64,000 nucleotides of DNA, taken from the IMG/VR virus record IMGVR_UViG_3300030376_004364; one strand, written 5' to 3'. The notes beneath the pieces were generated by a model. The model was not told the origin of the DNA. It did not search any database and worked only from the letters and a program-made list of their open reading frames with translations. This document shows, one piece after another, positions 1 through 64,000 of this stretch. The position numbers were made by a program, and so were the translations under genes. How positions within the stretch are numbered: the first letter of the stretch is position 1; every line of letters begins with the position of its first letter. The stretch comes from an uncultured virus (IMG/VR IMGVR_UViG_3300030376_004364) (taxonomy: Duplodnaviria > Heunggongvirae > Uroviricota > Caudoviricetes > Crassvirales).

Positions 1-74
1 ATATAGTTAGTTTAACACAAGCGGAATATGACGCTGGAACACCAGTAGCAACCACTTTATATATAATAACTTAA
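1..74 (+). CDS. 3' end of a tail-fibre-like gene (copy of the C-terminus of 59216..60253)
   Basis: Encodes IVSLTQAEYDAGTPVATTLYIIT*, identical to the end of the 345-aa ORF. Confidence 0.85.
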   Translation, partial: IVSLTQAEYDAGTPVATTLYIIT

Positions 75-75
75 T

Positions 76-444
76 ATGGCTATTTCATTAGGAAGCGGAA
101 GTATAAGTGCTTTAAAACTAGGTTCAACTGCAGTAACCAAAGCATACCTGGGAAGCACTCAAGTTTTTCCTGTAGCTTCAGGAGTTGCAACAGCTACTTT
201 AAGTGTAGCTGGAAATATTAGAACAGGCAACGGTACTTATGCATCAACTCAGTATGCTACCTCTGGAGGTGGCTCAGGAGCTACTTTTGATGTAGTTATA
301 AATAATCGTACTGCAACATCATTTTCAGTAACTGGAGCAGGAACAGGATATGCCGTAGGAGATACAATTACATTACAAGTTGGTTCAGTATCATCAATGT
401 TTCAAAGTCCAAGAGTAGAATTAACAGTAGCAAGCTTAGGATAA
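76..444 (+). CDS. Small Gly/Thr/Ser-rich virion (fibre/spike-associated) protein
   Basis: 122 aa, GxGYxVGDTIT motif, follows the fibre genes; paralog at 60255..60623. Confidence 0.65.
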   Translation: MAISLGSGSISALKLGSTAVTKAYLGSTQVFPVASGVATATLSVAGNIRTGNGTYASTQYATSGGGSGATFDVVINNRTATSFSVTGAGTGYAVGDTITLQVGSVSSMFQSPRVELTVASLG

Positions 445-454
445 ATAAATAAAT

Positions 455-613
455 ATGGCAAAAAAAGGTAGAACAAAAGGAAATAAAATTTGTCCAGCAG
501 GAATAGCGTGGGCAAAAAGAACATTTGATAAGTATCCATCTGCGTATGCAAATATGGCTGCTAGTAAATATTGTAAAGACCCAAACTACGGAAAGGGTAA
601 AAATAAAAAATAA
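455..613 (+). CDS. Small basic protein (52 aa, FDKYPSAYAN motif)
   Basis: Manually translated MAKKGRTKGNKICPAGIAWAKRTFDKYPSAYANMAASKYCKDPNYGKGKNKK; tightly packed with neighbours. Confidence 0.75.
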   Translation: MAKKGRTKGNKICPAGIAWAKRTFDKYPSAYANMAASKYCKDPNYGKGKNKK

Positions 614-615
614 TT

Positions 616-732
616 ATGGATGCAAAAAAATTAAAACAGATTTCTAGTGAATTAAAAAAAGCTTCAGCAATGCATAAAGGTCAGGCTGCAAAGATTGACC
701 GAATGCTTAAATCATTAAAAAATAAAAAATAA
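616..732 (+). CDS. Small basic protein (38 aa)
   Basis: Manually translated MDAKKLKQISSELKKASAMHKGQAAKIDRMLKSLKNKK. Confidence 0.7.
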   Translation: MDAKKLKQISSELKKASAMHKGQAAKIDRMLKSLKNKK

Positions 733-737
733 AAATT

Positions 738-899
738 ATGCCAACAGTAAGTTATAGTTGTCCTGATACAGGCAAAACAATGAAAAAAAGTTTTCCTTAC
801 AATGCAGTAGGAAAAGCTCAAGCACACACATTTGCAAAAACTATGGGTGGGAGCATGAAGAATAATCCAAATAAAAAAATGACTGAATCAGGTTACTAA
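738..899 (+). CDS. Small hypothetical protein (53 aa)
   Basis: MPTVSYSCPDTGKTMKKSFPYNAVGKAQAH...; stop overlaps next ATG (TAATG). Confidence 0.7.
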   Translation: MPTVSYSCPDTGKTMKKSFPYNAVGKAQAHTFAKTMGGSMKNNPNKKMTESGY

Positions 900-1141
900 T
901 GGGTGAGTTAAAAAAATGGCGTGACCAGAAATGGGTTCGTATAGGAACTGACGGAAAGATAAAAGGTCCTTGTGGTACTTCTAAGAATAAAAAAAATCCT
1001 GATAGGTGTCTACCGTTATCTAAAGCTAAATCATTAAGTAAACGACAGCTAGCAGCCACTGCTAGAAAGAAAAAGAAAGCAGGTAAGAAAGGAAAACAAT
1101 TTGTTGCTAATACATCAGCAGCTAAAGTACAAAACGCATAG
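899..1141 (+). CDS. Small Lys-rich protein (LKKWRDQKWV motif)
   Basis: 80-aa ORF coupled to the upstream stop. Confidence 0.75.
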   Translation: MGELKKWRDQKWVRIGTDGKIKGPCGTSKNKKNPDRCLPLSKAKSLSKRQLAATARKKKKAGKKGKQFVANTSAAKVQNA

Positions 1142-1142
1142 T

Positions 1143-1433
1143 ATGGCAGATAAAAGTAAGATGGCTTGCAATAAGCCTAGACGCTCTGATAGAGCAGGTA
1201 AAAAGAAAATGGTAAAAGCATGTGAAGGTGGTAAGGAAAAGCTTATTCACTTTGGAGCTAAAGGATATGGTCATAACTATTCTGCAGCAGCACGCAAAAG
1301 TTTTAAGGCTAGACATAAGTGCGGAACTGCTAAATCTAAACTAACAGCTAGATATTGGGCATGTAAAAATCTATGGGCAGGAAAGGGAGGCTCAACTAAA
1401 TCATCCCCAAAAAATCGTAAAGGAAAATATTAG
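1143..1433 (+). CDS. Small basic protein (HFGAKGY...SFKARH...ARYW motifs)
   Basis: ATG at 1143 directly after the previous stop is more plausible than the 1101 start in the ORF track. Confidence 0.75.
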   Translation: MADKSKMACNKPRRSDRAGKKKMVKACEGGKEKLIHFGAKGYGHNYSAAARKSFKARHKCGTAKSKLTARYWACKNLWAGKGGSTKSSPKNRKGKY

Positions 1434-1441
1434 TATATTTG
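1434..1441 (+). promoter_or_regulatory. Bacteroidota -7 promoter element TATATTTG
   Basis: Intergenic match to TAnnTTTG, but very close to the ATG. Confidence 0.45.
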
Positions 1442-1445
1442 TGGT

Positions 1446-1604
1446 ATGGGAAAATTTAAAACCTTAGTAAAAAAATTAATGTCACAAGGCAAATCAGAAA
1501 CTGCTGCTAAAAAAATTGCATATTCTATTGGCGTAAATAAATACGGAAAAAAAGGAATGGCAAGAAAAGCAGCAGCAGGAGCTAAAAGAGCTAGAAGGAC
1601 ATAA
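1446..1604 (+). CDS. Small basic protein (52 aa)
   Basis: MGKFKTLVKKLMSQGKSETAAKKIAYSIGVNKYGKKGMARKAAAGAKRARRT. Confidence 0.7.
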   Translation: MGKFKTLVKKLMSQGKSETAAKKIAYSIGVNKYGKKGMARKAAAGAKRARRT

Positions 1605-1615
1605 AACTATATATT

Positions 1616-1831
1616 ATGAAACAAGGATACAATTCAAGACTTGATGAGTCTTTAGGAATGAAAAATGGAAAAAAATCTCAGTCTTTAAAAAGCAGACGTG
1701 ATGAATCTAAAGCAATGTCTAAAAAAGATTACGGACATTCGTACGGTGGAGACCATAGCATGAGCTATGAACACAAATGTATAAAAGATGGTAAGGTACA
1801 CGAACATCTAGGTTCTATTATTAGAAAATAA
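1616..1831 (+). CDS. Small basic hypothetical protein
   Basis: 71-aa ORF in the tightly packed cluster. Confidence 0.7.
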   Translation: MKQGYNSRLDESLGMKNGKKSQSLKSRRDESKAMSKKDYGHSYGGDHSMSYEHKCIKDGKVHEHLGSIIRK

Positions 1832-1975
1832 ATGGGTAGAGCTTTTGTAAGGTTAGGACTCTGGATGCAAGGCATCTGGTGTAAATTTCAATGTGCGTGG
1901 AATTGGTTGATAGGTAAACTTATGTTTAATGTTATTCTATGTCCTAATAAAATGTGCACTTGTAAAAATAAATAA
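1832..1975 (+). CDS. Small Cys/Trp-rich protein (47 aa)
   Basis: MGRAFVRLGLWMQGIWCKFQCAWNWLIGKLMFNVILCPNKMCTCKNK fills the gap between neighbours. Confidence 0.6.
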   Translation: MGRAFVRLGLWMQGIWCKFQCAWNWLIGKLMFNVILCPNKMCTCKNK

Positions 1976-1976
1976 A

Positions 1977-2132
1977 ATGAAATCAAAAGGATTAGGTGAT
2001 ACAATAGAAAAAATCACTACAGCAACAGGAATTAAAAAAGTAGTTGATACAGTAAGTAAGGCGACAGGGAGACCTTGCGGATGTAAAGAACGAAGAGATA
2101 GTTTAAATAGAAAATTCCCTTATACAAAATAA
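1977..2132 (+). CDS. Small protein with GLGD...CGC motif
   Basis: MKSKGLGDTIEKITTATGIKK...PCGCKERRDSLN; ATG at 1977 preferred. Confidence 0.7.
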   Translation: MKSKGLGDTIEKITTATGIKKVVDTVSKATGRPCGCKERRDSLNRKFPYTK

Positions 2133-2135
2133 AAG

Positions 2136-2399
2136 ATGGCATATACAAAACTAACAGCCAACAGAGCAGCTCCAGTAACACCAAGTGATACTGATTTAAT
2201 TCCTAACATATCTAATCCAGATGGAATAAATAATGGGTGTGCTTTATACATTGGGTCAGCAGGTTCAGTAAAAGTTCAAACAGCAGGAGGTGATATATTA
2301 ACATTTGTAGGAGCTTATGCAGGACAATTTTTTCCTGTGAATGTAATACAAGTTTTTAATGCAGGAACTACTGCTGGTGATATTGTTGCACTATGGTAA
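2136..2399 (+). CDS. Head-spike base protein, RcGTA Rcc01079-like
   Basis: Pattern VTPSDT...ALYIG..G.V.V...GG...TF....G...PV.V..V...GTTA.DIVALW recognised as typical of this family. Confidence 0.7.
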   Translation: MAYTKLTANRAAPVTPSDTDLIPNISNPDGINNGCALYIGSAGSVKVQTAGGDILTFVGAYAGQFFPVNVIQVFNAGTTAGDIVALW

Positions 2400-2469
2400 A
2401 AGAAACATATATACAAACTAATAGTGCTTTGATGGATATTGAAGTTACTTACGAAATTATCAAAAAATA

Positions 2470-2637
2470 ATGAACACTCAAGATTTGAAAATTTACGCAT
2501 TTAATTTCTTAAGCCTAGCTGTCTCATTTTCTCAAGTTGAGATGGCTCTAAAACTAATTTTATTAATAGCTTCTATAATATATACGGCTCAAAGAATATG
2601 GATTAGTTATAATGAAAGAAGAAAAACTAACAAATAA
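2470..2637 (+). CDS. Putative holin / small membrane protein (55 aa)
   Basis: MNTQDLKIYAFNFLSLAVSFSQVEMALKLILLIASIIYTAQRIWISYNERRKTNK: hydrophobic segments and basic tail, overlaps the endolysin start. Confidence 0.6.
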   Translation: MNTQDLKIYAFNFLSLAVSFSQVEMALKLILLIASIIYTAQRIWISYNERRKTNK

Positions 2638-3007
2638 TTTTAATAAGTCTGAATTTGAATGTAAGTGCGGTTGTGAAATGCCTCAAGATGTTATGTTTGA
2701 AGTACAAAAACTTGCAGCTCAGTTACAAACAATAAGAGATTTTATAAGAAAACCTATAAAGCTTACTAATGCATATAGGTGTGCTAAGCACAATAAAGCA
2801 GTAGGTGGAGTTTCAAATTCACAACATATTTTAGGAAAAGCTGCTGACATCCAAGTTACAGATATTCCTCCTTCTGAAATCTATAAAACTATAGATAATT
2901 TAACTGAGCATGGACATATACTTCAAGGAGGTTTAGGTAAGTATAATACATTTACACATTACGATATACGAAAAACAAAATCTCGCTGGGATAAAACAAT
3001 AGAATAG
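2612..3007 (+). CDS. Peptidase M15-family endolysin
   Basis: NFNKSEFECKCG, AYRC..HN..VGG, SQH..GKAADI and HYD zinc-binding motifs. Confidence 0.88.
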   Translation: MKEEKLTNNFNKSEFECKCGCEMPQDVMFEVQKLAAQLQTIRDFIRKPIKLTNAYRCAKHNKAVGGVSNSQHILGKAADIQVTDIPPSEIYKTIDNLTEHGHILQGGLGKYNTFTHYDIRKTKSRWDKTIE

Positions 3008-3009
3008 TT

Positions 3010-3489
3010 ATGAGCAATAATCCAAAACTAAGAAAAAATGGGGGAGAAGGAACTTTTGTAGGTAATTTACTTCGAACTATAGCCGGAGTAAGTCCGGAAA
3101 TATTAAATATATTAGGGACAGTAACAGGGGTAGAAGGTCTAAATAAATTAGGAGATGCTATACGAGGTAACTCAAGTATATCTCAAACAGATAAGGATTT
3201 ACTTCTTAAAGAACTTGAGAAAGATATTGTAGTAGAACAAGAAATATCAAAGCGTGAAATAGAGATAAGCAAGAGATGGGAGTACGATATGAAGTTCGGA
3301 AGCAGACTAACAAGAAACATACGACCTTTAGTTGTTGCTAACTTTACTATTCTTATAGATATTGTTATTATAACTTCTCAATGGGGAATGCCTTTAGCAG
3401 AGGCATATATACCTTTATTAACTACTATGGGAATTACTGCAATTGGTGGATATTTTACTTTAAGAGAGTACGGTAAGACAAAACAATAG
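3010..3489 (+). CDS. Holin-like membrane protein (3TM-holin type)
   Basis: RWEYDM...LTRNIRPL followed by two hydrophobic helices; next to the endolysin. Confidence 0.65.
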   Translation: MSNNPKLRKNGGEGTFVGNLLRTIAGVSPEILNILGTVTGVEGLNKLGDAIRGNSSISQTDKDLLLKELEKDIVVEQEISKREIEISKRWEYDMKFGSRLTRNIRPLVVANFTILIDIVIITSQWGMPLAEAYIPLLTTMGITAIGGYFTLREYGKTKQ

Positions 3490-3505
3490 ACTTATTTTTT
3501 TTTAC

Positions 3506-3513
3506 TACCTTTG
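3506..3513 (+). promoter_or_regulatory. Bacteroidota -7 promoter element TACCTTTG
   Basis: Intergenic TAnnTTTG about 25 nt upstream of ATG 3538. Confidence 0.65.
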
Positions 3514-3537
3514 CGTTATAACTTTAATTATAATAAA

Positions 3538-3765
3538 ATGAAATCAATTACAAAAAAAGAATTAGAACGTTTACAAGAATTAAACACTAAATTCGGAGGT
3601 TTAAAAAACCAACTAGGAGATTTAGCATTACAAAAAGATGTAGTGCTTAAAGAAATAAATACTGTAAGAACAGACTTTACTTCTTTAGAAAAAAAACTTA
3701 TTAAAAAATACGGAGAAGATTCCGTTATAAATCTCCAGACTGGAGAGATAAAAGAAAAAGAATAG
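3538..3765 (+). CDS. Small coiled-coil hypothetical protein
   Basis: MKSITKKELERLQELN...KYGEDSVINLQTGEI. Confidence 0.7.
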   Translation: MKSITKKELERLQELNTKFGGLKNQLGDLALQKDVVLKEINTVRTDFTSLEKKLIKKYGEDSVINLQTGEIKEKE

Positions 3766-3768
3766 AAG

Positions 3769-6156
3769 ATGGCAAAAATTAGCAATACTTTAGCTTACCC
3801 CAATCAGAATCCAATTAACCCAGAGGATTATTTAATTGGAACAGACGGATTATCAAGTCCGATTGAGTTACAAACTAAAACGTTTACTATAGCTGGTCTT
3901 GCTGATTATATATTAAATACTGTTACCCCTCCTGCTTCATCAGAAACATTTATTGTAAATGGAATGTTTAAAGCAATAGGAAGTAATACAGGTGGTGGAG
4001 TTGGTCCTGAATTTTCAAAAGATTTTTTAGAATGGACATCGGCTGTTACACCTATTACACAAGTTCCTTTATGGAGAGTTCCTGTAACTTTACAATTAAA
4101 ATTAGTTACATGGGCTTGGGTTTCGGATACTGTTATGAATATTCCTGCAGGAGATACAATGACTGTATCTATAGGTACAGTTGCTAATAATGCTATTTCT
4201 AATTTTGCTAACTATTCTAAAAAGGAAGATTTATTTGTTATATCTGACCTTTATGATAAATCATATCCAAGAGGTGAAGTTGATGTTTCTGATTTAGGTA
4301 TTGTTTTAAACGCATTTCAAAATGTTGGTGTAGTATGTGAAGGCAGTCAAAACTCAGGAATAACTCCAACAAATGGAGATATGGAGTTATCATTCTATTT
4401 TGAAAAAACAAACGCTATAGAGCCTGAAGCTCCTGTAACAGTAACTTTAAATCCTTTTAATAATAATATTATAGATAATACTGCAGGTGCACCAAACTAT
4501 ACTTTGTCAGGTAATGAGTTAAATGACACTAAACAAGGACAACCAGGAGTTAGCTATCAGTTTATAACAAACGGACTAGCTAATACAGGATATCAGTTTA
4601 AAGCATCCGCTCCTTTTACTGCGACTAATCCAGGAGGAATATTTACAGTAGATGGAACTGAAACTCAGACATTAACAGGTGAGATAGAGGTAATACCAAT
4701 TATTCCTGTCGGACCAGAATGGACATCTACAGACCCTGTAAATGCAGAAAAATATCCTAACTTGCAACCAAACGACACTTGGACATATAACTGGACAACA
4801 AGTGATGACAATACACCATGTGCAGATTTAGATTATGTTATTACAGTAGATGGGGTAGAGATATTCCCTGCTGCAGGAGCTAGTTGGTTAACTTTTACAG
4901 ATAATGGCGATTGCACAGGAACGCTAACAGGAACGTATCCTGGAGGAAATATTGATGTAGTTATGACAGTAACAGATAATGATGGATTATCAGCAACTCA
5001 AGATTTTACAATCTCAGGATTAACAGTAACAGGAAATACTTTCTTCCAGTTTTGGAATGATACTAGTGGGTCTATGAACAGTACAATAGAGGTGACATCT
5101 CAGATAGCTAGTATGACAGGTATAAAGATAGCTTCTTCATTTACTGCAAGTGGTTCAACTGTAATAAAAACAAGGTCAACTTTCAATGTAGGGCTAGCAA
5201 CCAATTTTGATGCTTCTGTTGGTAGTGGTGTTTTTGGTGCGTTTTTATTAGTTAGAGATGGAATGGAAATAACTGGAACTGGGATACCTGCAGGAACTTT
5301 CGTTGTAACAGGACAAAATAATCCAGAACACTTTGGTTTAGTAAATGCTAATGGTTCTCCTGTAGCACTACCTGCTCAAATAGGAACAGGATTTGAATTA
5401 ACTTTTAATCTAACAGACGCTCTTAAATCTGCTGATTATGCAGACACATCTAATTTAAGAAACTTACTTCAAGATTTCTATGCAACAGGAGGAACTGAAG
5501 CAAGTGGAAATACAGACAGAGCTACTAACGGTAGTGATGACTTTGAGTCTCGTGTATACTGGGGGATGAGTGCTGAAGAAAGACAAATAGGAATGCTTGC
5601 CAATAAAGGTTTTGGAGATACTATAGGACCTGGAGGATATTATCCAGATGCTGACAATGTAGTGATTCTTGCTTTTGGTGATGAATCTGGAGGCGGAGGT
5701 GATAATTATTATATGGATTGTGGTGGAAGCATTTGTTGGGAAAATAGAGAGAATGCTACAAATGCTAATATAGTAGATGATATAGGTGCTGTTAGAAGTT
5801 TTATTTCTACACTTGAAACTGCAGCAGGGACTACTAATATATACAGGTCTAAGTTTTTCCATACACTTTCAGGTATTGGTACTATAGCTCCTTTAGTATC
5901 ACCTAATGGAATGCTAGCCGCAGCAAACTTTACTAACCCTCCAGTTAGTGATAGTTATCCTGCAGGAGACCCAGGTGAGCCACTTAGCATACCTGCTACT
6001 GCATATACTAATGTAACTATGTTGAATGATTACACGACAAGCACTCCACCAAGAATGTATTGGTCAGTAGATTTAGATAATTTCCCTGCAAACCCTGAGC
6101 AGTATTGGTACGACCAAATAAGAGATACTTTAGTGACAATGGGCTTTAATGTATAA
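3769..6156 (+). CDS. Large virion appendage protein with Ig-like segments
   Basis: 795 aa, T/G/N-rich; WLTFTDNGDCTGTLTGT and VTDNDGLSATQDFTI are Ig/cadherin-like; N-terminus resembles that of 56920..57618. Confidence 0.6.
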   Translation: MAKISNTLAYPNQNPINPEDYLIGTDGLSSPIELQTKTFTIAGLADYILNTVTPPASSETFIVNGMFKAIGSNTGGGVGPEFSKDFLEWTSAVTPITQVPLWRVPVTLQLKLVTWAWVSDTVMNIPAGDTMTVSIGTVANNAISNFANYSKKEDLFVISDLYDKSYPRGEVDVSDLGIVLNAFQNVGVVCEGSQNSGITPTNGDMELSFYFEKTNAIEPEAPVTVTLNPFNNNIIDNTAGAPNYTLSGNELNDTKQGQPGVSYQFITNGLANTGYQFKASAPFTATNPGGIFTVDGTETQTLTGEIEVIPIIPVGPEWTSTDPVNAEKYPNLQPNDTWTYNWTTSDDNTPCADLDYVITVDGVEIFPAAGASWLTFTDNGDCTGTLTGTYPGGNIDVVMTVTDNDGLSATQDFTISGLTVTGNTFFQFWNDTSGSMNSTIEVTSQIASMTGIKIASSFTASGSTVIKTRSTFNVGLATNFDASVGSGVFGAFLLVRDGMEITGTGIPAGTFVVTGQNNPEHFGLVNANGSPVALPAQIGTGFELTFNLTDALKSADYADTSNLRNLLQDFYATGGTEASGNTDRATNGSDDFESRVYWGMSAEERQIGMLANKGFGDTIGPGGYYPDADNVVILAFGDESGGGGDNYYMDCGGSICWENRENATNANIVDDIGAVRSFISTLETAAGTTNIYRSKFFHTLSGIGTIAPLVSPNGMLAAANFTNPPVSDSYPAGDPGEPLSIPATAYTNVTMLNDYTTSTPPRMYWSVDLDNFPANPEQYWYDQIRDTLVTMGFNV

Positions 6157-6172
6157 TTAAATTAAATAAATA

Positions 6173-6397
6173 ATGGATATAAGAAAAATATCTGTCGGTC
6201 CTGATTATAAGTCAGGGGCTATGCATTACATAGTAGGACAAGACGTGCTTAGCGGAAGTCATAAGATTCATTTAATCAAATTTGATTCTGAATTAAATTC
6301 CTATAAAATATACATAGAGGACAATGATGTTGTAATTCTTTGGAAGGAGTTTAGCTCGGATATGCCTGTATCCATTGAATATAATATAAATTTTTGA
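6173..6397 (+). CDS. Hypothetical protein
   Basis: 74-aa ORF overlapping the next gene. Confidence 0.7.
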   Translation: MDIRKISVGPDYKSGAMHYIVGQDVLSGSHKIHLIKFDSELNSYKIYIEDNDVVILWKEFSSDMPVSIEYNINF

Positions 6398-6957
6398 AAT
6401 CACCCACAGACTTTATAGTTACCCCAAAAGATAATAAGCGATACGCTAATACTAAAAATATTGGAGGTATAGACTTTCTAGTAAGCTCTTCTGAAGAGGA
6501 TGCTACATACTCTAATAGATATGCAGAGGTAAAATCATTACCTATAAATTACTGTGGTCCTATAGAAATAGGAGACACCCTTCTAGTTCACCATAATGTT
6601 TTTAAATTCTACAACGATATAAAAGGAAGACGTAGAAGCGGAAGAAGTTTTTTAAAAGATAACTTATTTCTAGTTGATTCAGACCAGTTCTTTATGTTTA
6701 AGAAGGGAGATGATTGGTATGCTCATGACAGGTATTGCTATGTTAAACCAATAAAAACAAAAGAATCAATTATATTTAAGAATACAAAAGAAGAACCTCT
6801 AGTTGGCAAAATGATTTATCCAAACACTAAATTAATTAGTCAAGGTGTTTCAAAAGGAGATATTGTATCCTTTAAGCCTGACAGTGAATATGAGTTTGAA
6901 GTCGATGGAGATAAACTTTATAGAATGTATGACCATCAAATTACAATGATATTATGA
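6394..6957 (+). CDS. GroES-like protein, probably two tandem GroES-like folds
   Basis: AEVKSLP...IEIGDTLLVHHNVF and GVSKGDIVSF...EFEVDGDKLYRM resemble GroES beta-barrel motifs. Confidence 0.55.
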   Translation: MKSPTDFIVTPKDNKRYANTKNIGGIDFLVSSSEEDATYSNRYAEVKSLPINYCGPIEIGDTLLVHHNVFKFYNDIKGRRRSGRSFLKDNLFLVDSDQFFMFKKGDDWYAHDRYCYVKPIKTKESIIFKNTKEEPLVGKMIYPNTKLISQGVSKGDIVSFKPDSEYEFEVDGDKLYRMYDHQITMIL

Positions 6958-7029
6958 GTAGAGAGTGGGACTGGATGGATGATGATGAATTTGATAATAT
7001 TCCTTTGAAGAAAGTTAAAAGAATTAAAA

Positions 7030-7308
7030 ATGAAATCAAAAGAAATAAAGTTAAAGATAATAGAAGCAGGGCACAGAGCGGTAGAACAACTAATTAAAGT
7101 TGCAAAAGAAGCGATTATTAAGCATGACCCTGAAGACGACTTGTCTGCAGATAGATTAAAGAATGCTGCAGCAACAAAGAAGCTTGCTATATTCGATGCA
7201 TTTGAAATATTAAGCAGAATAGAAGCAGAACGAGAAGCTCTAGATTTATCTGGTACAAATAAAAAAGTAGATACAAAACAAGGATTTGCAGAACGAAGGT
7301 CAAAATAA
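7030..7308 (+). CDS. Hypothetical helical protein, possible terminase small subunit
   Basis: Position only: overlaps the terL start. Confidence 0.4.
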   Translation: MKSKEIKLKIIEAGHRAVEQLIKVAKEAIIKHDPEDDLSADRLKNAAATKKLAIFDAFEILSRIEAEREALDLSGTNKKVDTKQGFAERRSK

Positions 7309-9535
7309 AGATTTATATAAAATATTAGAAGACTATATTCCTAAATCTGTGCTTACTAATAAGAACAGAAATAAAAGCTGGACTTACGGCTATAATAAAA
7401 AATATGATTTTGTATGCATTTCAAAAACCGGAGAACTTGGAGATATACTAAATATACAAGGCGTTATAGTTGGCTTACCCAAAGAGCCTAAAGAAATACA
7501 TAGTAGGTCTAAATCTAAGAAAGACCAATATTGGGAGAGAATAGATATTCCTAAACAGCTAAGTAAAATTCAATCTATATTTCAATGGAATGAAATGCCA
7601 TCTGAATTTAAAAATAATTGGGTAGATTATATTGAGAATGAGTTTGATAGCAGAGAGCTAGGCTATTGGTTTATGAATAATGGACTTCCAACGTATATAA
7701 CTGGTGCTCATTATATGTATCTTCAATGGACTAGTATTGATGTTGGGTATCCTGATTACAGGGAAGCTAATAGAATATTTTACATATTCTGGGAAGCATG
7801 CAAGGCAGATAGTAGGAGCTTTGGAATGACATACTTAAAAATAAGACGGTCAGGATTCTCTTACATGGGGTCTTCAGAATGTGTAAATACAGGTACTCTT
7901 GCAAAAGATTCAAGAGTTGGTATATTGTCTAAAACAGGTTCGGATTCCAAGAAGATGTTCACAGATAAAGTAGTTCCTATAGCTAATAGATTACCTTTCT
8001 TTTTTAAACCTATACAAGACGGTATGGATAAACCTAAAACAGAACTTGCTTTTAGGATACCTGCATCTAAGATAACAAAAAAGAATATGTATGATTCAGA
8101 CAAAGAAGAGTTGCTTGGGTTAGACACAACAATTGACTGGAAGAATACAGATGATAACTCTTATGATGGTGAAAAGCTTTTATTACTGGTGCATGACGAA
8201 AGTGGAAAATGGATAAAGCCTAACAATATACTTAATAACTGGAGGGTTACAAAAACTTGTCTTAGACTAGGAAGTAGAGTTATAGGCAAGTGCATGATGG
8301 GTTCCACTTCTAATGCGTTGAGTAAAGGTGGTGGTAACTTTAAAAAACTTTACGAAGATTCAGACGCAACCAGTAGAAATTCTAATGGGCAAACTAAAAG
8401 CGGATTATATAATTTATTTATTCCTATGGAATGGAATATGGAAGGTTTTATAGATAGATATGGAATGCCAGTGTTTAGGAAACCTGAAACAAAAACAATA
8501 GGAGTAGATGGAGAGATAATAGATAATGGTGCGGTAGATTATTGGGAAGCGGAAGTGGACAGTTTAAAGAATGACCCAGATGCTTTAAATGAATTTTATC
8601 GTCAGTTTCCTCGAACAGAATCTCATGCGTTTAGAGATGAGAGTAAGCAGTCATTATTTAATTTAACAAAAATATATCAGCAGATAGATTACAATGATTC
8701 TATGATAACAGAACATCACGTTACTCAAGGTTCTTTTTCTTGGAAGGATGGTATTAAAGATTCTTCTGTAGTATGGACACCTAATAATAGAGGTCGGTTT
8801 AGGGTTTCATGGACACCTAATAAAAATCTACAGAATAGAGTGATAAAACGAAACGGTAAGAATCTTCCAGGGAACGAACACTTAGGTGCTTTTGGGTGTG
8901 ATAGTTATGATATATCAGGAGTTGTAGGAGGAGGAGGGTCTAACGGAGCTTTACATGGGCTTACTAAATTTAATATGGATGAAGCACCTAGCAATGAGTT
9001 TTTTTTAGAATATGTTGCTAGACCTCAAACAGCAGAGATATTTTTTGAAGAAGTATTAATGGCTTGTGTGTTTTATGGAATGCCTATACTAGTGGAGAAT
9101 AACAAACCTAGATTATTATATCATTTTAAAAACAGAGGATATAGAGGATTTAGTTTAAACAGACCTGACAAAACATATAATAAATTATCAAGAACAGAAA
9201 GAGAATTAGGAGGTATACCTAACTCTAGTGAAGATGTGAAGCAAGCTCACGCTGCAGCAATAGAGTCTTTTATAGAAAAACATATAGGATTAGATATGGA
9301 AAACACATTTAGAGATTCTGACTTAATGGGTACTATGCCCTTTACCAGGACATTAGAAGATTGGGCTAAATTCGATATAAGTAATAGAACTAGGTTTGAT
9401 GCCTCTATTAGTAGTGGATTAGCTATCATGGCATGTCAGAAGCATCTTTACACACCTGAAAAGAAAAGCTCAAAAATTTCCATTAACTTTGCAAGGTATA
9501 CCAACAAGGGATTAACAAGCGATATTATAAGATAG
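7286..9535 (+). CDS. terL: Terminase large subunit
   Basis: KIRRSGFS (Walker A-like), LLVHDESGKW (Walker B), GCDSYD and RFDASISSG nuclease motifs; precedes the portal. Confidence 0.9.
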   Translation: MQNEGQNKDLYKILEDYIPKSVLTNKNRNKSWTYGYNKKYDFVCISKTGELGDILNIQGVIVGLPKEPKEIHSRSKSKKDQYWERIDIPKQLSKIQSIFQWNEMPSEFKNNWVDYIENEFDSRELGYWFMNNGLPTYITGAHYMYLQWTSIDVGYPDYREANRIFYIFWEACKADSRSFGMTYLKIRRSGFSYMGSSECVNTGTLAKDSRVGILSKTGSDSKKMFTDKVVPIANRLPFFFKPIQDGMDKPKTELAFRIPASKITKKNMYDSDKEELLGLDTTIDWKNTDDNSYDGEKLLLLVHDESGKWIKPNNILNNWRVTKTCLRLGSRVIGKCMMGSTSNALSKGGGNFKKLYEDSDATSRNSNGQTKSGLYNLFIPMEWNMEGFIDRYGMPVFRKPETKTIGVDGEIIDNGAVDYWEAEVDSLKNDPDALNEFYRQFPRTESHAFRDESKQSLFNLTKIYQQIDYNDSMITEHHVTQGSFSWKDGIKDSSVVWTPNNRGRFRVSWTPNKNLQNRVIKRNGKNLPGNEHLGAFGCDSYDISGVVGGGGSNGALHGLTKFNMDEAPSNEFFLEYVARPQTAEIFFEEVLMACVFYGMPILVENNKPRLLYHFKNRGYRGFSLNRPDKTYNKLSRTERELGGIPNSSEDVKQAHAAAIESFIEKHIGLDMENTFRDSDLMGTMPFTRTLEDWAKFDISNRTRFDASISSGLAIMACQKHLYTPEKKSSKISINFARYTNKGLTSDIIR

Positions 9536-11971
9536 ATGAAAGAAGTAAAAGTAAAAATTTCATCTGTAGGATTCCCTAGCCAATTTGTGTCAGATGCAGA
9601 AAAAGCCACTGATGAGTTTGGCTTACAAATAGGGCAAGCGATACAGTATGAGTGGTTTAAAAAAGATGGTAATGGTTGTCGTTATTACTCTCAGTGGAGA
9701 GACTTTCATAGACTACGTTTATATGCAAGAGGTGAGCAATCTGTTGCAAAATATAAAAATGAATTAGCAGTTGATGGAGATTTATCTTACCTCAACTTAG
9801 ACTGGACTCCAGTCCCTATACTTCCAAAATTTGTAGATATAGTTGTCAATGGAATGTCTGACCGATTATTCAAGGTTAAGGCATACGCTCAAGATGCTTT
9901 ATCTCAAGGTAAGAGAACTAAGTATCAGGATATGATTGAAGGTCAAATGGCTGCTAAGGATATCCTATTAGATATTAAAGATATGACAGGGGCAGACCCT
10001 TTTACAATGGACCCTGATTCTTTACCTGAAAATGATGAAGAGCTTACTTTATATATGCAGCTTAACTATAAACCTGCTATTGAAATTGCAGAAGAAGAAG
10101 CTATAGATACTATGTTTGCTGAAAATCATTATCAAGATGTTCGTAAGCGAGTTGATTATGACTTAACGGTACTAGGAATGGGAGTGGCAAAGCATGAGTT
10201 CTTGCCAGGAGCTGGAGTAGAGGTAAAGTATGTTGACCCTGCTAATGTAGTATATAGTTATACAGAAGACCCTCATTTTAAAGATTGTTTTTATTGGGGT
10301 GAAATTAAAAATGTTCCAATAACAGAGTTGTTAAAAATAGACCCTACTCTTACTAATGATGATTTAGAAAAAATATCTAAATATAGTCAAAGTTGGTATG
10401 ATTACTATAACGTAGCTCAGTATTATCAAAACGATATATTTTATAGAGACACTGTAACTCTGATGTATTTTAATTATAAGACTACTAATAAAATGGTCTA
10501 TAAGAAAAAAGTATCAGAAAATGGTGCTGTTAAAATGATAGAGAAAGATGACCAGTTTAATCCTCCAACAGAAATGATGGAAGATGGAAAGTTTGAAAAA
10601 GTTTCTAAAACTATTGATGTATGGTATGATGGTATTATGGTTATGGGAACTAACATATTATTAAAGTGGGAGCTTGCAGAAAATATGGTTAGACCTAAAT
10701 CTGCTTCTCAGCATGCCTTACCTAATTATGTAGCAGTAGCTCCAAGAATGTATAAAGGAGTTATTGAGTCTTTAGTTAGAAGGATGATACCTTTTGCAGA
10801 TTTAATACAGATTACTCATTTAAAATTACAACAAGTAATAGCTAGAACTGTTCCTGATGGTGTGTTTATAGATGCTGATGGATTAAATGAAGTAGACCTA
10901 GGCACAGGGCAGGCTTATAATCCTGAAGATGCTCTAAGACTTTACTTCCAAACTGGTAGTGTTATAGGTAGGAGCTATACACAGGATGGAGATTTTAATC
11001 AGGCTAGAGTTCCTATACAACAGCTTACATCTAATAGTGGTGCTAGTAAAACGCAAATGTTAATCACAAACTATAATCATTATCTTAATATGATTAGAAC
11101 AGTGACCGGATTAAATGAAGCTAGAGATGGTTCAACCCCAGACCCTAATTCTTTAGTAGGGCTACAAAAACTAGCGGCACTTAATTCTAATACAGCTACA
11201 CGTCATATTCTTCAAGGTAGTTTATATGTGTATAGAACATTAGCAGAAGCTTTAACGTATAGAGTTGGTGATATATTAGAGTACGCTGATTTTAAAGAAG
11301 AGTTTATAAACCAAATAGGAAAATACAATGTTTCAATTCTAGGAGATATAGCTGATTTATACATTTATGATTTTGGTATTTTTATAGAAGTTTCCCCAGA
11401 TGAAGAGGAAAAAGCTCAGCTTGAACAAAACATTCAAACTGCTTTATCTAAGAGCGATATTAATCTTGAAGATGCAATTGATATAAGAGAATTAAAAAAT
11501 ATAAAGTTAGCTAATCAATTATTAAAAGTTAAACGTAAACAAAAGCAAGAGCGTGATGAAAAAAATGAGATGATGAAGCAGCAGGCATTAGCTGAACAGC
11601 AATTAAAATCTCAACAAATGGCAGCTCAAGCAGCTATGCAGAAATCTCAAGCTGAGATGAATGCTAAGATGCAAATTAAACAAGCTGAAATTGCTTTTGA
11701 AATAGAAAAGATGAAGAATGAAGCTCAACTAAAAAGTCAATTGATGGCTCAAGAGTTTGAGTATAATCAACAATTAAGAGATATTTCAGAGCAAGCTTTA
11801 GCCAATAGAGAGATAAGTAGAGAAGATGCAAAATCATCTCGTATAAGTCAACAAAACTCTGAGCAGTCTAAACTTATAAACCAACGAAAAAATAATTTAC
11901 CTCCTCAAACATTTGAGTCTAATGAAGATAGCTTAGACGGCTTTGATTTAGCAGAATTTGACCCAAGGTAA
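9536..11971 (+). CDS. Portal protein
   Basis: 811 aa directly after terL; LDWTPVPILPKFVDIVVNG and GLNEARDGS motifs; Q-rich coiled-coil C-terminus. Confidence 0.85.
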   Translation: MKEVKVKISSVGFPSQFVSDAEKATDEFGLQIGQAIQYEWFKKDGNGCRYYSQWRDFHRLRLYARGEQSVAKYKNELAVDGDLSYLNLDWTPVPILPKFVDIVVNGMSDRLFKVKAYAQDALSQGKRTKYQDMIEGQMAAKDILLDIKDMTGADPFTMDPDSLPENDEELTLYMQLNYKPAIEIAEEEAIDTMFAENHYQDVRKRVDYDLTVLGMGVAKHEFLPGAGVEVKYVDPANVVYSYTEDPHFKDCFYWGEIKNVPITELLKIDPTLTNDDLEKISKYSQSWYDYYNVAQYYQNDIFYRDTVTLMYFNYKTTNKMVYKKKVSENGAVKMIEKDDQFNPPTEMMEDGKFEKVSKTIDVWYDGIMVMGTNILLKWELAENMVRPKSASQHALPNYVAVAPRMYKGVIESLVRRMIPFADLIQITHLKLQQVIARTVPDGVFIDADGLNEVDLGTGQAYNPEDALRLYFQTGSVIGRSYTQDGDFNQARVPIQQLTSNSGASKTQMLITNYNHYLNMIRTVTGLNEARDGSTPDPNSLVGLQKLAALNSNTATRHILQGSLYVYRTLAEALTYRVGDILEYADFKEEFINQIGKYNVSILGDIADLYIYDFGIFIEVSPDEEEKAQLEQNIQTALSKSDINLEDAIDIRELKNIKLANQLLKVKRKQKQERDEKNEMMKQQALAEQQLKSQQMAAQAAMQKSQAEMNAKMQIKQAEIAFEIEKMKNEAQLKSQLMAQEFEYNQQLRDISEQALANREISREDAKSSRISQQNSEQSKLINQRKNNLPPQTFESNEDSLDGFDLAEFDPR

Positions 11972-11999
11972 ACTGAATAATTTATATTGTTTAATGTAC

Positions 12000-12007
12000 T
12001 ATATTTG
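12000..12007 (+). promoter_or_regulatory. Bacteroidota -7 promoter element TATATTTG
   Basis: Intergenic, 17 nt before the scaffold ATG. Confidence 0.65.
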
Positions 12008-12024
12008 TACTAAAATTTAATCTA

Positions 12025-13110
12025 ATGGAAATAAAAGTAAAAGAAGTAGGAATTGTTGAAGAAAAATCAGCAGCAGAAGTAGAAGAAACTCTACTAGAAA
12101 ATGCTGAGCAACAACAAGATGAAGTACAACAAGAAACTTCAGTAGTTGAAAAACAACAAGATGAAAATCAAAGTTCTCAATTACAAGAAGAAGACGTTCT
12201 TAATTTTATAAAAGATAGATATGATAAAGATATATCATCAGTAGAACAATTGTTTGAAGAAAAAGAAAACAATGAAACTCTACCTGAAGATGTATCTGCT
12301 TATTTTGAATATAAAAAGAAAACTGGTAGGAGTATTGAAGACTATGTTAAATTAAACAGAGATTTTGATTCTCTAGATGGAGACCAGATTTTAACTGAGT
12401 ATCTTTTAGCTACAGAGGAAGGCATTGATAAAGAAGATGTTGAATTATTAATGGAAGATTATTCATTTGATGAAGATGTGGATGATGAGTCGGATGTAAA
12501 AAGAGCTAAGTTAAAAAGAAAGAAGGCAATTGTAAAAGCTAAAAAATTCTTTAATGAACAAAAAGAAATGTATCACCAGCCTCTTGAGTCAAGTAGTGTT
12601 GGTGTTTCTAATGACAGTGAAGAATATAAGGCTTATAAACAATACGTTGATAATGCAAAAAATCAGGAAGAGGAAACTCAAAGAAGGTCTGCGTTTTTTT
12701 TAAAAGAAACAGACAAGGTTTTAAATCAAGACTTTAAAGGTTTTAAGGTCAGTATTGATGAAGCCAATTTATTGTATAATCCTGGTGGCACTGCGGAAGA
12801 AATTAAAAACAATCAATCGAGTATCAAGAATTTTATTGATAGACATTTGGATGATAGTGGATTAGTTAAAAACGCAGCTGAATATCACAAAGCATTATCA
12901 GCAGCAATGAACCCTGATAAGTTCGCAAGATTTTTTTACGAACAAGGAAAAGCAGCAGCAACAGAGGACGTGACAAGAAAAATGAAGAATGTCAATATGT
13001 CTACACGTTCTGCTCCTGAGGTTACTTCAAAAGGAGGGACTCAGTTTCGTGCAATTAATCCTAGTACTGGGAGGGGTTTAAAAATTAAAAGTATTAAAAG
13101 AAAAAATTAA
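12025..13110 (+). CDS. Putative capsid scaffolding protein
   Basis: Very acidic, helical, between portal and major capsid protein. Confidence 0.65.
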   Translation: MEIKVKEVGIVEEKSAAEVEETLLENAEQQQDEVQQETSVVEKQQDENQSSQLQEEDVLNFIKDRYDKDISSVEQLFEEKENNETLPEDVSAYFEYKKKTGRSIEDYVKLNRDFDSLDGDQILTEYLLATEEGIDKEDVELLMEDYSFDEDVDDESDVKRAKLKRKKAIVKAKKFFNEQKEMYHQPLESSSVGVSNDSEEYKAYKQYVDNAKNQEEETQRRSAFFLKETDKVLNQDFKGFKVSIDEANLLYNPGGTAEEIKNNQSSIKNFIDRHLDDSGLVKNAAEYHKALSAAMNPDKFARFFYEQGKAAATEDVTRKMKNVNMSTRSAPEVTSKGGTQFRAINPSTGRGLKIKSIKRKN

Positions 13111-13128
13111 CATTTTAAAAAATTAAAA

Positions 13129-14613
13129 ATGGCAGGACAATTATTAGGACCAAATACTAACCCAGTAGGTCCAGGTTTTCAATTACAGCCAGCACCACAG
13201 CAAGTGCCGTTGGCTACAAATTACATAACTGATTTCAACTTTTTGAATCAGTATTTACCAGATACGTACGAGAAAGAGTTCGAGCGTTATGGTAATAGAA
13301 CTATCTCTTCTTTCTTACGTTTAGTAGGAGCTGAGTTACCAAGTAACTCTGACTTAGTAAAGTGGGCAGAGCAAGGGAGATTACACACTAAATACACACA
13401 GTGTGGTACAGCAGCAGTAGTTGCTGGAGACAATGTAACATTTGATATTAACGATGCATTAGTACCAGACCGAGCTGCAACAGGCTTAACTGCTGGAACA
13501 ATTGCAATTCGTGTAGGTCAAACTGTTGTAGTTTCTAAAAATGATAACACCGGAGAATTTAAAGGTATTGTAACAGCAGTAGGAGTAGCAGGTGGTTTAA
13601 ACGCCAACCAAATCGTAGTTGCTTTTTACAACGCTCAAGGATTTACAGGTGGTACAGGAGCAGGTAATGCTGATGTAACTATCTTTATCTACGGTTCTGA
13701 GTTTAAAAAAGGAAGCAACGGAATGCAAGGTTCTTTAGAGGCTGAAGATGAAATCTTCGATAACTCTCCAATTATCATCAAAGATAAGTATGCAGTATCT
13801 GGTTCAGATATGGCTCAAATCGGATGGATTGAAGTAACTACTGAGAACGGAGCATCAGGATACTTATGGTATTTGAAGTCTGAGCACGAAACTCGTTTAA
13901 GATTTGATGACTACTTAGAAACAGCAATGATTGAAGCAGTACCAGCTGAAGCAGGTTCTGGAGCAATTGCTGCAGGTGGAGATGTAGGTAACAAAGGTTC
14001 TGAAGGTGTATTCCACGTAGTGGAAAACAGAGGAAACGTATGGGCAGGTGGAAACCCAACAGCTCTAGCGGATTTTGATACTATCATTTCTCGTTTAGAT
14101 AAGCAAGGGGCGATTGAAGAAAACGTACTTTTCTTAAACCGTCAGTTTGGATTTGACATTGATGACATGTTAGCTGAACTTAATGGTTCTGCTCAAGGTG
14201 GTGGAGCTAATGGTACTTCTTATGGTCTATTTGACAATGATGAGGAGATGGCTCTTAACTTAGGATTTACAGGATTTCGTAGAGGATATGACTTCTATAA
14301 GTCTGACTGGAAATACCTAAACGACCCAACTATGCGTGGAGGTCTTACTGGAACTGGTGCTGTAAACGGTATGTTAGTTCCTGCAGGTTCTACTACTGTG
14401 TATGACCAAATCTTAGGAAAGAATGCTAAGCGTCCTTTCTTACACGTACGTTACAGAGCTTCTGAAACAGAAGACAGACGTTACAAGACTTGGATTACAG
14501 GTTCAGCTGGTGGTGCTGCAACATCTGATTTAGATGCAATGGAAGTAAACTTCCTATCTGAAAGATGTGTATGTACTATGGGAGCAAATAACTTTGTGAT
14601 TTTCCAATCATAA
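13129..14613 (+). CDS. Major capsid protein
   Basis: 494 aa after the scaffold, followed by a strong terminator; QYLPDTYEKEFERYGNR, WAEQGRLH and GFRRGYDFYK motifs. Confidence 0.85.
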   Translation: MAGQLLGPNTNPVGPGFQLQPAPQQVPLATNYITDFNFLNQYLPDTYEKEFERYGNRTISSFLRLVGAELPSNSDLVKWAEQGRLHTKYTQCGTAAVVAGDNVTFDINDALVPDRAATGLTAGTIAIRVGQTVVVSKNDNTGEFKGIVTAVGVAGGLNANQIVVAFYNAQGFTGGTGAGNADVTIFIYGSEFKKGSNGMQGSLEAEDEIFDNSPIIIKDKYAVSGSDMAQIGWIEVTTENGASGYLWYLKSEHETRLRFDDYLETAMIEAVPAEAGSGAIAAGGDVGNKGSEGVFHVVENRGNVWAGGNPTALADFDTIISRLDKQGAIEENVLFLNRQFGFDIDDMLAELNGSAQGGGANGTSYGLFDNDEEMALNLGFTGFRRGYDFYKSDWKYLNDPTMRGGLTGTGAVNGMLVPAGSTTVYDQILGKNAKRPFLHVRYRASETEDRRYKTWITGSAGGAATSDLDAMEVNFLSERCVCTMGANNFVIFQS

Positions 14614-14627
14614 TAATGTGAATACCA

Positions 14628-14657
14628 GGGAGGGTATTTATTGCCCTCCTTTTTTTT
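14628..14657 (+). terminator. Intrinsic terminator after the capsid gene
   Basis: GGAGGGTA/TGCCCTCC stem followed by T8. Confidence 0.85.
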
Positions 14658-14677
14658 AATAATTAAATTTTAATCAA

Positions 14678-15430
14678 ATGAAAAAAAATAATTTAGTCAA
14701 TAAGACTTACAAACTTACCAAAGAAGCAGCACCCCTTTCTTTTATGCTGCCAACTAGAAATTCAAGAAGATACCCTTTAATGTATTTTGATGAGGTCAAA
14801 GGTGAAAACAGAGCTTTACGATATGCACGAAATCAAAAAAGTCCTTTTGAAGATGAGCAGGATGGAAACGCTATTGTTGAACCTGTTATTTTTGAAGATG
14901 GATTTTTACATGTATCTAGAACTAATCCAGTTCTCCAGGAGTTTTTACATTATCACCCAATGAACGGTGCTAAATTTGTAGAGGTCAATACAGAAAAAGA
15001 CGCTCAGAAAGAAATGGATGTTTTAAATTCTAGAGTAGATGCTCTTATAGAAGCTAGACAGTTAGATATAGAACAAGTAGAAGCTTTAGCTAGAGTATTG
15101 TTTAATACAGATGTATCTAGAACCACCTCAGCTGAGTTAAGAAGAGATATCTTAATTTTTGCAGAGCAGGAGCCAGCACAATTTTTAAATGCTGTTAAAG
15201 ACCCTACATTAAAGTTAAATTCTTTAGTTCAAGAGTTCTTTTCACATAAGGTATTAATATTTAAAAATAATAAAAAAGATGTATACTTCAACACCCCTAA
15301 AAATAAGAAGAGGATGTTAAATCTTCCTTTTGGGGAAGACCCTTATTATGTTATCTCTTCCTATTTACAAACTGATGAAGGAGTTGATATACTAAAGTTT
15401 TTAGAAAAAAATCTAGAAAACAAAAAATAG
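14678..15430 (+). CDS. Hypothetical protein of the head module
   Basis: 250-aa ORF between two terminators. Confidence 0.75.
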   Translation: MKKNNLVNKTYKLTKEAAPLSFMLPTRNSRRYPLMYFDEVKGENRALRYARNQKSPFEDEQDGNAIVEPVIFEDGFLHVSRTNPVLQEFLHYHPMNGAKFVEVNTEKDAQKEMDVLNSRVDALIEARQLDIEQVEALARVLFNTDVSRTTSAELRRDILIFAEQEPAQFLNAVKDPTLKLNSLVQEFFSHKVLIFKNNKKDVYFNTPKNKKRMLNLPFGEDPYYVISSYLQTDEGVDILKFLEKNLENKK

Positions 15431-15451
15431 TATTTATATTAACGTTGTACA

Positions 15452-15484
15452 AAGGGGTTGCAAAAATGCAACCTCTTTTTTTTT
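15452..15484 (+). terminator. Intrinsic terminator
   Basis: AAGGGGTTGCA/TGCAACCTCTT stem followed by a T run. Confidence 0.85.
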
Positions 15485-15487
15485 ACT

Positions 15488-15495
15488 TATCTTTG
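15488..15495 (+). promoter_or_regulatory. Bacteroidota -7 promoter element TATCTTTG
   Basis: Just after the terminator, 18 nt before ATG 15514. Confidence 0.7.
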
Positions 15496-15513
15496 TAGTA
15501 AATAATTTTACAG

Positions 15514-16470
15514 ATGAGCATTATTAATTCGGTACGAGAAACAGTGCTGTCGGTCCTTAATAAAAACAACTATGGGTATATAACTCCTAGTGATTTTAAC
15601 CTTTACGCAAAGCAAGCTCAATTAGATATATTTGAAGATTACTTTTATCAGTATAACTATCAAGTAAATCAAGAGAATCTTAGAAAGTCAGGTATAGGAT
15701 TAGCGGACATAAAAAAAAGATATGAGGAAGTAATTGATTTATTTTCTGTAACAGCAGGATTATATAATCAGGTAGATAATACTTATTCTGTTCCTTCAAT
15801 AGCTACAACAGGTAGTGATTATTATTTACTAAATAAAGTTTTAGTATTTAATGAGGTTTTAGATGAAGGAACAACAACAGGGGTTAGTGGTGGACAAAAT
15901 AGAATTATAGACGCTAATGCTGATTTTATTGATATTAGTGTAGGAGATATTGTGGCGATTGAGAATAACGGTGTTCAATATCTAAAAGTAGTAACTGTAG
16001 TTAATAGCACTACACTACAGGTTTCACCTAATCTTACAGGTCCTGTTGGCACAAAATATTCCATATATAAGAAAGGAACAATTTTTAATGAAGCGGAAAA
16101 AGTTACACATACTAAGATAACAATGTTGAACAATTCTATACTTACATCTCCTAACTCTTCTTATCCAGCTTATACAACAGAGAACGTATCGTTAGATGTA
16201 TTTCCTGAAGGTATAAACGCTATTGGTAGAGTTAAGTGTCAGTATATTAGATACCCTAAAGACCCTAAGTGGACATACGTGCAGTTAGTAGGAGGAGAAC
16301 CTTCTTTTGATTCATCGAGTGCATTGTATCAAGATTTTGAGATTCCATTAGAAGATGAACCCACACTAGTTAATAAGATATTACAATATGCAGGAATGTC
16401 TATAAGAGAAGCTCAAGTTACACAGTTTGCAACAGGATTGGATACTATTGAAACGCAAAAAGAAAAATAA
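15514..16470 (+). CDS. Tail ring / head-tail adaptor protein
   Basis: LNKNNYGYITPSDFNLYAKQAQ and YIRYPKDPKW motifs; position after the head genes. Confidence 0.6.
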   Translation: MSIINSVRETVLSVLNKNNYGYITPSDFNLYAKQAQLDIFEDYFYQYNYQVNQENLRKSGIGLADIKKRYEEVIDLFSVTAGLYNQVDNTYSVPSIATTGSDYYLLNKVLVFNEVLDEGTTTGVSGGQNRIIDANADFIDISVGDIVAIENNGVQYLKVVTVVNSTTLQVSPNLTGPVGTKYSIYKKGTIFNEAEKVTHTKITMLNNSILTSPNSSYPAYTTENVSLDVFPEGINAIGRVKCQYIRYPKDPKWTYVQLVGGEPSFDSSSALYQDFEIPLEDEPTLVNKILQYAGMSIREAQVTQFATGLDTIETQKEK

Positions 16471-17396
16471 TGGCATATATAAATGATTATACATATTACG
16501 AAAATACAGGCAACCCACACACAGAACAAGCGAACTGGGGGTCTTACCAGTATGTAAGCTTATACGACATAGTAAATAACTTTATGTTGATGTATGCTGG
16601 TAACCACAGCTTAGTTAATAACGAGGAAAGATATAGAGTTCTATTTCACGCAAAACGAGCTATACAAGAACTTAACTATGATGCTTTTAAGGAAATAAAA
16701 ATTCTTGAGTTAGATGTTTGTGAAAGATTACGATTCGTTCTTCCACAAGATTATGTAAACTGGGTTAGAGTTTCTTTATATAAGGATGGTGTTCTAAGAC
16801 CATTAACAGAAAACATACAAACAAACTGGAGTGACGCTTATCTTCAGGACCATACATGTAGAATATTATTTGACCATGATGGAAATATATTAAAACCTTC
16901 GCAGGCTTTTATAGATTTACAAAGAGTAGAGGGAACTAAAAAAAGCATTTATCTTAACGACCAAAGTCCTTACAATAATAGAGAGGGATATTGTGTGGAT
17001 GGAGAATGGTATTTTGATTATGGTGTAGGAGCACGTTATGGATTAAATACTGAGACCGCAAATTTTAATCCAACATTTAAGATAGACCCTAAAGGTGGTG
17101 TTATTAATTTTAGTTCTGATATGGCAGGGAACTTATGTATTGTAGAATATGTGTCAGACGGAATGGAAAATGGAGATGATTCATTAGTAACTGTCAACAA
17201 ACTTTTTGAAGAGTATGTATACGCTTACATTCAATATGCTATTTTAAATAGTAAATTTGGAGTTCAAGAATATGTTGTCAATAGAGCTAGAAAAAGAAGC
17301 TCTTCCTTATTAAGAAACGCTAAAATTAGAATAAGTAATATACATCCAGGGCGATTGTTACAGAACATGAGAGGTATGGATAAGTGGATTAAATAA
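16470..17396 (+). CDS. Tail tubular / ring protein
   Basis: LPQDYVNWVRVS and EYVSDG motifs; coupled to the previous gene. Confidence 0.6.
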   Translation: MAYINDYTYYENTGNPHTEQANWGSYQYVSLYDIVNNFMLMYAGNHSLVNNEERYRVLFHAKRAIQELNYDAFKEIKILELDVCERLRFVLPQDYVNWVRVSLYKDGVLRPLTENIQTNWSDAYLQDHTCRILFDHDGNILKPSQAFIDLQRVEGTKKSIYLNDQSPYNNREGYCVDGEWYFDYGVGARYGLNTETANFNPTFKIDPKGGVINFSSDMAGNLCIVEYVSDGMENGDDSLVTVNKLFEEYVYAYIQYAILNSKFGVQEYVVNRARKRSSSLLRNAKIRISNIHPGRLLQNMRGMDKWIK

Positions 17397-17398
17397 GC

Positions 17399-20300
17399 AT
17401 GGCAAAAACTACTAGGAATTTTATTGCAGGACGAATGAATAAAAGCGTTGACGAACGTTTGCTACCTAATGGCGAGTATGTTAACGCTATGAATCTTCGT
17501 CTAGGTTCAACTGAAGAATCAGAGGTTGGGTCTGTTGAAAATACAAAAGGGAATACCCAGTTAACTTCATTACAATATAATGGTGTTGATTTAAGCAGTC
17601 AGGCTAAATGTATAGGAGCTTACGAGGATGGTCAAAGAGAAACTCTTTATTGGTTTGTTCATGACCCAGCTCATTCTACAGCAGGTATTGTTGATTTAGT
17701 TGTTTCTTTTAATATAGAATCAAATATTTTAACTTATCATGTAGTAACAGAAGGTTTAACTAGTACAGTGCTAAACTTTAATCCTGAATTTTTAATAACA
17801 GGAGTAAATAGAGTAGAAGATTTAGTTTTTTGGACAGACAATTATAACCAACCAAGATTTATAAACATAAATAGAAATTATGATGCTGCTTCCCCTACTT
17901 TAGAAGAGCAGTTATTAGTTATAAAAAAACCACCTGCTTCTGCACCTGAAATAGAATTAAGAAATTTATCAGGAGAAGAAAATTTTATAGAAGAAAGTTT
18001 TATAACGTTTGCATATAGATATAAATATGCTGATGGAGAATATTCTGCACTGTCTCAATTTAGTGAACCTGCTTTTATTCCTAAACCTTTTAATTATTCT
18101 TTAAGCAGTGGTCTTAACGAAGGTATGGTTAATTCTTTTAATAATGTTGTCGTCTCATATAATACTGGAGGTCCTTTAGTTAAAGATATAGAAGTTGTAT
18201 TTAAAGAAACGAATTCGAATGTTATAAAATCAATTGAAGTTTTTAATAAAGAAAACTTAGGGTACGCAGACAATCAATCTTATGAATTATCTTTTGCTAA
18301 CAGTAAAATTTTTACCGTTTTAAATCCTACTCAATTACTACGAACATTTGATAATGTGCCTTTAAAAGCTCAAGCTCAAACTATTATGGGTAATAGATTG
18401 ATATATGGAAATTATGTAGATGGTTACGATTTAATAGACCTAAACGACAATCCTATTCGATTAGAGTATTTTTGTAATTTAATTTCAGAAGAAATTGAAA
18501 CAGGAAGTTTTAGTGATAGAACTGAAAGTGTTACGTATACTATAGATGGAAGTCAAATAATTCCAAATGCTAAAGTATTTTTTGATTTAGATGGATTTGA
18601 TTTAGTTAGTGGAGCTAGTATAACTTTTGATATAAGATTTAGTCATCATTCTTTTTCTGGCTCAGGGACTGCTCCAACACAAACTACTACTAACCAAACA
18701 TTAACTTTTTCCTTTATACTTCCTGCGGATTTTTCAAGTGTTTACGAGTTATCAGTAGACCCTTTATTTGTTAGTTTAGTAGGGGACGCTCTTAATATAC
18801 TTCCTGTATACGATTCTGTTCCTACCAATCCAACATCTTGCGAAGGAGTAACTCTTACTGATGAATTTAATTGTAATATACCTGCTAATTTAGATTCGTA
18901 TATAAAATTTGCCAGTGGTATTAGTGCACCTGCACAACCAATAGAAATAATTTCTAGTCCGGCTAGTACAGAAATAGGTCTAGTGTTACTAGCTATGCGT
19001 TTTGTAGATGACCCTACAACACCTACAACAGACGTTTATGAATATTATACTATTACTTTTGCAGAAGGCTCTTTTTCAGGTATAGGAAACCCTAAGAGTT
19101 TACATAGTGATAGAGATTATGAATTAGGTATGATATATATGGACGAATTTAATCGTTCATCAACTGCATTAGTAAGTCCTAATAATACTGTTCACACAGG
19201 GTGTTCAGTAGCTTTTTTACAAAATTTTATAGAAGCTACTATTCCACCTGCACAACTAGCTCCTAAATGGGCTACACAATATAAGTTTGTGTTAAAACCA
19301 AATAAAGAGGGTTATGATACTATATATACAAATTTTTATTTTGAAGACCCTACAACTAGTGCAACATACTTTTTGTTAGAAGGAGAGAATGCAAGAAAAG
19401 TAGAAGAGGGCGATAGGCTTAGAGTAAAGGCAGACACTGCTGGTCCTACTACAAGATGTCAGTACGCTACGGTACTTCAGAAACAAGCAGAAACAGAAAA
19501 TTTTTTATCAGTTCCACCTGTAGACGAAGATGGGAATGATATACTTATTCCTGCTGGAACATACATGAAAATATTAGCTAATGATTTTCAAACTATTACA
19601 AGCGACAATCCTACTGTACAATTTGGGCGTATAGGTGTATGTAGAGGACAGTCAAGCCATCCTATAGTACGATACCCTGTTAATTTAGAAGACCCTGCAA
19701 GTCCAGGTAATTATGTTGATTATACTATACCAGCCGGCTCTCGTATACAGATTGAGGCTGAATTTAAAAGGCGTGGTGGTCCTGGTAATCAATGTGACGG
19801 AAGAAGGTATAATCTTTTATTAAATTTAGTTGCCTCTCGTGATTATGATAATTTTAAAGAATGGTGGGATGGAGATAATATACAAAGTAGATTAAATTCT
19901 GGAACTGCTTCAGTAAGCGGAAGTCCAGATTGCGACCCTCCTTACTTTGCTAACTATTATACTCCTACCGTAACCAATGATTTAAACGATATTCCGCTTG
20001 AACGTTGTACATACAACTGGAGATTTTATGAAGACCTCAGTACCAATCAAAAGTTTTTAATGGCTTCAGGAACCAATGCGTGTAATGGTAGTGCGTCTAG
20101 AAAAAAAGCTTGTGCTATATTAAATATTAAAGTTTTTAGAGCTGATAATACAATAGTTTTTGAAACAGACCCTGAAGAGGCTACTCCAGATTTATGGTAC
20201 GAATCAGCAGACGTATTTAATATTGATAAAACTACAGGAAGGCATGAAGGTAATGTACAAAATCAAACTGCTACATCTTCAGCTATAATACAAACTGATT

Positions 20301-21817
20301 TCTTTAATTGTTTTAGTTACGGTAATGGTGTTGAAAGTTTTAAAATAAGAGATTCTTTAATTGGAGGAGAGTTTTCTTTAGGAGAGCGAACTGCTTCTAC
20401 TTCAGAAGTAGAATTTAAACAAGCTCATCGTTTTGCTGATTTAACATATAGTGGTGTATATAATGATGAGAGTAATGTAAATAAGTTAAATGAATTTAAT
20501 TTAGGACTTTTAAACTTTAAGCCTTGTGAGGATATTTATGGACCTATTGAAAAATTACATGGAAGAGAAACTGATATTCTTGTACTGCAGGAAGATAAAA
20601 TATCTTATGTATTAGCAGGTAAGAATTTAATTAGTGATTCTATAGGTGGAGGAACGATAGCTTCAGTTCCTGAAGTTCTAGGTACGCAGATAGCTAGAGT
20701 AGAAGAATATGGTATTTCTAGGAATCCTGAAAGTTTTTGTTCATGGGGATTTGATAAGTATTTCACTGACGCTAAGCGTGGGGCTTTAATAAAATTATCT
20801 GGAAGTTCTGGTCAGAACGAACAGCTCAGTGTTATCTCAGAAAAAGGTATGCGTTCATGGTTTAGGGATAGATTTAAAGATAGCTTAAACAAGCAAAAAA
20901 TTGGAGGGTATGACCCTTATATGAACGAATATGTTTTAAGTATAAATGATGAGGATTTACCTTCTGAAATTTTATGTGTAGATTGTGGAATTGAAAGAAC
21001 ATTTACATTTTCTGAGGATGAAATCGTAGAGTATTGCGTTGATTTAGGTTTATATGTGGGTGATGTAGAAATTGAAGTAATCGCAACCACACCTCCCTCT
21101 AGCAGCCCAAGTGCCATAACGGTATACTGGAATGGAAATACTGTTGTACCAACAACAGGAGTAGATAATGGGACATTTACTTTTAACTTCGATAAAAATA
21201 TAGTTAATAAAACTCAGGCTCAGGTAATGATAAATGGTTTAGCAGGAACAACAGTTACTGTTAGGGTAGACTGTCCTGTTTCAGACATACTGACGGTTTA
21301 CCAAGTATGTTTAACAAATGCTACAGATGTAGGTAAAAAAATTCATAATGAATATAGATGGGTAGATGGAACCTATATATCCCCTCTTCATTCTGAACAG
21401 GTTAGTTTTGTTGATGGTACTGATATAATTATTGTTAGTCAATTTAGTTCGGTTACTGCTCCACAAGGAGCTGGTGTTATACCAGCTAACGGAGCTGATG
21501 TACAGGTTATTTGTAATAAAAGACCTGTCGATGATTTTAATTTTGACCCAGCGGAAAATGAGTTTTTTGCACTAAGGACTAATACATTATATACATCTAG
21601 TCCAGCAGATATAAATGCATTGATAGCAGCAGCAGGCTCAGCTCTTCCTTTAGACTCTTCTCTTGCACCACAACAATATGTAGGAGATTATACTATGGCA
21701 ACAACTGGTCAATATTTATATTTAATTTATGATTATAGACAGCCAACCGAAATAGATTTATGTTACAGTACAACTGATATTTTTGATGCATGTTGTGAAT
21801 GTATAACCACACCTTAA
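17399..21817 (+). CDS. Tail stabilisation (P22 gp10-like / muzzle) protein
   Basis: GRMNKSVDERLLPNGEY..AMN N-terminus, FWTDNYNQPRFINI, EYGISRNPESF, YFTDAKRG, GGYDPY. Confidence 0.75.
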   Translation: MAKTTRNFIAGRMNKSVDERLLPNGEYVNAMNLRLGSTEESEVGSVENTKGNTQLTSLQYNGVDLSSQAKCIGAYEDGQRETLYWFVHDPAHSTAGIVDLVVSFNIESNILTYHVVTEGLTSTVLNFNPEFLITGVNRVEDLVFWTDNYNQPRFININRNYDAASPTLEEQLLVIKKPPASAPEIELRNLSGEENFIEESFITFAYRYKYADGEYSALSQFSEPAFIPKPFNYSLSSGLNEGMVNSFNNVVVSYNTGGPLVKDIEVVFKETNSNVIKSIEVFNKENLGYADNQSYELSFANSKIFTVLNPTQLLRTFDNVPLKAQAQTIMGNRLIYGNYVDGYDLIDLNDNPIRLEYFCNLISEEIETGSFSDRTESVTYTIDGSQIIPNAKVFFDLDGFDLVSGASITFDIRFSHHSFSGSGTAPTQTTTNQTLTFSFILPADFSSVYELSVDPLFVSLVGDALNILPVYDSVPTNPTSCEGVTLTDEFNCNIPANLDSYIKFASGISAPAQPIEIISSPASTEIGLVLLAMRFVDDPTTPTTDVYEYYTITFAEGSFSGIGNPKSLHSDRDYELGMIYMDEFNRSSTALVSPNNTVHTGCSVAFLQNFIEATIPPAQLAPKWATQYKFVLKPNKEGYDTIYTNFYFEDPTTSATYFLLEGENARKVEEGDRLRVKADTAGPTTRCQYATVLQKQAETENFLSVPPVDEDGNDILIPAGTYMKILANDFQTITSDNPTVQFGRIGVCRGQSSHPIVRYPVNLEDPASPGNYVDYTIPAGSRIQIEAEFKRRGGPGNQCDGRRYNLLLNLVASRDYDNFKEWWDGDNIQSRLNSGTASVSGSPDCDPPYFANYYTPTVTNDLNDIPLERCTYNWRFYEDLSTNQKFLMASGTNACNGSASRKKACAILNIKVFRADNTIVFETDPEEATPDLWYESADVFNIDKTTGRHEGNVQNQTATSSAIIQTDFFNCFSYGNGVESFKIRDSLIGGEFSLGERTASTSEVEFKQAHRFADLTYSGVYNDESNVNKLNEFNLGLLNFKPCEDIYGPIEKLHGRETDILVLQEDKISYVLAGKNLISDSIGGGTIASVPEVLGTQIARVEEYGISRNPESFCSWGFDKYFTDAKRGALIKLSGSSGQNEQLSVISEKGMRSWFRDRFKDSLNKQKIGGYDPYMNEYVLSINDEDLPSEILCVDCGIERTFTFSEDEIVEYCVDLGLYVGDVEIEVIATTPPSSSPSAITVYWNGNTVVPTTGVDNGTFTFNFDKNIVNKTQAQVMINGLAGTTVTVRVDCPVSDILTVYQVCLTNATDVGKKIHNEYRWVDGTYISPLHSEQVSFVDGTDIIIVSQFSSVTAPQGAGVIPANGADVQVICNKRPVDDFNFDPAENEFFALRTNTLYTSSPADINALIAAAGSALPLDSSLAPQQYVGDYTMATTGQYLYLIYDYRQPTEIDLCYSTTDIFDACCECITTP

Positions 21818-21827
21818 TTAAAATATA

Positions 21828-22784
21828 ATGGCAAACCCAAACACATATTATTTAAACGGACCAACTTTAGGAGCTTCAACAGCGGTATATACTGATTCTA
21901 ATTTAAGTATTTGTGCAGCAGACGGAATTTATTCTGATGGTGTTATAGCAAGAGAGCAATTAAACTGTCAGTTACTTGCACCTCAACAATGTCCATCTTG
22001 TGCTCCACCTTGTGGATTACAAGCAGGTGAATCATCAAATATACAAGGGAGTTTTCTTGGTCAAATTAATGTTGGAAGTGATTTAGGAGCAGTAGTTATT
22101 TATTCTATTGTTGGGAGTGCTATTCCTGATGGAATGTTAGCTACCTATAATGGTCAAACATATAATAAATTAACTTTTATAAATAATAGTGACCGTCCAG
22201 TAGGTCTTAATACACCAGCTGGAGCCCCAACTTATTATGGTTCGAGTAGTAATACTCCTGTAAGTACAGGAAATATTCCTATATACTCATTACAAAATGA
22301 TGGGTCTTATCTAAACACTGGAAATAATCAACCTATAACTGTTCAGGCTAGTCAGATAGATTTAAGAGGAGGAGGGGGAGCCACTGTATATACTATGGTT
22401 GTTCCTAAAAACTCAGCAGTTGCTACAAATATGAATGTAGATATCTATGCCCCAATTCTAGGAACTTTTTTTTCTTGGAAAGCACTATGTCCTGCTTTAT
22501 TACCTAGTTTTACAGGCTCTGCATTACAAGATGTAGACACATGTTCTACTTCAGACCAAACTTATTATTTTGCTCAGAATGCTACAAGTTCAGGCACAGG
22601 TACAGGTTCTGTTCTTACACCTCAAACGTTAACTCAACCAGCTGTGGGTAATTTGGTTTTTACAGATAGTTACGGAGCTAGCCCACTAAATCCTACAAAT
22701 GTTAGTAGAGTTGTTGTGCTACCTAATAACGATTTATTAAGAATATCTAATGGATTGGTAACAGCAGTAAGTACTTGCACTTAA
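21828..22784 (+). CDS. Virion tail-associated protein
   Basis: 318 aa, T/S/G-rich; AADGIYSDG and CPSC motifs. Confidence 0.55.
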   Translation: MANPNTYYLNGPTLGASTAVYTDSNLSICAADGIYSDGVIAREQLNCQLLAPQQCPSCAPPCGLQAGESSNIQGSFLGQINVGSDLGAVVIYSIVGSAIPDGMLATYNGQTYNKLTFINNSDRPVGLNTPAGAPTYYGSSSNTPVSTGNIPIYSLQNDGSYLNTGNNQPITVQASQIDLRGGGGATVYTMVVPKNSAVATNMNVDIYAPILGTFFSWKALCPALLPSFTGSALQDVDTCSTSDQTYYFAQNATSSGTGTGSVLTPQTLTQPAVGNLVFTDSYGASPLNPTNVSRVVVLPNNDLLRISNGLVTAVSTCT

Positions 22785-22795
22785 AATATATATAA

Positions 22796-23617
22796 ATGGA
22801 AAATTACACTTTAACATATAGCGAAGCAGCACAAGGTTTCCCTTCTTTTTATTCTTACTTCCCTGAGATAATAAAAGGAATGAATCAATTCTTATATACC
22901 TTTAAAGGTGGTAACTTGTATAAGCATAATACAAATGAAACTAGAAATAATTTCTATGGTATTCAAGGTATCTCTGAATTAACAAGTATATTTAATGAGT
23001 CTCCTTTAGAAAATAAAAAGTTTAAAACTATTGCTTTAGAAAGCGATGACCCTTGGCAGGGCACATTTATTACTGATATCCAGACTACAGGATTTATAAA
23101 TGCAGATTTATCAAACCCTAGTAATCAGTACTACGAGAAGAAAGAAAATGATTGGTTTGCTTACATACGAAATAGTGGTAATGTTCCTGCTAATCTAGAC
23201 CAGTATGCTTTACGCTCACTAACTGGAATTGGTAACAGCACTTCATTTTTTATAGATGGACCAACTACAACTATTCTTTTTGAACCGCCTGTAAATATAG
23301 GTTCAATGTTATCTATAGGCGATGCTTTTTATTTTGGTGTAGCTAATGCTAGTGGTGATTTAGAACCTACTTTAGCAGGTGTTGTAACAACAGTTACATT
23401 TAGTAATATAGGTAATGTTTTGATAGAATTAGATAACACCGTAGCTGGAGTTGTACCTATTCCTAGTCAGACTGAATATTTTTTATACATTAAGAACTCT
23501 ATTGCTGAATCACAAGGAGTAATGGGACACTACTGTGAGTTTACATTAAGCAACGCATCAACGAGTGCTACAGAATTATTTGCAGTAAAAAGTGAGGCAT
23601 TCAAAAGTTTCCCTTAA
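22796..23617 (+). CDS. Tail protein, possibly the separated C-terminal part of the stabilisation protein
   Basis: YTLTYSE..GFPSFYSYFPE, RNNFYG, KFKTIALE and KENDWFAYI motifs. Confidence 0.55.
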   Translation: MENYTLTYSEAAQGFPSFYSYFPEIIKGMNQFLYTFKGGNLYKHNTNETRNNFYGIQGISELTSIFNESPLENKKFKTIALESDDPWQGTFITDIQTTGFINADLSNPSNQYYEKKENDWFAYIRNSGNVPANLDQYALRSLTGIGNSTSFFIDGPTTTILFEPPVNIGSMLSIGDAFYFGVANASGDLEPTLAGVVTTVTFSNIGNVLIELDNTVAGVVPIPSQTEYFLYIKNSIAESQGVMGHYCEFTLSNASTSATELFAVKSEAFKSFP

Positions 23618-23623
23618 AATTCT

Positions 23624-23631
23624 TATCTTTG
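23624..23631 (+). promoter_or_regulatory. Bacteroidota -7 promoter element TATCTTTG
   Basis: Intergenic TAnnTTTG, close to ATG 23639. Confidence 0.55.
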
Positions 23632-23638
23632 TAGAAAT

Positions 23639-24157
23639 ATGGAAACAGAAGTTTTATCTACTGATATATTAAGAGGAATTTCTACAGGCACTGGATTGCT
23701 TTGGGATGAAATTGAAAACTTTAAGAATCAGCTTATAGCTACAGAGCATGCGTTGGTTCATAAAGCAGGTACTCCTCAAAGTAAAGAGGTACAAGAAGTG
23801 TATCCTTTAAAACAACATCTAGAAGGAGGTTTATATACTAGAGAGTTATTTATGCCTGCTGGGCATGTAGTAATATCTATGGTTCATAAACAAAATCATC
23901 CTTCTTTTTTATTAAAGGGTAAGGTTTCATTTTTAACTGATGAGGGTACGGTAGAGACAATCACTGCTCCTCATCTTATACATACAAAAGAAGGAGCACA
24001 AAGAGTTTTACTTGTGCATGAGGATACCCAATGGTGTTGTGTGTATAAGACAGATGCAAAAACATTTGAAGAAGCTGAGGCGGATGTTTATGCAGATAGC
24101 TATAAGGAATTACCTCAGCATATTATTGAAAAACAAATTTTATTATGTCAGGATTAG
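23639..24157 (+). CDS. Cupin-fold protein
   Basis: GGLYTRELFMPAG...HKQNHPSFLLKGKV...G.QR...HEDT.W. Confidence 0.65.
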   Translation: METEVLSTDILRGISTGTGLLWDEIENFKNQLIATEHALVHKAGTPQSKEVQEVYPLKQHLEGGLYTRELFMPAGHVVISMVHKQNHPSFLLKGKVSFLTDEGTVETITAPHLIHTKEGAQRVLLVHEDTQWCCVYKTDAKTFEEAEADVYADSYKELPQHIIEKQILLCQD

Positions 24158-25077
24158 CTTTAGGTATTGCAAGTTTAGCGATAACTGTTGGAACTACAAC
24201 TAATAGTTTTATACAGGCAGGGAAACAAAAAAGAAAAGCTAGAGATGCTGAAAGAGCTGCAGCTATGGCAATGGCTGAGGTTGAGAAAGAGCTTACTAAG
24301 AATGAGATGAAGGCTTTATCTGTTAATCAGTTACCTTATGAAATGGAACGACAACAAATAGATACGACTATAAAAACTCAGATGGACGCTATTAGAGAGG
24401 GAGACCAGCGTGGAGCTTTAGCAGGGGCATCACGAGTTCAGGCTGGTGCAAAGGAAGCAGCACAGGGACAGCGTGTAGGTATGGCAGCAGAAATGTCTGA
24501 GCTTGATAGATTGGTTGCTGATGAAGCAACAAGGAAGAGTGATATAAAGGCTCAAATAAAATTAGGAGAAGTTCAAGGTGCTCAAAAGGCAATGGCTGAT
24601 GCCACAGAGCAGGCTGCTATTGCAAAGCAGCAGGCTATTCAAGGTGTGGCAAATGTTGCTCAACAAGGCTTAGCTATGGTTCCTACTTATACTAAAAATC
24701 AAGGAGCACGACAGATTAATAGGGCGGCTAGACAAAACAGAAGAGTTGATAAGGCAGCTTTTTTAGCAGGTGGAGGAACAAGAGCTGATTTTAGAGCAGC
24801 TAATCCTAGGTCTGCTATGATGAGTAATTTACAGTCTAAAGTGCAAGGACAATTTGGAACTCCTTTAGCATCAGGATTAGAAGGTCCTTCAGGTCCTTTA
24901 GGTACTCAAGCTTATCCAGGTATACAAGGCTTACCTTCAGGGAATTTAACTCCTGAACAAAGAGGGTATTCCCCAGGTTTAGCAGACCCTAATATGCAGA
25001 TACAAGATTTTCAGGCAGCTTTATTAGATATGTCTCCTTCAGAAAGACAGCTCTTATTTGCTAGCATAGGATTATAA
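24145..25077 (+). CDS. Putative internal virion (ejection) protein 1
   Basis: Hydrophobic N-terminus, A/Q/G-rich helical body, first of three genes of increasing size. Confidence 0.55.
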   Translation: MSGLALGIASLAITVGTTTNSFIQAGKQKRKARDAERAAAMAMAEVEKELTKNEMKALSVNQLPYEMERQQIDTTIKTQMDAIREGDQRGALAGASRVQAGAKEAAQGQRVGMAAEMSELDRLVADEATRKSDIKAQIKLGEVQGAQKAMADATEQAAIAKQQAIQGVANVAQQGLAMVPTYTKNQGARQINRAARQNRRVDKAAFLAGGGTRADFRAANPRSAMMSNLQSKVQGQFGTPLASGLEGPSGPLGTQAYPGIQGLPSGNLTPEQRGYSPGLADPNMQIQDFQAALLDMSPSERQLLFASIGL

Positions 25078-25091
25078 AATAAAAAAAACAC

Positions 25092-26969
25092 ATGAGTTAC
25101 TACGGATACGTTGAAAGAGAAAACGCTTCACAAATAAACTGGGCAGAAGTTGGTGAGAACCTAACTGGTGTACTTAAAAAAGCTAGTGATGACCGACAAG
25201 CAAAACGAAATGCTTTTGACCAGTCAACTAAAGAATTCCAAGATGTTTTAAATAAAGCTCCTTCTGGAGATTTTAAGACCGCTAACGCATTTGCTCTAAA
25301 CCATGCTTCTGACGCTTCTAAAACTAGGCTTCTTCAGGACCGATTACTTAAAAGTGGTCTTATGAAAGATAGAGATTATACTGTTGCTCGTCAGAATTTA
25401 GTTGATGGAACCAAGCAGATGTTTGGATTATCAGAAGAGTATCAGAAAGAGTATGCTGAAAAAATGGAACGACTGGAAGCTGGTAAGAGTCAGGTGTTAG
25501 AATCCTGGCTGATGGAGCAGATAGAAGGACTGGGAAATCTTACTGATGTAAAGTCTTTTATAAACCAGGAGGATGGTAGTGTAAGTATTGGTAAGCTAGT
25601 AGATGGACGAAATGGCACAAGAGTTTTAAGTAAAAACCCTAATGATTTTCTAACTGTTAATCAGCTTAGAAATAGATACAAAAAACAGTATGACAAATTT
25701 AAGGTAGGAGATACAATGGCGGTAGAGGCTGATAGGCTAGGTAGTTTTATAAACACCATCCGAAATGCTGGAGGACCAGAGTACGCAGGTCAAATTACCA
25801 AGATGCTTGACGCAACCCTTAGAGGAACTTTAGATAAAAATCAGAAGAAGGCTGTTGATAATTTTAACAGGATGGAGAAGAATATGATTAATAGCTATCT
25901 AGAATCTAATCCACTAAACGCACTATCTGTTCTTACTAATTACCTTGGAGTAAATCCAAACACAGGTATAAATTTTGAAATTACATTTGATGCAGCTGAA
26001 GCAGCTGGCGACCCTAATAAACTCCTAGTTAAGGATAACGGTAGTGGTACAATTGAGTTCGCTGGAACTGAAGGGCAGAAAAAAATAGCATTTGAAGCGG
26101 TTCAGAATAACTTCAGAAACCAGATAGACAGAGAGAAAACAATCAGCACCTATACTGAGCCTAAACCAAGTGCAACTCAAATTAATCAAGATAATAAAGA
26201 AGCTCAGGAGACACAAGTGGTAACAAATATAGCTCAGCTATACTACGGTACTGACGCACAGGTTCAGGAGGCTGAAGATTATTTAAGAGGTATTAATACT
26301 AATATTGACACGATTGATAGAACAGGTGAGAACATTATTGTAACATTCAATGATGATAGAGCTGATGAGATAATACCTTTTAGAGACGATTCTGGAAAGG
26401 AACTACCCCAAGCGGCTTGGATAACTGGTTCCGCTAACTTCTTCTTAGGAGATAAGCAGAAGATAACAGATATAGATAAGATTATAGGTCTGTCAAAAAT
26501 AGACACAAGCTTAGCTTTTAATCCAGATTCTACAGGATTTAGTGCTGGGGTGAAAAAAAGAAAAGAAACAGCAATGGAAGCTATCATGAGAGGCTTGAGT
26601 GCTGATATTCCAGATAACCATACAGCGTATGCTAAGTTAATAACTGATAAGAAAGATGCAAATGGAAAATTTGTAGAGGACTATAAAGATAAAATACCTG
26701 CAGGGTTTACATTAGAGGAAAAATATAAAACGAATCCAAAGGAGGATAAAATTGTATCAATAGGGAGAAAAGGCAAAGATTCAATTGAAGTTGATATTAC
26801 TAAACCTGATGCTGTTGAAAAAATATTGAATTTTATAAAGAATAATATTGACCTAGTTAGTGAAGATTCTACGGATGTAAATCTTTTGACACAATACATA
26901 CCAGGAGAAGTATCTATAAAACAAGAAGGCAGAGGTAAGACGAATAACCCAGGTGAACTAGACGAGTAA
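25092..26969 (+). CDS. Putative internal virion (ejection) protein 2
   Basis: 625 aa, helical, podovirus-like position. Confidence 0.5.
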   Translation: MSYYGYVERENASQINWAEVGENLTGVLKKASDDRQAKRNAFDQSTKEFQDVLNKAPSGDFKTANAFALNHASDASKTRLLQDRLLKSGLMKDRDYTVARQNLVDGTKQMFGLSEEYQKEYAEKMERLEAGKSQVLESWLMEQIEGLGNLTDVKSFINQEDGSVSIGKLVDGRNGTRVLSKNPNDFLTVNQLRNRYKKQYDKFKVGDTMAVEADRLGSFINTIRNAGGPEYAGQITKMLDATLRGTLDKNQKKAVDNFNRMEKNMINSYLESNPLNALSVLTNYLGVNPNTGINFEITFDAAEAAGDPNKLLVKDNGSGTIEFAGTEGQKKIAFEAVQNNFRNQIDREKTISTYTEPKPSATQINQDNKEAQETQVVTNIAQLYYGTDAQVQEAEDYLRGINTNIDTIDRTGENIIVTFNDDRADEIIPFRDDSGKELPQAAWITGSANFFLGDKQKITDIDKIIGLSKIDTSLAFNPDSTGFSAGVKKRKETAMEAIMRGLSADIPDNHTAYAKLITDKKDANGKFVEDYKDKIPAGFTLEEKYKTNPKEDKIVSIGRKGKDSIEVDITKPDAVEKILNFIKNNIDLVSEDSTDVNLLTQYIPGEVSIKQEGRGKTNNPGELDE

Positions 26970-26977
26970 AAATAATT

Positions 26978-29900
26978 ATGGATAAACTAAAAACTTTATT
27001 TGACGTATTAACTAGAGACGGATATTACACTAAATCTTTTGAAGAGTTTCAAACACAGTTCCAAGATTCTTCTTATAAAGACAAAGTATTTAATGTTGTT
27101 TCTAGAGATGGTCTTTTTACAAAATCAAAAGATGATTTTTTAAATATGTATCAGGTTACTGAAGTTGAGCCTGTAAAAAAAAAAGAAGTTACGGAGTCCA
27201 TTTCGGAAACTGGTTCTTCGGATTCATTCGAACCTCTTGAGGGCGATGAGCTTATAGCTCCTGAAGGTGTTGCTGATGTTGATGAAAGAGATACAAGAGG
27301 GGAAAGCCCTTTGTCCTCACAAGACTTTCAAGTTCAAGACGAGAGACAGCAGGCTGCTCAACAGGTAGACAACACACAACTACAACAAGCTCCAGTTCCT
27401 GTTACTCCAGAGGAACAACAAACCGCAGTAGATACAAGGGAAGCTTTTGAGCAACAGCGAGCTATTGATATGGAAAATTATCTTGCTCAGCAAAAAATTG
27501 AGCAGGACCTAATAGCAGAAAAAACACAGGAAAATCAACAGCTACTTCTAAAGAGTGATGGATTTAAGGCTGACCTTGATATTATCAACGAAGAGTTAAT
27601 AGCTCAGGCTGAACAGCCTGTTGTTGAGGAACTTACAAGAAGGTTTACAAAATATGGATTGACATTTGAAAAGACAGGCATAGGAGATGCTATGGTTGTT
27701 TCTAATTTTGATAACTCTAAAACAGTAAGAATAAACCTAGACCCTAATCTTTCTAGCGATGAAATTCTAGAATCTAAAAAACTAAAAGACTTTATAATAG
27801 ACAACAGTCTAGAGCTATATGAGGATAACGACTCCTTAGAGTTCGACAACCAAGCTGAGAAAGCAAGAAGCATCAGAAACAATCACTTAATAAATCCAGA
27901 TGGTTCTTTTTCTACTGTTAAATTTACATCATACGAAGAGGATGGTAAATACAAAGTTATACCTACTCTGTTTCCAAAGGATATTAATTTTTATGGAACT
28001 ATAGCTGATGATTGGATGGAACTTGAGTTTGATGATGCTAAGCAAGTAGCCGAGGAAAGAGGTGAGGTATTTAGTTTTGAAACAGCTGAGGAGGCAGAGT
28101 TATTTGCTGAAGGGGGATGGAAAGATATTCATACTACAGATGCTTTAGGGAAGTCCTTGTACTCAGAGATAGGCAAAAACTACAAGTTCGAAACAGCTAG
28201 ATATGATGAGTATCTTAGAGTCAGAGATGAAATAGATTTTATAGAGTCCCAGATTGCAGATTTTGATAATGATTTTTTAGACGAGCTAACTGATGAGCAG
28301 AAAAAAAAATACGGCAATTTATATGTTGAGGGTATACTTAGAGATGATGCCTCTCAAATTTTAAAAGAACTTAAAGAGAAGGAAGACGCTCTATATTCAG
28401 AAGTGAATACAGAGGAGCTTATAGAGATGAGAGAGAAGTTTGACCTTGCTCTAAATAAAAAGTATGACATGCTAGCTCAAGAGGCGGCTATGGCAAATGG
28501 TGAAACAAAAGTTTACGAAGACGCTTTAAATGAGCAGTCTATTTCTTTATTTGGTGTAGAGCTTAAGGACCTTACAGATATTATTCCTAAAGATGAGCAG
28601 GACGCTTTACTATTAGATGAGTTTAAAACTCAAGCCGCTCTTATCAACTCAGAGAAGGTTCATGCTGCTAGAAAATATGAGAACGCTTTAACTTTCTACG
28701 ACAGGAAGTTTGATAAGTCTATTACTGAAGAATACGAAACAGGTATAGCTGCAGTATATGGTGAGATACAAAAAGGTTTAAAGGATGGTAATGCCTCTGA
28801 GGTTATCCTTCAGCTATCTACAGGCATGCCTTTCGATATGCAATCTTTAGATATAAACAACCCAGAAGATGTTAGAAAAGCAGCAGAGATGATTGCTAGT
28901 CTTAAGGGTGGCAGCCAAAAGGGGAAGCAAGGTAGACAGATGGCAAGATGGAACAGGGCTGTAGGGTTTAGAGAATCGCTAGATGCATTTCTGAGAAACC
29001 CAGATGAACTAGCATTATCATTAGCTGCTAACTCTATATCAATGATGCTACCTTATGGAACTGAGCTAGTAGCAGGTAGTACTGTAGTAGGTGCAGGAAC
29101 AGGTGCAGTTATGGGTGGAGTACCAGGTGTAGTAACAGGTGGAATAAGAGGAATGAGAGCAGGTATGGCAGCGACTAATTTTGCTATGGAATATACCAAT
29201 GAGTTTTTTGATGCGATGCAGGCTAATGGATATGATGTACTAGACCCTGACGATGTGGTGGAGGCAATAAATAATGATAAAGTATGGGCTACCGCTAAAG
29301 AAAGAGGACTGAAACGAGGTATACCTATAGCTGTTATGGATTATATTAGTTCTGGATTAGTAGGTAGAGTTTTTCAAGCTGGTAGCGTAGCAGCCAAAGG
29401 AAGACGTTTGGCTCTTGCCGCTGCGGAGCGTGGTATTGTTGACCCTGCTATGGAAGGTGCTGGGGAAGCTGCTGCTCAGTTGGTTGCAGATGGAACATTA
29501 GATGGAAAGGAAATTGGTGGAGAGATAATTGGTGGTTTTGGTGCTAACTCACCTACTGCTGCAGTAAATACAATGTTTAACATTCGCAGTAAAAGTAATA
29601 TAGAGCTAGCCAATAGGCTTACTGATATAAACTTTATAGCCTTCGAGAAAACTTCTGACACTAGAATATCTAAGTGGACTAACAACATGCTAAGGCTAGG
29701 GAAGATTAATGCTGACCAAGCTCAGCGTATACAAAAGAATTTAGGTCTGTCTAAGGATGCAGATAACCTAGTGAACTTTGGTATGTCTAAAAACAAACCT
29801 AAGAATAAAAGAGTTAAGGCTAGATTAATGGAGCTTCTATCTGCAAAGGAAGAGTATTCTGCTGATGTGAACCGTAGAGAAATCTTTGGACAGAAGATAA

Positions 29901-32900
29901 AGGATATTAATGCAGAGATTGCTTATCTTGTAGAGAATAAAACCTTAGCACCTGACAGTCAGCGAGCTAAGATAGAGTCGATAACTTCACCAGGAGTTGA
30001 GGTTAGTGATGTAAGAGCTGGTGTATCAGAGTATATAATTGATGGTAAATCATATACCAAGGAAGCATTCCTAAAGGAGATTGGAAAAAGAACCGCTAAA
30101 CAGATGAGTAAGTTTAATGGGAAGGTGGTTAATGATGAGGAAGTTAGTAAACAATTAGCAGAGAAAATAGAAACCAAAACAGATACAGATGCCGTTCAAA
30201 TCACAGAAACAGAGAGCGTGGATGCACGCCAACAAGCCGCAATTGGCGAAGGAGTGGGAACAGGAGTACCCACCACAGAGACCACAGAACTTGAGACCAC
30301 CGAAACGCAGGAAATAATAAATACAAAAACAAATGAAGAAACAAACACAGAAATCGCAGCAGGAAACAGACTCTTTAATGAGCCCTTACAGGCAGCAACA
30401 GAAATTGAGACTAGAGTTAAAGAAAGAACTGGAATTGATACGCCAAAGGGTGAGAGAATAACTAAGCTAGACGAAGCTAGGTCCAAAAGAATATCAGACG
30501 CATACGAAAAGCAAGAGTCAAATCCTAACGACCCTGAAGTTAAAGAGTCTTACGCAGCTTTAATAGATGAAACTATAGCTCAGTATGAAGATATATTAGC
30601 TGATGGATATGTAATAGAGATGAGTAACACAGAGTATAAAAGCTCTGCTGATATGATTTCAGACCTTAGAGATAATAAGAACATGAGAGTGTTCTCAACC
30701 GAGGAAGGCTTTGGTACTGAAGGGATTACAGATGCGGATAGAGCAGCCAATCCTATGTTAGCTCCAACAAAATTCAAAGACAAGAATGGGAAACCTCTTT
30801 TAGTTAATGATGTATTTAGGTTTGTTCATGACTTTTTTGGACATTCTAAAGAAGGCAATAGCTTTGGTCCAATAGGTGAAGAGAATGCTTGGGATGTTCA
30901 TTCCAGAATGTATTCTCCTTTAGCTAGAAGAGCTATGACAACTGAGACCAGAGGGCAGAACTCTTGGGTTAATTTCTCAGGCATTAACGACAAAGCTTTT
31001 AAAATAAGAGATGAGGCTAGAGCATTAAGAAAAGAAGGTAAGTTCGAGGAGGCAGAAGCTAAAGTAAAAGAGGCTTATGACATGATGAAATTTGCTCAGC
31101 AAAAAGTAATGCTTCTTCCTGAAGAGTTTACTTTATTACCTGAAGAAACTCCTGAAGGTATAGCTCTGGCTGAGGAGGTAGCAGACTTGGAAGCCACACT
31201 AGATGATACAGATTCAAAAGTAGATTTTAAATTAAAAGAGGAGTCTACTCAAGAGGGATTTGTAGATACTAAAGAAATTGTTGAAGCAATGTCTAAGGTA
31301 GAAGAAGGAGCTATAATTGAAAGTCAGACTGAATTTAAAGAGACCTCACCTACAGCACCTAAAGTTGATGTACAAGAATTAAACAGCAGAACAGATAACC
31401 CTCTTCCAGTGGTAGATTACGAGGTTATTGATGGGATACCTACTATGTTTAGTATATCAGACCAACTAACAACAGGTAATACCATTAATCCATATACAGG
31501 GAATGTTATTACAAATCTAAAAGGAGGGTTTGGATTTAATGGTATAAAAGGTCATGAGAAACTTGCGTGGGCAAGCATAGATAATAACACTGTAAAGGGG
31601 CAGATTTCTACGGCACTTAGAATATACAACAACAATAAAGAACTTTATAAAAATTGGTGGGCAGCTAATCCTCAATACAACGGATTAGTTCCTATGTCAA
31701 TCGTTAAGATGGAGTCAAAATCTATACTTAGTAATGAAGCTGTTGTTCGTGTTATGGCAGATAATTTAACCTCGTTTCCTAAAGATAAAAGAGTAGAAGC
31801 ACTAGAGGTTTTTAGAGAGAGATTAGAAACAAAAAAACTTAGGTTAGAGGAAGCTGTAAAAACAGGTATAGGATTAAAAGGTAAGCCTGTTAGCAAGAAA
31901 ACAATTAAAGTTTATAGAGACCAAGTTGAAGCTATAAAGGATGTTCAGAAAATGGACAAGAAAATAAAAGCAAAAACAATTGATGCTCTACTAACACCTA
32001 ATGCTTTACTACAGCTAAAAGCTATAACATCTGTGAATGTAATAACAGGTAATATAGGATACGGTGCACCCAATAAACCAACTAAAGCTGCAGTTACACC
32101 AGGGGATTATAAAAAAAATCCTATTGCTAAAGCGTTGCTTGGAGATAATGCGTCTTTAGAAGAAAAAAGTAAACTACATCTAGGAGCTATAACAGATGTT
32201 ATTACAGAGCCTCAGCTTAAAAAAACTCCTATTCGTTCAGTGTTTCTAATAACAGGGATTGATGTACTAAATCCAGGGATTGAAAAAACTGTTCACCCAA
32301 ATTATCCTGTTGGTCCTAGAGGAAAAGTAATAGGAGTTATAGAACAGCCTAAGTCTATGCTGGAATTATTTCCATCGGCATATAATAATGCTGTTCTGGG
32401 TAAGGCTCAAGAAGACGCAGGGAAAAACAGAAAAAGGTCTGACAAGTTAAGATTATCAGAGACTATACCTGTTGGTATGGGTCTTGTTAATAAAGAATTT
32501 CAAGGAACTATTGTAGGGGTTAATGAAGAGGCTAGGCTTTTAGATTTTATGAATCGGAGCTTTCCTTTTGTTAATATATCTACCGACCAGTCTACTATGA
32601 ATCAATTAATAGAAAGCCCTGACGTAACCACATACCTTAAAGGTGATTCGGTTGTGTATGGTATGACTAAGGACGGTAACATATTTATTAATAAAGAAGT
32701 TCACGATTCAAAGTCTGAGCTGTACAACACAGCTATTCATGAAATGGGACACATTTGGACTAAACATCTTAGTCTAACGCCTAAAGGGAAAAAAATATAT
32801 AAGCGTGGTGCAGAGCTTGTGCAGCAAACTGAATTATACAAAAGATTATTAAAGCGTTTTGATGGTGATGTTAATAAAGCTACCGAGGAAGCTATGGCTA

Positions 32901-35900
32901 CCCTTATTGGTAACAGAGGTGAGAGTGTTGTTAATGCAAGTCTTCAGCAGAAAATAAAGGATTGGATTACTGCGGTATGGGATTATGTAAGAACCGAGTT
33001 TAAGTTATCTAAAGATTTGAGTACTCAAGAGATTCAGAACTTAACCATGGATGAATTTTTAGGAACGGCATTAGCAGATATATTTAGTGGTAAGCCTGTT
33101 AAGTTAAGCGATGCTCAATTAAAAACTTTCTCATCAGAACTTAAGGAAGCTATGTTTAAGTCTGATGAAAGTATGACAAGCATAATAGATAAAGGTAGAG
33201 CTAATGGTTTCTCAGACGCATCTATTAAACAGGTTCTTAAAGGTAGAGGATTTAAGGTTGCAGATATAAGAGATGCAATGGAGGTTAAGGTTGATGCATT
33301 CACTCAGCTACCTGATGCTTTTGGTAACGTAGAAGGTGGTATCAACGAAGGTATGCAGCTCTTTACGGAGGTTAGACAGAAGTTGTCTAAGTTTATCACA
33401 CCAGATAAAACTATGTCAGAGGTTAGACAGAAGGCTATGGATTTAATGAAGGACAATCCTATCTATAAAGCACAGCCAGAACAAACTCAGATGGAGCTTT
33501 TAACGGACTTTGATAAGACTTTAAACACTCGTGCTAATGTTAAGGTGCAAAAAGAAATAGCAGCCATTAAAAACAACCTAAGACAGCGTAAGGTTGGAGC
33601 TAAAAATATTAAGTCTGCACAGATACAGCTTAAGAATTACATACGAAAAGCTTTACCTAAGTCTAAAACCTATACACAGGCTCAAATAAATAAACTTATA
33701 GCAAGAGTAAATAAATCAACGGTAGATACATTCGAGGCGGATACTGAATACATAATGAAAATTGTAGACCAGCAGAAAGCTAAGATGAAAAAGGCTCTTG
33801 TTAAAGATATGCTCAAGCTTGTAAAAGCAAAAGCTATGACAGCGTTTACAAAGTCTGGTAAGCGTAGAGCTAAAGGTCTAAGTAAAGAGGGAACATCTTA
33901 CTTCAAAGCTGTTAAGCAGATACTTACAGCTGATGTAGATACCCTTAACAAAATACAGGAGGACCTACAGAATGAAAGCACAGAGATAAGTAATCTTATA
34001 GAGAAACAACAAGATGGACAGAAGCTAACTCAGAAAGAGCAGGCTAAAGTTAATCAGGCTCTAGCTTTTGATACCTTTGGTGATGTATCTAACATGAGCC
34101 TAGAAGAGGTTCAGGACTTAATGCAGCAGCTTAAAGATGTAAGAGCTCAATCTATTGCTACCTTTAAATCAAGAAGACTAGCAAGAGTAGAGGCAAACAA
34201 GAGGATGAAAGAGCAAGCTGATGCTCAGATTAAAGAAACTAATCCAATGCTGTTTGATGAAGATGGTAATGTATTAAACACAAATGAGCGTGGTGCTATA
34301 AAGAATGAGATACTATCTCACTTCAGAAAGTTTGAGATAGGTAAAGGACTTTCGACTTTAGGAAAACAAATGAAGTTCAGTAACGCTAAAAGTTTAATCC
34401 AGGATATGAAGCAGATGTTCCAGCATTTAGGAACATTAAGTAATCTATTAGATAGAGTAACTCAGGGTAAAGACTTTTTCACCAAGAATGTTTATGATGC
34501 TCTAAATAGAATGGATGACATCAATAACGGAGGTTTATTTCAAACTCAGAAGAAGCTTGATGATATAGCTAACACAATCCCTGGTATAACTAAAGGAGTA
34601 AAGCAGGTATACTCTAAACTAAATACCGGTGTTCATGAATTAAAATTAAAGCGTAGTGATACTGGGCGAGAGTACACCGATATTTTTAATGCTGATGAGT
34701 TAATGCGTATATACGCTCTTAGTTTGAATGATACTCAAAGACAGAAGCTTGAGGCTCAAGGTATAACTCCTGATGTTATAGAGAATATCAAAAAGATTAT
34801 AGGTCCAGAGGCTGTAGAGTTTACGGATAAGACTGTAAACTTTTTGAGTAATGAATACTATGAGAGTGTTAACGATGTATATTCTTACGTTAATGATGTA
34901 AACCTAGGTTACGTTAACAACTACTTCCCAACATCAACCATACAAAAGGAGACCACTAAGAAGATGATTACTGAAGGAGATTTCAGTGGTGTCTTTAATG
35001 CGGAGTCCGCTCCTGCATTTAAAGAAAGGGTGGATATGAAATCTGATGTAGATTTGCACGCAGGAACATTTACAAATGTTCTTAATAATCATGTTGATAC
35101 AATGGAGAAATATAAAGCGTACGCTTTGGGTACTCAGAGGCTTAATGCATTGTTTCAAATTGATTCTGTGAGTGTGTTATTACAAGAGATGGGTGTAAAA
35201 AATGCAATGAAAAATGCTGTTAACTTCGCTATCAATCCTGACTCTGGAAAAGACTCAAGCTTAAATCCTAGTTTAATATCAAAATTACAAACTAACTTTA
35301 CAGGATTTGCTTTAGCTTTTAAAGCTATACAGATACTTAAGCAGGCTACATCTTTTGTTAATGCTTACTCTGATTATAGTTATTTCCCTAAAGATTCTAA
35401 AGTTCCTAGAGCTGTAAAGGCTGCTGTGGATTTACCTATGTTTATGTTTGATGGAGCTAGAGTTGTTTTATCGTTAGCTAAAGATTTATTTGGAAAGAAA
35501 GGAGCTATAAGAGAGGCAATGGAGATATCGCCTACGTTTAGAAAAAGGCTTGCACAAGGTCTTGAGGGTGATGTTGTTGGATTAGAATCTGGTCGCCAAA
35601 CATTAAAGAAAACTGCTCTTACTGGTGATAAAATTAAAAAAGCACAAGCTGCTTTTAAAACTGCGGCAGCTTCACCAACTGTGATTGGTGATGTGCTGGG
35701 GGTTATGGGTTATATGATTAACTATAAGCGTAACATTGCCAATGGAATGAGTAAGGCTGAGGCAGTAAAAGCTTTTAATGATTACAATGCTACACAGCAA
35801 TCAAGAAGAGGTACAGACAAGATTCCAATACAAAGAAACAACAACGTTTTTGTTCGTGCATTTACCATGTTCGGAAGTACATTGTTTCTGCAGATGAATA

Positions 35901-36616
35901 AGGTTATGCAGAGCACTACTAATATCGCAAGAGATATCTCTAATAAGAAGAGACCACGTTCAAAGGACACTAGAGATTTAGCTTTGAACTTAGCGGTAGC
36001 CAACGTATTATTTGCAACTGCAGCTAACATAGCTAAGTTTGTTAAGGGAGATGATGAAGACAGGGAAACAGCTATGAAGAGTATTACTGAAGCAATGATG
36101 GGCTTAAATCTTATATATCAGATACCTTATGTAGGTTCTACGGTAAAAGATTTAGATATAGCTGGGCAAGCAATTTCTGCTGTTAAAGGAGAAGAATATA
36201 AGAAGAGTAGGATATACAAGAGTGATGTTGTAAACCCTTTAGCTAGTGTCATGCAACAGTACAGGAAGCTAACTAAGAATGATGAGAATAAACTTGTTGC
36301 TGCGGTAAGAACTCTTATAGAGATAACTATAGGAGCAAAGATGGACCCTTTCTTTGGTTTATATAATTATTTTGGAGGTGAAGAAGAGGATGTAGATGCA
36401 GCAATGTATGATGTACTTGGTATATCTCCATCTTACCGACCTAAGAACGAGGGTGGTAAAAAATCTAAAGTAGATAAAAGGCGTTTAAAGAAAATGCTTC
36501 CTGATTTATATGGACCTGACAGTAGCTTAGAGCCTATAAAACAAATAAAAAAAGACCAGAGAAAAATGAGAAGAGATATCCAGAAAGAAATAGACGCAGC
36601 TTTGGGTCTTGATTAA
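26978..36616 (+). CDS. Giant internal virion / polyvalent protein (3212 aa)
   Basis: Last late gene; Gly/Ala-rich membrane-like segment, HDFFGH...ETRGQNSWVNF domain, zincin-like AIHEMGH. Confidence 0.7.
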   Translation: MDKLKTLFDVLTRDGYYTKSFEEFQTQFQDSSYKDKVFNVVSRDGLFTKSKDDFLNMYQVTEVEPVKKKEVTESISETGSSDSFEPLEGDELIAPEGVADVDERDTRGESPLSSQDFQVQDERQQAAQQVDNTQLQQAPVPVTPEEQQTAVDTREAFEQQRAIDMENYLAQQKIEQDLIAEKTQENQQLLLKSDGFKADLDIINEELIAQAEQPVVEELTRRFTKYGLTFEKTGIGDAMVVSNFDNSKTVRINLDPNLSSDEILESKKLKDFIIDNSLELYEDNDSLEFDNQAEKARSIRNNHLINPDGSFSTVKFTSYEEDGKYKVIPTLFPKDINFYGTIADDWMELEFDDAKQVAEERGEVFSFETAEEAELFAEGGWKDIHTTDALGKSLYSEIGKNYKFETARYDEYLRVRDEIDFIESQIADFDNDFLDELTDEQKKKYGNLYVEGILRDDASQILKELKEKEDALYSEVNTEELIEMREKFDLALNKKYDMLAQEAAMANGETKVYEDALNEQSISLFGVELKDLTDIIPKDEQDALLLDEFKTQAALINSEKVHAARKYENALTFYDRKFDKSITEEYETGIAAVYGEIQKGLKDGNASEVILQLSTGMPFDMQSLDINNPEDVRKAAEMIASLKGGSQKGKQGRQMARWNRAVGFRESLDAFLRNPDELALSLAANSISMMLPYGTELVAGSTVVGAGTGAVMGGVPGVVTGGIRGMRAGMAATNFAMEYTNEFFDAMQANGYDVLDPDDVVEAINNDKVWATAKERGLKRGIPIAVMDYISSGLVGRVFQAGSVAAKGRRLALAAAERGIVDPAMEGAGEAAAQLVADGTLDGKEIGGEIIGGFGANSPTAAVNTMFNIRSKSNIELANRLTDINFIAFEKTSDTRISKWTNNMLRLGKINADQAQRIQKNLGLSKDADNLVNFGMSKNKPKNKRVKARLMELLSAKEEYSADVNRREIFGQKIKDINAEIAYLVENKTLAPDSQRAKIESITSPGVEVSDVRAGVSEYIIDGKSYTKEAFLKEIGKRTAKQMSKFNGKVVNDEEVSKQLAEKIETKTDTDAVQITETESVDARQQAAIGEGVGTGVPTTETTELETTETQEIINTKTNEETNTEIAAGNRLFNEPLQAATEIETRVKERTGIDTPKGERITKLDEARSKRISDAYEKQESNPNDPEVKESYAALIDETIAQYEDILADGYVIEMSNTEYKSSADMISDLRDNKNMRVFSTEEGFGTEGITDADRAANPMLAPTKFKDKNGKPLLVNDVFRFVHDFFGHSKEGNSFGPIGEENAWDVHSRMYSPLARRAMTTETRGQNSWVNFSGINDKAFKIRDEARALRKEGKFEEAEAKVKEAYDMMKFAQQKVMLLPEEFTLLPEETPEGIALAEEVADLEATLDDTDSKVDFKLKEESTQEGFVDTKEIVEAMSKVEEGAIIESQTEFKETSPTAPKVDVQELNSRTDNPLPVVDYEVIDGIPTMFSISDQLTTGNTINPYTGNVITNLKGGFGFNGIKGHEKLAWASIDNNTVKGQISTALRIYNNNKELYKNWWAANPQYNGLVPMSIVKMESKSILSNEAVVRVMADNLTSFPKDKRVEALEVFRERLETKKLRLEEAVKTGIGLKGKPVSKKTIKVYRDQVEAIKDVQKMDKKIKAKTIDALLTPNALLQLKAITSVNVITGNIGYGAPNKPTKAAVTPGDYKKNPIAKALLGDNASLEEKSKLHLGAITDVITEPQLKKTPIRSVFLITGIDVLNPGIEKTVHPNYPVGPRGKVIGVIEQPKSMLELFPSAYNNAVLGKAQEDAGKNRKRSDKLRLSETIPVGMGLVNKEFQGTIVGVNEEARLLDFMNRSFPFVNISTDQSTMNQLIESPDVTTYLKGDSVVYGMTKDGNIFINKEVHDSKSELYNTAIHEMGHIWTKHLSLTPKGKKIYKRGAELVQQTELYKRLLKRFDGDVNKATEEAMATLIGNRGESVVNASLQQKIKDWITAVWDYVRTEFKLSKDLSTQEIQNLTMDEFLGTALADIFSGKPVKLSDAQLKTFSSELKEAMFKSDESMTSIIDKGRANGFSDASIKQVLKGRGFKVADIRDAMEVKVDAFTQLPDAFGNVEGGINEGMQLFTEVRQKLSKFITPDKTMSEVRQKAMDLMKDNPIYKAQPEQTQMELLTDFDKTLNTRANVKVQKEIAAIKNNLRQRKVGAKNIKSAQIQLKNYIRKALPKSKTYTQAQINKLIARVNKSTVDTFEADTEYIMKIVDQQKAKMKKALVKDMLKLVKAKAMTAFTKSGKRRAKGLSKEGTSYFKAVKQILTADVDTLNKIQEDLQNESTEISNLIEKQQDGQKLTQKEQAKVNQALAFDTFGDVSNMSLEEVQDLMQQLKDVRAQSIATFKSRRLARVEANKRMKEQADAQIKETNPMLFDEDGNVLNTNERGAIKNEILSHFRKFEIGKGLSTLGKQMKFSNAKSLIQDMKQMFQHLGTLSNLLDRVTQGKDFFTKNVYDALNRMDDINNGGLFQTQKKLDDIANTIPGITKGVKQVYSKLNTGVHELKLKRSDTGREYTDIFNADELMRIYALSLNDTQRQKLEAQGITPDVIENIKKIIGPEAVEFTDKTVNFLSNEYYESVNDVYSYVNDVNLGYVNNYFPTSTIQKETTKKMITEGDFSGVFNAESAPAFKERVDMKSDVDLHAGTFTNVLNNHVDTMEKYKAYALGTQRLNALFQIDSVSVLLQEMGVKNAMKNAVNFAINPDSGKDSSLNPSLISKLQTNFTGFALAFKAIQILKQATSFVNAYSDYSYFPKDSKVPRAVKAAVDLPMFMFDGARVVLSLAKDLFGKKGAIREAMEISPTFRKRLAQGLEGDVVGLESGRQTLKKTALTGDKIKKAQAAFKTAAASPTVIGDVLGVMGYMINYKRNIANGMSKAEAVKAFNDYNATQQSRRGTDKIPIQRNNNVFVRAFTMFGSTLFLQMNKVMQSTTNIARDISNKKRPRSKDTRDLALNLAVANVLFATAANIAKFVKGDDEDRETAMKSITEAMMGLNLIYQIPYVGSTVKDLDIAGQAISAVKGEEYKKSRIYKSDVVNPLASVMQQYRKLTKNDENKLVAAVRTLIEITIGAKMDPFFGLYNYFGGEEEDVDAAMYDVLGISPSYRPKNEGGKKSKVDKRRLKKMLPDLYGPDSSLEPIKQIKKDQRKMRRDIQKEIDAALGLD

Positions 36617-36987
36617 TAATACCTAGCGTACTTAAATGTTTTTTGTTTTGGGTATTGCACGACTAGCTCTGAGTTTAGTTCTGTAGTACCCATCCAGGAT
36701 ACGGTTCCGTATATATCTTTTACCTTACCATACATAATCCCATCCTCACAAGCCCATATTATTACTGGATTCAAACGCTTCATTGAAAGCTGTGATAATT
36801 TATTTAATGATATTGATAATGGGTAGCACTCGGTTACTTTCTTTTTAGTAGGGATAACTATTACAAATGAGATAAGCTCTCCCTCTTGACTATATATTCT
36901 GTAGTCAACATCGCCAGGTCCAAGCTTTTTAAAAGACCCTTCAAACCTTTCAGCAAACTTAGTTACTGCTTTTAATTTTTGATTCAT
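36613..36987 (-). CDS. Hypothetical protein
   Basis: 124-aa ORF converging on the giant gene. Confidence 0.65.
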   Translation of the reverse strand: MNQKLKAVTKFAERFEGSFKKLGPGDVDYRIYSQEGELISFVIVIPTKKKVTECYPLSISLNKLSQLSMKRLNPVIIWACEDGIMYGKVKDIYGTVSWMGTTELNSELVVQYPKQKTFKYARYY

Positions 36988-38024
36988 TAAAATACGTGAG
37001 TTAACCTAGCTATCTGTCCGTATTCTTTGTGATGTATAAAAGCTTCAACACCCTCTACAGCTCCAGTGTATCCGTTTCTATGATGCCAGCTATCTGCTGG
37101 GCTTGGACTCCTTAAACTCTCTACGGTACATCCTATGTAGTCCTTACTTGTTTTGTGGTGGATGTGATGCGTATAGAAATAACGCTTCTTACATTTACTC
37201 CAGTCCTTACTTTCGTGAGCCATAAGGTTAGGTAGGTCAGCTACTTTAGCTCCGTCTCCATGAGTAGTACCTATTAAATTATTATGATACGTAAAATATT
37301 TTCTATGTGAAATACCTGTGTCGAAGGTTATGTTTTTGCAATGCCTAAAATGACTTTGTATTGTTTGAGCTAACATAAAACCGCTAATGTAATCGTGGTT
37401 ACTTGGGTTAAATGTAAAGTGTATATCAGCTATTGATAGAAGAATCTCAAGCACATCTACATAAAGCTTCTTAGCCATTATAAAATTCTCATACCACATC
37501 CCTTCCGTATCCTGTGGCGTGCCACTAGTTGTCTTACGATGTGGTGTATCAATATGAAGAATATCATTCCCTCCAATAAAATTTATCTTATCTATATCAA
37601 AACCATTGGATGATTTAAGTATACCTCTTACTCCTTTTAAAACTCTTTTAACTGCTAGCTGAGAGTTATATTCCTGTCCTGTTTCTAGCCTTGTACATAG
37701 CTTTCCTATGTGTATATCAGCAGGGTCTAACACCATAAGGTGTCCAGCTTTAGATTTCTCTCGTTTAATTTTAGGATACTTTGGTGAGTGGTTGTCTAAA
37801 TCTTCAATTAGATTTTTAATAAACTCATTTCTTTGTACTGTCTGAAAGTTGGGGTTCTTAACAAATAAACTAGCGTCATTGTTCTTAATCCAAGCATGTT
37901 TTACATCATCAATATGAACTCCGCTTTCGTCAGCTGCTTTCTTAAGACCTCTGTACTCTTGAATAATATCAACTTCGTCTTGTTTTAATCTTAATCTTGT
38001 GGTATTTCTATCTGCTTCTGACAT
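36987..38024 (-). CDS. Calcineurin-like metallophosphoesterase
   Basis: DIHIG, GGNDILH, SNHD, HGD and HHIHH motifs. Confidence 0.85.
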   Translation of the reverse strand: MSEADRNTTRLRLKQDEVDIIQEYRGLKKAADESGVHIDDVKHAWIKNNDASLFVKNPNFQTVQRNEFIKNLIEDLDNHSPKYPKIKREKSKAGHLMVLDPADIHIGKLCTRLETGQEYNSQLAVKRVLKGVRGILKSSNGFDIDKINFIGGNDILHIDTPHRKTTSGTPQDTEGMWYENFIMAKKLYVDVLEILLSIADIHFTFNPSNHDYISGFMLAQTIQSHFRHCKNITFDTGISHRKYFTYHNNLIGTTHGDGAKVADLPNLMAHESKDWSKCKKRYFYTHHIHHKTSKDYIGCTVESLRSPSPADSWHHRNGYTGAVEGVEAFIHHKEYGQIARLTHVF

Positions 38025-38035
38025 TTGATTAGGTT

Positions 38036-38227
38036 TTATAAATCATCTTCCATTGAATCTATCATTAGTTTTAGTTGGAAGATTAAATGTTTTGCAACCT
38101 CTTTACACTGACCGTAGTCGTGGTCTATCAATGTCTCATAAATTTCATCACAAGAGTCGTGGAGTTCATTTGTTAAAATATTAACATGGGTTATTCTCTC
38201 CTGCTCTAATGATGTTTTTTTATTCAT
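38036..38227 (-). CDS. Hypothetical protein
   Basis: 63-aa ORF in the operon. Confidence 0.65.
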   Translation of the reverse strand: MNKKTSLEQERITHVNILTNELHDSCDEIYETLIDHDYGQCKEVAKHLIFQLKLMIDSMEDDL

Positions 38228-38237
38228 TAATATTGTA

Positions 38238-38798
38238 TCATGCTTGACAGATTATTGTTTCAAATTCATTTTTGTTTTTCCAATCAAAAGATTTTAATAT
38301 CAGGGATACTCTTGAGTCATATTCTTCTCTTTGTTTTCTTGTAAGAGACCTGTATTTCTTTTCGTTTTCCGTATATTTAGAAGTTTTTTTAAACGATTTA
38401 ACTTCTAAATTTAGACATTCTATCTCCAAATTTAATGTTTTTATTTTATTCTGCAAAGAATAAATATATTTATTTGTTTTATTAATTTCTATATCTATGT
38501 GTGTAGAACCATCAAAATCAAAAAAATCTATAAATGATTTAGAACATTGTAGGTATAATTCATAAAGTTCTTTGTCTACTTTTATTACATAATCAAATCT
38601 TTTATTATAATGTAATATAGTTGCGTGGTCTTTGTTTATATACTCTCCAGTCTTAGTAGCAGTTGACCTTGTATGTTTCATAAAAATATTAGCAAAAACC
38701 ATTCGTGCTTCTACTATTCTTCTTTTTCTTGATTTACTCATTAAGTCAACGTCAAAAACCTCGTTGACAATTTGTTTTAGTTTTTCGTGTTTAGTCAT
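38238..38798 (-). CDS. DnaA C-terminal (domain IV)-like HTH protein with coiled coil
   Basis: SKSRKRRIVEARMVFA...TGEYINKDHATILHY matches the DnaA domain IV signature (R.R.iv.aR...rDHtTV.h). Confidence 0.75.
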   Translation of the reverse strand: MTKHEKLKQIVNEVFDVDLMSKSRKRRIVEARMVFANIFMKHTRSTATKTGEYINKDHATILHYNKRFDYVIKVDKELYELYLQCSKSFIDFFDFDGSTHIDIEINKTNKYIYSLQNKIKTLNLEIECLNLEVKSFKKTSKYTENEKKYRSLTRKQREEYDSRVSLILKSFDWKNKNEFETIICQA

Positions 38799-39112
38799 AA
38801 TAATATTTTATTTAATAAATAATAATCTAGATATGTGTCTGAATCTACAATCTCTAAATCTAGAAAATAAGTGATTGAGTCCTCTTCTTTTTGATATTTA
38901 ACCAGAAAATATACTGGCGTTTTTATATTCTTTACTACACCAGCGTAAGTTGTTGACCAGAATTTTGTTTCAGGTAATGTCATTGCATTCCAGTCTATCT
39001 GATTAGATATTTCTACTGCAATTAAAGGATGTAAATCATCTAGTGTATCTAAAAAATCACCATCAATTTCATACATGATTTCACCCTCTGTATACTTCAG
39101 TTTTGCACCCAT
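38795..39112 (-). CDS. Hypothetical protein
   Basis: 105-aa ORF overlapping its neighbours. Confidence 0.6.
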   Translation of the reverse strand: MGAKLKYTEGEIMYEIDGDFLDTLDDLHPLIAVEISNQIDWNAMTLPETKFWSTTYAGVVKNIKTPVYFLVKYQKEEDSITYFLDLEIVDSDTYLDYYLLNKILL

Positions 39113-39320
39113 GCTTTTTTAGTTCTTTTAATCTGTAACTTTGAAGAGGTGAGAGTTTGCCTTCTGGTTTCTTTACCTCGCTAAATAAAACTTTACTATC
39201 TGGAGGTATAGCAATCAAATCTGGTATGCCATTCTTATTAGTCTTAAGAAGCTTAATAACATAATAGCCTTCACTCTCTAATTCTTTTATTCTTTTTTTT
39301 TGTATCTGCTGCTCAGTCAT
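39081..39320 (-). CDS. VRR-NUC family nuclease
   Basis: EQQIQ...GIPDLIA...FSEVKKPEGKLSPLQ. Confidence 0.85.
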   Translation of the reverse strand: MTEQQIQKKRIKELESEGYYVIKLLKTNKNGIPDLIAIPPDSKVLFSEVKKPEGKLSPLQSYRLKELKKHGCKTEVYRG

Positions 39321-39326
39321 TCAAGA

Positions 39327-39334
39327 CAAAGTTA
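39327..39334 (-). promoter_or_regulatory. Bacteroidota -7 promoter element TAACTTTG
   Basis: TAnnTTTG on the minus strand, overlapping the helicase stop codon. Confidence 0.4.
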
Positions 39335-40561
39335 CAAAAAATCTTTTTTGAAATGACGTAAAGTAAAGTCCTTCTTTTTAGTTACAGCTTTGTATATCTG
39401 TTTCTCTATTCCACCTTTAGCGAACACCCAATACACATCGGACTCCAATCTTTCTTTGGTAGTCATCCTGTCTCTGGATTGCCAGTAGCTGGTAGCTGAG
39501 AAGTCTATATTATAATACACAAGAGCTTCTGCTTTCCTAAGACTTATTCCTTCCCTACCACTGACTATCTGTAGGGCTATACTCTTGTGTGTATTATTAA
39601 AATCATCCAGTTCGGTACATAATTCATCTCCATATACTTCCTTCAGAGCTTTGAGTTCTGCCTTGAACTTATAAAAGATTCCAATCTTTACGTCTCCAAA
39701 GTTGTCGTGTATAAATTGAGCTTTGCTGAGGTCTAGTATAGTAGAGTTGCCAGACTCAAACTTAACTGTTCCAGAGAACATCTGGTGTAACTTCATCATA
39801 AGCTTAACAGGAGTATCAGCTAAGATAGTTTCCTCACTCCCCTCTATTACTAAATCTTTTTGGAGTTTCTTGGTTAAGTTGTACGTTAGGTCACTCATCT
39901 CTACCTCAAGCACATGCTCTTTTGTGTCTACCTTGAAGCCTGCCTCCTTCTGAGTGTATGAGATGGTGTAAGGATTCATCTTCTCTATGATAGAGTCGTA
40001 GCCCCTGCTGTAATCTCTAATATACATACTATTAATCTTACGTTCTCTTACGTCCACATAGTCGTGGCAGAACTTATAAAAGTTTGCATACTGCCTGAAG
40101 GGATTGCGTGGAATACCATACACCTGGTGGTACATTTGACTGTACGACTCAGGTGTAGGTGTTCCTGACAACAAACAGACATCACAACCTGTTTTCGATA
40201 TAAGAGCCTTAACATCTTTAGCTCTCTTGTTTGGTTTAGGGAATGCTCCTGTTCCATGAGCCTCGTCTAATATTATCAAGTCCCATTTAATTTTAGGAAG
40301 CTTATGCATACTCTCATAGTTAATAACAAACAATACAAATGATGTAGGGCACATCATCTCATTGTCTTTTACTATGGAGCTTATCGCTTTCTTTTTAGTT
40401 AAAAAAAGTACGTGCTCATATCCCATCTTCTCTGCTATTCCTAAGCTAGTTAAGGTCTTACCGGTTCTAACTTCCATCGCAAGATATACAAACCCTTTGT
40501 CTTTTATTATATCTACGCCCTGTGCTATTATCTTTTTCTGATACTCTCTAAATTCTACCAT
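39332..40561 (-). CDS. SF2 (SNF2-like) helicase
   Basis: EVRTGKT, ILDEAH, LSGTP, SGREGISL and QSRDR motifs. Confidence 0.9.
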   Translation of the reverse strand: MVEFREYQKKIIAQGVDIIKDKGFVYLAMEVRTGKTLTSLGIAEKMGYEHVLFLTKKKAISSIVKDNEMMCPTSFVLFVINYESMHKLPKIKWDLIILDEAHGTGAFPKPNKRAKDVKALISKTGCDVCLLSGTPTPESYSQMYHQVYGIPRNPFRQYANFYKFCHDYVDVRERKINSMYIRDYSRGYDSIIEKMNPYTISYTQKEAGFKVDTKEHVLEVEMSDLTYNLTKKLQKDLVIEGSEETILADTPVKLMMKLHQMFSGTVKFESGNSTILDLSKAQFIHDNFGDVKIGIFYKFKAELKALKEVYGDELCTELDDFNNTHKSIALQIVSGREGISLRKAEALVYYNIDFSATSYWQSRDRMTTKERLESDVYWVFAKGGIEKQIYKAVTKKKDFTLRHFKKDFL

Positions 40562-42978
40562 TACATTAAAGCTGTTTGTATATTAACCTCGTCTTCTCTT
40601 TTAAGTCTTATCCATCTACCGGATGCATCTCTACCTTTCTCTGGCTGTGCTCCTGTTTTATAAACTGCGTATGCTGATAGCCATTTATTAAACTTAACGT
40701 GAGATATTGATAGCCTAGACTTAGGTCCATAATCTGGATACTCGGAAATAAAATCTAGATACAACCCATTGGTATGCATCCTGTGATTCACAGGTATACT
40801 AGCTCCGGCATCGGTTCCTTCAATCAAACCAAGCCACTCTATAAAATCATAAGAAGACTCTGCTGAAAGCTGTCTAATTTTTAGGTTTACGAACTTACTT
40901 TTAACAAGTCCTGTAGTCAAGTAATCTTGCATACAACCTACCATATAGTTATCAAACTTACACCACTCATCATCATTCCAATCTCCGAACATTAGCTTAC
41001 CGAACTCATCTAGTGGAGTAAAGTTCTTATTATAATGCTGATGTAATTCAAGCTCCCACTTTCGTCTAGCAAATGAATTACCTGCACCTTTAATAGCATA
41101 GTTAGTAGTAATAGCAATCTTAGGAGATTTACTAAAAGGAATCTTGATAGCATCCTTGTTCTTCTTCTCAAGAGTAAGACCCTCTGTAACTACACTAAAC
41201 AATCTTTCAAAATCAAAATGTTTTTTTACATCATCAAATACAAGTATCTGTGTATCTGCTGATACTAGCTGATAAGCAAAAGCCCTTTCGAATGTAAATG
41301 ATTTACCATCTATAGTCACTACCTTCTTCATTCTCTGTAGTGCATTCATAAACAACCCCTTACCTGTTCCTCCTTCTGGGTTATCGCTTATCACTTCATC
41401 GTTAAGTATAACAGCTGGACAATAAGATAAGTTCTTGTATCCATGCATTAGAAATCCAATCGTAGACTCCATAGATTTAATTCTGTCATGCTCATTATTA
41501 CAGATGTTATGTATAAACTTTTTATAATCACACCCATCTGACGAGCACTTGTTAAAAGCTCTGTCTATGATATGGTCCTTCCATACGAATCCATTGAGGT
41601 CAATGTAATCAATAACCTCAACATCATTTTTAGTAACCTTGATAGCACAATTGTTATAGTATAGGTATGAGGTGCTTTTATTGTCCTCCACAAAGTATAT
41701 ATCAATTGTAGATAGAAGTGTTAGGAAATCCTCTCTGAAGTATCTTACTTGGTCTGCAAAGTGATTGTAAATTGATGAATCGTCTAGCTCGATTACGCTG
41801 TTAAGCACAAAATCTTTAATGTGTTTCTCATCTGTATGGTCTACCAGATTATTAGTGACCTTTACAAAAACGTAGTTCTTACTTCCCTCTGGGCAGTACT
41901 TATAGAATCCATTGTCCTCAAGGAATTGTTTAAATAGTATGTGTACTATCTTGATTACTCCCTTGTCAGACTTGGTCCAGAATTGCTTCTGCTGATTCTC
42001 CTCCTCTACTCTATTTAGGACAGCCTCAATTACGTTCGCCTCAATGTGACTGTCTTCCAGTTGAGACTTAATTTCTTTTTTTGATGCTCCCCTTCTGAGT
42101 TTAACTCTTATGTTATTAACTCTTTCCTCATCTTCATAATACTTAGTTCCGAAGTTCTGCTTCTGAGCATAAGCAGAATTAATAGTTTGATTTATTTCTC
42201 TGTCAGTAAAGTCTGAGGTTCTGTAATTCTGTAGAACATATCCGGCTAAGGATTTGTTTATTCCAAAATCATTAAAGGCTGATGCTAGGATATAACAGTT
42301 GTTGTTTCTCTGCCCTTCTACCATAGGATATTTTTTTACCCACCACTTTACAAGAATCTCTACTATCTTATTCTCATCTGTGATTGGTATTGTAGGGACA
42401 TCTAGTTTGCTGTTTACCTCTGTATATTCTTTCTCTTTTATCTCCTCCCATACACTAGAGTTCTTGTTAACATAGATAAGAGGGTCATAAGATTCGTAGC
42501 ATACTCTTGATAAATTTTTACACGTAGTATCAAAATGAGAGTTGTTATAATGAATCTCAAGGCTATTAAAATAATTAACGTGATTGTCTACGTCTTGAGG
42601 TATCTTAACTAATGCTTTTAAACCTTTACCAGAAGGAGATATAAACACAGAGTAAGTATAATTACTTTTTGTTAGCTTCTCCTTGTCAGTTAAAAGTTCT
42701 TTGTTGCTTTCATAACCATCAAAATCTAAGCATATAAGTCCAGAGTGCTCAATAATAGATTTGTCATTTCGTTTATTAAACTTACCGGAAAAACATATTG
42801 CTGGTAGATTCTTTTTTAGTTCGTTTCGCTGAGCTTTGTTCTTCTCAGTTCTTATCTTTTTAACAAGCTCTTTAGTAGCCCCACTTTTAATTCTCTCTAG
42901 TATAAAGTCTATGTCTCTAAAGAAAGGAGTTGAGGTCTCCTTTATGTTCTGAAAAATTGTGATTTCTTTAGCTGCCAT
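40561..42978 (-). CDS. Primase-helicase (BT4734/VirE-N-like primase, PriCT, P-loop helicase)
   Basis: KKNLPAICFSG, HSGLICLDFD, FISPSGKGLKA, RVCYESYDP; EGQRNN; GGTGKG and LVFDD. Confidence 0.85.
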   Translation of the reverse strand: MAAKEITIFQNIKETSTPFFRDIDFILERIKSGATKELVKKIRTEKNKAQRNELKKNLPAICFSGKFNKRNDKSIIEHSGLICLDFDGYESNKELLTDKEKLTKSNYTYSVFISPSGKGLKALVKIPQDVDNHVNYFNSLEIHYNNSHFDTTCKNLSRVCYESYDPLIYVNKNSSVWEEIKEKEYTEVNSKLDVPTIPITDENKIVEILVKWWVKKYPMVEGQRNNNCYILASAFNDFGINKSLAGYVLQNYRTSDFTDREINQTINSAYAQKQNFGTKYYEDEERVNNIRVKLRRGASKKEIKSQLEDSHIEANVIEAVLNRVEEENQQKQFWTKSDKGVIKIVHILFKQFLEDNGFYKYCPEGSKNYVFVKVTNNLVDHTDEKHIKDFVLNSVIELDDSSIYNHFADQVRYFREDFLTLLSTIDIYFVEDNKSTSYLYYNNCAIKVTKNDVEVIDYIDLNGFVWKDHIIDRAFNKCSSDGCDYKKFIHNICNNEHDRIKSMESTIGFLMHGYKNLSYCPAVILNDEVISDNPEGGTGKGLFMNALQRMKKVVTIDGKSFTFERAFAYQLVSADTQILVFDDVKKHFDFERLFSVVTEGLTLEKKNKDAIKIPFSKSPKIAITTNYAIKGAGNSFARRKWELELHQHYNKNFTPLDEFGKLMFGDWNDDEWCKFDNYMVGCMQDYLTTGLVKSKFVNLKIRQLSAESSYDFIEWLGLIEGTDAGASIPVNHRMHTNGLYLDFISEYPDYGPKSRLSISHVKFNKWLSAYAVYKTGAQPEKGRDASGRWIRLKREDEVNIQTALM

Positions 42979-42995
42979 GCTGTGTTTGAGTTATT

Positions 42996-43062
42996 TGTGT
43001 CGACTTTGTGTCGACTTTGTGTTAGTTAACTACCTGATAATCAGTAGTTGTGTTGAAAATGT
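42996..43062. promoter_or_regulatory. 11-bp tandem repeats plus CTGATAATCAG palindrome; candidate origin or operator
   Basis: TGTGTCGACTT x2 and a degenerate third copy, then TAACTACCTGATAATCAGTAGTTG; related elements at 50413 and 51187. Confidence 0.5.
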
Positions 43063-43146
43063 TATCTTTTTAATCTCATATAGGGGAATAAATATAAATA
43101 AAGTATATAAATTATATAGTGTATATAGAAAAAAAAATCAACATCT

Positions 43147-43172
43147 AAAAAAAGGGGTGCTGTAAACACCCC
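43147..43172 (-). terminator. Intrinsic terminator after the SSB-like gene
   Basis: GGGGTG/CACCCC stem followed by T7 on the minus strand. Confidence 0.8.
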
Positions 43173-43183
43173 ATTTAGTCATA

Positions 43184-43465
43184 CTAAAAAGGAAGGTCTT
43201 CCGACTCCTCAGCTTTAGTTTTTACAGGCTCATCTGTTTTCTTTGCTTCGAATGTATCCACAAACATATACGGATTTCCTGCTCGGCTCTCTTTGATTCC
43301 TAAATTTACCCAACCATTTTTTTGATTGGCTTTAAGAAAGCTAATAGCATCGTCTACTTTGATACTTAAACTTCCCAGAACAAAGTCTGGAGCATTTGCA
43401 TGCTTTCTTCTAAATTTAAAACCATCAGCAAAAACTATTTCTTCTTTGGTGTTTGAATTATTCAT
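43184..43465 (-). CDS. Putative single-stranded DNA-binding protein
   Basis: 93 aa with acidic EESEDLPF C-terminus, in the recombination cluster. Confidence 0.65.
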   Translation of the reverse strand: MNNSNTKEEIVFADGFKFRRKHANAPDFVLGSLSIKVDDAISFLKANQKNGWVNLGIKESRAGNPYMFVDTFEAKKTDEPVKTKAEESEDLPF

Positions 43466-43622
43466 ACTCTTTATCTATTTTTATTTGTTGCTCCAATGTT
43501 TCCATAATAGCTAACATAATATCTTGTTTAGCTTTAAGCGATTTGCAGACCATCGGAACTTCAATCCACATAACACTTTCTTTTCTAAAATATTTCTTTA
43601 AAAACTTTTTAAACCTCTTCAT
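43458..43622 (-). CDS. Small hypothetical protein (54 aa)
   Basis: Manually translated MKRFKKFLKKYFRKESVMWIEVP...; fills the gap and overlaps both neighbours. Confidence 0.5.
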   Translation of the reverse strand: MKRFKKFLKKYFRKESVMWIEVPMVCKSLKAKQDIMLAIMETLEQQIKIDKEYE

Positions 43623-44340
43623 AAAAGTAGAATTGGTCTAGGTCCTCTGAAGGATTGTCTCCATAAAACTTTCTGTATTGCTCAACAGCCTTGATTACTT
43701 TCTGCTCGCCTCTCTCTAGGCTCTCGTCACTAACAGGATACATCCCTAGCATACGAGTAGTCTTATCTATGACTAGAAATACTAATGGCTTATTGAAAAG
43801 TTCTTGATAGATATAAGCTTGGCTATCGTAATTAAAGTCACGAACACTCCATTTAAACTTATCTATAGCTCCAGTAGTTTTGATGTCTATAAGGTGCTCA
43901 CTTCCAACTATATCTGCCTTACCTTTCCACATCTCTCCATGTATTTCTTTAACCATAGGTACTTCATACTGAACATCCTGCTCCTGTATCAAGGCTCTAA
44001 ATTCATCTACGTTGAGCATCGTCTCAACTAAGTTCTCCATCATAATCTTTTCCTTAGTCAGAAGTCCAATCTTTAAATTGTTCTCCTCCAGAAATGAATC
44101 ATAAGCCTTACCTCTCCTAGTTGCTAGGTCGATATGAGGTATAGCCTGTGCCTTCTCCGGCTCTAGAATTAACTGATGAAAATATCTTCCCACTAAAAAG
44201 TTTTTGTTATCCTCCTGTACTGCGTTAAAGTTCTTAGGATTCTTCAGTAGGTCTCCTATATTGGAATTGGAAAGATAGTTCTTCCCAACTCCGTTATAGT
44301 ATTCGTGGTCGTCTTGTAGTAGTTTGATGATGTCTTTCAT
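43609..44340 (-). CDS. PD-(D/E)xK exonuclease (RecE/DUF3799-like)
   Basis: LSNS, GRYFH..ILEP, KGKADI, IDIKTT and YDSQAYIY motifs. Confidence 0.85.
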   Translation of the reverse strand: MKDIIKLLQDDHEYYNGVGKNYLSNSNIGDLLKNPKNFNAVQEDNKNFLVGRYFHQLILEPEKAQAIPHIDLATRRGKAYDSFLEENNLKIGLLTKEKIMMENLVETMLNVDEFRALIQEQDVQYEVPMVKEIHGEMWKGKADIVGSEHLIDIKTTGAIDKFKWSVRDFNYDSQAYIYQELFNKPLVFLVIDKTTRMLGMYPVSDESLERGEQKVIKAVEQYRKFYGDNPSEDLDQFYFYEEV

Positions 44341-44342
44341 AC

Positions 44343-44954
44343 CTATAAAGTTTTAGCTATTTCTTTCTTAACTACGCCTGTCATACTATATTTTTTAAGA
44401 AGATTTTCTCCAATAGTCTTAAGACCCAGCTCTTTATTATCAACTACATACTTCATAACCTTATCCCAATTATCATCGCCTACATTTAAAACTATTTTAG
44501 TTGGTTTCTTTGGAGCTGGTTTCTTTGGAGCTGGTTTCTTAGCTACTACTTTACTTTCTCCATTTGGAAGGTCCTCTCCAGCATAAACATAAAGACCTAG
44601 ACCTTGTCTAGCTATAGCCTTAGTTAAACTTCTCTGAATAGTTTTATTCACATCTACAGAGGTAATCTTATCTACTAGAATAGAATTGTTTCTGAAGTCC
44701 ATAACCGGAAGATATTCAATATGCTCCTGTCCTTCGATTGTTACGCCTGTTTTTACCCAAGCTGACCTACCATCTGTATGGTAGAACATACCATTAATAT
44801 CCTCATAGATAGTATATGTAGCTGAAGGATAATGCTTCTTAACCTCTGCCCAAGCCCAAGCCCAAGATAGATACGTTAGGTTATTCTTTTTCTCTACTTT
44901 GTCATTTACATTGATAGAGTTCAATGTCTCGAATACTGATTTTGATTTACTCAT
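44343..44954 (-). CDS. Sak-like ssDNA annealing protein (DUF1071 type)
   Basis: VEKKNNLTYLSWAWAW, LPVMDFRN, NKTIQRSLTKAIARQGLGLYVYAGEDLP. Confidence 0.88.
   Translation of the reverse strand: MSKSKSVFETLNSINVNDKVEKKNNLTYLSWAWAWAEVKKHYPSATYTIYEDINGMFYHTDGRSAWVKTGVTIEGQEHIEYLPVMDFRNNSILVDKITSVDVNKTIQRSLTKAIARQGLGLYVYAGEDLPNGESKVVAKKPAPKKPAPKKPTKIVLNVGDDNWDKVMKYVVDNKELGLKTIGENLLKKYSMTGVVKKEIAKTL
44503..44540. repeat. 15-bp coding tandem repeat (KKPAP linker)
   Basis: GGTTTCTTTGGAGCT about 2.5 copies inside the Sak-like gene. Confidence 0.8.
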
Positions 44955-45357
44955 AACTTTCTGTTTTAATTTTAGTGTTAATTTTATTATACATCTTAAT
45001 AATTCTTTCTCTATGTGTCTTGAGGTGTTTGATTTGCTTTGGGTTTTGTTTTGTGTTCATCTCGTCCTTTATCTTATCCTCTATCTTCTGTAGTTTTAGA
45101 TGATAAGTTTCGATACAAACATTATAAACTCCAAGCCTCCATCCTTTCTCTTTGAAATATTCCTTCTGCTGGTCTGTGATTATACGATAGTAATCTCCAC
45201 CAAGAGCTGTGTTATGAATTGTAATTATTCCAGACTCTTCATCTAAACTAATTTTACATCCATATAGTATCCTAGCTTGATAGCTTTCGCCATCGAGATT
45301 AATTGCTTTATAATCTTCTACAGCCTGTGAGAATATATCTTCTAAAGTGTAACGCAT
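44947..45357 (-). CDS. Hypothetical protein
   Basis: 136-aa ORF overlapping its neighbours. Confidence 0.7.
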   Translation of the reverse strand: MRYTLEDIFSQAVEDYKAINLDGESYQARILYGCKISLDEESGIITIHNTALGGDYYRIITDQQKEYFKEKGWRLGVYNVCIETYHLKLQKIEDKIKDEMNTKQNPKQIKHLKTHRERIIKMYNKINTKIKTESYE

Positions 45358-45644
45358 TCGCTAATATTATTAATAATTTTTTTATAATCAGAGTCTTTTT
45401 TAGCTCTGTCTTTTACCTGTTTTATTCCATGAATAATGGATGAATGACTTATCTTGTATCCGTTATCCTCCATAAATTGTTGGATGTATCGTATACGCAT
45501 AGGTCGTTTATGGCACAGGTAATAAAGTAGCTGTCTAGCATCTACTATGTCTCGTCTTTTATCTTTTGTAAAAAGTTCACTGGGTAATAGAGAGTATGCA
45601 TCAGATACCTTTGATACATACCCATTAAAAATTGGATAGTGCAT
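45342..45644 (-). CDS. Second DnaA domain IV-like HTH protein
   Basis: KDKRRDIVDARQLLYYL...SHSSIIHGIKQV. Confidence 0.7.
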   Translation of the reverse strand: MHYPIFNGYVSKVSDAYSLLPSELFTKDKRRDIVDARQLLYYLCHKRPMRIRYIQQFMEDNGYKISHSSIIHGIKQVKDRAKKDSDYKKIINNISECVTL

Positions 45645-45667
45645 TTAATTAGTGTTTTAGTTCGGTG

Positions 45668-45675
45668 CAAATTTA
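45668..45675 (-). promoter_or_regulatory. Bacteroidota -7 promoter element TAAATTTG for the replication operon
   Basis: Intergenic TAnnTTTG 23 nt upstream of ATG 45644. Confidence 0.7.
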
Positions 45676-45712
45676 CGGAATGTTTATCTATTGTGCAAGG
45701 CTTGTCCGTTAT

Positions 45713-45853
45713 TTACACATAAAATTTTAATTCTGACTCTAGATATTCAATCCTTTTTTGTAAGGTGTTTATCTTTTTTTGTAGAGCATCGACTCTGTAT
45801 TGGTGTTCAATTAAAACTTGGTCTGTTGTCTGATTACTAAAATTTGTTTTCAT
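45713..45853 (-). CDS. Small coiled-coil protein (46 aa)
   Basis: MKTNFSNQTTDQVLIEHQYRVDALQKKINTLQKRIEYLESELKFYV. Confidence 0.6.
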   Translation of the reverse strand: MKTNFSNQTTDQVLIEHQYRVDALQKKINTLQKRIEYLESELKFYV

Positions 45854-45881
45854 AATTTATTTATTTTTAAAGGTTATTAAT

Positions 45882-45901
45882 GGGAGGCTTTTATACCTCC
45901 C
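45882..45901. terminator. Intergenic hairpin, possible terminator
   Basis: GGGAGG/CCTCCC stem near the 3' end of the early operon. Confidence 0.5.
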
Positions 45902-45909
45902 TTTAGTTT

Positions 45910-46140
45910 TTATTTTACTAATTGTATAAAAGTGTCTTTTCCTCTTGTGTTCCAGCCATCGCCAGTTTCCTCTACTACTGTTGTTAGCACTTTTAAGTCA
46001 AGTAGTAAAGCTACAGAGTCTACTACTTCTGTTTTGCTAATTCCCAACTTACCACCTCTCCATATTAGGTTTTCAAGATGTCTTACATTTCGTTTTTGCA
46101 TTAAGTTTAAAAGTGATTTGATGTTTTTGTCGTGGTACAT
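45910..46140 (-). CDS. Early hypothetical protein
   Basis: 76 aa, starts 30 nt after the predicted HHR1 cleavage site. Confidence 0.7.
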   Translation of the reverse strand: MYHDKNIKSLLNLMQKRNVRHLENLIWRGGKLGISKTEVVDSVALLLDLKVLTTVVEETGDGWNTRGKDTFIQLVK

Positions 46141-46163
46141 AATTTTTTGATTTTTAGTGTTTA

Positions 46164-46227
46164 AGATTAAGACCTCTATGCTTCACAGCATTGAGGTTTC
46201 GTCCTAACAGGACTCATCAGTTAATCT
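46164..46227 (-). ncRNA. Type I hammerhead ribozyme HHR1
   Basis: AGAUUAA CUGAUGA GUCC-UGUUA-GGAC GAAA CCUC-AAUGCUGUGAAGCAUA-GAGG UC^UUAAUCU; GUC triplet, cut between 46171 and 46170. Confidence 0.95.
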
Positions 46228-46228
46228 G

Positions 46229-46501
46229 TTAGCAGAAAAGTGATTCAGGCTCGTTCTCCTGTAGAGTACGAATCTTTTTAACCCACATAAACCAGTTGCC
46301 TGTCTTTATAGCTAAACCAAGTAGATACTCCACATCATCAATATCAGAAAAAAGGTATTCATCTATAGAGTCTCTGAGTCCGTTTAGTTGCCAGTACATC
46401 TCATCGTTGTACTCATAGCCTCCAAACTCAGTGAATATCTCCCAGCATTCATCATAAATTTGTTTACATTGCTTTCGCATAATCTCTAATGTAGTCTCCA
46501 T
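46229..46501 (-). CDS. Early hypothetical protein
   Basis: 90 aa, acidic; stop 1 nt before HHR1. Confidence 0.7.
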   Translation of the reverse strand: METTLEIMRKQCKQIYDECWEIFTEFGGYEYNDEMYWQLNGLRDSIDEYLFSDIDDVEYLLGLAIKTGNWFMWVKKIRTLQENEPESLFC

Positions 46502-46502
46502 A

Positions 46503-46868
46503 TTATATAGTATTATACATTTCTTTAAAATCTTTATAGTTTCTAAGAATTACTTTCTGTATGCCCTCTCCCTCAGAGTTTAAGGCTTCCTCTTTACGAC
46601 TCGCAGTTAGTCTCTTGATATCATTATCTCTCTTGTACTGGTCTAAAAACTTTTTCTCAGTCCTCTCTATCAATCCCCATATTAAGTTCTGCATACAGGT
46701 TCTAAATTGGTAGGACTCCCAAGTCCTGTTATAGTATCTTACCTTGCCTTCTTCGACAAAGTTTCCATCTATGTATAGCTCTGATTTGTGTCCCCAAGAC
46801 CTACTTGTTGACCACCCACGACTTATGATGTCGTAGGTTCTTCCGTTAATTGTTCTAGTGTGTTTCAT
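46503..46868 (-). CDS. Early hypothetical protein
   Basis: 121 aa with YYNRTWESYQF motif. Confidence 0.75.
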   Translation of the reverse strand: MKHTRTINGRTYDIISRGWSTSRSWGHKSELYIDGNFVEEGKVRYYNRTWESYQFRTCMQNLIWGLIERTEKKFLDQYKRDNDIKRLTASRKEEALNSEGEGIQKVILRNYKDFKEMYNTI

Positions 46869-46901
46869 AATCTTATTTATTATTTTATAGGTTGTTTAGT
46901 T

Positions 46902-47228
46902 TTACTGATTTATTAAATTTACTATTTTACTTGCATATCCTCTACTATTCCAAGAGTAGTAAGTCTCAGTTGAAATAGCATTTAAGTTAATTGAAGGAAT
47001 ATTCAATTTTCCACCATTGTATTCTCTTGTGCCACCACCAGTAGTGTATCGTAGACCAGCACAAGATGTGTACTTATATTCACTCCAATCATAATAATAG
47101 TTTTTTATGTTTAATTCGTTTAATAGTCTCGATACCATTTTTAGTTGTGGCATTCTAGCACCTTTAACATCATTAGCTTTTAATTCTAGTCTTTTTAGTG
47201 TATTTTCTGATTTTTTAGTTAGTTTCAT
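46902..47228 (-). CDS. Early hypothetical protein
   Basis: ATG at 47228 (MKLTKKSEN) carries the shared AAUAAAUAAGAUU leader. Confidence 0.7.
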   Translation of the reverse strand: MKLTKKSENTLKRLELKANDVKGARMPQLKMVSRLLNELNIKNYYYDWSEYKYTSCAGLRYTTGGGTREYNGGKLNIPSINLNAISTETYYSWNSRGYASKIVNLINQ

Positions 47229-47232
47229 AATC

Positions 47233-47382
47233 TTATTTATTATTAAATTCATATCTGTAGAAATCTGCAACATCTATTAATTTTTGTATTAAATCATTTT
47301 TGCTATAATATATTAATTCTGATGCATCATATTCATCTGTAAGTAATCGTTCTAATTCTGTTATTATTTCTGTTCGTTTCAT
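47233..47382 (-). CDS. Early hypothetical protein (49 aa)
   Basis: MKRTEIITELERLLTDEYDASELIYIIAKND...; same leader. Confidence 0.65.
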   Translation of the reverse strand: MKRTEIITELERLLTDEYDASELIYYSKNDLIQKLIDVADFYRYEFNNK

Positions 47383-47394
47383 AATCTTATTTAT

Positions 47395-47673
47395 TTAGTA
47401 TGCTCTCGAAGGAAGCATTTGGTTTAAATCATAATCTTCTCCCAGCTCTTGCGAGAAGTATCTGCTGAGGTCATCTGCTAACTTCGTTAGCTCAGGATTG
47501 CCATACCAATCTTTGATAGTACAATCGTTCTGAACACTACCTAGCATCCCACCACCAAGATAGTTGCAGTATGCAGTCATCTTTTGGTCTTTGTAGCCAT
47601 AAGGCGTTAAACTAATTTCAACCCCACCACCTCGTGATGTGATTCGTTCTCTTAAGATTTCAAATTGTTTCAT
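47395..47673 (-). CDS. Early hypothetical protein
   Basis: 92 aa, starts 21 nt after the HHR2 cleavage site. Confidence 0.75.
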   Translation of the reverse strand: MKQFEILRERITSRGGGVEISLTPYGYKDQKMTAYCNYLGGGMLGSVQNDCTIKDWYGNPELTKLADDLSRYFSQELGEDYDLNQMLPSRAY

Positions 47674-47687
47674 AATATATAATTTTT

Positions 47688-47754
47688 AGATTAAGACAGG
47701 TATGCAATTAGACTGCAAACCTGTTTCGACCTGTGAGGTCTCGTCAGTTAATCT
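47688..47754 (-). ncRNA. Type I hammerhead ribozyme HHR2
   Basis: AGAUUAA CUGACGA GACCU-CAC-AGGUC GAAA CAGG-UUUGCAGUCUAAUUGCAUA-CCUG UC^UUAAUCU; cut between 47695 and 47694. Confidence 0.95.
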
Positions 47755-48194
47755 TCGTACTCATAGCCTTCCAATTCTAAAGCATACTCCATATCTTCAC
47801 GTAGTTTCTCGTACACATCATCCCAAAGACCAGCCATAGCCTCATCAATCCAGTCGTAGTCTAGGTCATCAATGTAAATATGGATATCATCTTTGTCACA
47901 CTCTCTTATAAATTGCTCTAGCCTTTCCCCTAAATCGCTGTCGTAGTAGTGTACATCCTCCTCAATATTGTATCTGTCATAAGGTGGAACGATAGCTACC
48001 CATAACTCATAGCCATCAGCTGTCGTTTGAGAGTAGATTGCAAAGTCCGGAGAGTTGTAGTCATCCGTTAGCTTAAAATCAAAGTGCAATTTAATGTTGT
48101 TGACCTGTACTTCAGTTCCATTGTACCACTCCCCAATACCTGTCTTTTCTAGTTTTTCAGTAATTAGTTCTTCAGTTAATTTTTTGATAATCAT
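47748..48194 (-). CDS. Early, highly acidic hypothetical protein
   Basis: 148 aa, D/E-rich; stop codon lies in HHR2 stem I. Confidence 0.75.
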   Translation of the reverse strand: MIIKKLTEELITEKLEKTGIGEWYNGTEVQVNNIKLHFDFKLTDDYNSPDFAIYSQTTADGYELWVAIVPPYDRYNIEEDVHYYDSDLGERLEQFIRECDKDDIHIYIDDLDYDWIDEAMAGLWDDVYEKLREDMEYALELEGYEYED

Positions 48195-48219
48195 AATTAA
48201 ATTTTTATGTCTTTCGACT

Positions 48220-48275
48220 GGTTAAGAGCCAGTATAAATACTGGCTTTCGGATAATAAATCCTCATCAGTTAACC
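48220..48275 (-). ncRNA. Type I hammerhead ribozyme HHR3
   Basis: GGUUAA CUGAUGA GGAU-UUAUU-AUCC GAAA GCCAGUA-UUUA-UACUGGC UC^UUAACC; CUC triplet, compensatory change in stem I; cut between 48226 and 48225. Confidence 0.93.
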
Positions 48276-48277
48276 TG

Positions 48278-48463
48278 TTAACTTAGCAGTTCAAATTCAT
48301 CTACAAAGTAATGTACACCATTAAACTTGGTGCACCGGTTCTTCTCTAGTTCCTTACAGCATCTGATAAGTTCTGAGTAGGAGATACTATCTCTTGTTCT
48401 GTTCTGAGTATAAGCCATATCAATCATAGCCATTGCCTCGCCTAGTGTTTTCGCTACATACAT
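48278..48463 (-). CDS. Early hypothetical protein
   Basis: 61 aa; stop 2 nt before HHR3. Confidence 0.65.
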   Translation of the reverse strand: MYVAKTLGEAMAMIDMAYTQNRTRDSISYSELIRCCKELEKNRCTKFNGVHYFVDEFELLS

Positions 48464-48474
48464 AATTATAGGTT

Positions 48475-48633
48475 CTAATCGTTAGTGAAAATTTCATCCA
48501 GCAGATAGCCCTTCTTTCTCTCCAGTAAAGAGATGAAGTTATCTACGTGTTTCTCATCGTTAAATTGTCTCGTGATAATCCAATCTGTACCGAAGTCAGT
48601 CTTGAATTTTAGTGTTACCATAGTTGATTTCAT
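48475..48633 (-). CDS. Early hypothetical protein (52 aa)
   Basis: MKSTMVTLKFKTDFGTDWIITRQFNDEKHVDNFISLLERKKGYLLDEIFTND; starts 21 nt after the HHR4 cut. Confidence 0.7.
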   Translation of the reverse strand: MKSTMVTLKFKTDFGTDWIITRQFNDEKHVDNFISLLERKKGYLLDEIFTND

Positions 48634-48647
48634 AATATTAAATTTTA

Positions 48648-48701
48648 AGATTAAGACTGCCTCTCGGCAGTTTCGGTCTATCAGACCTCATCAGTTAATC
48701 T
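48648..48701 (-). ncRNA. Type I hammerhead ribozyme HHR4
   Basis: AGAUUAA CUGAUGA GGUCU-GAU-AGACC GAAA CUGCC-GAGA-GGCAG UC^UUAAUCU; cut between 48655 and 48654. Confidence 0.96.
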
Positions 48702-48991
48702 AGGTTTTTATTCTTTTTGTAATCTTCATACTGATGTACCTCGTCATCAAGCCAAGTTTCTGGGACTCCTACGACATCAACACCTTCGTAAGTAAGACAC
48801 CAAAGATTTGCGTCCTCATCATCATAATCCTCATAGCTGTTATATACAAAACCTTTCTGTACTAAGCTACCTAATATTCCAGCTCTGCTACGAGTTTTTA
48901 CATTTTCTTGAGTGAAGTCTGAGTGACCTGGCTCATTTTGTTCAAATTTAATTTCTTTTAATAGTTCTAATTCTTTTGATGTTATTTTCAT
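48695..48991 (-). CDS. Early hypothetical protein (possible winged helix)
   Basis: 98 aa; SRAGILGSLVQKGFV...LTYEG; flanked by HHR5 and HHR4. Confidence 0.7.
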   Translation of the reverse strand: MKITSKELELLKEIKFEQNEPGHSDFTQENVKTRSRAGILGSLVQKGFVYNSYEDYDDEDANLWCLTYEGVDVVGVPETWLDDEVHQYEDYKKNKNLD

Positions 48992-49005
48992 AATATTAAA
49001 TTTTT

Positions 49006-49061
49006 AGATTAAGACCACCGGTAAAGGTGGTTTCGTCCTTCCAGGACTCATCAGTTAATCT
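49006..49061 (-). ncRNA. Type I hammerhead ribozyme HHR5
   Basis: AGAUUAA CUGAUGA GUCCU-GGA-AGGAC GAAA CCACC-UUUACC-GGUGG UC^UUAAUCU; cut between 49013 and 49012. Confidence 0.96.
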
Positions 49062-49255
49062 ATATGCTCTTCCAGTGCTGATAAAACGTCATACATCATG
49101 TGCCGTTGCGTTGCATTGTGAATTACATTCTTTTCGATTAGCTTGTACATAAGAAATCCTAGGTCTTTAGCATTCAAGCTATCGACTTGGTCATTCCATT
49201 CTAAGCCCATCATATCCCATTGGGTATCATCCATTAAGTGTTCAATTTTGTTCAT
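49055..49255 (-). CDS. Early hypothetical protein
   Basis: 66 aa; stop codon lies in HHR5 stem I. Confidence 0.7.
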   Translation of the reverse strand: MNKIEHLMDDTQWDMMGLEWNDQVDSLNAKDLGFLMYKLIEKNVIHNATQRHMMYDVLSALEEHID

Positions 49256-49257
49256 AA

Positions 49258-49413
49258 TTAATAGTTTTTAGTTAGATACGAATTAAGAGCCATCTGCTGA
49301 AATATAGTACCTTTAAATTCTTTTAATATTTGTATTGCCCCCTCATCTTCCATAACTATTGAAGGGTTTACGCTATGCTCATTACAGAGCCAAATAAAAT
49401 CTTTTTTGTTCAT
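49258..49413 (-). CDS. Early hypothetical protein (51 aa)
   Basis: MNKKDFIWLCNEHSVNPSIVMEDEGAIQILKEF... Confidence 0.65.
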   Translation of the reverse strand: MNKKDFIWLCNEHSVNPSIVMEDEGAIQILKEFKGTIFQQMALNSYLTKNY

Positions 49414-49434
49414 AATTTCTAGTTGTTTAATTGT

Positions 49435-49557
49435 TCACAAAAAGTCTATTTCGTTTTGCAAATTATCTATTAATTCTAGTACTTTCATACATTTGTTTTT
49501 ATCGTAATTAGACATAATATAACTATATATTTCATCTAAATTGTTCTGTATATTCAT
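49435..49557 (-). CDS. Early hypothetical protein (40 aa)
   Basis: MNIQNNLDEIYSYIMSNYDKNKCMKVLELIDNLQNEIDFL. Confidence 0.55.
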   Translation of the reverse strand: MNIQNNLDEIYSYIMSNYDKNKCMKVLELIDNLQNEIDFL

Positions 49558-49569
49558 ATCTTTATTTAT

Positions 49570-49722
49570 TTAGTTATTAATAGTGTAGTTATACTGCGTC
49601 TTTCTAGGTAGCATCCACCTTCCGTTATCTTGGATGTAAGGCCTTCCGTATTGGTCAAACTGGATGTCGTTAATCTGCTCTTCATTGTAGAAGTACAGGG
49701 CTAATTTCTGTAATTTGTTCAT
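49570..49722 (-). CDS. Early hypothetical protein (50 aa)
   Basis: MNKLQKLALYFYNEEQINDIQFDQYGRPYIQDNGRWMLPRKTQYNYTINN. Confidence 0.6.
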   Translation of the reverse strand: MNKLQKLALYFYNEEQINDIQFDQYGRPYIQDNGRWMLPRKTQYNYTINN

Positions 49723-49730
49723 TGTCAAAA

Positions 49731-49820
49731 TGCCTGTGTTTATCGCAAAGGACTTTATGCTAGGTTAGATGTGGTGGGCAATTTCGCTTTGCCTTTCGCT
49801 GTCTACAGCCACCACAGGTC
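49731..49820 (-). ncRNA. Candidate structured intergenic RNA (three-way junction), class unknown
   Basis: UGUGGUG [GCUG-UAGA-CAGC] GAAA [GGCAA-AGCGAAA-UUGCC] CACCACA, plus an alternative CCUGUG/CACAGG pairing. Confidence 0.5.
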
Positions 49821-49823
49821 TTG

Positions 49824-49967
49824 TTAATCAATATATCCCCAAATGCCCTTCTGCTGTAGCTTTCCGAGTATATAATGCATCTCTGCTTGTGTCTTACCTT
49901 CGAAGTCACTCTCGCAAAGTGATAGTGTATGAGCGATTATTTCTAGTTGGTCTTTCGTGAATTTCAT
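49824..49967 (-). CDS. Early hypothetical protein (47 aa)
   Basis: MKFTKDQLEIIAHTLSLCESDFEGKTQAEMHYILGKLQQKGIWGYID; ATGA overlap with the upstream stop. Confidence 0.65.
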   Translation of the reverse strand: MKFTKDQLEIIAHTLSLCESDFEGKTQAEMHYILGKLQQKGIWGYID

Positions 49968-50269
49968 AGCTCTATCTCGTTATTTGAAAGCCCTATGGTT
50001 AGAGCATGTCGGTTAGCACCATCAGCCCTGTTCCAAGCCGTTTTAAATTCACCTGTAGCTACAGCTGACATAAATCCTCCAGTAGTAGCTAGAATCCCTC
50101 GTTTCTTTGCTAGGTCAATGTCCTCGTCCAGTAAGCTAGTAGCTGTGCCTACACAAGCACCATTGTCAGAGTAGTTAGCGATTGCTACTAGCATCGTGTA
50201 GTTAGAGTAATTAACTCCTTCCGGTAGGTATCCCTTTGGATATCCTGATTTCAATTCAAATTTGTTCAT
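49964..50269 (-). CDS. First gene of the early operon, hypothetical
   Basis: 101 aa; GGFMSAVATGEFKTAWNRADGAN motif. Confidence 0.75.
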   Translation of the reverse strand: MNKFELKSGYPKGYLPEGVNYSNYTMLVAIANYSDNGACVGTATSLLDEDIDLAKKRGILATTGGFMSAVATGEFKTAWNRADGANRHALTIGLSNNEIEL

Positions 50270-50290
50270 AATATTTAATTTAAAAGTTAG

Positions 50291-50340
50291 CTACCGGTAC
50301 TAGTATTGCTCTAGCTAGCCTGTCGTTCAGATACCGGTAA
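50291..50340 (-). ncRNA. Candidate structured 5' leader RNA
   Basis: UUACCGGUAU/GUACCGGUAG stem enclosing CUG-AACGA-CAG and CUAG-AGCAAUA-CUAG hairpins. Confidence 0.45.
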
Positions 50341-50344
50341 TTTG

Positions 50345-50900
50345 TTTGTTTGTTCACACAACTTACGCCACAACTCGTTGATTATCAGTGAGATAAAGTT
50401 AGTAAATTATGCTAACTTGCTGATTATCAGTCTGTTATGTCTCAAAATGTCAAAGAGCTGTCTATCTCCGGTGTAAAAATAGTCTAAATCTAGATATCTC
50501 ACAAGGTTTTTTTTACTTTTTTTTCGCTGTCTCTGTAATCCCAAGTATAACAAGGCTTTACAGAGGGTCTGTTCCCTATTATTTATTTGGGCTCGCTTCA
50601 CTGGAGCAGAGGCTACCCTACTTCTCGTAGCTTGTAACAAGTTTAACTTGCGTTAAAGGTAGGGGGGATAGGGGTTGAGGGGATAGGTTAACTGGAGGGA
50701 AGGTATGTGTAATGTGGGATGCATAGGGGCTGAGGTACTGGTGGTACTAGGGCTGAGAGCTGTAGATAAAAACGGCAAAAAATCAGGAATAAAAATCCGG
50801 AATCGACACCCCCCCTGTCAATATTTTTTTGCGTTTCCGTAGAGGGCATGTGTGCGTGTGATGGGGTAGAACCCAAATACTAGATATATCTAAAAAAAAA
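50345..50900. other. Divergent non-coding region; candidate genome terminus/packaging and early promoter region
   Basis: Strand-switch point with G-run cluster, C7 tract, A/T tracts and two TGATTATCAG palindromes. Confidence 0.5.
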
Positions 50901-50926
50901 TTGTATCTTTACCAAAAATATATGAT

Positions 50927-51109
50927 ATGGATTTTGGAGATTACACAATAAGAAATGGAAGGCTAATTAACAATGCTCCTGATTTGGAGAGTGGTATAAG
51001 TAAAGCCGCACGTTTAAGACAAGAGGTTAAGCGTGGTAAACAAGTTAGAATTATAGCAGAGGCTAATGAGTTAGCTAATGCCAACATAAATTTATTCAAG
51101 AAACTATAG
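50927..51109 (+). CDS. Hypothetical protein
   Basis: 60 aa, preceded by TATCTTTA (near -7 consensus) and followed by a terminator. Confidence 0.7.
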   Translation: MDFGDYTIRNGRLINNAPDLESGISKAARLRQEVKRGKQVRIIAEANELANANINLFKKL

Positions 51110-51155
51110 TTTGTTTTAGTTAGTGTTTGATGATTGACTAGTTTTAGTCAGAAAG

Positions 51156-51181
51156 AAGAGGGGTAGTTCCCTCTTTTTTTT
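51156..51181 (+). terminator. Intrinsic terminator
   Basis: AAGAGGG/CCCTCTT stem followed by a T run. Confidence 0.8.
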
Positions 51182-51186
51182 ATATT

Positions 51187-51275
51187 AGTGTTAAGTTAAT
51201 GTTGGTTTAGTGTTGAGTTAGTGTTGACTTTTAATAGTTAACTAACTGATTATCAAGACTAGTGTTATAAATGTT
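51187..51275. promoter_or_regulatory. Four 11-bp degenerate tandem repeats plus CTGATTATCA element
   Basis: AGTGTTAAGTT AATGTTGGTTT AGTGTTGAGTT AGTGTTGACTT then TAGTTAACTAACTGATTATCAAG; same layout as 42996-43062. Confidence 0.5.
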
Positions 51276-51381
51276 ATAAATAAAACCAAAACGTCAAAAA
51301 TTTTTACATCAATAGTAGTAATAAAATATATATATATATAGAGCGACCTAACTTCGACATGTTATATATAAAATTATTTAT

Positions 51382-51389
51382 TATATTTG
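51382..51389 (+). promoter_or_regulatory. Bacteroidota -7 promoter element TATATTTG
   Basis: 25 nt upstream of the groEL ATG. Confidence 0.7.
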
Positions 51390-51414
51390 CATTGAAATTA
51401 AATACACTAAAATT

Positions 51415-53016
51415 ATGAATCAAGGATTTTCTCCAAAGGAGCTTCGCTTCGGAAATGATGGAAGGGATAAGTTAATATCCGGCATCACCCAATTATCAAA
51501 TGCAGTTAAGAGTACATTAGGACCACAGGGTAACACAGTACTTATAGAATCACAGGAACATATAGGAGGTATTACTGTCACCAAGGATGGTGTTACGGTT
51601 GCTAAGTCTATTAGTTTATTAGACCCAGTCGAGAACCTTGCGGTTCGTATGATGAAGGAGGCTGCTGACAAGACAGCTACTACTGCTGGTGATGGTACGA
51701 CTACTGCGATAGTATTAACGGAAGCATTAGTAAAGAAGGGAACAGAGCTTATTACAGACAATGTAAATCGTACGGAGGTATTGCGTAGTATGCATGAGCT
51801 CACGAAAGATGTTATAAAGGGTTTGAAGGAGGACTCTAAAAAATTAAGCCAGCGAAAGATGAAGGACGTTGCTATTATCTCTGCCAACAACGACAAGGAG
51901 TTAGGAAGTACGATAGCGGATGTGTATAAGGCTGTTGGTAAGGATGGTGTTGTTACTGTTGAGAAGTCACAGAGCAGCGACACGTATTATGAGACTACGA
52001 AAGGAATCAAGGTAGACAGGGGATATTCTAGTCCTTTGTTTATAAACGACCAGAAGAAAGATGAGTGTGTACTAGAGGATGTTCATATTCTGGTATCTGA
52101 TGCTGAGATAAGTAATATACTTCAGATTGAGGGTGTATTAAAACCAATCATCCAGCAGAACAAGAGATTACTTATTATAGCACCTACGACAACCAATGTT
52201 ATAAACACGTTGGCTGCCAATGTGATGAAGAACAATTTAAAGATATGTAACATAGCACCTCCGAACTTTGGTTACAAGCAGCATGAGCTTATGCAGGATA
52301 TAGCCTATACGGTTGGAGCTACATATTTTTCTGAAAAGACAGGGGATGACCTCAGCATTATTAATGCAGAAGACTTGGGTCACGCTGCCAAGGTGATAGT
52401 TGGTCGTGGCTCAACAGTCATCCTAAAGGATGATTCTTCAGACCAAGAGGCAATTGACGGAAGGGTAGCTGAGTTAAAGGGTGCTCATGAGATAGCTAAG
52501 ACAAAAACTGAGCGTGATTTTATAATGTCTAGGATAGCATCACTAACAGGAGGTATTGGTGTAATATATGTAGGAGGGAATACGGACCTAGAGCAGAAGG
52601 AATTGTATGACAGGGTTGATGATGCGGTATGTGCGGTACGCTCAGCACTAGAGGAGGGCATACTTCCTGGTGGTGGCATGGCTCTGTATCAGTTGGGTTA
52701 TGAAATTTGTGAGCCTTGCTCACCCACAGCTGATGAGAAGATTGCAGCGGAGATTATGAAGTATGCATTAGAGGCTCCTGCTAGACAGATTATAGCTAAC
52801 GGAGGTAAAGACTTTAGTAAGATATATCCTAAGCCACCAATTGTAGGTGAGGGTTATGATTTAAAAAACGACAAGCATGGCAACTTAATTAATATGGGTG
52901 TAATAGACCCATTAAAAGTTACACGAACTGCATTACAGAATGCAGTGTCTGTAGCCACAACGATATTATCTACTAATGCTATTGTAACGATGGCACGTTC
53001 ATACGAAACTAAATAA
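51415..53016 (+). CDS. groEL: Phage-encoded chaperonin GroEL
   Basis: STLGPQG, TKDGVTVAKSI, AGDGTTTA, DRVDDA, EEGILPGGG and GVIDPLKVTR motifs. Confidence 0.97.
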   Translation: MNQGFSPKELRFGNDGRDKLISGITQLSNAVKSTLGPQGNTVLIESQEHIGGITVTKDGVTVAKSISLLDPVENLAVRMMKEAADKTATTAGDGTTTAIVLTEALVKKGTELITDNVNRTEVLRSMHELTKDVIKGLKEDSKKLSQRKMKDVAIISANNDKELGSTIADVYKAVGKDGVVTVEKSQSSDTYYETTKGIKVDRGYSSPLFINDQKKDECVLEDVHILVSDAEISNILQIEGVLKPIIQQNKRLLIIAPTTTNVINTLAANVMKNNLKICNIAPPNFGYKQHELMQDIAYTVGATYFSEKTGDDLSIINAEDLGHAAKVIVGRGSTVILKDDSSDQEAIDGRVAELKGAHEIAKTKTERDFIMSRIASLTGGIGVIYVGGNTDLEQKELYDRVDDAVCAVRSALEEGILPGGGMALYQLGYEICEPCSPTADEKIAAEIMKYALEAPARQIIANGGKDFSKIYPKPPIVGEGYDLKNDKHGNLINMGVIDPLKVTRTALQNAVSVATTILSTNAIVTMARSYETK

Positions 53017-53043
53017 ATTATTAATTAATTAAATTCAAATAAA

Positions 53044-53169
53044 ATGTCAATACACAATCAAATATTCGAAGAGTACAGAATCAAGAGAAAAGAAATAAAC
53101 AAAGCTATCGAGCTTTTAAGACGGAACAACTATATAGTTCATAAAGTAAAAGAATACGAAAGCAAATAG
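53044..53169 (+). CDS. Small hypothetical protein (41 aa)
   Basis: MSIHNQIFEEYRIKRKEINKAIELLRRNNYIV... Confidence 0.55.
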   Translation: MSIHNQIFEEYRIKRKEINKAIELLRRNNYIVHKVKEYESK

Positions 53170-53171
53170 AT

Positions 53172-53327
53172 ATGAATTGTCCAAATTGTAAAGCTGAGTT
53201 AATATGGGGAGGTGACCATAGTTATGAAGATTATGGTAATGAAGAGGAAGAAGGTATTGTAAGCAATTATAGTTGTTCTACGGATAATTGCACAACAGAC
53301 TTAATTTTATTATATCAAAGAATATGA
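53172..53327 (+). CDS. Small Zn-ribbon-like protein (51 aa)
   Basis: MNCPNCKAELIWGGDH...SCSTDNC; ATGA overlap with groES. Confidence 0.65.
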   Translation: MNCPNCKAELIWGGDHSYEDYGNEEEEGIVSNYSCSTDNCTTDLILLYQRI

Positions 53328-53581
53328 AGCTAATAGGAAAAAACATTTTAATAGATGTAATTAATGAGGAGATTAAAACCTCATCAGGATTATTATTATC
53401 TTCTGAAGACACGTCTCAGTTTCGATATAGTAAAGGAAAAGTAGTTGAGCCAGGAACGGATGTCGATGTTATAAGCAAGGAAGATGTTATCTACTATGAC
53501 AAACGTCAGGGATACACAATGCTTATAGATAATAAAAAGTTTACGGTTATTCAAGAAAGAGATGTTGTGGTTGTTTTATGA
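53324..53581 (+). CDS. groES: Co-chaperonin GroES
   Basis: MKLIGKNILI...KTSSGLLL...GKVVEPG...IQERDVVVVL. Confidence 0.88.
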   Translation: MKLIGKNILIDVINEEIKTSSGLLLSSEDTSQFRYSKGKVVEPGTDVDVISKEDVIYYDKRQGYTMLIDNKKFTVIQERDVVVVL

Positions 53582-53724
53582 TGGACTGGGAATTAGAAAT
53601 ATCGCTTCATTTTCCTCATGACCGATTTATGGTAGGTTGGGAGTTTCTTAATCCTACCGAACAATATAATTATAGAACAATATCTTTATGTATATTTGTT
53701 GTAACTATAAGTTTAAATTTTTAA
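53581..53724 (+). CDS. Small hypothetical protein (47 aa)
   Basis: MDWELEISLHFPHDRFMVGWEF...; TGATG coupling. Confidence 0.55.
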   Translation: MDWELEISLHFPHDRFMVGWEFLNPTEQYNYRTISLCIFVVTISLNF

Positions 53725-53794
53725 CTATGTTGTATATTGTTGCCTTTTTATTAATTTTAATTGGAATTTCTTGTTGGCTAAGTGATTGATAGTA

Positions 53795-54226
53795 TTATTT
53801 TTTACTATCTCTAATTTCTTTGTTCAATTGAATTATAAAATTTCGATACACCTTATCGGTGTATGATACATTTTTTGCAAAGATAGGATTAAATGAATTA
53901 CTTGTAGGAATTTCTTGCCCTTCAAGTTTTTTATATATGCCACTAATTATTCTAATTGTTTTATAGGAGAGTTGATATAGTGCTTTTATATTTCTTACTC
54001 TTTTTCTAAACACCTCAATCCACCCATCTCTAAGTAGTTTATCAAAACGATTTACATCCCAGCTAAGCAGCTCATCAAATTCTTCGAACTTATCTTTTGA
54101 AAAATATTTTTCTGAATACAGAAACAAAAGAACATCAAGGTCAGCTTGGGTTAAACCGTATTTAGCTTTAATATAATATCGTATTACCCTCCAATATTTC
54201 AGGTAATCTGAACGTTGATTTGACAT
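53795..54226 (-). CDS. Winged-helix-like protein; homolog of 62475..62921
   Basis: LKYWRVIR...GLTQADLDVLLF...LSWD..RF..LL.DGWI...SYTDK shared with the later ORF. Confidence 0.7.
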   Translation of the reverse strand: MSNQRSDYLKYWRVIRYYIKAKYGLTQADLDVLLFLYSEKYFSKDKFEEFDELLSWDVNRFDKLLRDGWIEVFRKRVRNIKALYQLSYKTIRIISGIYKKLEGQEIPTSNSFNPIFAKNVSYTDKVYRNFIIQLNKEIRDSKK

Positions 54227-54239
54227 AAATTAAATTTCG

Positions 54240-54258
54240 TAACTTTGCAACAAAGATA
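54240..54258. promoter_or_regulatory. Two opposed -7 elements serving divergent genes
   Basis: TAACTTTG on + (54240-54247) and TATCTTTG on - (54251-54258) in a 39-nt intergenic gap. Confidence 0.7.
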
Positions 54259-54265
54259 AGAAATT

Positions 54266-54472
54266 ATGTCAGACAAGAAAAACGATATTAACTTTAGTGA
54301 TAAAGCTATAGAAACAATTACAGCTCTTTCAAAAAAGTTGGCTGCCAATCGAGAAGGTAAAAAAAAGACTACTAAAAAAAAGACTAAGCCTAAGCCCCCA
54401 GGTGTCAGAATATCAGGTATGGGGCAGTTAGGAAAGTTTAATAAATCTAGTAAATCAACAAGAACAGCATAA
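54266..54472 (+). CDS. Small basic protein
   Basis: 68 aa, Lys-rich. Confidence 0.6.
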   Translation: MSDKKNDINFSDKAIETITALSKKLAANREGKKKTTKKKTKPKPPGVRISGMGQLGKFNKSSKSTRTA

Positions 54473-54624
54473 TGGGAATAGCACTAGGTAATGGAAACGG
54501 AATACCGTTTGTAGAAAAAAGACAACCAATTATTATAACCGATTTCATCATTACAGAGATTGATGAATTTTGTATACAAGAAACAGGTGGAGCTAATGCA
54601 AGAATGCTACCTGAAAACTCATAA
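54472..54624 (+). CDS. Small virion-associated protein (50 aa)
   Basis: MGIALGNGNGIPF...FIITE..EFCIQE; TAATG coupling. Confidence 0.55.
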   Translation: MGIALGNGNGIPFVEKRQPIIITDFIITEIDEFCIQETGGANARMLPENS

Positions 54625-54634
54625 ATAAAAAAAC

Positions 54635-55558
54635 ATGGCAAATTTAAAATTTTCACAATTCGCAAACAAAACATTAATAACTGACGTAGATTTTCTAGTT
54701 GGATATACTAACTTAGAAAACGTACGAATAAGCACTAGTGATTTGTTCGCTGGATTTGGTACAGGAACTCCTAAAGATATCACTATGTGGAATGCTGCAG
54801 GCACAGGTATAGTTGATAGTATAATGAATCAAAATGCCACTGACAATGGGATTGAAATATTTGGCGATTTATATGTAGAAAACAATTACACTAGTGATGG
54901 AGACATAACATTAGCTAGTGGGGCTATTACATTAACATCAGGTAGTGTTACAGCAACATCAGGTATTGCGACTTTTAATAGTTTTGTAAAAACAGGAGGT
55001 ACAGCACTAGAGTATTTAATGGCTGACGGTTCTGTTACTACAGCTCCACCAACAGGAGTTACTGAGTTTATAGAGTTAACAGATACTCCAAATACTTTTG
55101 GTTGCCAACCAGACAGTACATTTGGTAAAGGAAAGAATGTTAAGGTGAACTCTACAGGTAGTTTATTAGAATTTACTCCTGATTATTTTGATTTTGCTTG
55201 TAGCGATGAAGAAACTAATTTGACAGCAGGTAACAAAAAATTTACTATTGTTTTTACTAGAGCTTTTAATTGTGTATCAGAAATTAGATTTTCAGTTACT
55301 CAAGCTCCAACAGGTGCAGATATTATTTTAGAAGTTGCAAAAAATGGAACTAGTATTTTTACAGGAACTAATTATCCTACGATAGATGCAGGTACAAAGA
55401 CAACAAATGTATCAGCATCACCTCAAGTAGTATCTGCAGGTTATGTAGATTTTGCTGTCGGAGATGAACTGAAAGTAGGAATAACACAAGTAGGAAGCAC
55501 AGTTGCAGGGGCAGGATTAAAAGCAAGTATGGTATATAATAATTGTCCATGTTTATAA
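54635..55558 (+). CDS. Fibre/spike-like virion protein
   Basis: 307 aa; YLMADGS, ACSDE...L.AG, APTGADI and ITQVGSTVAGAGLK motifs. Confidence 0.65.
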   Translation: MANLKFSQFANKTLITDVDFLVGYTNLENVRISTSDLFAGFGTGTPKDITMWNAAGTGIVDSIMNQNATDNGIEIFGDLYVENNYTSDGDITLASGAITLTSGSVTATSGIATFNSFVKTGGTALEYLMADGSVTTAPPTGVTEFIELTDTPNTFGCQPDSTFGKGKNVKVNSTGSLLEFTPDYFDFACSDEETNLTAGNKKFTIVFTRAFNCVSEIRFSVTQAPTGADIILEVAKNGTSIFTGTNYPTIDAGTKTTNVSASPQVVSAGYVDFAVGDELKVGITQVGSTVAGAGLKASMVYNNCPCL

Positions 55559-55571
55559 AATAAAATAAAAT

Positions 55572-56849
55572 ATGAATTTTTTAAATACGTTTTGGTATAA
55601 TACTTCAGGAACTTCTAGTTTTGAAACTAAATGGAGAACAACACTAAACAATCAATCAATTACTTTACCTTATATTTCTAATGGTACTTACTCTGGAACT
55701 ATTGATTGGGGAGATGGAACTGTTGTAGCAAATACTTATGCAAACAGGTCACATACTTATATAACTTCAGGGGATTACAATGTAGTAATTGATGGAGAAT
55801 GTTCAAAATGGAATTTTGCCACAACAAATAATTCTGCACAAAAAATAATTGAAGTACTAGGTTGGGGAACTTATAGTTTTGAAGAGTGTTCTTTTAGTAA
55901 TTGTGGTAATTTTATTGGAGGTCCTGTTTGCAGGGATATAATAAACTTATCTCCTAATGCTAACCTTTCTTTTAACACTTGTAGAGCTTTAACTACCATT
56001 CAGAATATAGAGTTTTGGGATATTAGTAATCTGACCAGCACTCTAGGTATGTTTCAAAACTGCAGAAATTTTACTGGAGACTTATCTAATTGGGATATGA
56101 GCAATGTAACTAATGCGTTTTTTATGTTTTTTGGTGCTAGAGTTTTTAATTCAGATGTTAGTTCTTGGGACACTTCTTCATTAGCAGCATGTGTATATAT
56201 GTTTGGAAATTGTGATAATTTTAATAGCGATATAAATTTTGACCTTACTTCAGGAACTAATTTTTCTTATGGATTGTTTACTGGATGTACGTCTTTTGAT
56301 GGTGATATGAGTGGAATGGACACTAGTACATTAACTAGTATGAGGGATATGTTTACTGATTGTACATCTTTAAATAATAACTCTATGATGGGCTGGGATG
56401 TGAGTAATGTAACTGATATGGTTAATATGTTTCAAGGCTGTACTTCTTTCAACCAAGATTTTACAACTTGGAACACAAGTAATGTAACTTCTATGATGCG
56501 TATGTTTAGTAGTGCCACTGCTTTTAATGGTAATGTTGATGTATTTGATACAAGCTCTGTAAATAATATGGAATTTATGTTTGCTAATGCTGATGCTTTT
56601 GACCAAGATTTTAGTAATTGGGATATTTCAGTCACTGGATTATCAATGCAAGGTTTTATGTTTGGTAAAACATTTAATAATTACAGTGCTTCTAATTATG
56701 ATATTTTACTTCAAAGATGTCAAAGTGGTGGGTTGTCAAATGTTACTTTAGATATGGGAACAATTAAATTTACATCAGGAGGTCAAGCACGTAAAAATGA
56801 TTTAGTAAACAATTATGGTTGGACAATAAGTGATGGAGGACTCGTTTAA
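55572..56849 (+). CDS. DUF285/BspA-like repeat surface protein with a PKD-like N-terminal domain
   Basis: IDWGDG...H.Y, then about nine ~25-aa repeats of the form WDxSNVTxMxxMFxxCxxFN. Confidence 0.85.
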   Translation: MNFLNTFWYNTSGTSSFETKWRTTLNNQSITLPYISNGTYSGTIDWGDGTVVANTYANRSHTYITSGDYNVVIDGECSKWNFATTNNSAQKIIEVLGWGTYSFEECSFSNCGNFIGGPVCRDIINLSPNANLSFNTCRALTTIQNIEFWDISNLTSTLGMFQNCRNFTGDLSNWDMSNVTNAFFMFFGARVFNSDVSSWDTSSLAACVYMFGNCDNFNSDINFDLTSGTNFSYGLFTGCTSFDGDMSGMDTSTLTSMRDMFTDCTSLNNNSMMGWDVSNVTDMVNMFQGCTSFNQDFTTWNTSNVTSMMRMFSSATAFNGNVDVFDTSSVNNMEFMFANADAFDQDFSNWDISVTGLSMQGFMFGKTFNNYSASNYDILLQRCQSGGLSNVTLDMGTIKFTSGGQARKNDLVNNYGWTISDGGLV

Positions 56850-56919
56850 ACATAAAATTTTATTAGCAGCTGTACTCATAGCAATGCTAATAACAGCTGT
56901 AATAATATAAATTAAATAA

Positions 56920-57618
56920 ATGGCTAGAATACAAAAGTACAAGATAGATGAGAATGTATCTGGTAAAGATAAAGTTATAGGTACAGACCTAGAGACAGGT
57001 AGAGCAACTAGAAATTACACTATTGAATCTTTAGGACATTATCTTTCTGTTACTGAGCAGATGAAATTTAAGTATGTTCAGACGCCCTTATCAGGGTTAG
57101 GAACGTTTTCACCTTCAGCTGGAGGAACCAACTTTAAACCTTTTAGTCAGATAACAAATTTTGTTATTGCAAAAGAAGATGAGGCTGGACAAGATGTAGT
57201 TCCTTTTATAAATTATTTAGTAGGCTCTGAAATCCTTGTAATAAAGCAGGATGACATATCCCAGTTCGGTCATTATAGTGTAATCAGCTATTCTTTAAAT
57301 ACATCTATTCCCAGTAATACTAGTTATTATGATTTAGCATTGGTATATATAGGCGGCAATGGCTCTCTTGAATTAGATGAGTTATATAATTTTGCTAACT
57401 TTGTAAAAGCTGGAGACGTAGGTGACAAGACATTTATATTTGAACAGATTACTCCATCAGCAACATGGAACATTACGCATACATTAAATAAATTTCCATC
57501 AGTTTCTGTAGTAGATACTGCAGGCACTCAAGTGTTTACTGATGTAAATTACATAGATAATAAGAATATAACATTGACTTTTTCTACAGGATTTGCAGGA
57601 AAAGCATTTTTAAACTAA
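56920..57618 (+). CDS. Virion fibre-associated protein
   Basis: C-terminal Q..PSATWNITH.LNKFPSVSVVD...F.GKAFLN module. Confidence 0.65.
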   Translation: MARIQKYKIDENVSGKDKVIGTDLETGRATRNYTIESLGHYLSVTEQMKFKYVQTPLSGLGTFSPSAGGTNFKPFSQITNFVIAKEDEAGQDVVPFINYLVGSEILVIKQDDISQFGHYSVISYSLNTSIPSNTSYYDLALVYIGGNGSLELDELYNFANFVKAGDVGDKTFIFEQITPSATWNITHTLNKFPSVSVVDTAGTQVFTDVNYIDNKNITLTFSTGFAGKAFLN

Positions 57619-57624
57619 GAAATC

Positions 57625-59211
57625 ATGCCAATATTTTACGACCCAATTAATTTAGCAACTAATCAATTAGAGCAAGCTCGAATTGAAAATTTAGGTTCTG
57701 ACCCAGGAACAGGTGTTTCAGGACAGATATACTATAATACAGTAAGTAATAAACTAAAGTTTTATGATGGTTCAGCTTGGGCTAACATAGGTGGAGGCTC
57801 AGCAGCTAATGATTTCTTAACAGGATTAAGTTTTAATACTGCCGATGGAGTATTGACTGCTACTGTTCAAAATCAAAGTAATGTTACTGTAGATTTAGAT
57901 GGCAGATACGCATTAACTGGAGATATTGGAAACGGAACTTTAACGGTTCAGGGAACAGGAGCTTTAGGAGGAACAGGAACATTTACTGCTAATCAAGCAG
58001 GAAATACTACTATATCTGTAACGCATGATTCTTTTACTGATTCACAGACTACAGATACAGCTACTTTAACATTTGGAGGAACATTCCAGGCTTATACAGA
58101 TGTAACTTCAAATTCAACAGGACATGTAATAGGTCATGAGCTAACTACTTTCACACTTCCTGCAGCACCAACTGATGTAGATAACTACGTAGATAGTGTT
58201 TCGTTTAGTACAGCTAATGGTGTGTTGACACTAGGAAGAACAGGAGCGTTAGCTGATTTAACTGTAGATTTGGATGGAAGGTACATAGAAAGTTTTACTC
58301 TTACAGGTGATTCAGGAAGTGACCAAACAATCGTTAGTGGCAATACTTTAGATATAGCAGGCGGAACAAATATATCAACAGTAGTTGGAGGAACTGATAC
58401 TGTAACAGTAAACTTAGATGATAGTGTTACATTAGCAGGTCAACTTACCGTAAGTGGCACTGGACAAAATTCATTTGTTGGTCAAGTAACTATTCCAACA
58501 ACGCCTAGTGCAGGTACTGATGCAGCTTCTAAAAACTATGTAGATACAACATTGGCAGGCTCAGGAGCTTTGATATTCCAGGGAGGTTATGATGCTACAA
58601 CGACACCTCCATCAACAGGTGTAAAAAAAGGATGGACTTATGTAGTAACTGTAGCAGGTAATGCTTCAGGATTTTGGACTGTCCCATTAGAAGTAGGTGA
58701 TTTAATTATTTCTAATCAAGATACTCCAGTAGATGATGGCGATTGGACAGAGGTAAATAAAAATGTTGACCTAGCAAGTTTAACTCAAGTAGGTATAGGT
58801 AATGTAAATGCTTCTGCAGCTGCAGCTTTAGATGGATTATCGGTAGCTTATTCTGCAGGTACTGCTACTATAGGATTAGATGTTCCTGGCTTGACCGACT
58901 TAGGTGCAACACCAGCATCAGGAGATTCATTAATAATTTATGATACTAGTGCTTCGCAAAATAAAGAAATAACAGTTTCTAATTTATTATCAGGAGTTAA
59001 CGGAGACAATACTTTTGCAGACACTATATCAGCAACTGCTACGGTAACTCATAATTTAGGAACTAAAGATGTAATAGTGCAGTTGTATGATACGGTAACA
59101 GATTTAACTGTTTATGCTAGAGTAGATAGAGCTTCTACTAATACAGTTACTATAACATTTGGAACTACGCCTGCTAATAATGTAAGAGTTCTAATACAAA
59201 AAATAGGATAA
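57625..59211 (+). CDS. Tail fibre protein
   Basis: Repeated TVDLDGRY, DAASKNYVD, VTHNLGTKDVIVQLYD. Confidence 0.7.
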   Translation: MPIFYDPINLATNQLEQARIENLGSDPGTGVSGQIYYNTVSNKLKFYDGSAWANIGGGSAANDFLTGLSFNTADGVLTATVQNQSNVTVDLDGRYALTGDIGNGTLTVQGTGALGGTGTFTANQAGNTTISVTHDSFTDSQTTDTATLTFGGTFQAYTDVTSNSTGHVIGHELTTFTLPAAPTDVDNYVDSVSFSTANGVLTLGRTGALADLTVDLDGRYIESFTLTGDSGSDQTIVSGNTLDIAGGTNISTVVGGTDTVTVNLDDSVTLAGQLTVSGTGQNSFVGQVTIPTTPSAGTDAASKNYVDTTLAGSGALIFQGGYDATTTPPSTGVKKGWTYVVTVAGNASGFWTVPLEVGDLIISNQDTPVDDGDWTEVNKNVDLASLTQVGIGNVNASAAAALDGLSVAYSAGTATIGLDVPGLTDLGATPASGDSLIIYDTSASQNKEITVSNLLSGVNGDNTFADTISATATVTHNLGTKDVIVQLYDTVTDLTVYARVDRASTNTVTITFGTTPANNVRVLIQKIG

Positions 59212-59215
59212 TTAA

Positions 59216-60253
59216 ATGGCAATAGAATATTATGACAGTTTAAATATTGATAGTAATGATGACTCTTACTTTCTTGGAAGCGTAGGTATAGGAACTACTA
59301 GTCCTGGTGCTAAATTACAAATTGGTTCTGCAACACATGCACCAAGCGGTAATTTAGCTAACAATTTTTTACAGATTAAATCATCTTCAGGCTTTGCATA
59401 TTTAACTATTGGCAACGGTGATGTTGCAAACTCCACATCTTATATCGGTGGTGCTTCTGGATTTACAGTAATTGGTTCGGTAACAGATGCTGGGGCTTTA
59501 TCAGAACATATGCGTATAACCAATACAGGTAACGTAGGAATAGGGACAACAAGTCCTACCGCACCTTTAGATGTACGCAGGTCAGATGCTAGTGGTGTGG
59601 TTGCAGAGTTTAATAATAATGTTGGATATGGTCTTAATATTAATGTAGAAAGTGATGGTGGTAATAATACCATAAGTTCAGGAACTAATCAATCTTTATC
59701 CTTTGTAACAAATGGAGGTTCAAATGAAAGAATGAGAATAGGCATTACAGGTAACGTAGGGATAGGGACGACTAGTCCTAGTGAAAAGCTTGACGTAAAT
59801 GGAACTGTAAACTTAACAAATCTTAAAATAGCAACTGCACAAGGCACAGACGGACAAGTCTTAACCTCAACAGGCTCTGGTGTTGCGTGGGAAGATGCAG
59901 GCGGAGGAAGTGGAACAGTTACTAGTATAGTTGCAGGAACAGGATTAACAGGAGGAACTATTACCACTAGTGGCACAATAGCTTTAGATTATTCTGGAAA
60001 TAACAACTTTATACTTTCAAGTGGAACACAATTAACATCAGCAGCTGATGACGATGTTTTAGCTATAGTAGATGTTAATGATGCTAGAGAAGTAAAGTAT
60101 ATTGACAAAGAAGATTTTTTAGAAGACCAAGTAACTTCTGTAACAACAGGCGAACCAAGTGGTTCTGACTCAGTTATAAATATAGTTAGTTTAACACAAG
60201 CGGAATATGACGCTGGAACACCAGTAGCAACCACTTTATATATAATAACTTAA
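59216..60253 (+). CDS. Tail fibre protein with GNVGIGTTSP repeats
   Basis: Three G.VGIGTTSP repeats, GTDGQVLTS, GTVTSI.AGTGLTGG. Confidence 0.75.
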   Translation: MAIEYYDSLNIDSNDDSYFLGSVGIGTTSPGAKLQIGSATHAPSGNLANNFLQIKSSSGFAYLTIGNGDVANSTSYIGGASGFTVIGSVTDAGALSEHMRITNTGNVGIGTTSPTAPLDVRRSDASGVVAEFNNNVGYGLNINVESDGGNNTISSGTNQSLSFVTNGGSNERMRIGITGNVGIGTTSPSEKLDVNGTVNLTNLKIATAQGTDGQVLTSTGSGVAWEDAGGGSGTVTSIVAGTGLTGGTITTSGTIALDYSGNNNFILSSGTQLTSAADDDVLAIVDVNDAREVKYIDKEDFLEDQVTSVTTGEPSGSDSVINIVSLTQAEYDAGTPVATTLYIIT

Positions 60254-60628
60254 TATGGCTATTTCCTTAGGAAGCGGAAGTATAAGTGCTTTAAAACTAG
60301 GTTCAACTGCAGTAACCAAAGCATATCTGGGAAGCACTCAAGTTTTTCCTGTAGCTTCAGGAGTTGCAACAGCTACTTTAAGTGTAGCTGGGGCAGTTAG
60401 AACAGGCAACGGTACTTATGCATCAACGCAGTATGCTACCTCTGGAAGTGGCTCAGGAGCTACTTTTGATGTAGTTATAAATAATCGTACGGCAATATCA
60501 TTTTCAGTAACTGGAGCAGGAACAGGATATGCTGTAGGAGATACAATTACATTACAGATTGGTTCAGTATCATCAACGTTTCAAAATCCAAGAGTACAAT
60601 TAACTGTTGCAAGCTTAGGATAAATAAA
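60180..60628 (+). repeat. Long imperfect direct repeat, copy 2 of 1-449
   Basis: Offset of 60,179 nt; about 96% identical. Confidence 0.95.
60255..60623 (+). CDS. Small virion protein, allele of 76..444
   Basis: 8 amino-acid differences in 122. Confidence 0.7.
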   Translation: MAISLGSGSISALKLGSTAVTKAYLGSTQVFPVASGVATATLSVAGAVRTGNGTYASTQYATSGSGSGATFDVVINNRTAISFSVTGAGTGYAVGDTITLQIGSVSSTFQNPRVQLTVASLG

Positions 60629-60677
60629 ATTGTAGTTTTTTTAAATTACGTGTGATTATATAATAAAATCTAATTAA

Positions 60678-62216
60678 ATGAATCAAATAGTAAAACAATT
60701 TAGCTTTGGTGACAAAGGTAGAGAAAAAGTGTTTAAAGGTATCGAAACACTTACTGAAGCTGTAGCCTCTACATTAGGAGGGGGCGGTGAATGTGTAATT
60801 TTTGAGGATGCCCAAGGAATACCTGTAATAACTAAAGATGGTGTAACAGTAGCGGAATTATCCGTATTATTAGATCCTGTAGAAAATATGGGAGCATCAC
60901 TAGTTAAACAAGCAGCAAGAAGAACGGTTGCTGAAGCGGGAGACGGAACAACTACATCTACAGTATTAGCTCATGCAATATTAAAAGAGTTTGCAAAGTC
61001 ACCTTTAAAATTTACTAGTAGAGAAAAAAGAGATGCAATAAACAATATTGTAAATAAAGTTTTAGCACACTTAGAAAAACAAGCTAAACCGGTTAACGGC
61101 GAAATGATTGATGAAGTGGCCACTATATCTACTAACAACGATGCTGAATTAGGAAAGCTAATCGCAGATGCATATAGAGCAGTAGATTTAACTGGGGTTG
61201 TTATGATGGAAACATCACAAGACGGTAATACTAGTATAGAAGTAGTTGAAGGTGTACAATATGAAAAAGGTTTTACAAATAATCATTTTGTAACTAACCA
61301 CGCGAGCAATACTGCAGAATTGAATAATCCTAAAATACTACTAGTTGATTCAGCAGTAGACACGATTAGACAAATACAAACTATATTAGAGTATGTTATA
61401 AAAAATAACTTAGCTTTACTTATAGTCGGAGATGTCGATCCTAAGGTTGCAGCAGCACTTGCAATGAATAAAAACAAAGGTTCTATAAAAGTTAATATAG
61501 TTCCAGCGCCAACGCATGGTGTTAATAGAAAAGAAATATTTGATGACCTAGCCTTATTAACAGGAGCAACTGTAGTAAGTGAGAATTTAGGTGATGATTT
61601 AGATTTAATTGATTTAGATTGTTTAGGCACTTGTATCAAAGCTGTATCAACATTTAAAGATACAGTTTTCCAGGTAGCAGAAGAACAATCGGAAGATATT
61701 AAATTAATTATTGAAAGTATAAAAGAACAATTGCTTATAGAAAGCAATCCCAACAAAATAGTTAAACTTGAAAAAAGATTAGCTATGCTAGCTGCAAAAC
61801 TTGCAATAGTAAAAGTTGGAGGTAATTCTGAGGTTGAATTAAATGAAAAGAAAGATAGAGTTGAAGATGCAATATGCGCAACTAAAGCTGCTATAAAAGA
61901 AGGTGTGGTTGCCGGTGGCGGAGTTGCACTAATTAATGCAATCAGAAGTATAAAACCAAAGTCACCTAGCGAAGCGCTAGTTATTGAAGCTTTGTATTAT
62001 CCTTGTAAAACAATTATGAAAAATGCAGGGTTAGAATATGAACATATAAATAAAAAAGATTTTGGTGTTAATGTTGAAACTGGGAAAACAGTAAATATGT
62101 TTAAAGCAGGCATTATAGATCCTGTGTTAGTTACCAAGTCGGCATTAAAAAATGCTGCCTCAGTTGCTTCGACTATATTGTCCACCAACTGTGTTATGTC
62201 TAACGTAAGAGGATAA
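60678..62216 (+). CDS. groEL: Second, divergent GroEL
   Basis: TKDGVTVA, AGDGTTTS, KDRVEDA, EGVVAGGG and GIIDP motifs. Confidence 0.95.
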   Translation: MNQIVKQFSFGDKGREKVFKGIETLTEAVASTLGGGGECVIFEDAQGIPVITKDGVTVAELSVLLDPVENMGASLVKQAARRTVAEAGDGTTTSTVLAHAILKEFAKSPLKFTSREKRDAINNIVNKVLAHLEKQAKPVNGEMIDEVATISTNNDAELGKLIADAYRAVDLTGVVMMETSQDGNTSIEVVEGVQYEKGFTNNHFVTNHASNTAELNNPKILLVDSAVDTIRQIQTILEYVIKNNLALLIVGDVDPKVAAALAMNKNKGSIKVNIVPAPTHGVNRKEIFDDLALLTGATVVSENLGDDLDLIDLDCLGTCIKAVSTFKDTVFQVAEEQSEDIKLIIESIKEQLLIESNPNKIVKLEKRLAMLAAKLAIVKVGGNSEVELNEKKDRVEDAICATKAAIKEGVVAGGGVALINAIRSIKPKSPSEALVIEALYYPCKTIMKNAGLEYEHINKKDFGVNVETGKTVNMFKAGIIDPVLVTKSALKNAASVASTILSTNCVMSNVRG

Positions 62217-62217
62217 T

Positions 62218-62478
62218 ATGAATGCAATAGGTAGAAACATAATAATAAAAAAATTAAAAGAAGGTGTTACTAAAACTAAAGGCGGTTTGCTTTTAGCGGA
62301 AAATCACCGAGAAGATATAAGATACGTAGAAGCTACAGTAGTGTCTACTGGATCTGAATGTGACGGAATAAATAAAGATGATGTGATATATTACGATCGT
62401 CATGCGGGCCACAAAATTGAACTTGATAAAGAAACATATCATGTTATTAAAGCTCAAGATGTAGTATTTGTTTTATGA
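62218..62478 (+). CDS. groES: Second GroES
   Basis: MNAIGRNIII...TKGGLLL...DVIYYDRHAG; homologous to 53324..53581. Confidence 0.88.
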   Translation: MNAIGRNIIIKKLKEGVTKTKGGLLLAENHREDIRYVEATVVSTGSECDGINKDDVIYYDRHAGHKIELDKETYHVIKAQDVVFVL

Positions 62479-62921
62479 GAGAGTTAACCGGCCAAAAGTT
62501 AAAAGAAATAGGTCTGTTAAAACATTATAGAGTAATACGAAGATGGGCTTGTAAAAAAACAGGCTTAACTGATGCTGATTTGGAATTACTAATATACTTT
62601 GATTGTTTAGGTAACTTCACAAGAAAAGATTTTGAAGATGGCATTTTAATTTATTCTTGGGATAATAGAAGATGGAATAGATTGCTAAAAGAAGGTTGGA
62701 TAGTTAAATGGAGAGGTTATAATGGAGCAGATAAAAGCTATAGTATATATCAGGTTAGTTTACAAACAAAAAATATAATACAACAGATTTATAGAATAAT
62801 GCTTGGGACCGAAGATATACCAACTTCTACAAGACGCAACCCAGCAATGAAAAGAATTTCTTACAGTGACAAAACTTTAGCCACTGCTATAGAAAAAATT
62901 AATAAAGATAAAACAAGATAA
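62475..62921 (+). CDS. Winged-helix-like protein; homolog of 53795..54226
   Basis: LKHYRVIR...GLTDADLELLIY...YSWD.RRW..LLKEGWI...SYSDK. Confidence 0.7.
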   Translation: MRELTGQKLKEIGLLKHYRVIRRWACKKTGLTDADLELLIYFDCLGNFTRKDFEDGILIYSWDNRRWNRLLKEGWIVKWRGYNGADKSYSIYQVSLQTKNIIQQIYRIMLGTEDIPTSTRRNPAMKRISYSDKTLATAIEKINKDKTR

Positions 62922-62923
62922 TT

Positions 62924-63307
62924 ATGGCAGGAATAATGGCAGCAATGAAAAGTTTTGATGAATTGGGTTCTAAGTTTTCAAATAACCCAGCTCTTAAAGC
63001 GATACAGCAGGCTCAACAAAGAAGACAAGCTCGGCAAAAAGCAGTAAGTCAAACAGCAGGAGTAGCTAGAGCAATAGAGCCAATCTCAACAGTGGCTACA
63101 TCCGCAAATCCAGCAGATACTACTGAACTAGAAACTAGAATAGCAGCATTAGAGGCAGGTGGGTCTAATACACCCGGAACGCCACCTCCATCTACACCGT
63201 CATCTATGTCCCCAGGGGCTATAGCTACAGGGGAAGCAATTTTTGGAACTCAACCGCAGCGAGATATGGCTGTAGATCCTAATATTTTTAACAGAAGATT
63301 TAATTAA
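62924..63307 (+). CDS. Hypothetical low-complexity protein
   Basis: 127-aa ORF. Confidence 0.6.
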   Translation: MAGIMAAMKSFDELGSKFSNNPALKAIQQAQQRRQARQKAVSQTAGVARAIEPISTVATSANPADTTELETRIAALEAGGSNTPGTPPPSTPSSMSPGAIATGEAIFGTQPQRDMAVDPNIFNRRFN

Positions 63308-63315
63308 TAAACGAT

Positions 63316-63546
63316 ATGGAATATAGAAAAAGAATGGTTGACAACCCAACGGGAAAAGCAACTAACTCAAAAGAAATAGGTGAAAGCGCTTTATGGGATG
63401 GACCATTAAGTCAGGAGGGCAGACCTCACGCAAAGGGTAATTCTTCTGGAATAAACCCAATACAAGTTTTAAAATACCCTTGCAGGTATGAGTCAAAACC
63501 AATAACAGAATGTGCCAAAAAAGGAAGGTACAATGAAACTTACTAA
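63316..63546 (+). CDS. Hypothetical protein
   Basis: 76 aa; GESALWDGP...GNSSG motif. Confidence 0.65.
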   Translation: MEYRKRMVDNPTGKATNSKEIGESALWDGPLSQEGRPHAKGNSSGINPIQVLKYPCRYESKPITECAKKGRYNETY

Positions 63547-63919
63547 GAATTTTAATAAATCTGAATTTGAATGTAAGTGCGGTTGTGAAATGCCTCAGAA
63601 TGTTATGTTTGAAATACAAAAACTAGCAGCTCAGTTACAAACAATAAGAGATTTTATAAGAAAACCTATAAAGCTTACAAATGCATATAGGTGTCCTAAG
63701 CACAATAAAGCAGTTGGTGGAGTTTCAAACTCACAACATATTTTAGGAAAAGCTGCAGATATTCAAATTAGTAATATGGAACCTGCGGAAGTCTATAAAA
63801 CTATAGATAACTTAACTGAACACGGTCATATATTACAAGGAGGATTAGGTAAGTATAATACCTTTACTCATTACGATATAAGAAAGACTAAAGCTCGCTG
63901 GGATAAAACATCAGAATAA
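63533..63919 (+). CDS. Second peptidase M15 endolysin
   Basis: Nearly identical protein to 2612..3007; ATG at 63533 (MKLTKNF) preferred. Confidence 0.88.
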   Translation: MKLTKNFNKSEFECKCGCEMPQNVMFEIQKLAAQLQTIRDFIRKPIKLTNAYRCPKHNKAVGGVSNSQHILGKAADIQISNMEPAEVYKTIDNLTEHGHILQGGLGKYNTFTHYDIRKTKARWDKTSE

Positions 63920-64000
63920 TGGCAACAAAAAAATTTAAAGTACATAAAATGTACAAAGGTAAAGTTACAAAAATAGCTAAAACTATGGCTCAACATAATG

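Follow-up and report, generated by a model that had tools for sequence, protein, structure and literature searches.

In a marine crAss-like phage, five complete type-I hammerhead ribozymes lie in one orientation among small early genes, and four of them (HHR5, HHR4, HHR2, and HHR1) carry the same stem I, AGAUUAA/UUAAUCU, while stems II and III differ among all five. This pattern is not peculiar to one phage: within hammerhead arrays, neighbours have stem I in common far above chance, whereas their stems II and III are barely above random, a regularity that is new. The explanation that we favour, and to which we give an even chance, is that the ribozymes process a long transcript into linear mRNAs and that stem I is kept uniform through recombination within ribozymes.

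A Five-Member Hammerhead Array

A descriptor scan taking perfectly paired stems only detects complete type-I cores in all five ribozymes, i.e., CUGAUGA, GAAA, and C17, and the core pairs G10.1-C11.1 and A15.1-U16.1 are present in each of them. The only core variant, CUGACGA in HHR2, has a C at position 7, which is a free position. In the window, the whole 64-kb stretch of DNA that was analysed, TTAACTGAYGAG-N11-CGAAA occurs 5 times (0.00 in 100 shuffles), AGATTAACTGA 4 times (0.09 by chance), and GTCTTAATCT 4 times (0.38 by chance). A covariance model whose seed alignment, pre-selected for pairing, comprised 23 such ribozymes with HHR4 among them finds exactly these five in the window with 50-72 bits and E values of 1e-10 to 4e-17. 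In an alignment of 36 ribozymes of the phage lineage, which is itself fitted to this model, base pairing holds in 99.5% of cells, as against 26-42% in slid controls, and both sides have changed in 14 of 16 pairs; none of 500 shuffles reaches its score.

At gathering thresholds, Rfam gives no match in the 64-kb window. An E-value scan brings up hammerhead models at four of the five ribozymes, all below threshold, with best scores of 29.5 versus 56.3 bits for RF03152, 22.3 versus 48.5 for RF00008, 19.8 versus 52 for RF02275, and 19.3 versus 34 for RF00163. The RAGATH-1 (pseudoknot) hammerhead RF03152 is the best Rfam model for HHR1 (29.5 bits) and HHR5 (27.0 bits) and resembles them in its type-I layout and short A/U-rich stem I, but the hairpin that this family has upstream aligns only weakly with the present ribozymes, whose stem II is a full 4-5-bp hairpin. 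The shortfall is a limit of those models and no ribozyme feature is missing. Among 126 sampled members of the subclass, stem I has 6 bp in 107 and stem II has 13 nt in 117, and the A preceding stem I is invariant; to judge from the sequences, these lengths and the invariant A fit a fixed geometry, in which stem I might make a tertiary contact to loop II that serves activity at low magnesium. When the array was compared by blastn with 50,697 phage records, no match was found, and the nearest record (G001, 9.5 kb) contains no core motif.

The phage encodes terminase, portal, and a crAss muzzle domain. Each ribozyme, on the minus strand throughout, occupies the gap from the stop codon of a small gene to the leader of the next gene, and the leaders following HHR5 to HHR1 measure 21, 21, 31, 21, and 30 nt. 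HHR5 (49006..49061; 58.0 bits, E 6e-13) has GUCCUGGAAGGAC as stem II and an 18-nt hairpin as stem III, its cut site lies between 49013 and 49012, and its stem I contains the TAA (49055-49057) that terminates ORF 49055-49255. HHR4 (48648..48701; 72.5 bits, for a copy included in the model seed) has its cut site between 48655 and 48654, and its stem I TAA (48695-48697) ends ORF 48695-48991. HHR3 (48209..48275; 50.4 bits, E 1e-10) is the exception, with stem I GGUUAA/UUAACC (48270-48275 paired with 48220-48225) and a cut site between 48226 and 48225; a small GUC-GAAA-GAC hairpin (to 48209) follows it directly, and the stop of the upstream ORF (48278-48280) stands immediately ahead of stem I. In HHR2 (47688..47754; 53.2 bits, E 2e-11), with its cut site between 47695 and 47694, the stem I TAA (47748-47750) is the stop of ORF 47748-48194. 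HHR1 (46164..46227; 52.7 bits, E 2e-11) has its cut site between 46171 and 46170, and the upstream ORF stops at 46229-46231, one base ahead of stem I. The stop codon is thus inside stem I in three ribozymes and 1-2 nt 5' of the stem in the other two, and the 3' products from HHR5 to HHR1 would begin at 49012, 48654, 48225, 47694, and 46170 of the minus strand.

The ribozymes delimit four units on the minus strand that hold 1, 2, 1, and 5 ORFs. Unit A (48655..49012, 358 nt) consists of a 21-nt leader and one ORF (48695-48991, 98 aa), unit B (48226..48654, 429 nt) of a 21-nt leader and ORFs 48475-48633 (52 aa) and 48278-48463 (61 aa), and unit C (47695..48225, 531 nt) of a 31-nt leader and one ORF (47748-48194, 148 aa). 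Unit D (46171..47694, 1524 nt) has a 21-nt leader and ORFs 47395-47673, 47233-47382, 46902-47273 (with a shorter alternative form starting at 47228), 46503-46868, and 46229-46501. Ahead of three of these ORFs, a plain spacer AATAAATAAGATTATG takes the place of a ribozyme (46866-46881, 47226-47241, and 47380-47395). The original prediction was therefore right about the five hammerheads and their places, about a stem I common to four of them while the other stems diverge, and about the unit lengths; the positions 48226 and 46171 that it named are the C17 ends of two units. No convincing minus-strand terminator was found inside the array, where the two terminator-like matches are stem III of HHR4 itself and one site within a gene, and a promoter scan yielded fewer sigma-70-like matches than shuffles do, which makes it uninformative.

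Stem I Is Shared Within Arrays

For 64 adjacent pairs from 41 arrays, sampled regardless of stem I, 36 are cross-compatible in stem I, against 5.5 +/- 2.1 expected when ribozymes are shuffled among arrays (0 of 10,000 shuffles), a result whose independence is overstated since the arrays include related contigs (e.g., L246/L271 and L276/L332). Adjacent pairs with identical stem I have a stem II identity of 0.49 and a stem III identity of 0.48, compared with 0.37 and 0.30 for random pairs, and a slight excess over random in stems II and III holds for adjacent ribozymes with matching and with non-matching stem I alike. In the 36 lineage ribozymes, the commonest pair is kept in 23-33 cases at the stem I positions, and in only 11-25 at the variable positions of stems II and III. 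Uniformity is not required of such arrays, as 19 of the 41 are incompatible throughout. The comparative test that had been proposed for stem I thus came out on both sides: neighbours do have it in common far above chance, but independent variation, the outcome named in advance as refuting the proposal of circles, is seen in those 19 arrays and also in the relatives L143 and L164/L165. Stem I is diverse across the sampled viral contigs (GGTTAA in 18/126, GATTAA in 7/126), and a whole-subclass trait was rejected as the explanation because these two sequences account for only 25/126. Among the loci L001-L328 and the window, none has ribozymes on both strands, an arrangement that would allow a comparison of stem I between separate transcripts.

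The uniformity might be a matter of descent, a possibility that we hold to be real but doubtful. The ribozymes would then be old tandem paralogues with a slowly changing stem I, whose 5' strand overlaps the gene end and stop codon and whose 3' strand begins a conserved translation leader, and no compatibility at the RNA or DNA level would be under selection. TAA lies in stem I or a stop stands directly ahead of it in all five ribozymes, the 21-nt leaders are nearly identical well past stem I, and the leader after stem I is genome-specific in other arrays too, e.g., in L001. The slight excess of identity in stems II and III regardless of stem I also fits paralogy. Against such a constraint, the upstream proteins are unrelated, so that it is the RNA that imposes the last codon (GAT before TAA in 3/5) and not the reverse; in the two ribozymes with the stop outside stem I, the stem of HHR1 is nevertheless unchanged. 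In arrays of the L001 type, a uniform leader goes with three stem I sequences, which means that the leader does not fix stem I. Furthermore, orthologous ribozymes at about 90% protein identity (L134-522, L135-1884, L136-2948, and L137-5982) have almost unchanged stems II and III, which indicates that the paralogues are old, and perfect identity over 6-7 bp then needs more than slow drift.

Predicted Pairing of the Unit Ends

In a released unit, the 3' end would contain the complete catalytic fold and the 5' end one strand of stem I. As originally predicted, the ends can form 7 bp in unit A (HHR5-to-HHR4) and unit D (HHR2-to-HHR1) and 7 bp including one G-U in unit B (HHR4-to-HHR3), and in unit C (HHR3-to-HHR2) they pair poorly, over 4 bp only, followed by a C-A mismatch. 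Hence stem I might serve, as a kind of array-specific dialect, for the closure of each excised message by its own 3' hammerhead, but we consider this improbable. The ends of a unit would pair via UUAAUCU and AGAUUAA and be sealed by the reverse hammerhead reaction or a host RtcB-type ligase; such circles, or non-covalently closed loops, would resist exonucleases, and stem I would be selected for closure. That the ends are complementary in three of four units speaks for this, as does the frequent agreement of stem I between neighbours, far above chance in a sample drawn without bias for it, with divergent stems II and III. According to the accessible text of PMC3088659, type I is alone among the hammerhead architectures in keeping the cyclic phosphate together with most of the catalytic fold on a single strand, which is able to ligate a separate strand with a 5'-OH, and in the accessible text of PMC10085705 the Weinberg-lab authors say that a structural need for fixed stem I nucleotides is not established.

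The predicted probabilities of end pairing are 0.84, 0.066, about 0.001, and 0.13 for units A to D. When real interiors were compared with dinucleotide-shuffled ones, end pairing was equally good with the latter (18/40 and 11/40 shuffles reach the observed value); the high value of unit A is simply given by its complementary ends, and the comparison gives no sign of evolved end pairing. On its own, stem I makes a weak duplex (about -3.7 kcal/mol), and with the stop codon and the start region in or next to its two strands, ribosomes should separate them. No RNA ligase family was found among the ORFs of the window. Unit C and the 19 arrays are incompatible with closure, and the forward compatibility that it needs is not in excess over the reverse (9 forward-only versus 11 reverse-only compatible pairs, of 113). 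A cause at the DNA level predicts just this lack of direction, which fits common descent as well. On this evidence we lean against circles. Taken by itself, however, a uniform stem I fits RNA end-joining and DNA exchange equally well.

Four RNA runs cover the array with scattered contigs at a depth of 2-4; in the search for such runs, only two metatranscriptomes were found, with 6-7% of the words. The contigs of the four runs contain no back-junction, at a depth on the array too low to weigh either way on cleavage or circles. Two metatranscriptome contigs cross the HHR2 and HHR3 sites uncut, and may represent DNA or uncut RNA; another (48336-48657) ends 3 nt beyond the HHR4 cut.

Proposed Linear mRNAs and Exchange of Gene Cassettes

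In the explanation that we favour, linear mRNA processing combined with exchange at the DNA level, the array block would be transcribed from the minus strand as one long transcript. Because the 5' end of every ribozyme coincides with or adjoins the stop codon of a small gene, and the cut would fall 21-31 nt ahead of the next start codon, this transcript may be cut, probably during synthesis, into linear messages 358, 429, 531, and 1524 nt long. These would begin with a standard leader bearing a 5'-OH and end in the folded ribozyme, with a 2',3'-cyclic phosphate. Small genes and ribozymes would be cassettes that are swapped among relatives by recombination. Being self-contained hairpins, stems II and III could travel as units, and stem I is the sole helix whose two strands flank the whole ribozyme; as the only helix that recombination inside the ribozyme splits between two parents, it would be the one kept uniform. 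A crossover inside or across a ribozyme would join the 5' strand of one parent to the 3' strand of another, and working hybrids would arise only from lineages whose copies all keep one stem I.

Compared with the relatives L134-L142, the phage has a conserved replication module, which aligns at about 74%, and a mosaic array region, which aligns only in shuffled patches. Conservation in L136, L137, and L139 extends to the gene that follows HHR2 and to the leader of that gene, but in the window the ribozyme body at this place is a different one; in L139, another upstream gene and another stem II are joined to the same stem III. Gene 46503-46868 is preceded by a ribozyme in L135 and by a plain spacer in the window. 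Judged by these alignments, ribozyme bodies appear to have been exchanged between the same flanking genes, and a Sak-type annealing protein and exonucleases, encoded adjoining the array, could provide the means for it. One stem III is found with different stem II helices. A table of stem II by stem III reassortment was rejected as proof of recombination, since 4-bp helices can flip by compensatory change, as in L136-258 versus L137-4080 with identical loops, and a shared stem III with a different stem II therefore does not prove crossovers. In T4-type phages, mobile regulatory cassettes, short conserved intergenic elements, mark exchange points of small early genes; these are promoter and stem-loop motifs without ribozymes, and their exchange may be a parallel to that in the array.

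Known Hammerhead Systems

To the clustered phage hammerheads, a known type, the array adds a clean type-I case with five members, from a marine crAss-like phage. According to the accessible text of Perreault et al. 2011 (PMC3088659), several hammerheads of the same orientation lie between small phage genes there as well, cutting of a long transcript into gene-length mRNAs was proposed, and circular or spliced products were likewise considered. That text describes tests of three arrays, from Clostridium, Azorhizobium, and Agrobacterium, for which it names no hammerhead types, and states that neither circular nor spliced products of clustered hammerheads were detected (data not shown), which also argues against circles in the phage studied here. 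The ribozymes of the present array are all type I and belong to a subclass in which stem I has 6 bp and stem II 13 nt. The accessible text contains no mention of stem I sharing within arrays, and our search found no paper reporting phage hammerhead circles or crAss hammerheads; the alignments in Dataset S1 of PMC3088659 may hold members of the subclass.

In retrozymes and viroid-like RNAs, as the accessible part of PMC7761336 describes them, two successive hammerhead cuts release a unit with joinable ends, 5'-OH and 2',3'-cyclic phosphate, as would be the case here. Those units are copies of one non-coding repeat with identical ribozymes, and circles are observed (PMC7761336). In contrast, the present units are different protein-coding segments with only stem I in common, and no circle was seen in contigs of depth 2-4. 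Eukaryotic RNA-virus hammerheads are also type I, lie in a short intergenic region, and cut ahead of the following start codon at a distance of a few to some tens of nucleotides, but they belong to RNA genomes, and no loop-loop contacts are reported for them. Unlike in those viruses, a substitute for a cap is not needed for translation in bacteria.

What makes phages retain hammerhead arrays between small genes has been a question since 2011. In about half of the arrays, all ribozymes have one stem I while the other helices drift, a regularity that calls for an explanation, either gene-cassette exchange at ribozyme junctions or RNA end-joining. If the latter were true, phages would need nothing but ribozyme chemistry to make circular mRNAs. 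These would be the first protein-coding mRNA circles that a DNA phage makes with ribozymes, and stem I sharing within arrays would be the evolutionary footprint of closure. If exchange at the DNA level were true, the ribozymes would double as junctions for modular gene shuffling.

Genomic Setting of the Array

The window comprises most of a tailed phage. Virion proteins, a portal and a large terminase are encoded along with a crAss muzzle domain and a 3212-aa protein, and further genes specify a primase-helicase, exonucleases and a Sak annealing protein. Public runs containing its sequence are marine metagenomes, and the phage appears to be crAss-like and marine. The 3212-aa ORF (26978–36616) is near the crAss muzzle C-terminal domain protein (22796–23617), about 3.4 kb downstream of it, and its family matches consist of a short PHROG of unassigned function and two very weak Pfam matches far below the cut-off. 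The first 449 bases (1–449) recur at 60180–60628 with 95.8% identity and 2624–3006 recurs at 63536–63918 with 89% identity, different genes lying between the two repeats, and there are two Peptidase_M15_3 genes (2612–3007 and 63533–63919) as well as two GroEL plus Cpn10 gene pairs (51415–53581 and 60678–62478). Possibly the window wraps round a roughly 60-kb genome; alternatively it may combine two strain variants, which would differ in having a chaperonin cassette or small ORFs at the same place.

Genes in 36613–50849 lie on the minus strand, and the hammerhead array is situated there among small ORFs, upstream of the replication module. At the thresholds used, these small ORFs have no family match except for the marginal one of ORF 48695–48991 (E 1e-4) to a PHROG with no assigned function. 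Each ribozyme begins where a gene ends; in three of the five the stop codon is the TAA within stem I, and in HHR1 and HHR3 the stop lies 1–2 nt 5′ of stem I. Distances from cut to next ATG are 21, 21, 31, 21, and 30 nt, and hardly any differences separate the three leaders of 21 nt. Three genes of the 1524-nt unit have in front of them the 16-nt spacer AATAAATAAGATTATG (46866–46881, 47226–47241, and 47380–47395, minus strand) with no ribozyme there, and this spacer takes the place of the hammerhead-plus-leader module. The true start of the ORF called from 47273 may be 47228. A convincing minus-strand terminator was not found within the array.

Five Type-I Hammerheads

On the minus strand, each of five intergenic gaps contains a complete type-I hammerhead (HHR5, HHR4, HHR3, HHR2, and HHR1 in order of transcription), the first nucleotides of the respective 3′ products being 49012, 48654, 48225, 47694, and 46170. 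From 5′ to 3′, the elements are a 6–7-nt stem I 5′ strand, CUGAUGA (CUGACGA in HHR2), a 13-nt stem II hairpin, GAAA, a 16–29-nt stem III hairpin closed by A-U, C17, and the stem I 3′ strand. The original prediction of five hammerheads with a shared stem I is confirmed by pattern scan, shuffle controls, and covariance model, and the cut positions reproduce exactly its lengths of 358, 429, 531, and 1524 nt for the units between successive cuts. The composite pattern has five matches in the window against 0.00 expected from 100 shuffles, and the two stem I blocks have four matches each against 0.09 and 0.38 in shuffles. Rfam gives no match in the window at gathering thresholds, its hammerhead models matching the array only below threshold, and a covariance model built from 23 ribozymes of the same subclass, with one of the five in the seed, recovers exactly these five at 50–72 bits.

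A small GAAA-tetraloop hairpin directly follows stem I of HHR3 (48209–48219, minus strand), and five relatives (L134, L135, L136, L137, and L139) have such a hairpin, GGC-GAAA-GCC or GCC-GAAA-GGC, after the ribozyme that comes last ahead of the conserved module. Ribozymes with this hairpin may represent a separate sub-form that makes a tertiary contact of its own. In the close relative L142, two variant ribozymes (L142:1868-1924 and L142:3496-3552) have a stem II in common; in both, the G10.1-C11.1 pair is replaced by U-U and position 17 is A. According to Perreault et al. (PMC3088659), a U-U start of stem II is tolerated in hammerheads. In an alignment of 23 ribozymes from viral contigs, an A stands directly before the 6-bp stem I in 23 of 23 (column 2), and the base after the stem I 3′ strand is mostly A (columns 55–56), U in the window adding a seventh pair; this pattern suggests that contact with loop II may fix the length of stem I.

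Stem I in the Lineage and Across the Subclass

Relatives of the lineage were collected via the primase-helicase and ribozymes were called at E < 0.001; they occur in 14 of 73 loci, many loci stopping too short upstream to show an array. Close relatives (85–93% identity) possess arrays of 1–9 copies, with GAUUAA as stem I in 21 of 27 and GGUUAA in the remaining 6. Aligned to the model, 36 lineage ribozymes keep the commonest stem I pair in 23–33 cases; at the variable positions of stems II and III, the commonest pair is kept in only 11–25.

For the subclass, viral contigs were scanned twice with core patterns that leave stem I unconstrained, using a scanner that demands perfect pairing. Among the matches listed in the first scan, stem I is 6 bp long in 107 of the 126 ribozymes and is diverse in sequence (GGTTAA in 18 and GATTAA in 7 of 126), and 33 of 122 loci received no type-I call from this strict scanner. 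Both scans pooled gave at least 208 distinct ribozymes, at least 41 arrays, several from related contigs, and at least 64 adjacent pairs. Among the matches listed, cross-compatibility extends over at least 6 bp in 36 of 64 adjacent pairs, and 25 of 64 have identical stem I 5′ strands. Shuffling ribozymes among arrays yields 5.5 ± 2.1 compatible pairs (maximum 15), and none of 10,000 shuffles reaches 36. The proposed test for covariation of stem I between neighbors has a divided outcome: sharing is far above shuffles, but among the 41 arrays listed compatibility is complete in 20, absent in 19 and mixed in 2, and neighbors are unlike in the related loci L143 and L164/L165. Every uniform array has its own stem I “dialect,” such as GUCUAA, GCAUCA, GCACUG, GUAACA, or GGUAAA.

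Among the matches listed in the first scan, stems II/III of neighbors with identical stem I have identities of 0.49/0.48, compared with 0.45/0.36 for incompatible neighbors and 0.37/0.30 for random pairs. Because these stems are so diverged, the uniformity of stem I does not point to young copies. Descent plus local constraint alone is a possible, though rather doubtful, explanation of the shared stem I.

Probable Fate of the Units and Proposed Maintenance of Stem I

Such elements were already known in 2011, when the circle idea was published as well (PMC3088659). In the accessible literature on phage hammerheads and their circles, as far as searched, we found no earlier description of stem I sharing within arrays. 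That excised units close through a hammerhead rebuilt from their own ends, giving circular or end-paired mRNAs, seems improbable, although the chemistry is possible and, in type I, the 5′ product retains the fold in full (PMC3088659). Predicted end pairing for the four units is 0.84, 0.066, 0.001, and 0.13, but it is equally good with shuffled unit interiors, stem I alone contributes about −3.7 kcal/mol, and the ends of unit C (47695–48225) cannot pair. Incompatibility in about half of the arrays elsewhere and the unlike neighbors among relatives also speak against closure, as does the balance in the combined sets, where of 113 adjacent pairs 9 are compatible forward-only, as a circle needs, and 11 reverse-only. 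No RNA ligase family was found in the window, and Perreault et al. sought such products in other arrays and detected none (data not shown; PMC3088659). RNA contigs over the array, too thin to weigh on either side, contain no back-joints, and two of them cross cut sites uncut.

A reading at the DNA level predicts symmetric compatibility and lineage-wide sameness, and both are seen. Compared with relatives, the replication module aligns at about 74% over 2.4 kb, and the array region aligns in shuffled patches only. At the HHR2 site, the window shares a conserved downstream gene and leader with L136, L137, and L139 but has a different ribozyme body; in L139 another upstream gene and another stem II are joined to the same stem III. 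One gene has a ribozyme in front of it in L135 and a plain spacer in the window. In such exchanges, stems II and III would travel as units, being hairpins, and stem I would be the sole helix split by exchange within or across a ribozyme, so that a uniform stem I would keep hybrid ribozymes functional. The combinations of stem II with stem III could, however, be produced by compensatory change too. We consider the chances about even that the array serves linear processing, with its stem I maintained at the DNA level.

Follow-up and report, generated by a model that had tools for sequence, protein, structure and literature searches.

The hammerhead array and its gene neighbourhood

The window (the whole 64-kb stretch of DNA analysed, IMG/VR record IMGVR_UViG_3300030376_004364) comes from a lytic-looking marine podovirus of Bacteroidota hosts with crAss-type domains in its muzzle protein; it was recognised as a phage by its terminase, portal, muzzle and Sak proteins. 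Five minus-strand type I hammerhead motifs form an array within 2.9 kb, embedded in a hypervariable run of small genes and followed downstream by a conserved module. The bit scores given below are those of model R1, which was built from the five elements themselves.

45713..50269, minus strand: hypervariable run of about 17 small function-unassigned genes (40-148 aa) holding the array
49006..49061, minus strand: HH1, type I hammerhead (71.2 bits); predicted cut 3' of C 49013, new 5' end 49012; TAA stop of the 66-aa upstream ORF (49057-49055) within stem I; leader 21 nt, following ATG at 48991
48648..48701, minus strand: HH2, type I hammerhead (73.1 bits); predicted cut 3' of C 48655, new 5' end 48654; TAA stop of the 98-aa upstream ORF within stem I; leader 21 nt, following ATG at 48633
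48219..48276, minus strand: HH3, type I hammerhead (69.3 bits); predicted cut 3' of C 48226, new 5' end 48225; upstream stop at 48280-48278; leader 31 nt, following ATG at 48194
47688..47754, minus strand: HH4, type I hammerhead (72.8 bits); predicted cut 3' of C 47695, new 5' end 47694; TAA stop of the 148-aa upstream ORF within stem I; leader 21 nt, following ATG at 47673
46164..46227, minus strand: HH5, type I hammerhead (76.2 bits); predicted cut 3' of C 46171, new 5' end 46170; upstream stop at 46231-46229; leader 30 nt, following ATG at 46140
43184..45644, minus strand: conserved downstream module, with homologues in 12-63 of 73 relatives' loci
44343-44954, minus strand: Sak-type annealing protein
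43609-44340, minus strand: PDDEXK exonuclease
43154..43172, minus strand: terminator-like hairpin followed by a T-run, found by consensus scan only

The array is sense to the co-oriented small genes and lies upstream of recombination and replication genes. The downstream module comprises a DnaA-C-like HTH protein, a 136-aa ORF, the Sak-type annealing protein, the PDDEXK exonuclease and two small ORFs. The 20 minus-strand ORFs tested in the run and just above it (to 51099) have homologues in only 0-7 of the 73 relatives' loci each, and comparison of the flanked genes with PHROGs and Pfam yielded no function, the one match being a weak family of unknown function. The hairpin at 43154..43172 is possibly the end, or an attenuator, of the array-carrying transcript. 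Judging from its position only, the block would be an early one.

Core, fold and covariation of the five elements

All five copies contain the complete catalytic core, C3-U4-G5-A6-N7-G8-A9, G12-A13-A14, the A15.1-U16.1 pair and C17, which reads CUGA(U/C)GA ... GAAA ... U-C; at position 17 the hammerhead consensus admits any base but G, and the numbering used here agrees with the hammerhead rules quoted in the available text of Perreault et al. 2011 (PMC3088659). The order of the parts is that of type I (stem I 5' strand, core, hairpin II, GAAA, hairpin III, UC, stem I 3' strand), with helix I open, both RNA ends exiting through it, and helices II and III closed by loops. Four copies have GUC as their cleavage triplet and HH3 has CUC, the two triplets named in the preliminary description. 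HH4 has C at N7 (CUGACGA) and a long stem III.

The five elements were claimed to lie sense to the genes, at the junction of a stop codon and the next start, with the stop preceding the element. Orientation and junction position hold. The placement of the stop holds for HH3 and HH5, where it precedes the stem I TTAA by 8 nt, and not for HH1, HH2 and HH4, in which the upstream TAA is itself part of the 5' stem I strand (GAT TAA CTGATGAG). The leaders between the predicted cuts and the next ATG are A/U-rich and without a Shine-Dalgarno sequence. Cuts after C17 are predicted to give fragments of 358, 429, 531 and 1524 nt, sizes identical to those proposed earlier, and these units carry 1, 2, 1 and 5 genes.

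The pattern CTGAYGA..CGAAA..TCTTAA has seven matches, corresponding to five distinct minus-strand sites, and none in each of 100 dinucleotide shuffles. R1 likewise recovers exactly five elements in the window (next match 11.8 bits, E 1.8), in agreement with the number first reported. A sixth, degenerate hammerhead was considered at 49745-49832 (GATTAAC, a long hairpin and TCTAACC) and rejected: it is without the core, is missed by R1 and by Rfam and has a folding z-score of -1.6.

Folded in isolation, each element adopts the hammerhead three-way junction as its minimum-energy structure (z-scores -2.1 to -4.0). The earlier observation that the stems vary in sequence yet pair is borne out by covariation among the five copies: 96.7% of the alignment cells are paired versus 26-42% with slid partners, and 9 of 18 pairs, distributed over all three stems, are changed on both sides. 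HH3, whose stem I is GGUUAA/UUAACC, has the compensatory A-U to G-C change that had been pointed out in this stem, and in a natural strain variant of HH3 from a metagenome stem III is shortened by three base pairs through two matching 3-nt deletions. When the elements are folded together with 40 nt of flanking sequence at either end, stems II and III persist in the minimum-energy structure of all five copies and stem I in that of HH1 and HH4 only; in HH2 the core is paired with a CAUCAGU from upstream. By calculation, stem I pairing is weak, with duplex energies of -2.1 to -4.1 kcal/mol.

A subtype below the Rfam thresholds

The search with Rfam hammerhead models proposed in the preliminary description gave no family at its gathering score: at that score the whole window has zero matches, hammerhead families included. 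The best match is RF03152 (RAGATH-1-hammerhead), at HH5, with 29.5 bits versus a gathering score of 56.3, and RF00008 (22.3 versus 48.5), RF02275 (19.8 versus 52) and RF00163 (type I; 19.3 versus 34) also stay below theirs, the best sub-threshold scores being 29.5, 27.0, 22.3, 19.8 and 19.3 bits. In E-value mode the window gave sub-threshold hammerhead matches and noise only. Twister, pistol, hatchet, HDV-like ribozyme and tRNA were not found in the window.

These four families have the core and the three-helix junction in common with the array; RF03152 also shares the short open stem I and the long stem III, the RAGATH-1 upstream hairpin being not convincingly present in the array elements. 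The sub-threshold scores reflect the seed alignments of the models and not the catalytic core, and we assign the elements to no Rfam accession. Since none of 36 related elements in nine loci reaches an Rfam hammerhead threshold either, the subtype is missed by routine annotation, even in cultured Cellulophaga phages.

Related elements mark gene junctions in many phages

Our own model detected 129 elements of the same subtype in 71 viral loci, and a strict-pattern scan of viral metagenomes returned at least 133 stretches; the type I subtype is abundant there, yet unannotated. The cultured Cellulophaga phages phi18:3 and phi19:3 have one element each, the lone copy of phi18:3 standing upstream of a block that includes ardA. 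Among the 73 relatives' loci, the survey of related phages that had been suggested yielded 32 elements, all of them sense to and upstream of the primase gene. In the alignment of the 129 elements, which was fitted to the model and is hence biased towards the structure, 89.7% of the cells are paired versus 25-39% with slid partners, and 468 cells are changed on both sides versus about 125 in shuffles.

Every copy lies on one strand per source in all 72 sources with elements. A sense ORF ends in or just before stem I in 115 of 134 elements, the stop being the stem I UAA in 40 and the UGA of the CUGA core in 21, and a sense ATG follows downstream in 116 of the 134, at a median distance of 16 nt. 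Many phages share the motif with its covariation and orientation, and also the stereotyped placement at gene junctions.

The distribution of the copies is what may be expected of passengers, that is, active or semi-active hammerheads that travel with accessory cassettes, do little harm and bring no particular benefit by cutting. Relatives whose primases are 85-93% identical have anywhere between 0 and 10 copies (ten in the locus L139, none in L140 and L142 despite 6.6-8.6 kb of upstream sequence), and the closest named relative, MW202828.1 (primase 69% identical), is without such an element. The partner lacks a hammerhead in 14 of 50 orthologous junction pairs, therefore no single copy is indispensable. 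However, the position and orientation stereotyped in 115-116 of 134 elements, the core intact in almost all copies and the compensatory changes kept indicate purifying selection on the fold in an mRNA context, and we consider the passenger explanation unlikely.

Persistence of the hammerheads could also be explained if they were preferred DNA recombination junctions for cassette exchange. Joints of strain variants fall at hammerhead edges (47755 to 49068, with a side of 75; 48662 to 49025; 48702 to 49089; 49061 to 49558), loose ends of variants lie at 47754 and 48701, and 8 of the 15 joints listed are within 10 nt of an element; moreover, L139 has homologous genes in a different order, with hammerhead bodies re-assorted relative to the flanking genes. 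Most joints, however, have short sides (21-35 letters) and were found at a permissive 90% likeness, and one deletion (46861 to 47222, 23 shared letters) is mediated by a repeat other than a hammerhead. In a matched comparison, synteny breaks average 0.69 at hammerhead junctions (n=79) versus 0.65 at nearby junctions of small genes without a hammerhead (n=412; one-sided Mann-Whitney p=0.098), the two-direction count being 0.83 versus 0.76. The excess of breaks is not significant, and the idea that hammerheads are particular hot spots of recombination was rejected. The accessory region is mosaic throughout, and we deem exchange at preferred junctions quite improbable as the reason for their persistence.

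In naturally fast-cleaving ('extended') hammerheads, a tertiary contact of helix I with helix II elements supports activity at low Mg2+, and hammerheads without tertiary contacts of the loop II-flank type are slow at cellular Mg2+. A pseudoknot between loop II and the flanks shows no excess complementarity (mean 3.52 downstream and 3.55 upstream, versus 3.55 and 3.62 in permuted sets). The last base of loop II does covary with the base that immediately follows stem I on its 3' side, the two being A/U in 86, U/A in 14 and U/U in none of 111 elements; the U/A type belongs mostly to one clade, and the pair is also readable as two local helix extensions. The elements might be thought of mainly as structures rather than scissors, stable hairpin clusters that would protect 3' ends made by host RNases, insulate the translation of neighbouring genes or make the polymerase pause, and that would cleave slowly or only under certain conditions. 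In favour of this are the undetected contact of loop II with the flanks, the marginal state of stem I in the longer sequence context and the other hairpins that fill some junctions of the block (e.g., 50285-50350). A structural role alone, however, needs no invariant CUGANGA, GAAA and UH, which are conserved while the stems vary freely, and this makes it very unlikely in our opinion.

Proposed processing of the message

Intact type I cores, sense to co-oriented small genes, make the protein-free cutting of a polycistronic message the natural reading. We propose that the five elements are probably functional type I hammerheads in the sense transcript of the small accessory genes and split this message, a proposal built on their sequence. 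The RNA would fold into the three-way junction as the polymerase passes and would then cut itself after C17. The upstream piece would retain its stop codon, and its 3' end, which would bear a 2',3'-cyclic phosphate, would be formed by the compact ribozyme fold. The downstream piece would have a 5'-OH and would open with the short stem I strand UUAAUC, followed by the 21-31-nt A/U-rich leader before the next ATG. With only 6-7 mostly A-U pairs in stem I, the pieces should part quickly, which would make the cut effectively irreversible. The message would in this way be split into the units of 358, 429, 531 and 1524 nt and two ends, stability and translation being set for each piece separately.

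The near-identical stem I of all copies would also allow the 5' end of an excised segment to pair with the ribozyme at its own 3' end, and three of the four unit lengths (429, 531 and 1524) are divisible by 3, as might be expected if paired hammerheads excised segments that are then ligated to circles or spliced, as in viroid-like or retrozyme RNAs. We find this hardly credible: ordinary, stop-terminated ORFs are present in each unit, the ends would be kept together only by a very weak stem I, and RNA ligase, RtcB and reverse transcriptase were not seen among the 29 larger ORFs scanned. Circular or spliced products of such arrangements were sought by Perreault et al., and none are reported in the available text (PMC3088659).

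For the proposed splitting, cleavage in the cell, transcription as a single message, early timing and a benefit, which may consist in uncoupling neighbouring cassettes, are presumed. Weighing against the proposal are the sub-threshold Rfam scores, the undetected loop II-flank contact, the folds with flanks that keep stem I in HH1 and HH4 only, the lack of an element in MW202828.1 and the 14 partner junctions without a hammerhead. Promoters inside the block are possible, which also weighs against it; sigma-70-like sites are fewer than expected (46 versus 57 in shuffles) and the Bacteroidota -7 motif TANNTTTG is not enriched (96 versus 88). Metatranscriptome data gave one 157-nt contig at 49653-49806, which has no bearing on transcript ends, cleavage, strand or level, and, from the same run, four pieces of 31-44 nt near 44500; a second run gave nothing.

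Comparison with known systems

Operon-segmenting arrays had been suggested to be uncharacterised, a novelty claim that fails. According to the available text of Perreault et al. 2011 (PMC3088659), multiple hammerheads flank single genes or short blocks in prophages, their proposed role is to cut long phage transcripts into mRNAs the length of an operon or a gene, and polycistronic constructs of about 2 kb from three species give the expected products in vitro, one of them also in E. coli, a precedent that speaks for the splitting proposed here. The present array is a fresh example of this arrangement, known since 2011, and its subtype may already figure in the Perreault alignments. As in the clusters described there, several same-orientation hammerheads flank mostly function-unassigned phage genes, here with five copies in 2.9 kb bounding units of 1, 2, 1 and 5 genes. 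The gene ardA, found downstream of the phi18:3 copy, is also flanked by the published Agrobacterium triple arrangement (PMC3088659). The tested examples in the available text are triple arrangements from prophages of Clostridium, Azorhizobium and Agrobacterium (PMC3088659); unlike these, the present array belongs to a lytic-looking marine podovirus of Bacteroidota and repeats a single type I subtype five times (ten times in L139), the stop is often inside stem I or the core, and the downstream leader is without a Shine-Dalgarno sequence.

Type I hammerheads in the RNA genomes of eukaryotic viruses likewise combine a long helix III with the lack of an obvious loop-loop contact, and their cleavage site lies a few nucleotides before the start codon that follows. 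They reside in RNA genomes and are proposed to aid translation initiation, whereas the array described here is DNA-encoded in a bacterial virus. In phage T7, RNase III cuts the early polycistronic mRNA between cistrons into defined smaller mRNAs, the structured 3' ends of which are thought to be stabilising; there, a host protein enzyme recognises hairpins and leaves 5'-phosphate and 3'-OH ends. In the marine phage the RNA would cut itself, leaving 5'-OH and 2',3'-cyclic phosphate ends, so the T7 parallel is an analogy of outcome and not of family.

Significance for phage biology

For ribozyme biology the array is a well-formed further example that opens no new question. The role of intercistronic ribozymes for the phage was still called open in a 2019 review (PMC6765202), and our literature search found no paper combining Cellulophaga and hammerhead. 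For this role phi18:3 and phi19:3 provide a tractable cultured system. Bacteroidota are largely without Shine-Dalgarno-led initiation, and a role of cleavage in exposing 5'-proximal A-rich leaders thereby becomes testable.

Taken jointly, the results could be read to mean that the hammerhead is a portable gene-junction module that drives accessory-gene turnover, and that the A/U to U/A swap marks a tertiary pair; we put this forward tentatively, as a rather doubtful combination. If it were true, the module would unite stops in two frames (the stem I UAA and the core UGA), a self-cleavage site and a leader without Shine-Dalgarno sequence, and any accessory ORF placed between two copies would be terminated, freed as its own mRNA and translated without host RNases. 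The lineage-specific swap, which involves loop II and the base that follows stem I, would then mark a previously undescribed tertiary pair of the type I subtype, and gain, loss and re-assortment of the module would drive the turnover of early accessory genes across marine Bacteroidota phages.

Five hammerhead elements on the minus strand

The window holds five elements, numbered HH1 to HH5 in the sense direction, in each of which the parts follow the order stem I, CUGA(U/C)GA, hairpin II, GAAA, hairpin III, UC and stem I'.

49061-49006, minus strand, HH1, located from sequence
48701-48648, minus strand, HH2, located from sequence
48276-48219, minus strand, HH3, located from sequence
47754-47688, minus strand, HH4, located from sequence
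46227-46164, minus strand, HH5, located from sequence

This layout pattern matches the window at the five element sites only and has no match in any of 100 dinucleotide-preserving shuffles. The hammerhead core is complete at all positions in every copy, with GUC as the cleavage triplet in four and CUC in one; the C of HH4 at core position 7 stands at a position that is free to vary. The minimum-energy structure of each isolated element is a three-way junction. Among the five copies 96.7% of the cells are paired, versus 26-42% when the partners are slid, and 9 of the 18 pairs are changed on both sides, including the compensatory change in stem I of HH3 that the preliminary description had reported. 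Pattern, core, folds and covariation all agree that the five minus-strand hammerheads claimed there are real. R1, the covariance model derived from these copies, detects no sixth one in the window.

The predicted new 5' ends are 49012, 48654, 48225, 47694 and 46170, and the units (the RNA pieces between consecutive predicted cuts) measure 358, 429, 531 and 1524 nt, as originally calculated. The elements had also been placed between a stop codon and the next start. This is accurate downstream, where the next ATG follows each of the five cuts by 21-31 nt of A/U-rich leader, and inaccurate upstream for HH1, HH2 and HH4, where the TAA stop of the preceding gene falls within stem I (GAT TAA CTGATGAG); for HH3 and HH5 the stop codon precedes the stem I TTAA by 8 nt. 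The leaders between the cuts and the next ATGs contain no Shine-Dalgarno sequence. Stem I is short, its calculated duplexes are weak (-2.1 to -4.1 kcal/mol), and in longer context only two of the five copies retain it in the minimum-energy fold. In HH2 taken with 40-nt flanks (48608-48741, minus strand), a CAUCAGU in the upstream coding stretch is complementary to the core ACUGAUG, a pairing that displaces stem I in the minimum-energy fold; this complementarity could be due to chance or be a competing fold.

Rfam 15 was searched over the whole window in gathering-score and E-value modes. Nowhere in the window does a family attain its gathering score; the check by Rfam hammerhead models that the preliminary description had put forward yields sub-threshold scores.

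Best scores of Rfam hammerhead families in the window
RAGATH-1-hammerhead: 29.5 and 27.0 bits (gathering 56.3)
Hammerhead_3: 22.3 bits (gathering 48.5)
HH9: 19.8 bits (gathering 52)
Hammerhead_1: 19.3 bits (gathering 34)

Similarly, none of the 36 R1 matches in nine related loci passes a hammerhead threshold. Since Rfam provides sub-threshold scores only, we name the elements hammerheads from their defining core and helices, not from an Rfam accession.

The same subtype in other viruses

At least 133 stretches of IMG/VR match the exact pattern, and R1 (E ≤ 0.001) identified 129 elements in 71 non-overlapping loci from among the matches listed, with strong covariation of stems II and III. In all 72 sources (the 71 loci and the window) the copies within a source lie on a single strand; 43 sources have one copy, 13 two, 9 three, 3 four and 2 five, while one has seven and one nine. 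A sense ORF terminates within stem I or immediately upstream of it in 115 of 134 elements, the stop being the UAA of stem I in 40 and the UGA of CUGA in 21, and a sense ATG is found downstream in 116 (median 16 nt).

The survey of related phages called for in the preliminary description, carried out on 73 loci gathered through the primase (64-93% identity), reveals further elements in 14 loci, and all 32 of these R1 matches are in sense orientation and upstream of the primase. One of these relatives, L139, carries ten copies and some that are just as close have none; the closest named relative, MW202828.1, has no such element. Among cultured phages, phi18:3 and phi19:3 of Cellulophaga each carry a single element within the 18 kb examined, located in an unannotated spacer. 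Phage phi19:3 (NC_021789.1, our locus L210) also carries a pistol ribozyme (RF02679, 46.5 bits versus a gathering score of 34.5) at 10387-10454, on the same strand 1.3 kb downstream of the type I hammerhead, partly overlapping the annotated gp046 at its 3' end.

In 111 elements of the family alignments, the final loop II base and the nucleotide immediately 3' of stem I show covariation (A/U 86, U/A 14, A/G 8, A/A 3, U/U 0), which may hint at a tertiary pair. The U/A type is found in the window and in its close relatives L137, L138, L139 and L141, as well as at the loci L014 and L005, thus mostly within the window phage's own clade, and with this confinement few independent events would lie behind the swap. 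A pseudoknot-type tertiary contact was looked for and not found.

Genomic setting of the array

The window belongs to a tailed phage with terminase, portal, structural proteins and crAss-type muzzle domains, all encoded on the plus strand. Its protein relatives are from phages of Flavobacterium, Nonlabens, Polaribacter and Maribacter, and its DNA is present in marine metagenomes.

17399-21817, plus strand, ORF with crAss-type muzzle protein domains
22796-23617, plus strand, ORF with crAss-type muzzle protein domains
43172-43154, minus strand (sense strand of the block), terminator-like hairpin

The minus strand carries a gene block that spans about 50269 to 36987. It opens with about 17 small genes, for which no family matches were found and among which the array lies; these are followed by genes for a DnaA-C-like protein, a Sak annealing protein, a PDDEXK exonuclease, a primase/helicase, a helicase and an Mre11-like exonuclease. 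The placement upstream of the replication genes fits a presumably early array-bearing transcript. The first clear early gene starts with the ATG at 50269, and the roughly 600 nt that precede it (50290-50900, minus strand) seem to be non-coding and contain a C-rich tract. Within 51135-51185, a strong hairpin at about 51145-51175 (z = -4.7), with an A-run and a T-run on its sides, reads as the terminator of a plus-strand 60-aa ORF (50927-51109) or as one acting in both directions. Two GroEL-type chaperonin genes (51415-53016 and 60678-62216, both plus strand) have full-length matches to Cpn60_TCP1 and phrog_5725; the annotation of MW202828.1 lists groEL and a 10-kDa co-chaperonin.

The 3212-aa ORF at 26978-36616 (plus strand) weakly matches a single PHROG, whose function is unknown. 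CrAss-like phages have virion RNA polymerases, and if this ORF encoded one, that would matter for which polymerase reads the early block.

Variability of the array region

The array region is hypervariable: the 20 ORFs preceding a conserved six-gene module each have homologues in 0-7 of the 73 relatives' loci, versus 12-63 for the genes of the module, and L139 has a different gene order. In strain variants (metagenome contigs differing from the window) of two metagenomes, joints and divergence points fall at hammerhead edges, most of them short-sided and matched at 90% likeness. When matched junctions are compared, synteny breaks average 0.69 at hammerhead and 0.65 at neighbouring junctions (p=0.098), which is no significant excess (0.83 versus 0.76 with both directions counted), and a role of the hammerheads as drivers of gene shuffling is thus unsupported. 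The partner is without a hammerhead in 14 of 50 conserved junction pairs, hence hammerheads come and go.

Past the gene ending at 49824, the junction has GATTAAC, a long hairpin and TCTAACC, resembling the outer hammerhead parts. This stretch (49745-49832, minus strand) was rejected as a sixth hammerhead, as its catalytic core is missing, R1 and Rfam are blank and its fold z-score is -1.6; it may be a decayed copy. Inside the 1524-nt unit, the junctions at the gene starts 47382, 47228 and 46868 (minus strand) have AATAAATAAGATTATGAAAC in common in the hammerhead's place, and a strain variant lacks 46862-47221, with 23 letters common at the joint.

Proposed self-cleavage and earlier work

Co-transcriptional self-cleavage that would split the polycistronic message is the best reading of the array, and a plausible one, since the catalytic nucleotides are kept while the helices vary, orientation is strictly sense and the elements sit at gene junctions. 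Selection on the fold is supported by an HH3 variant of one metagenome, in which 3-nt deletions at 48229 and 48242 take out three paired positions of stem III. The reading is weakened by the failure to find a pseudoknot-type contact and by the loss of stem I in most longer folds; a weak, short stem I would favour product release.

According to Perreault et al. 2011 (PMC3088659), prophages carry multiple hammerheads on the flanks of single genes or short gene blocks, and these were suggested to convert long phage transcripts into operon- or gene-length mRNAs. Constructs of about 2 kb from three species gave the expected products in vitro, an Agrobacterium triple arrangement was cleaved in E. 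coli, and circular or spliced products were sought without success. A 2019 review (PMC6765202) takes up the same idea and regards the biological purpose as unsettled, and a 2026 paper (PMC13725137) states that bacteria and phages are known to contain type I hammerheads whose helix III is long. The prophage arrangements share both layout concept and proposed processing role with the window array; the novelty suggested for an operon-segmenting array therefore fails, and the concept behind the processing interpretation had already been published. The only novelty is one of membership, namely an array with five copies of a type I subtype that escapes the Rfam models, carried by a marine Bacteroidota phage.
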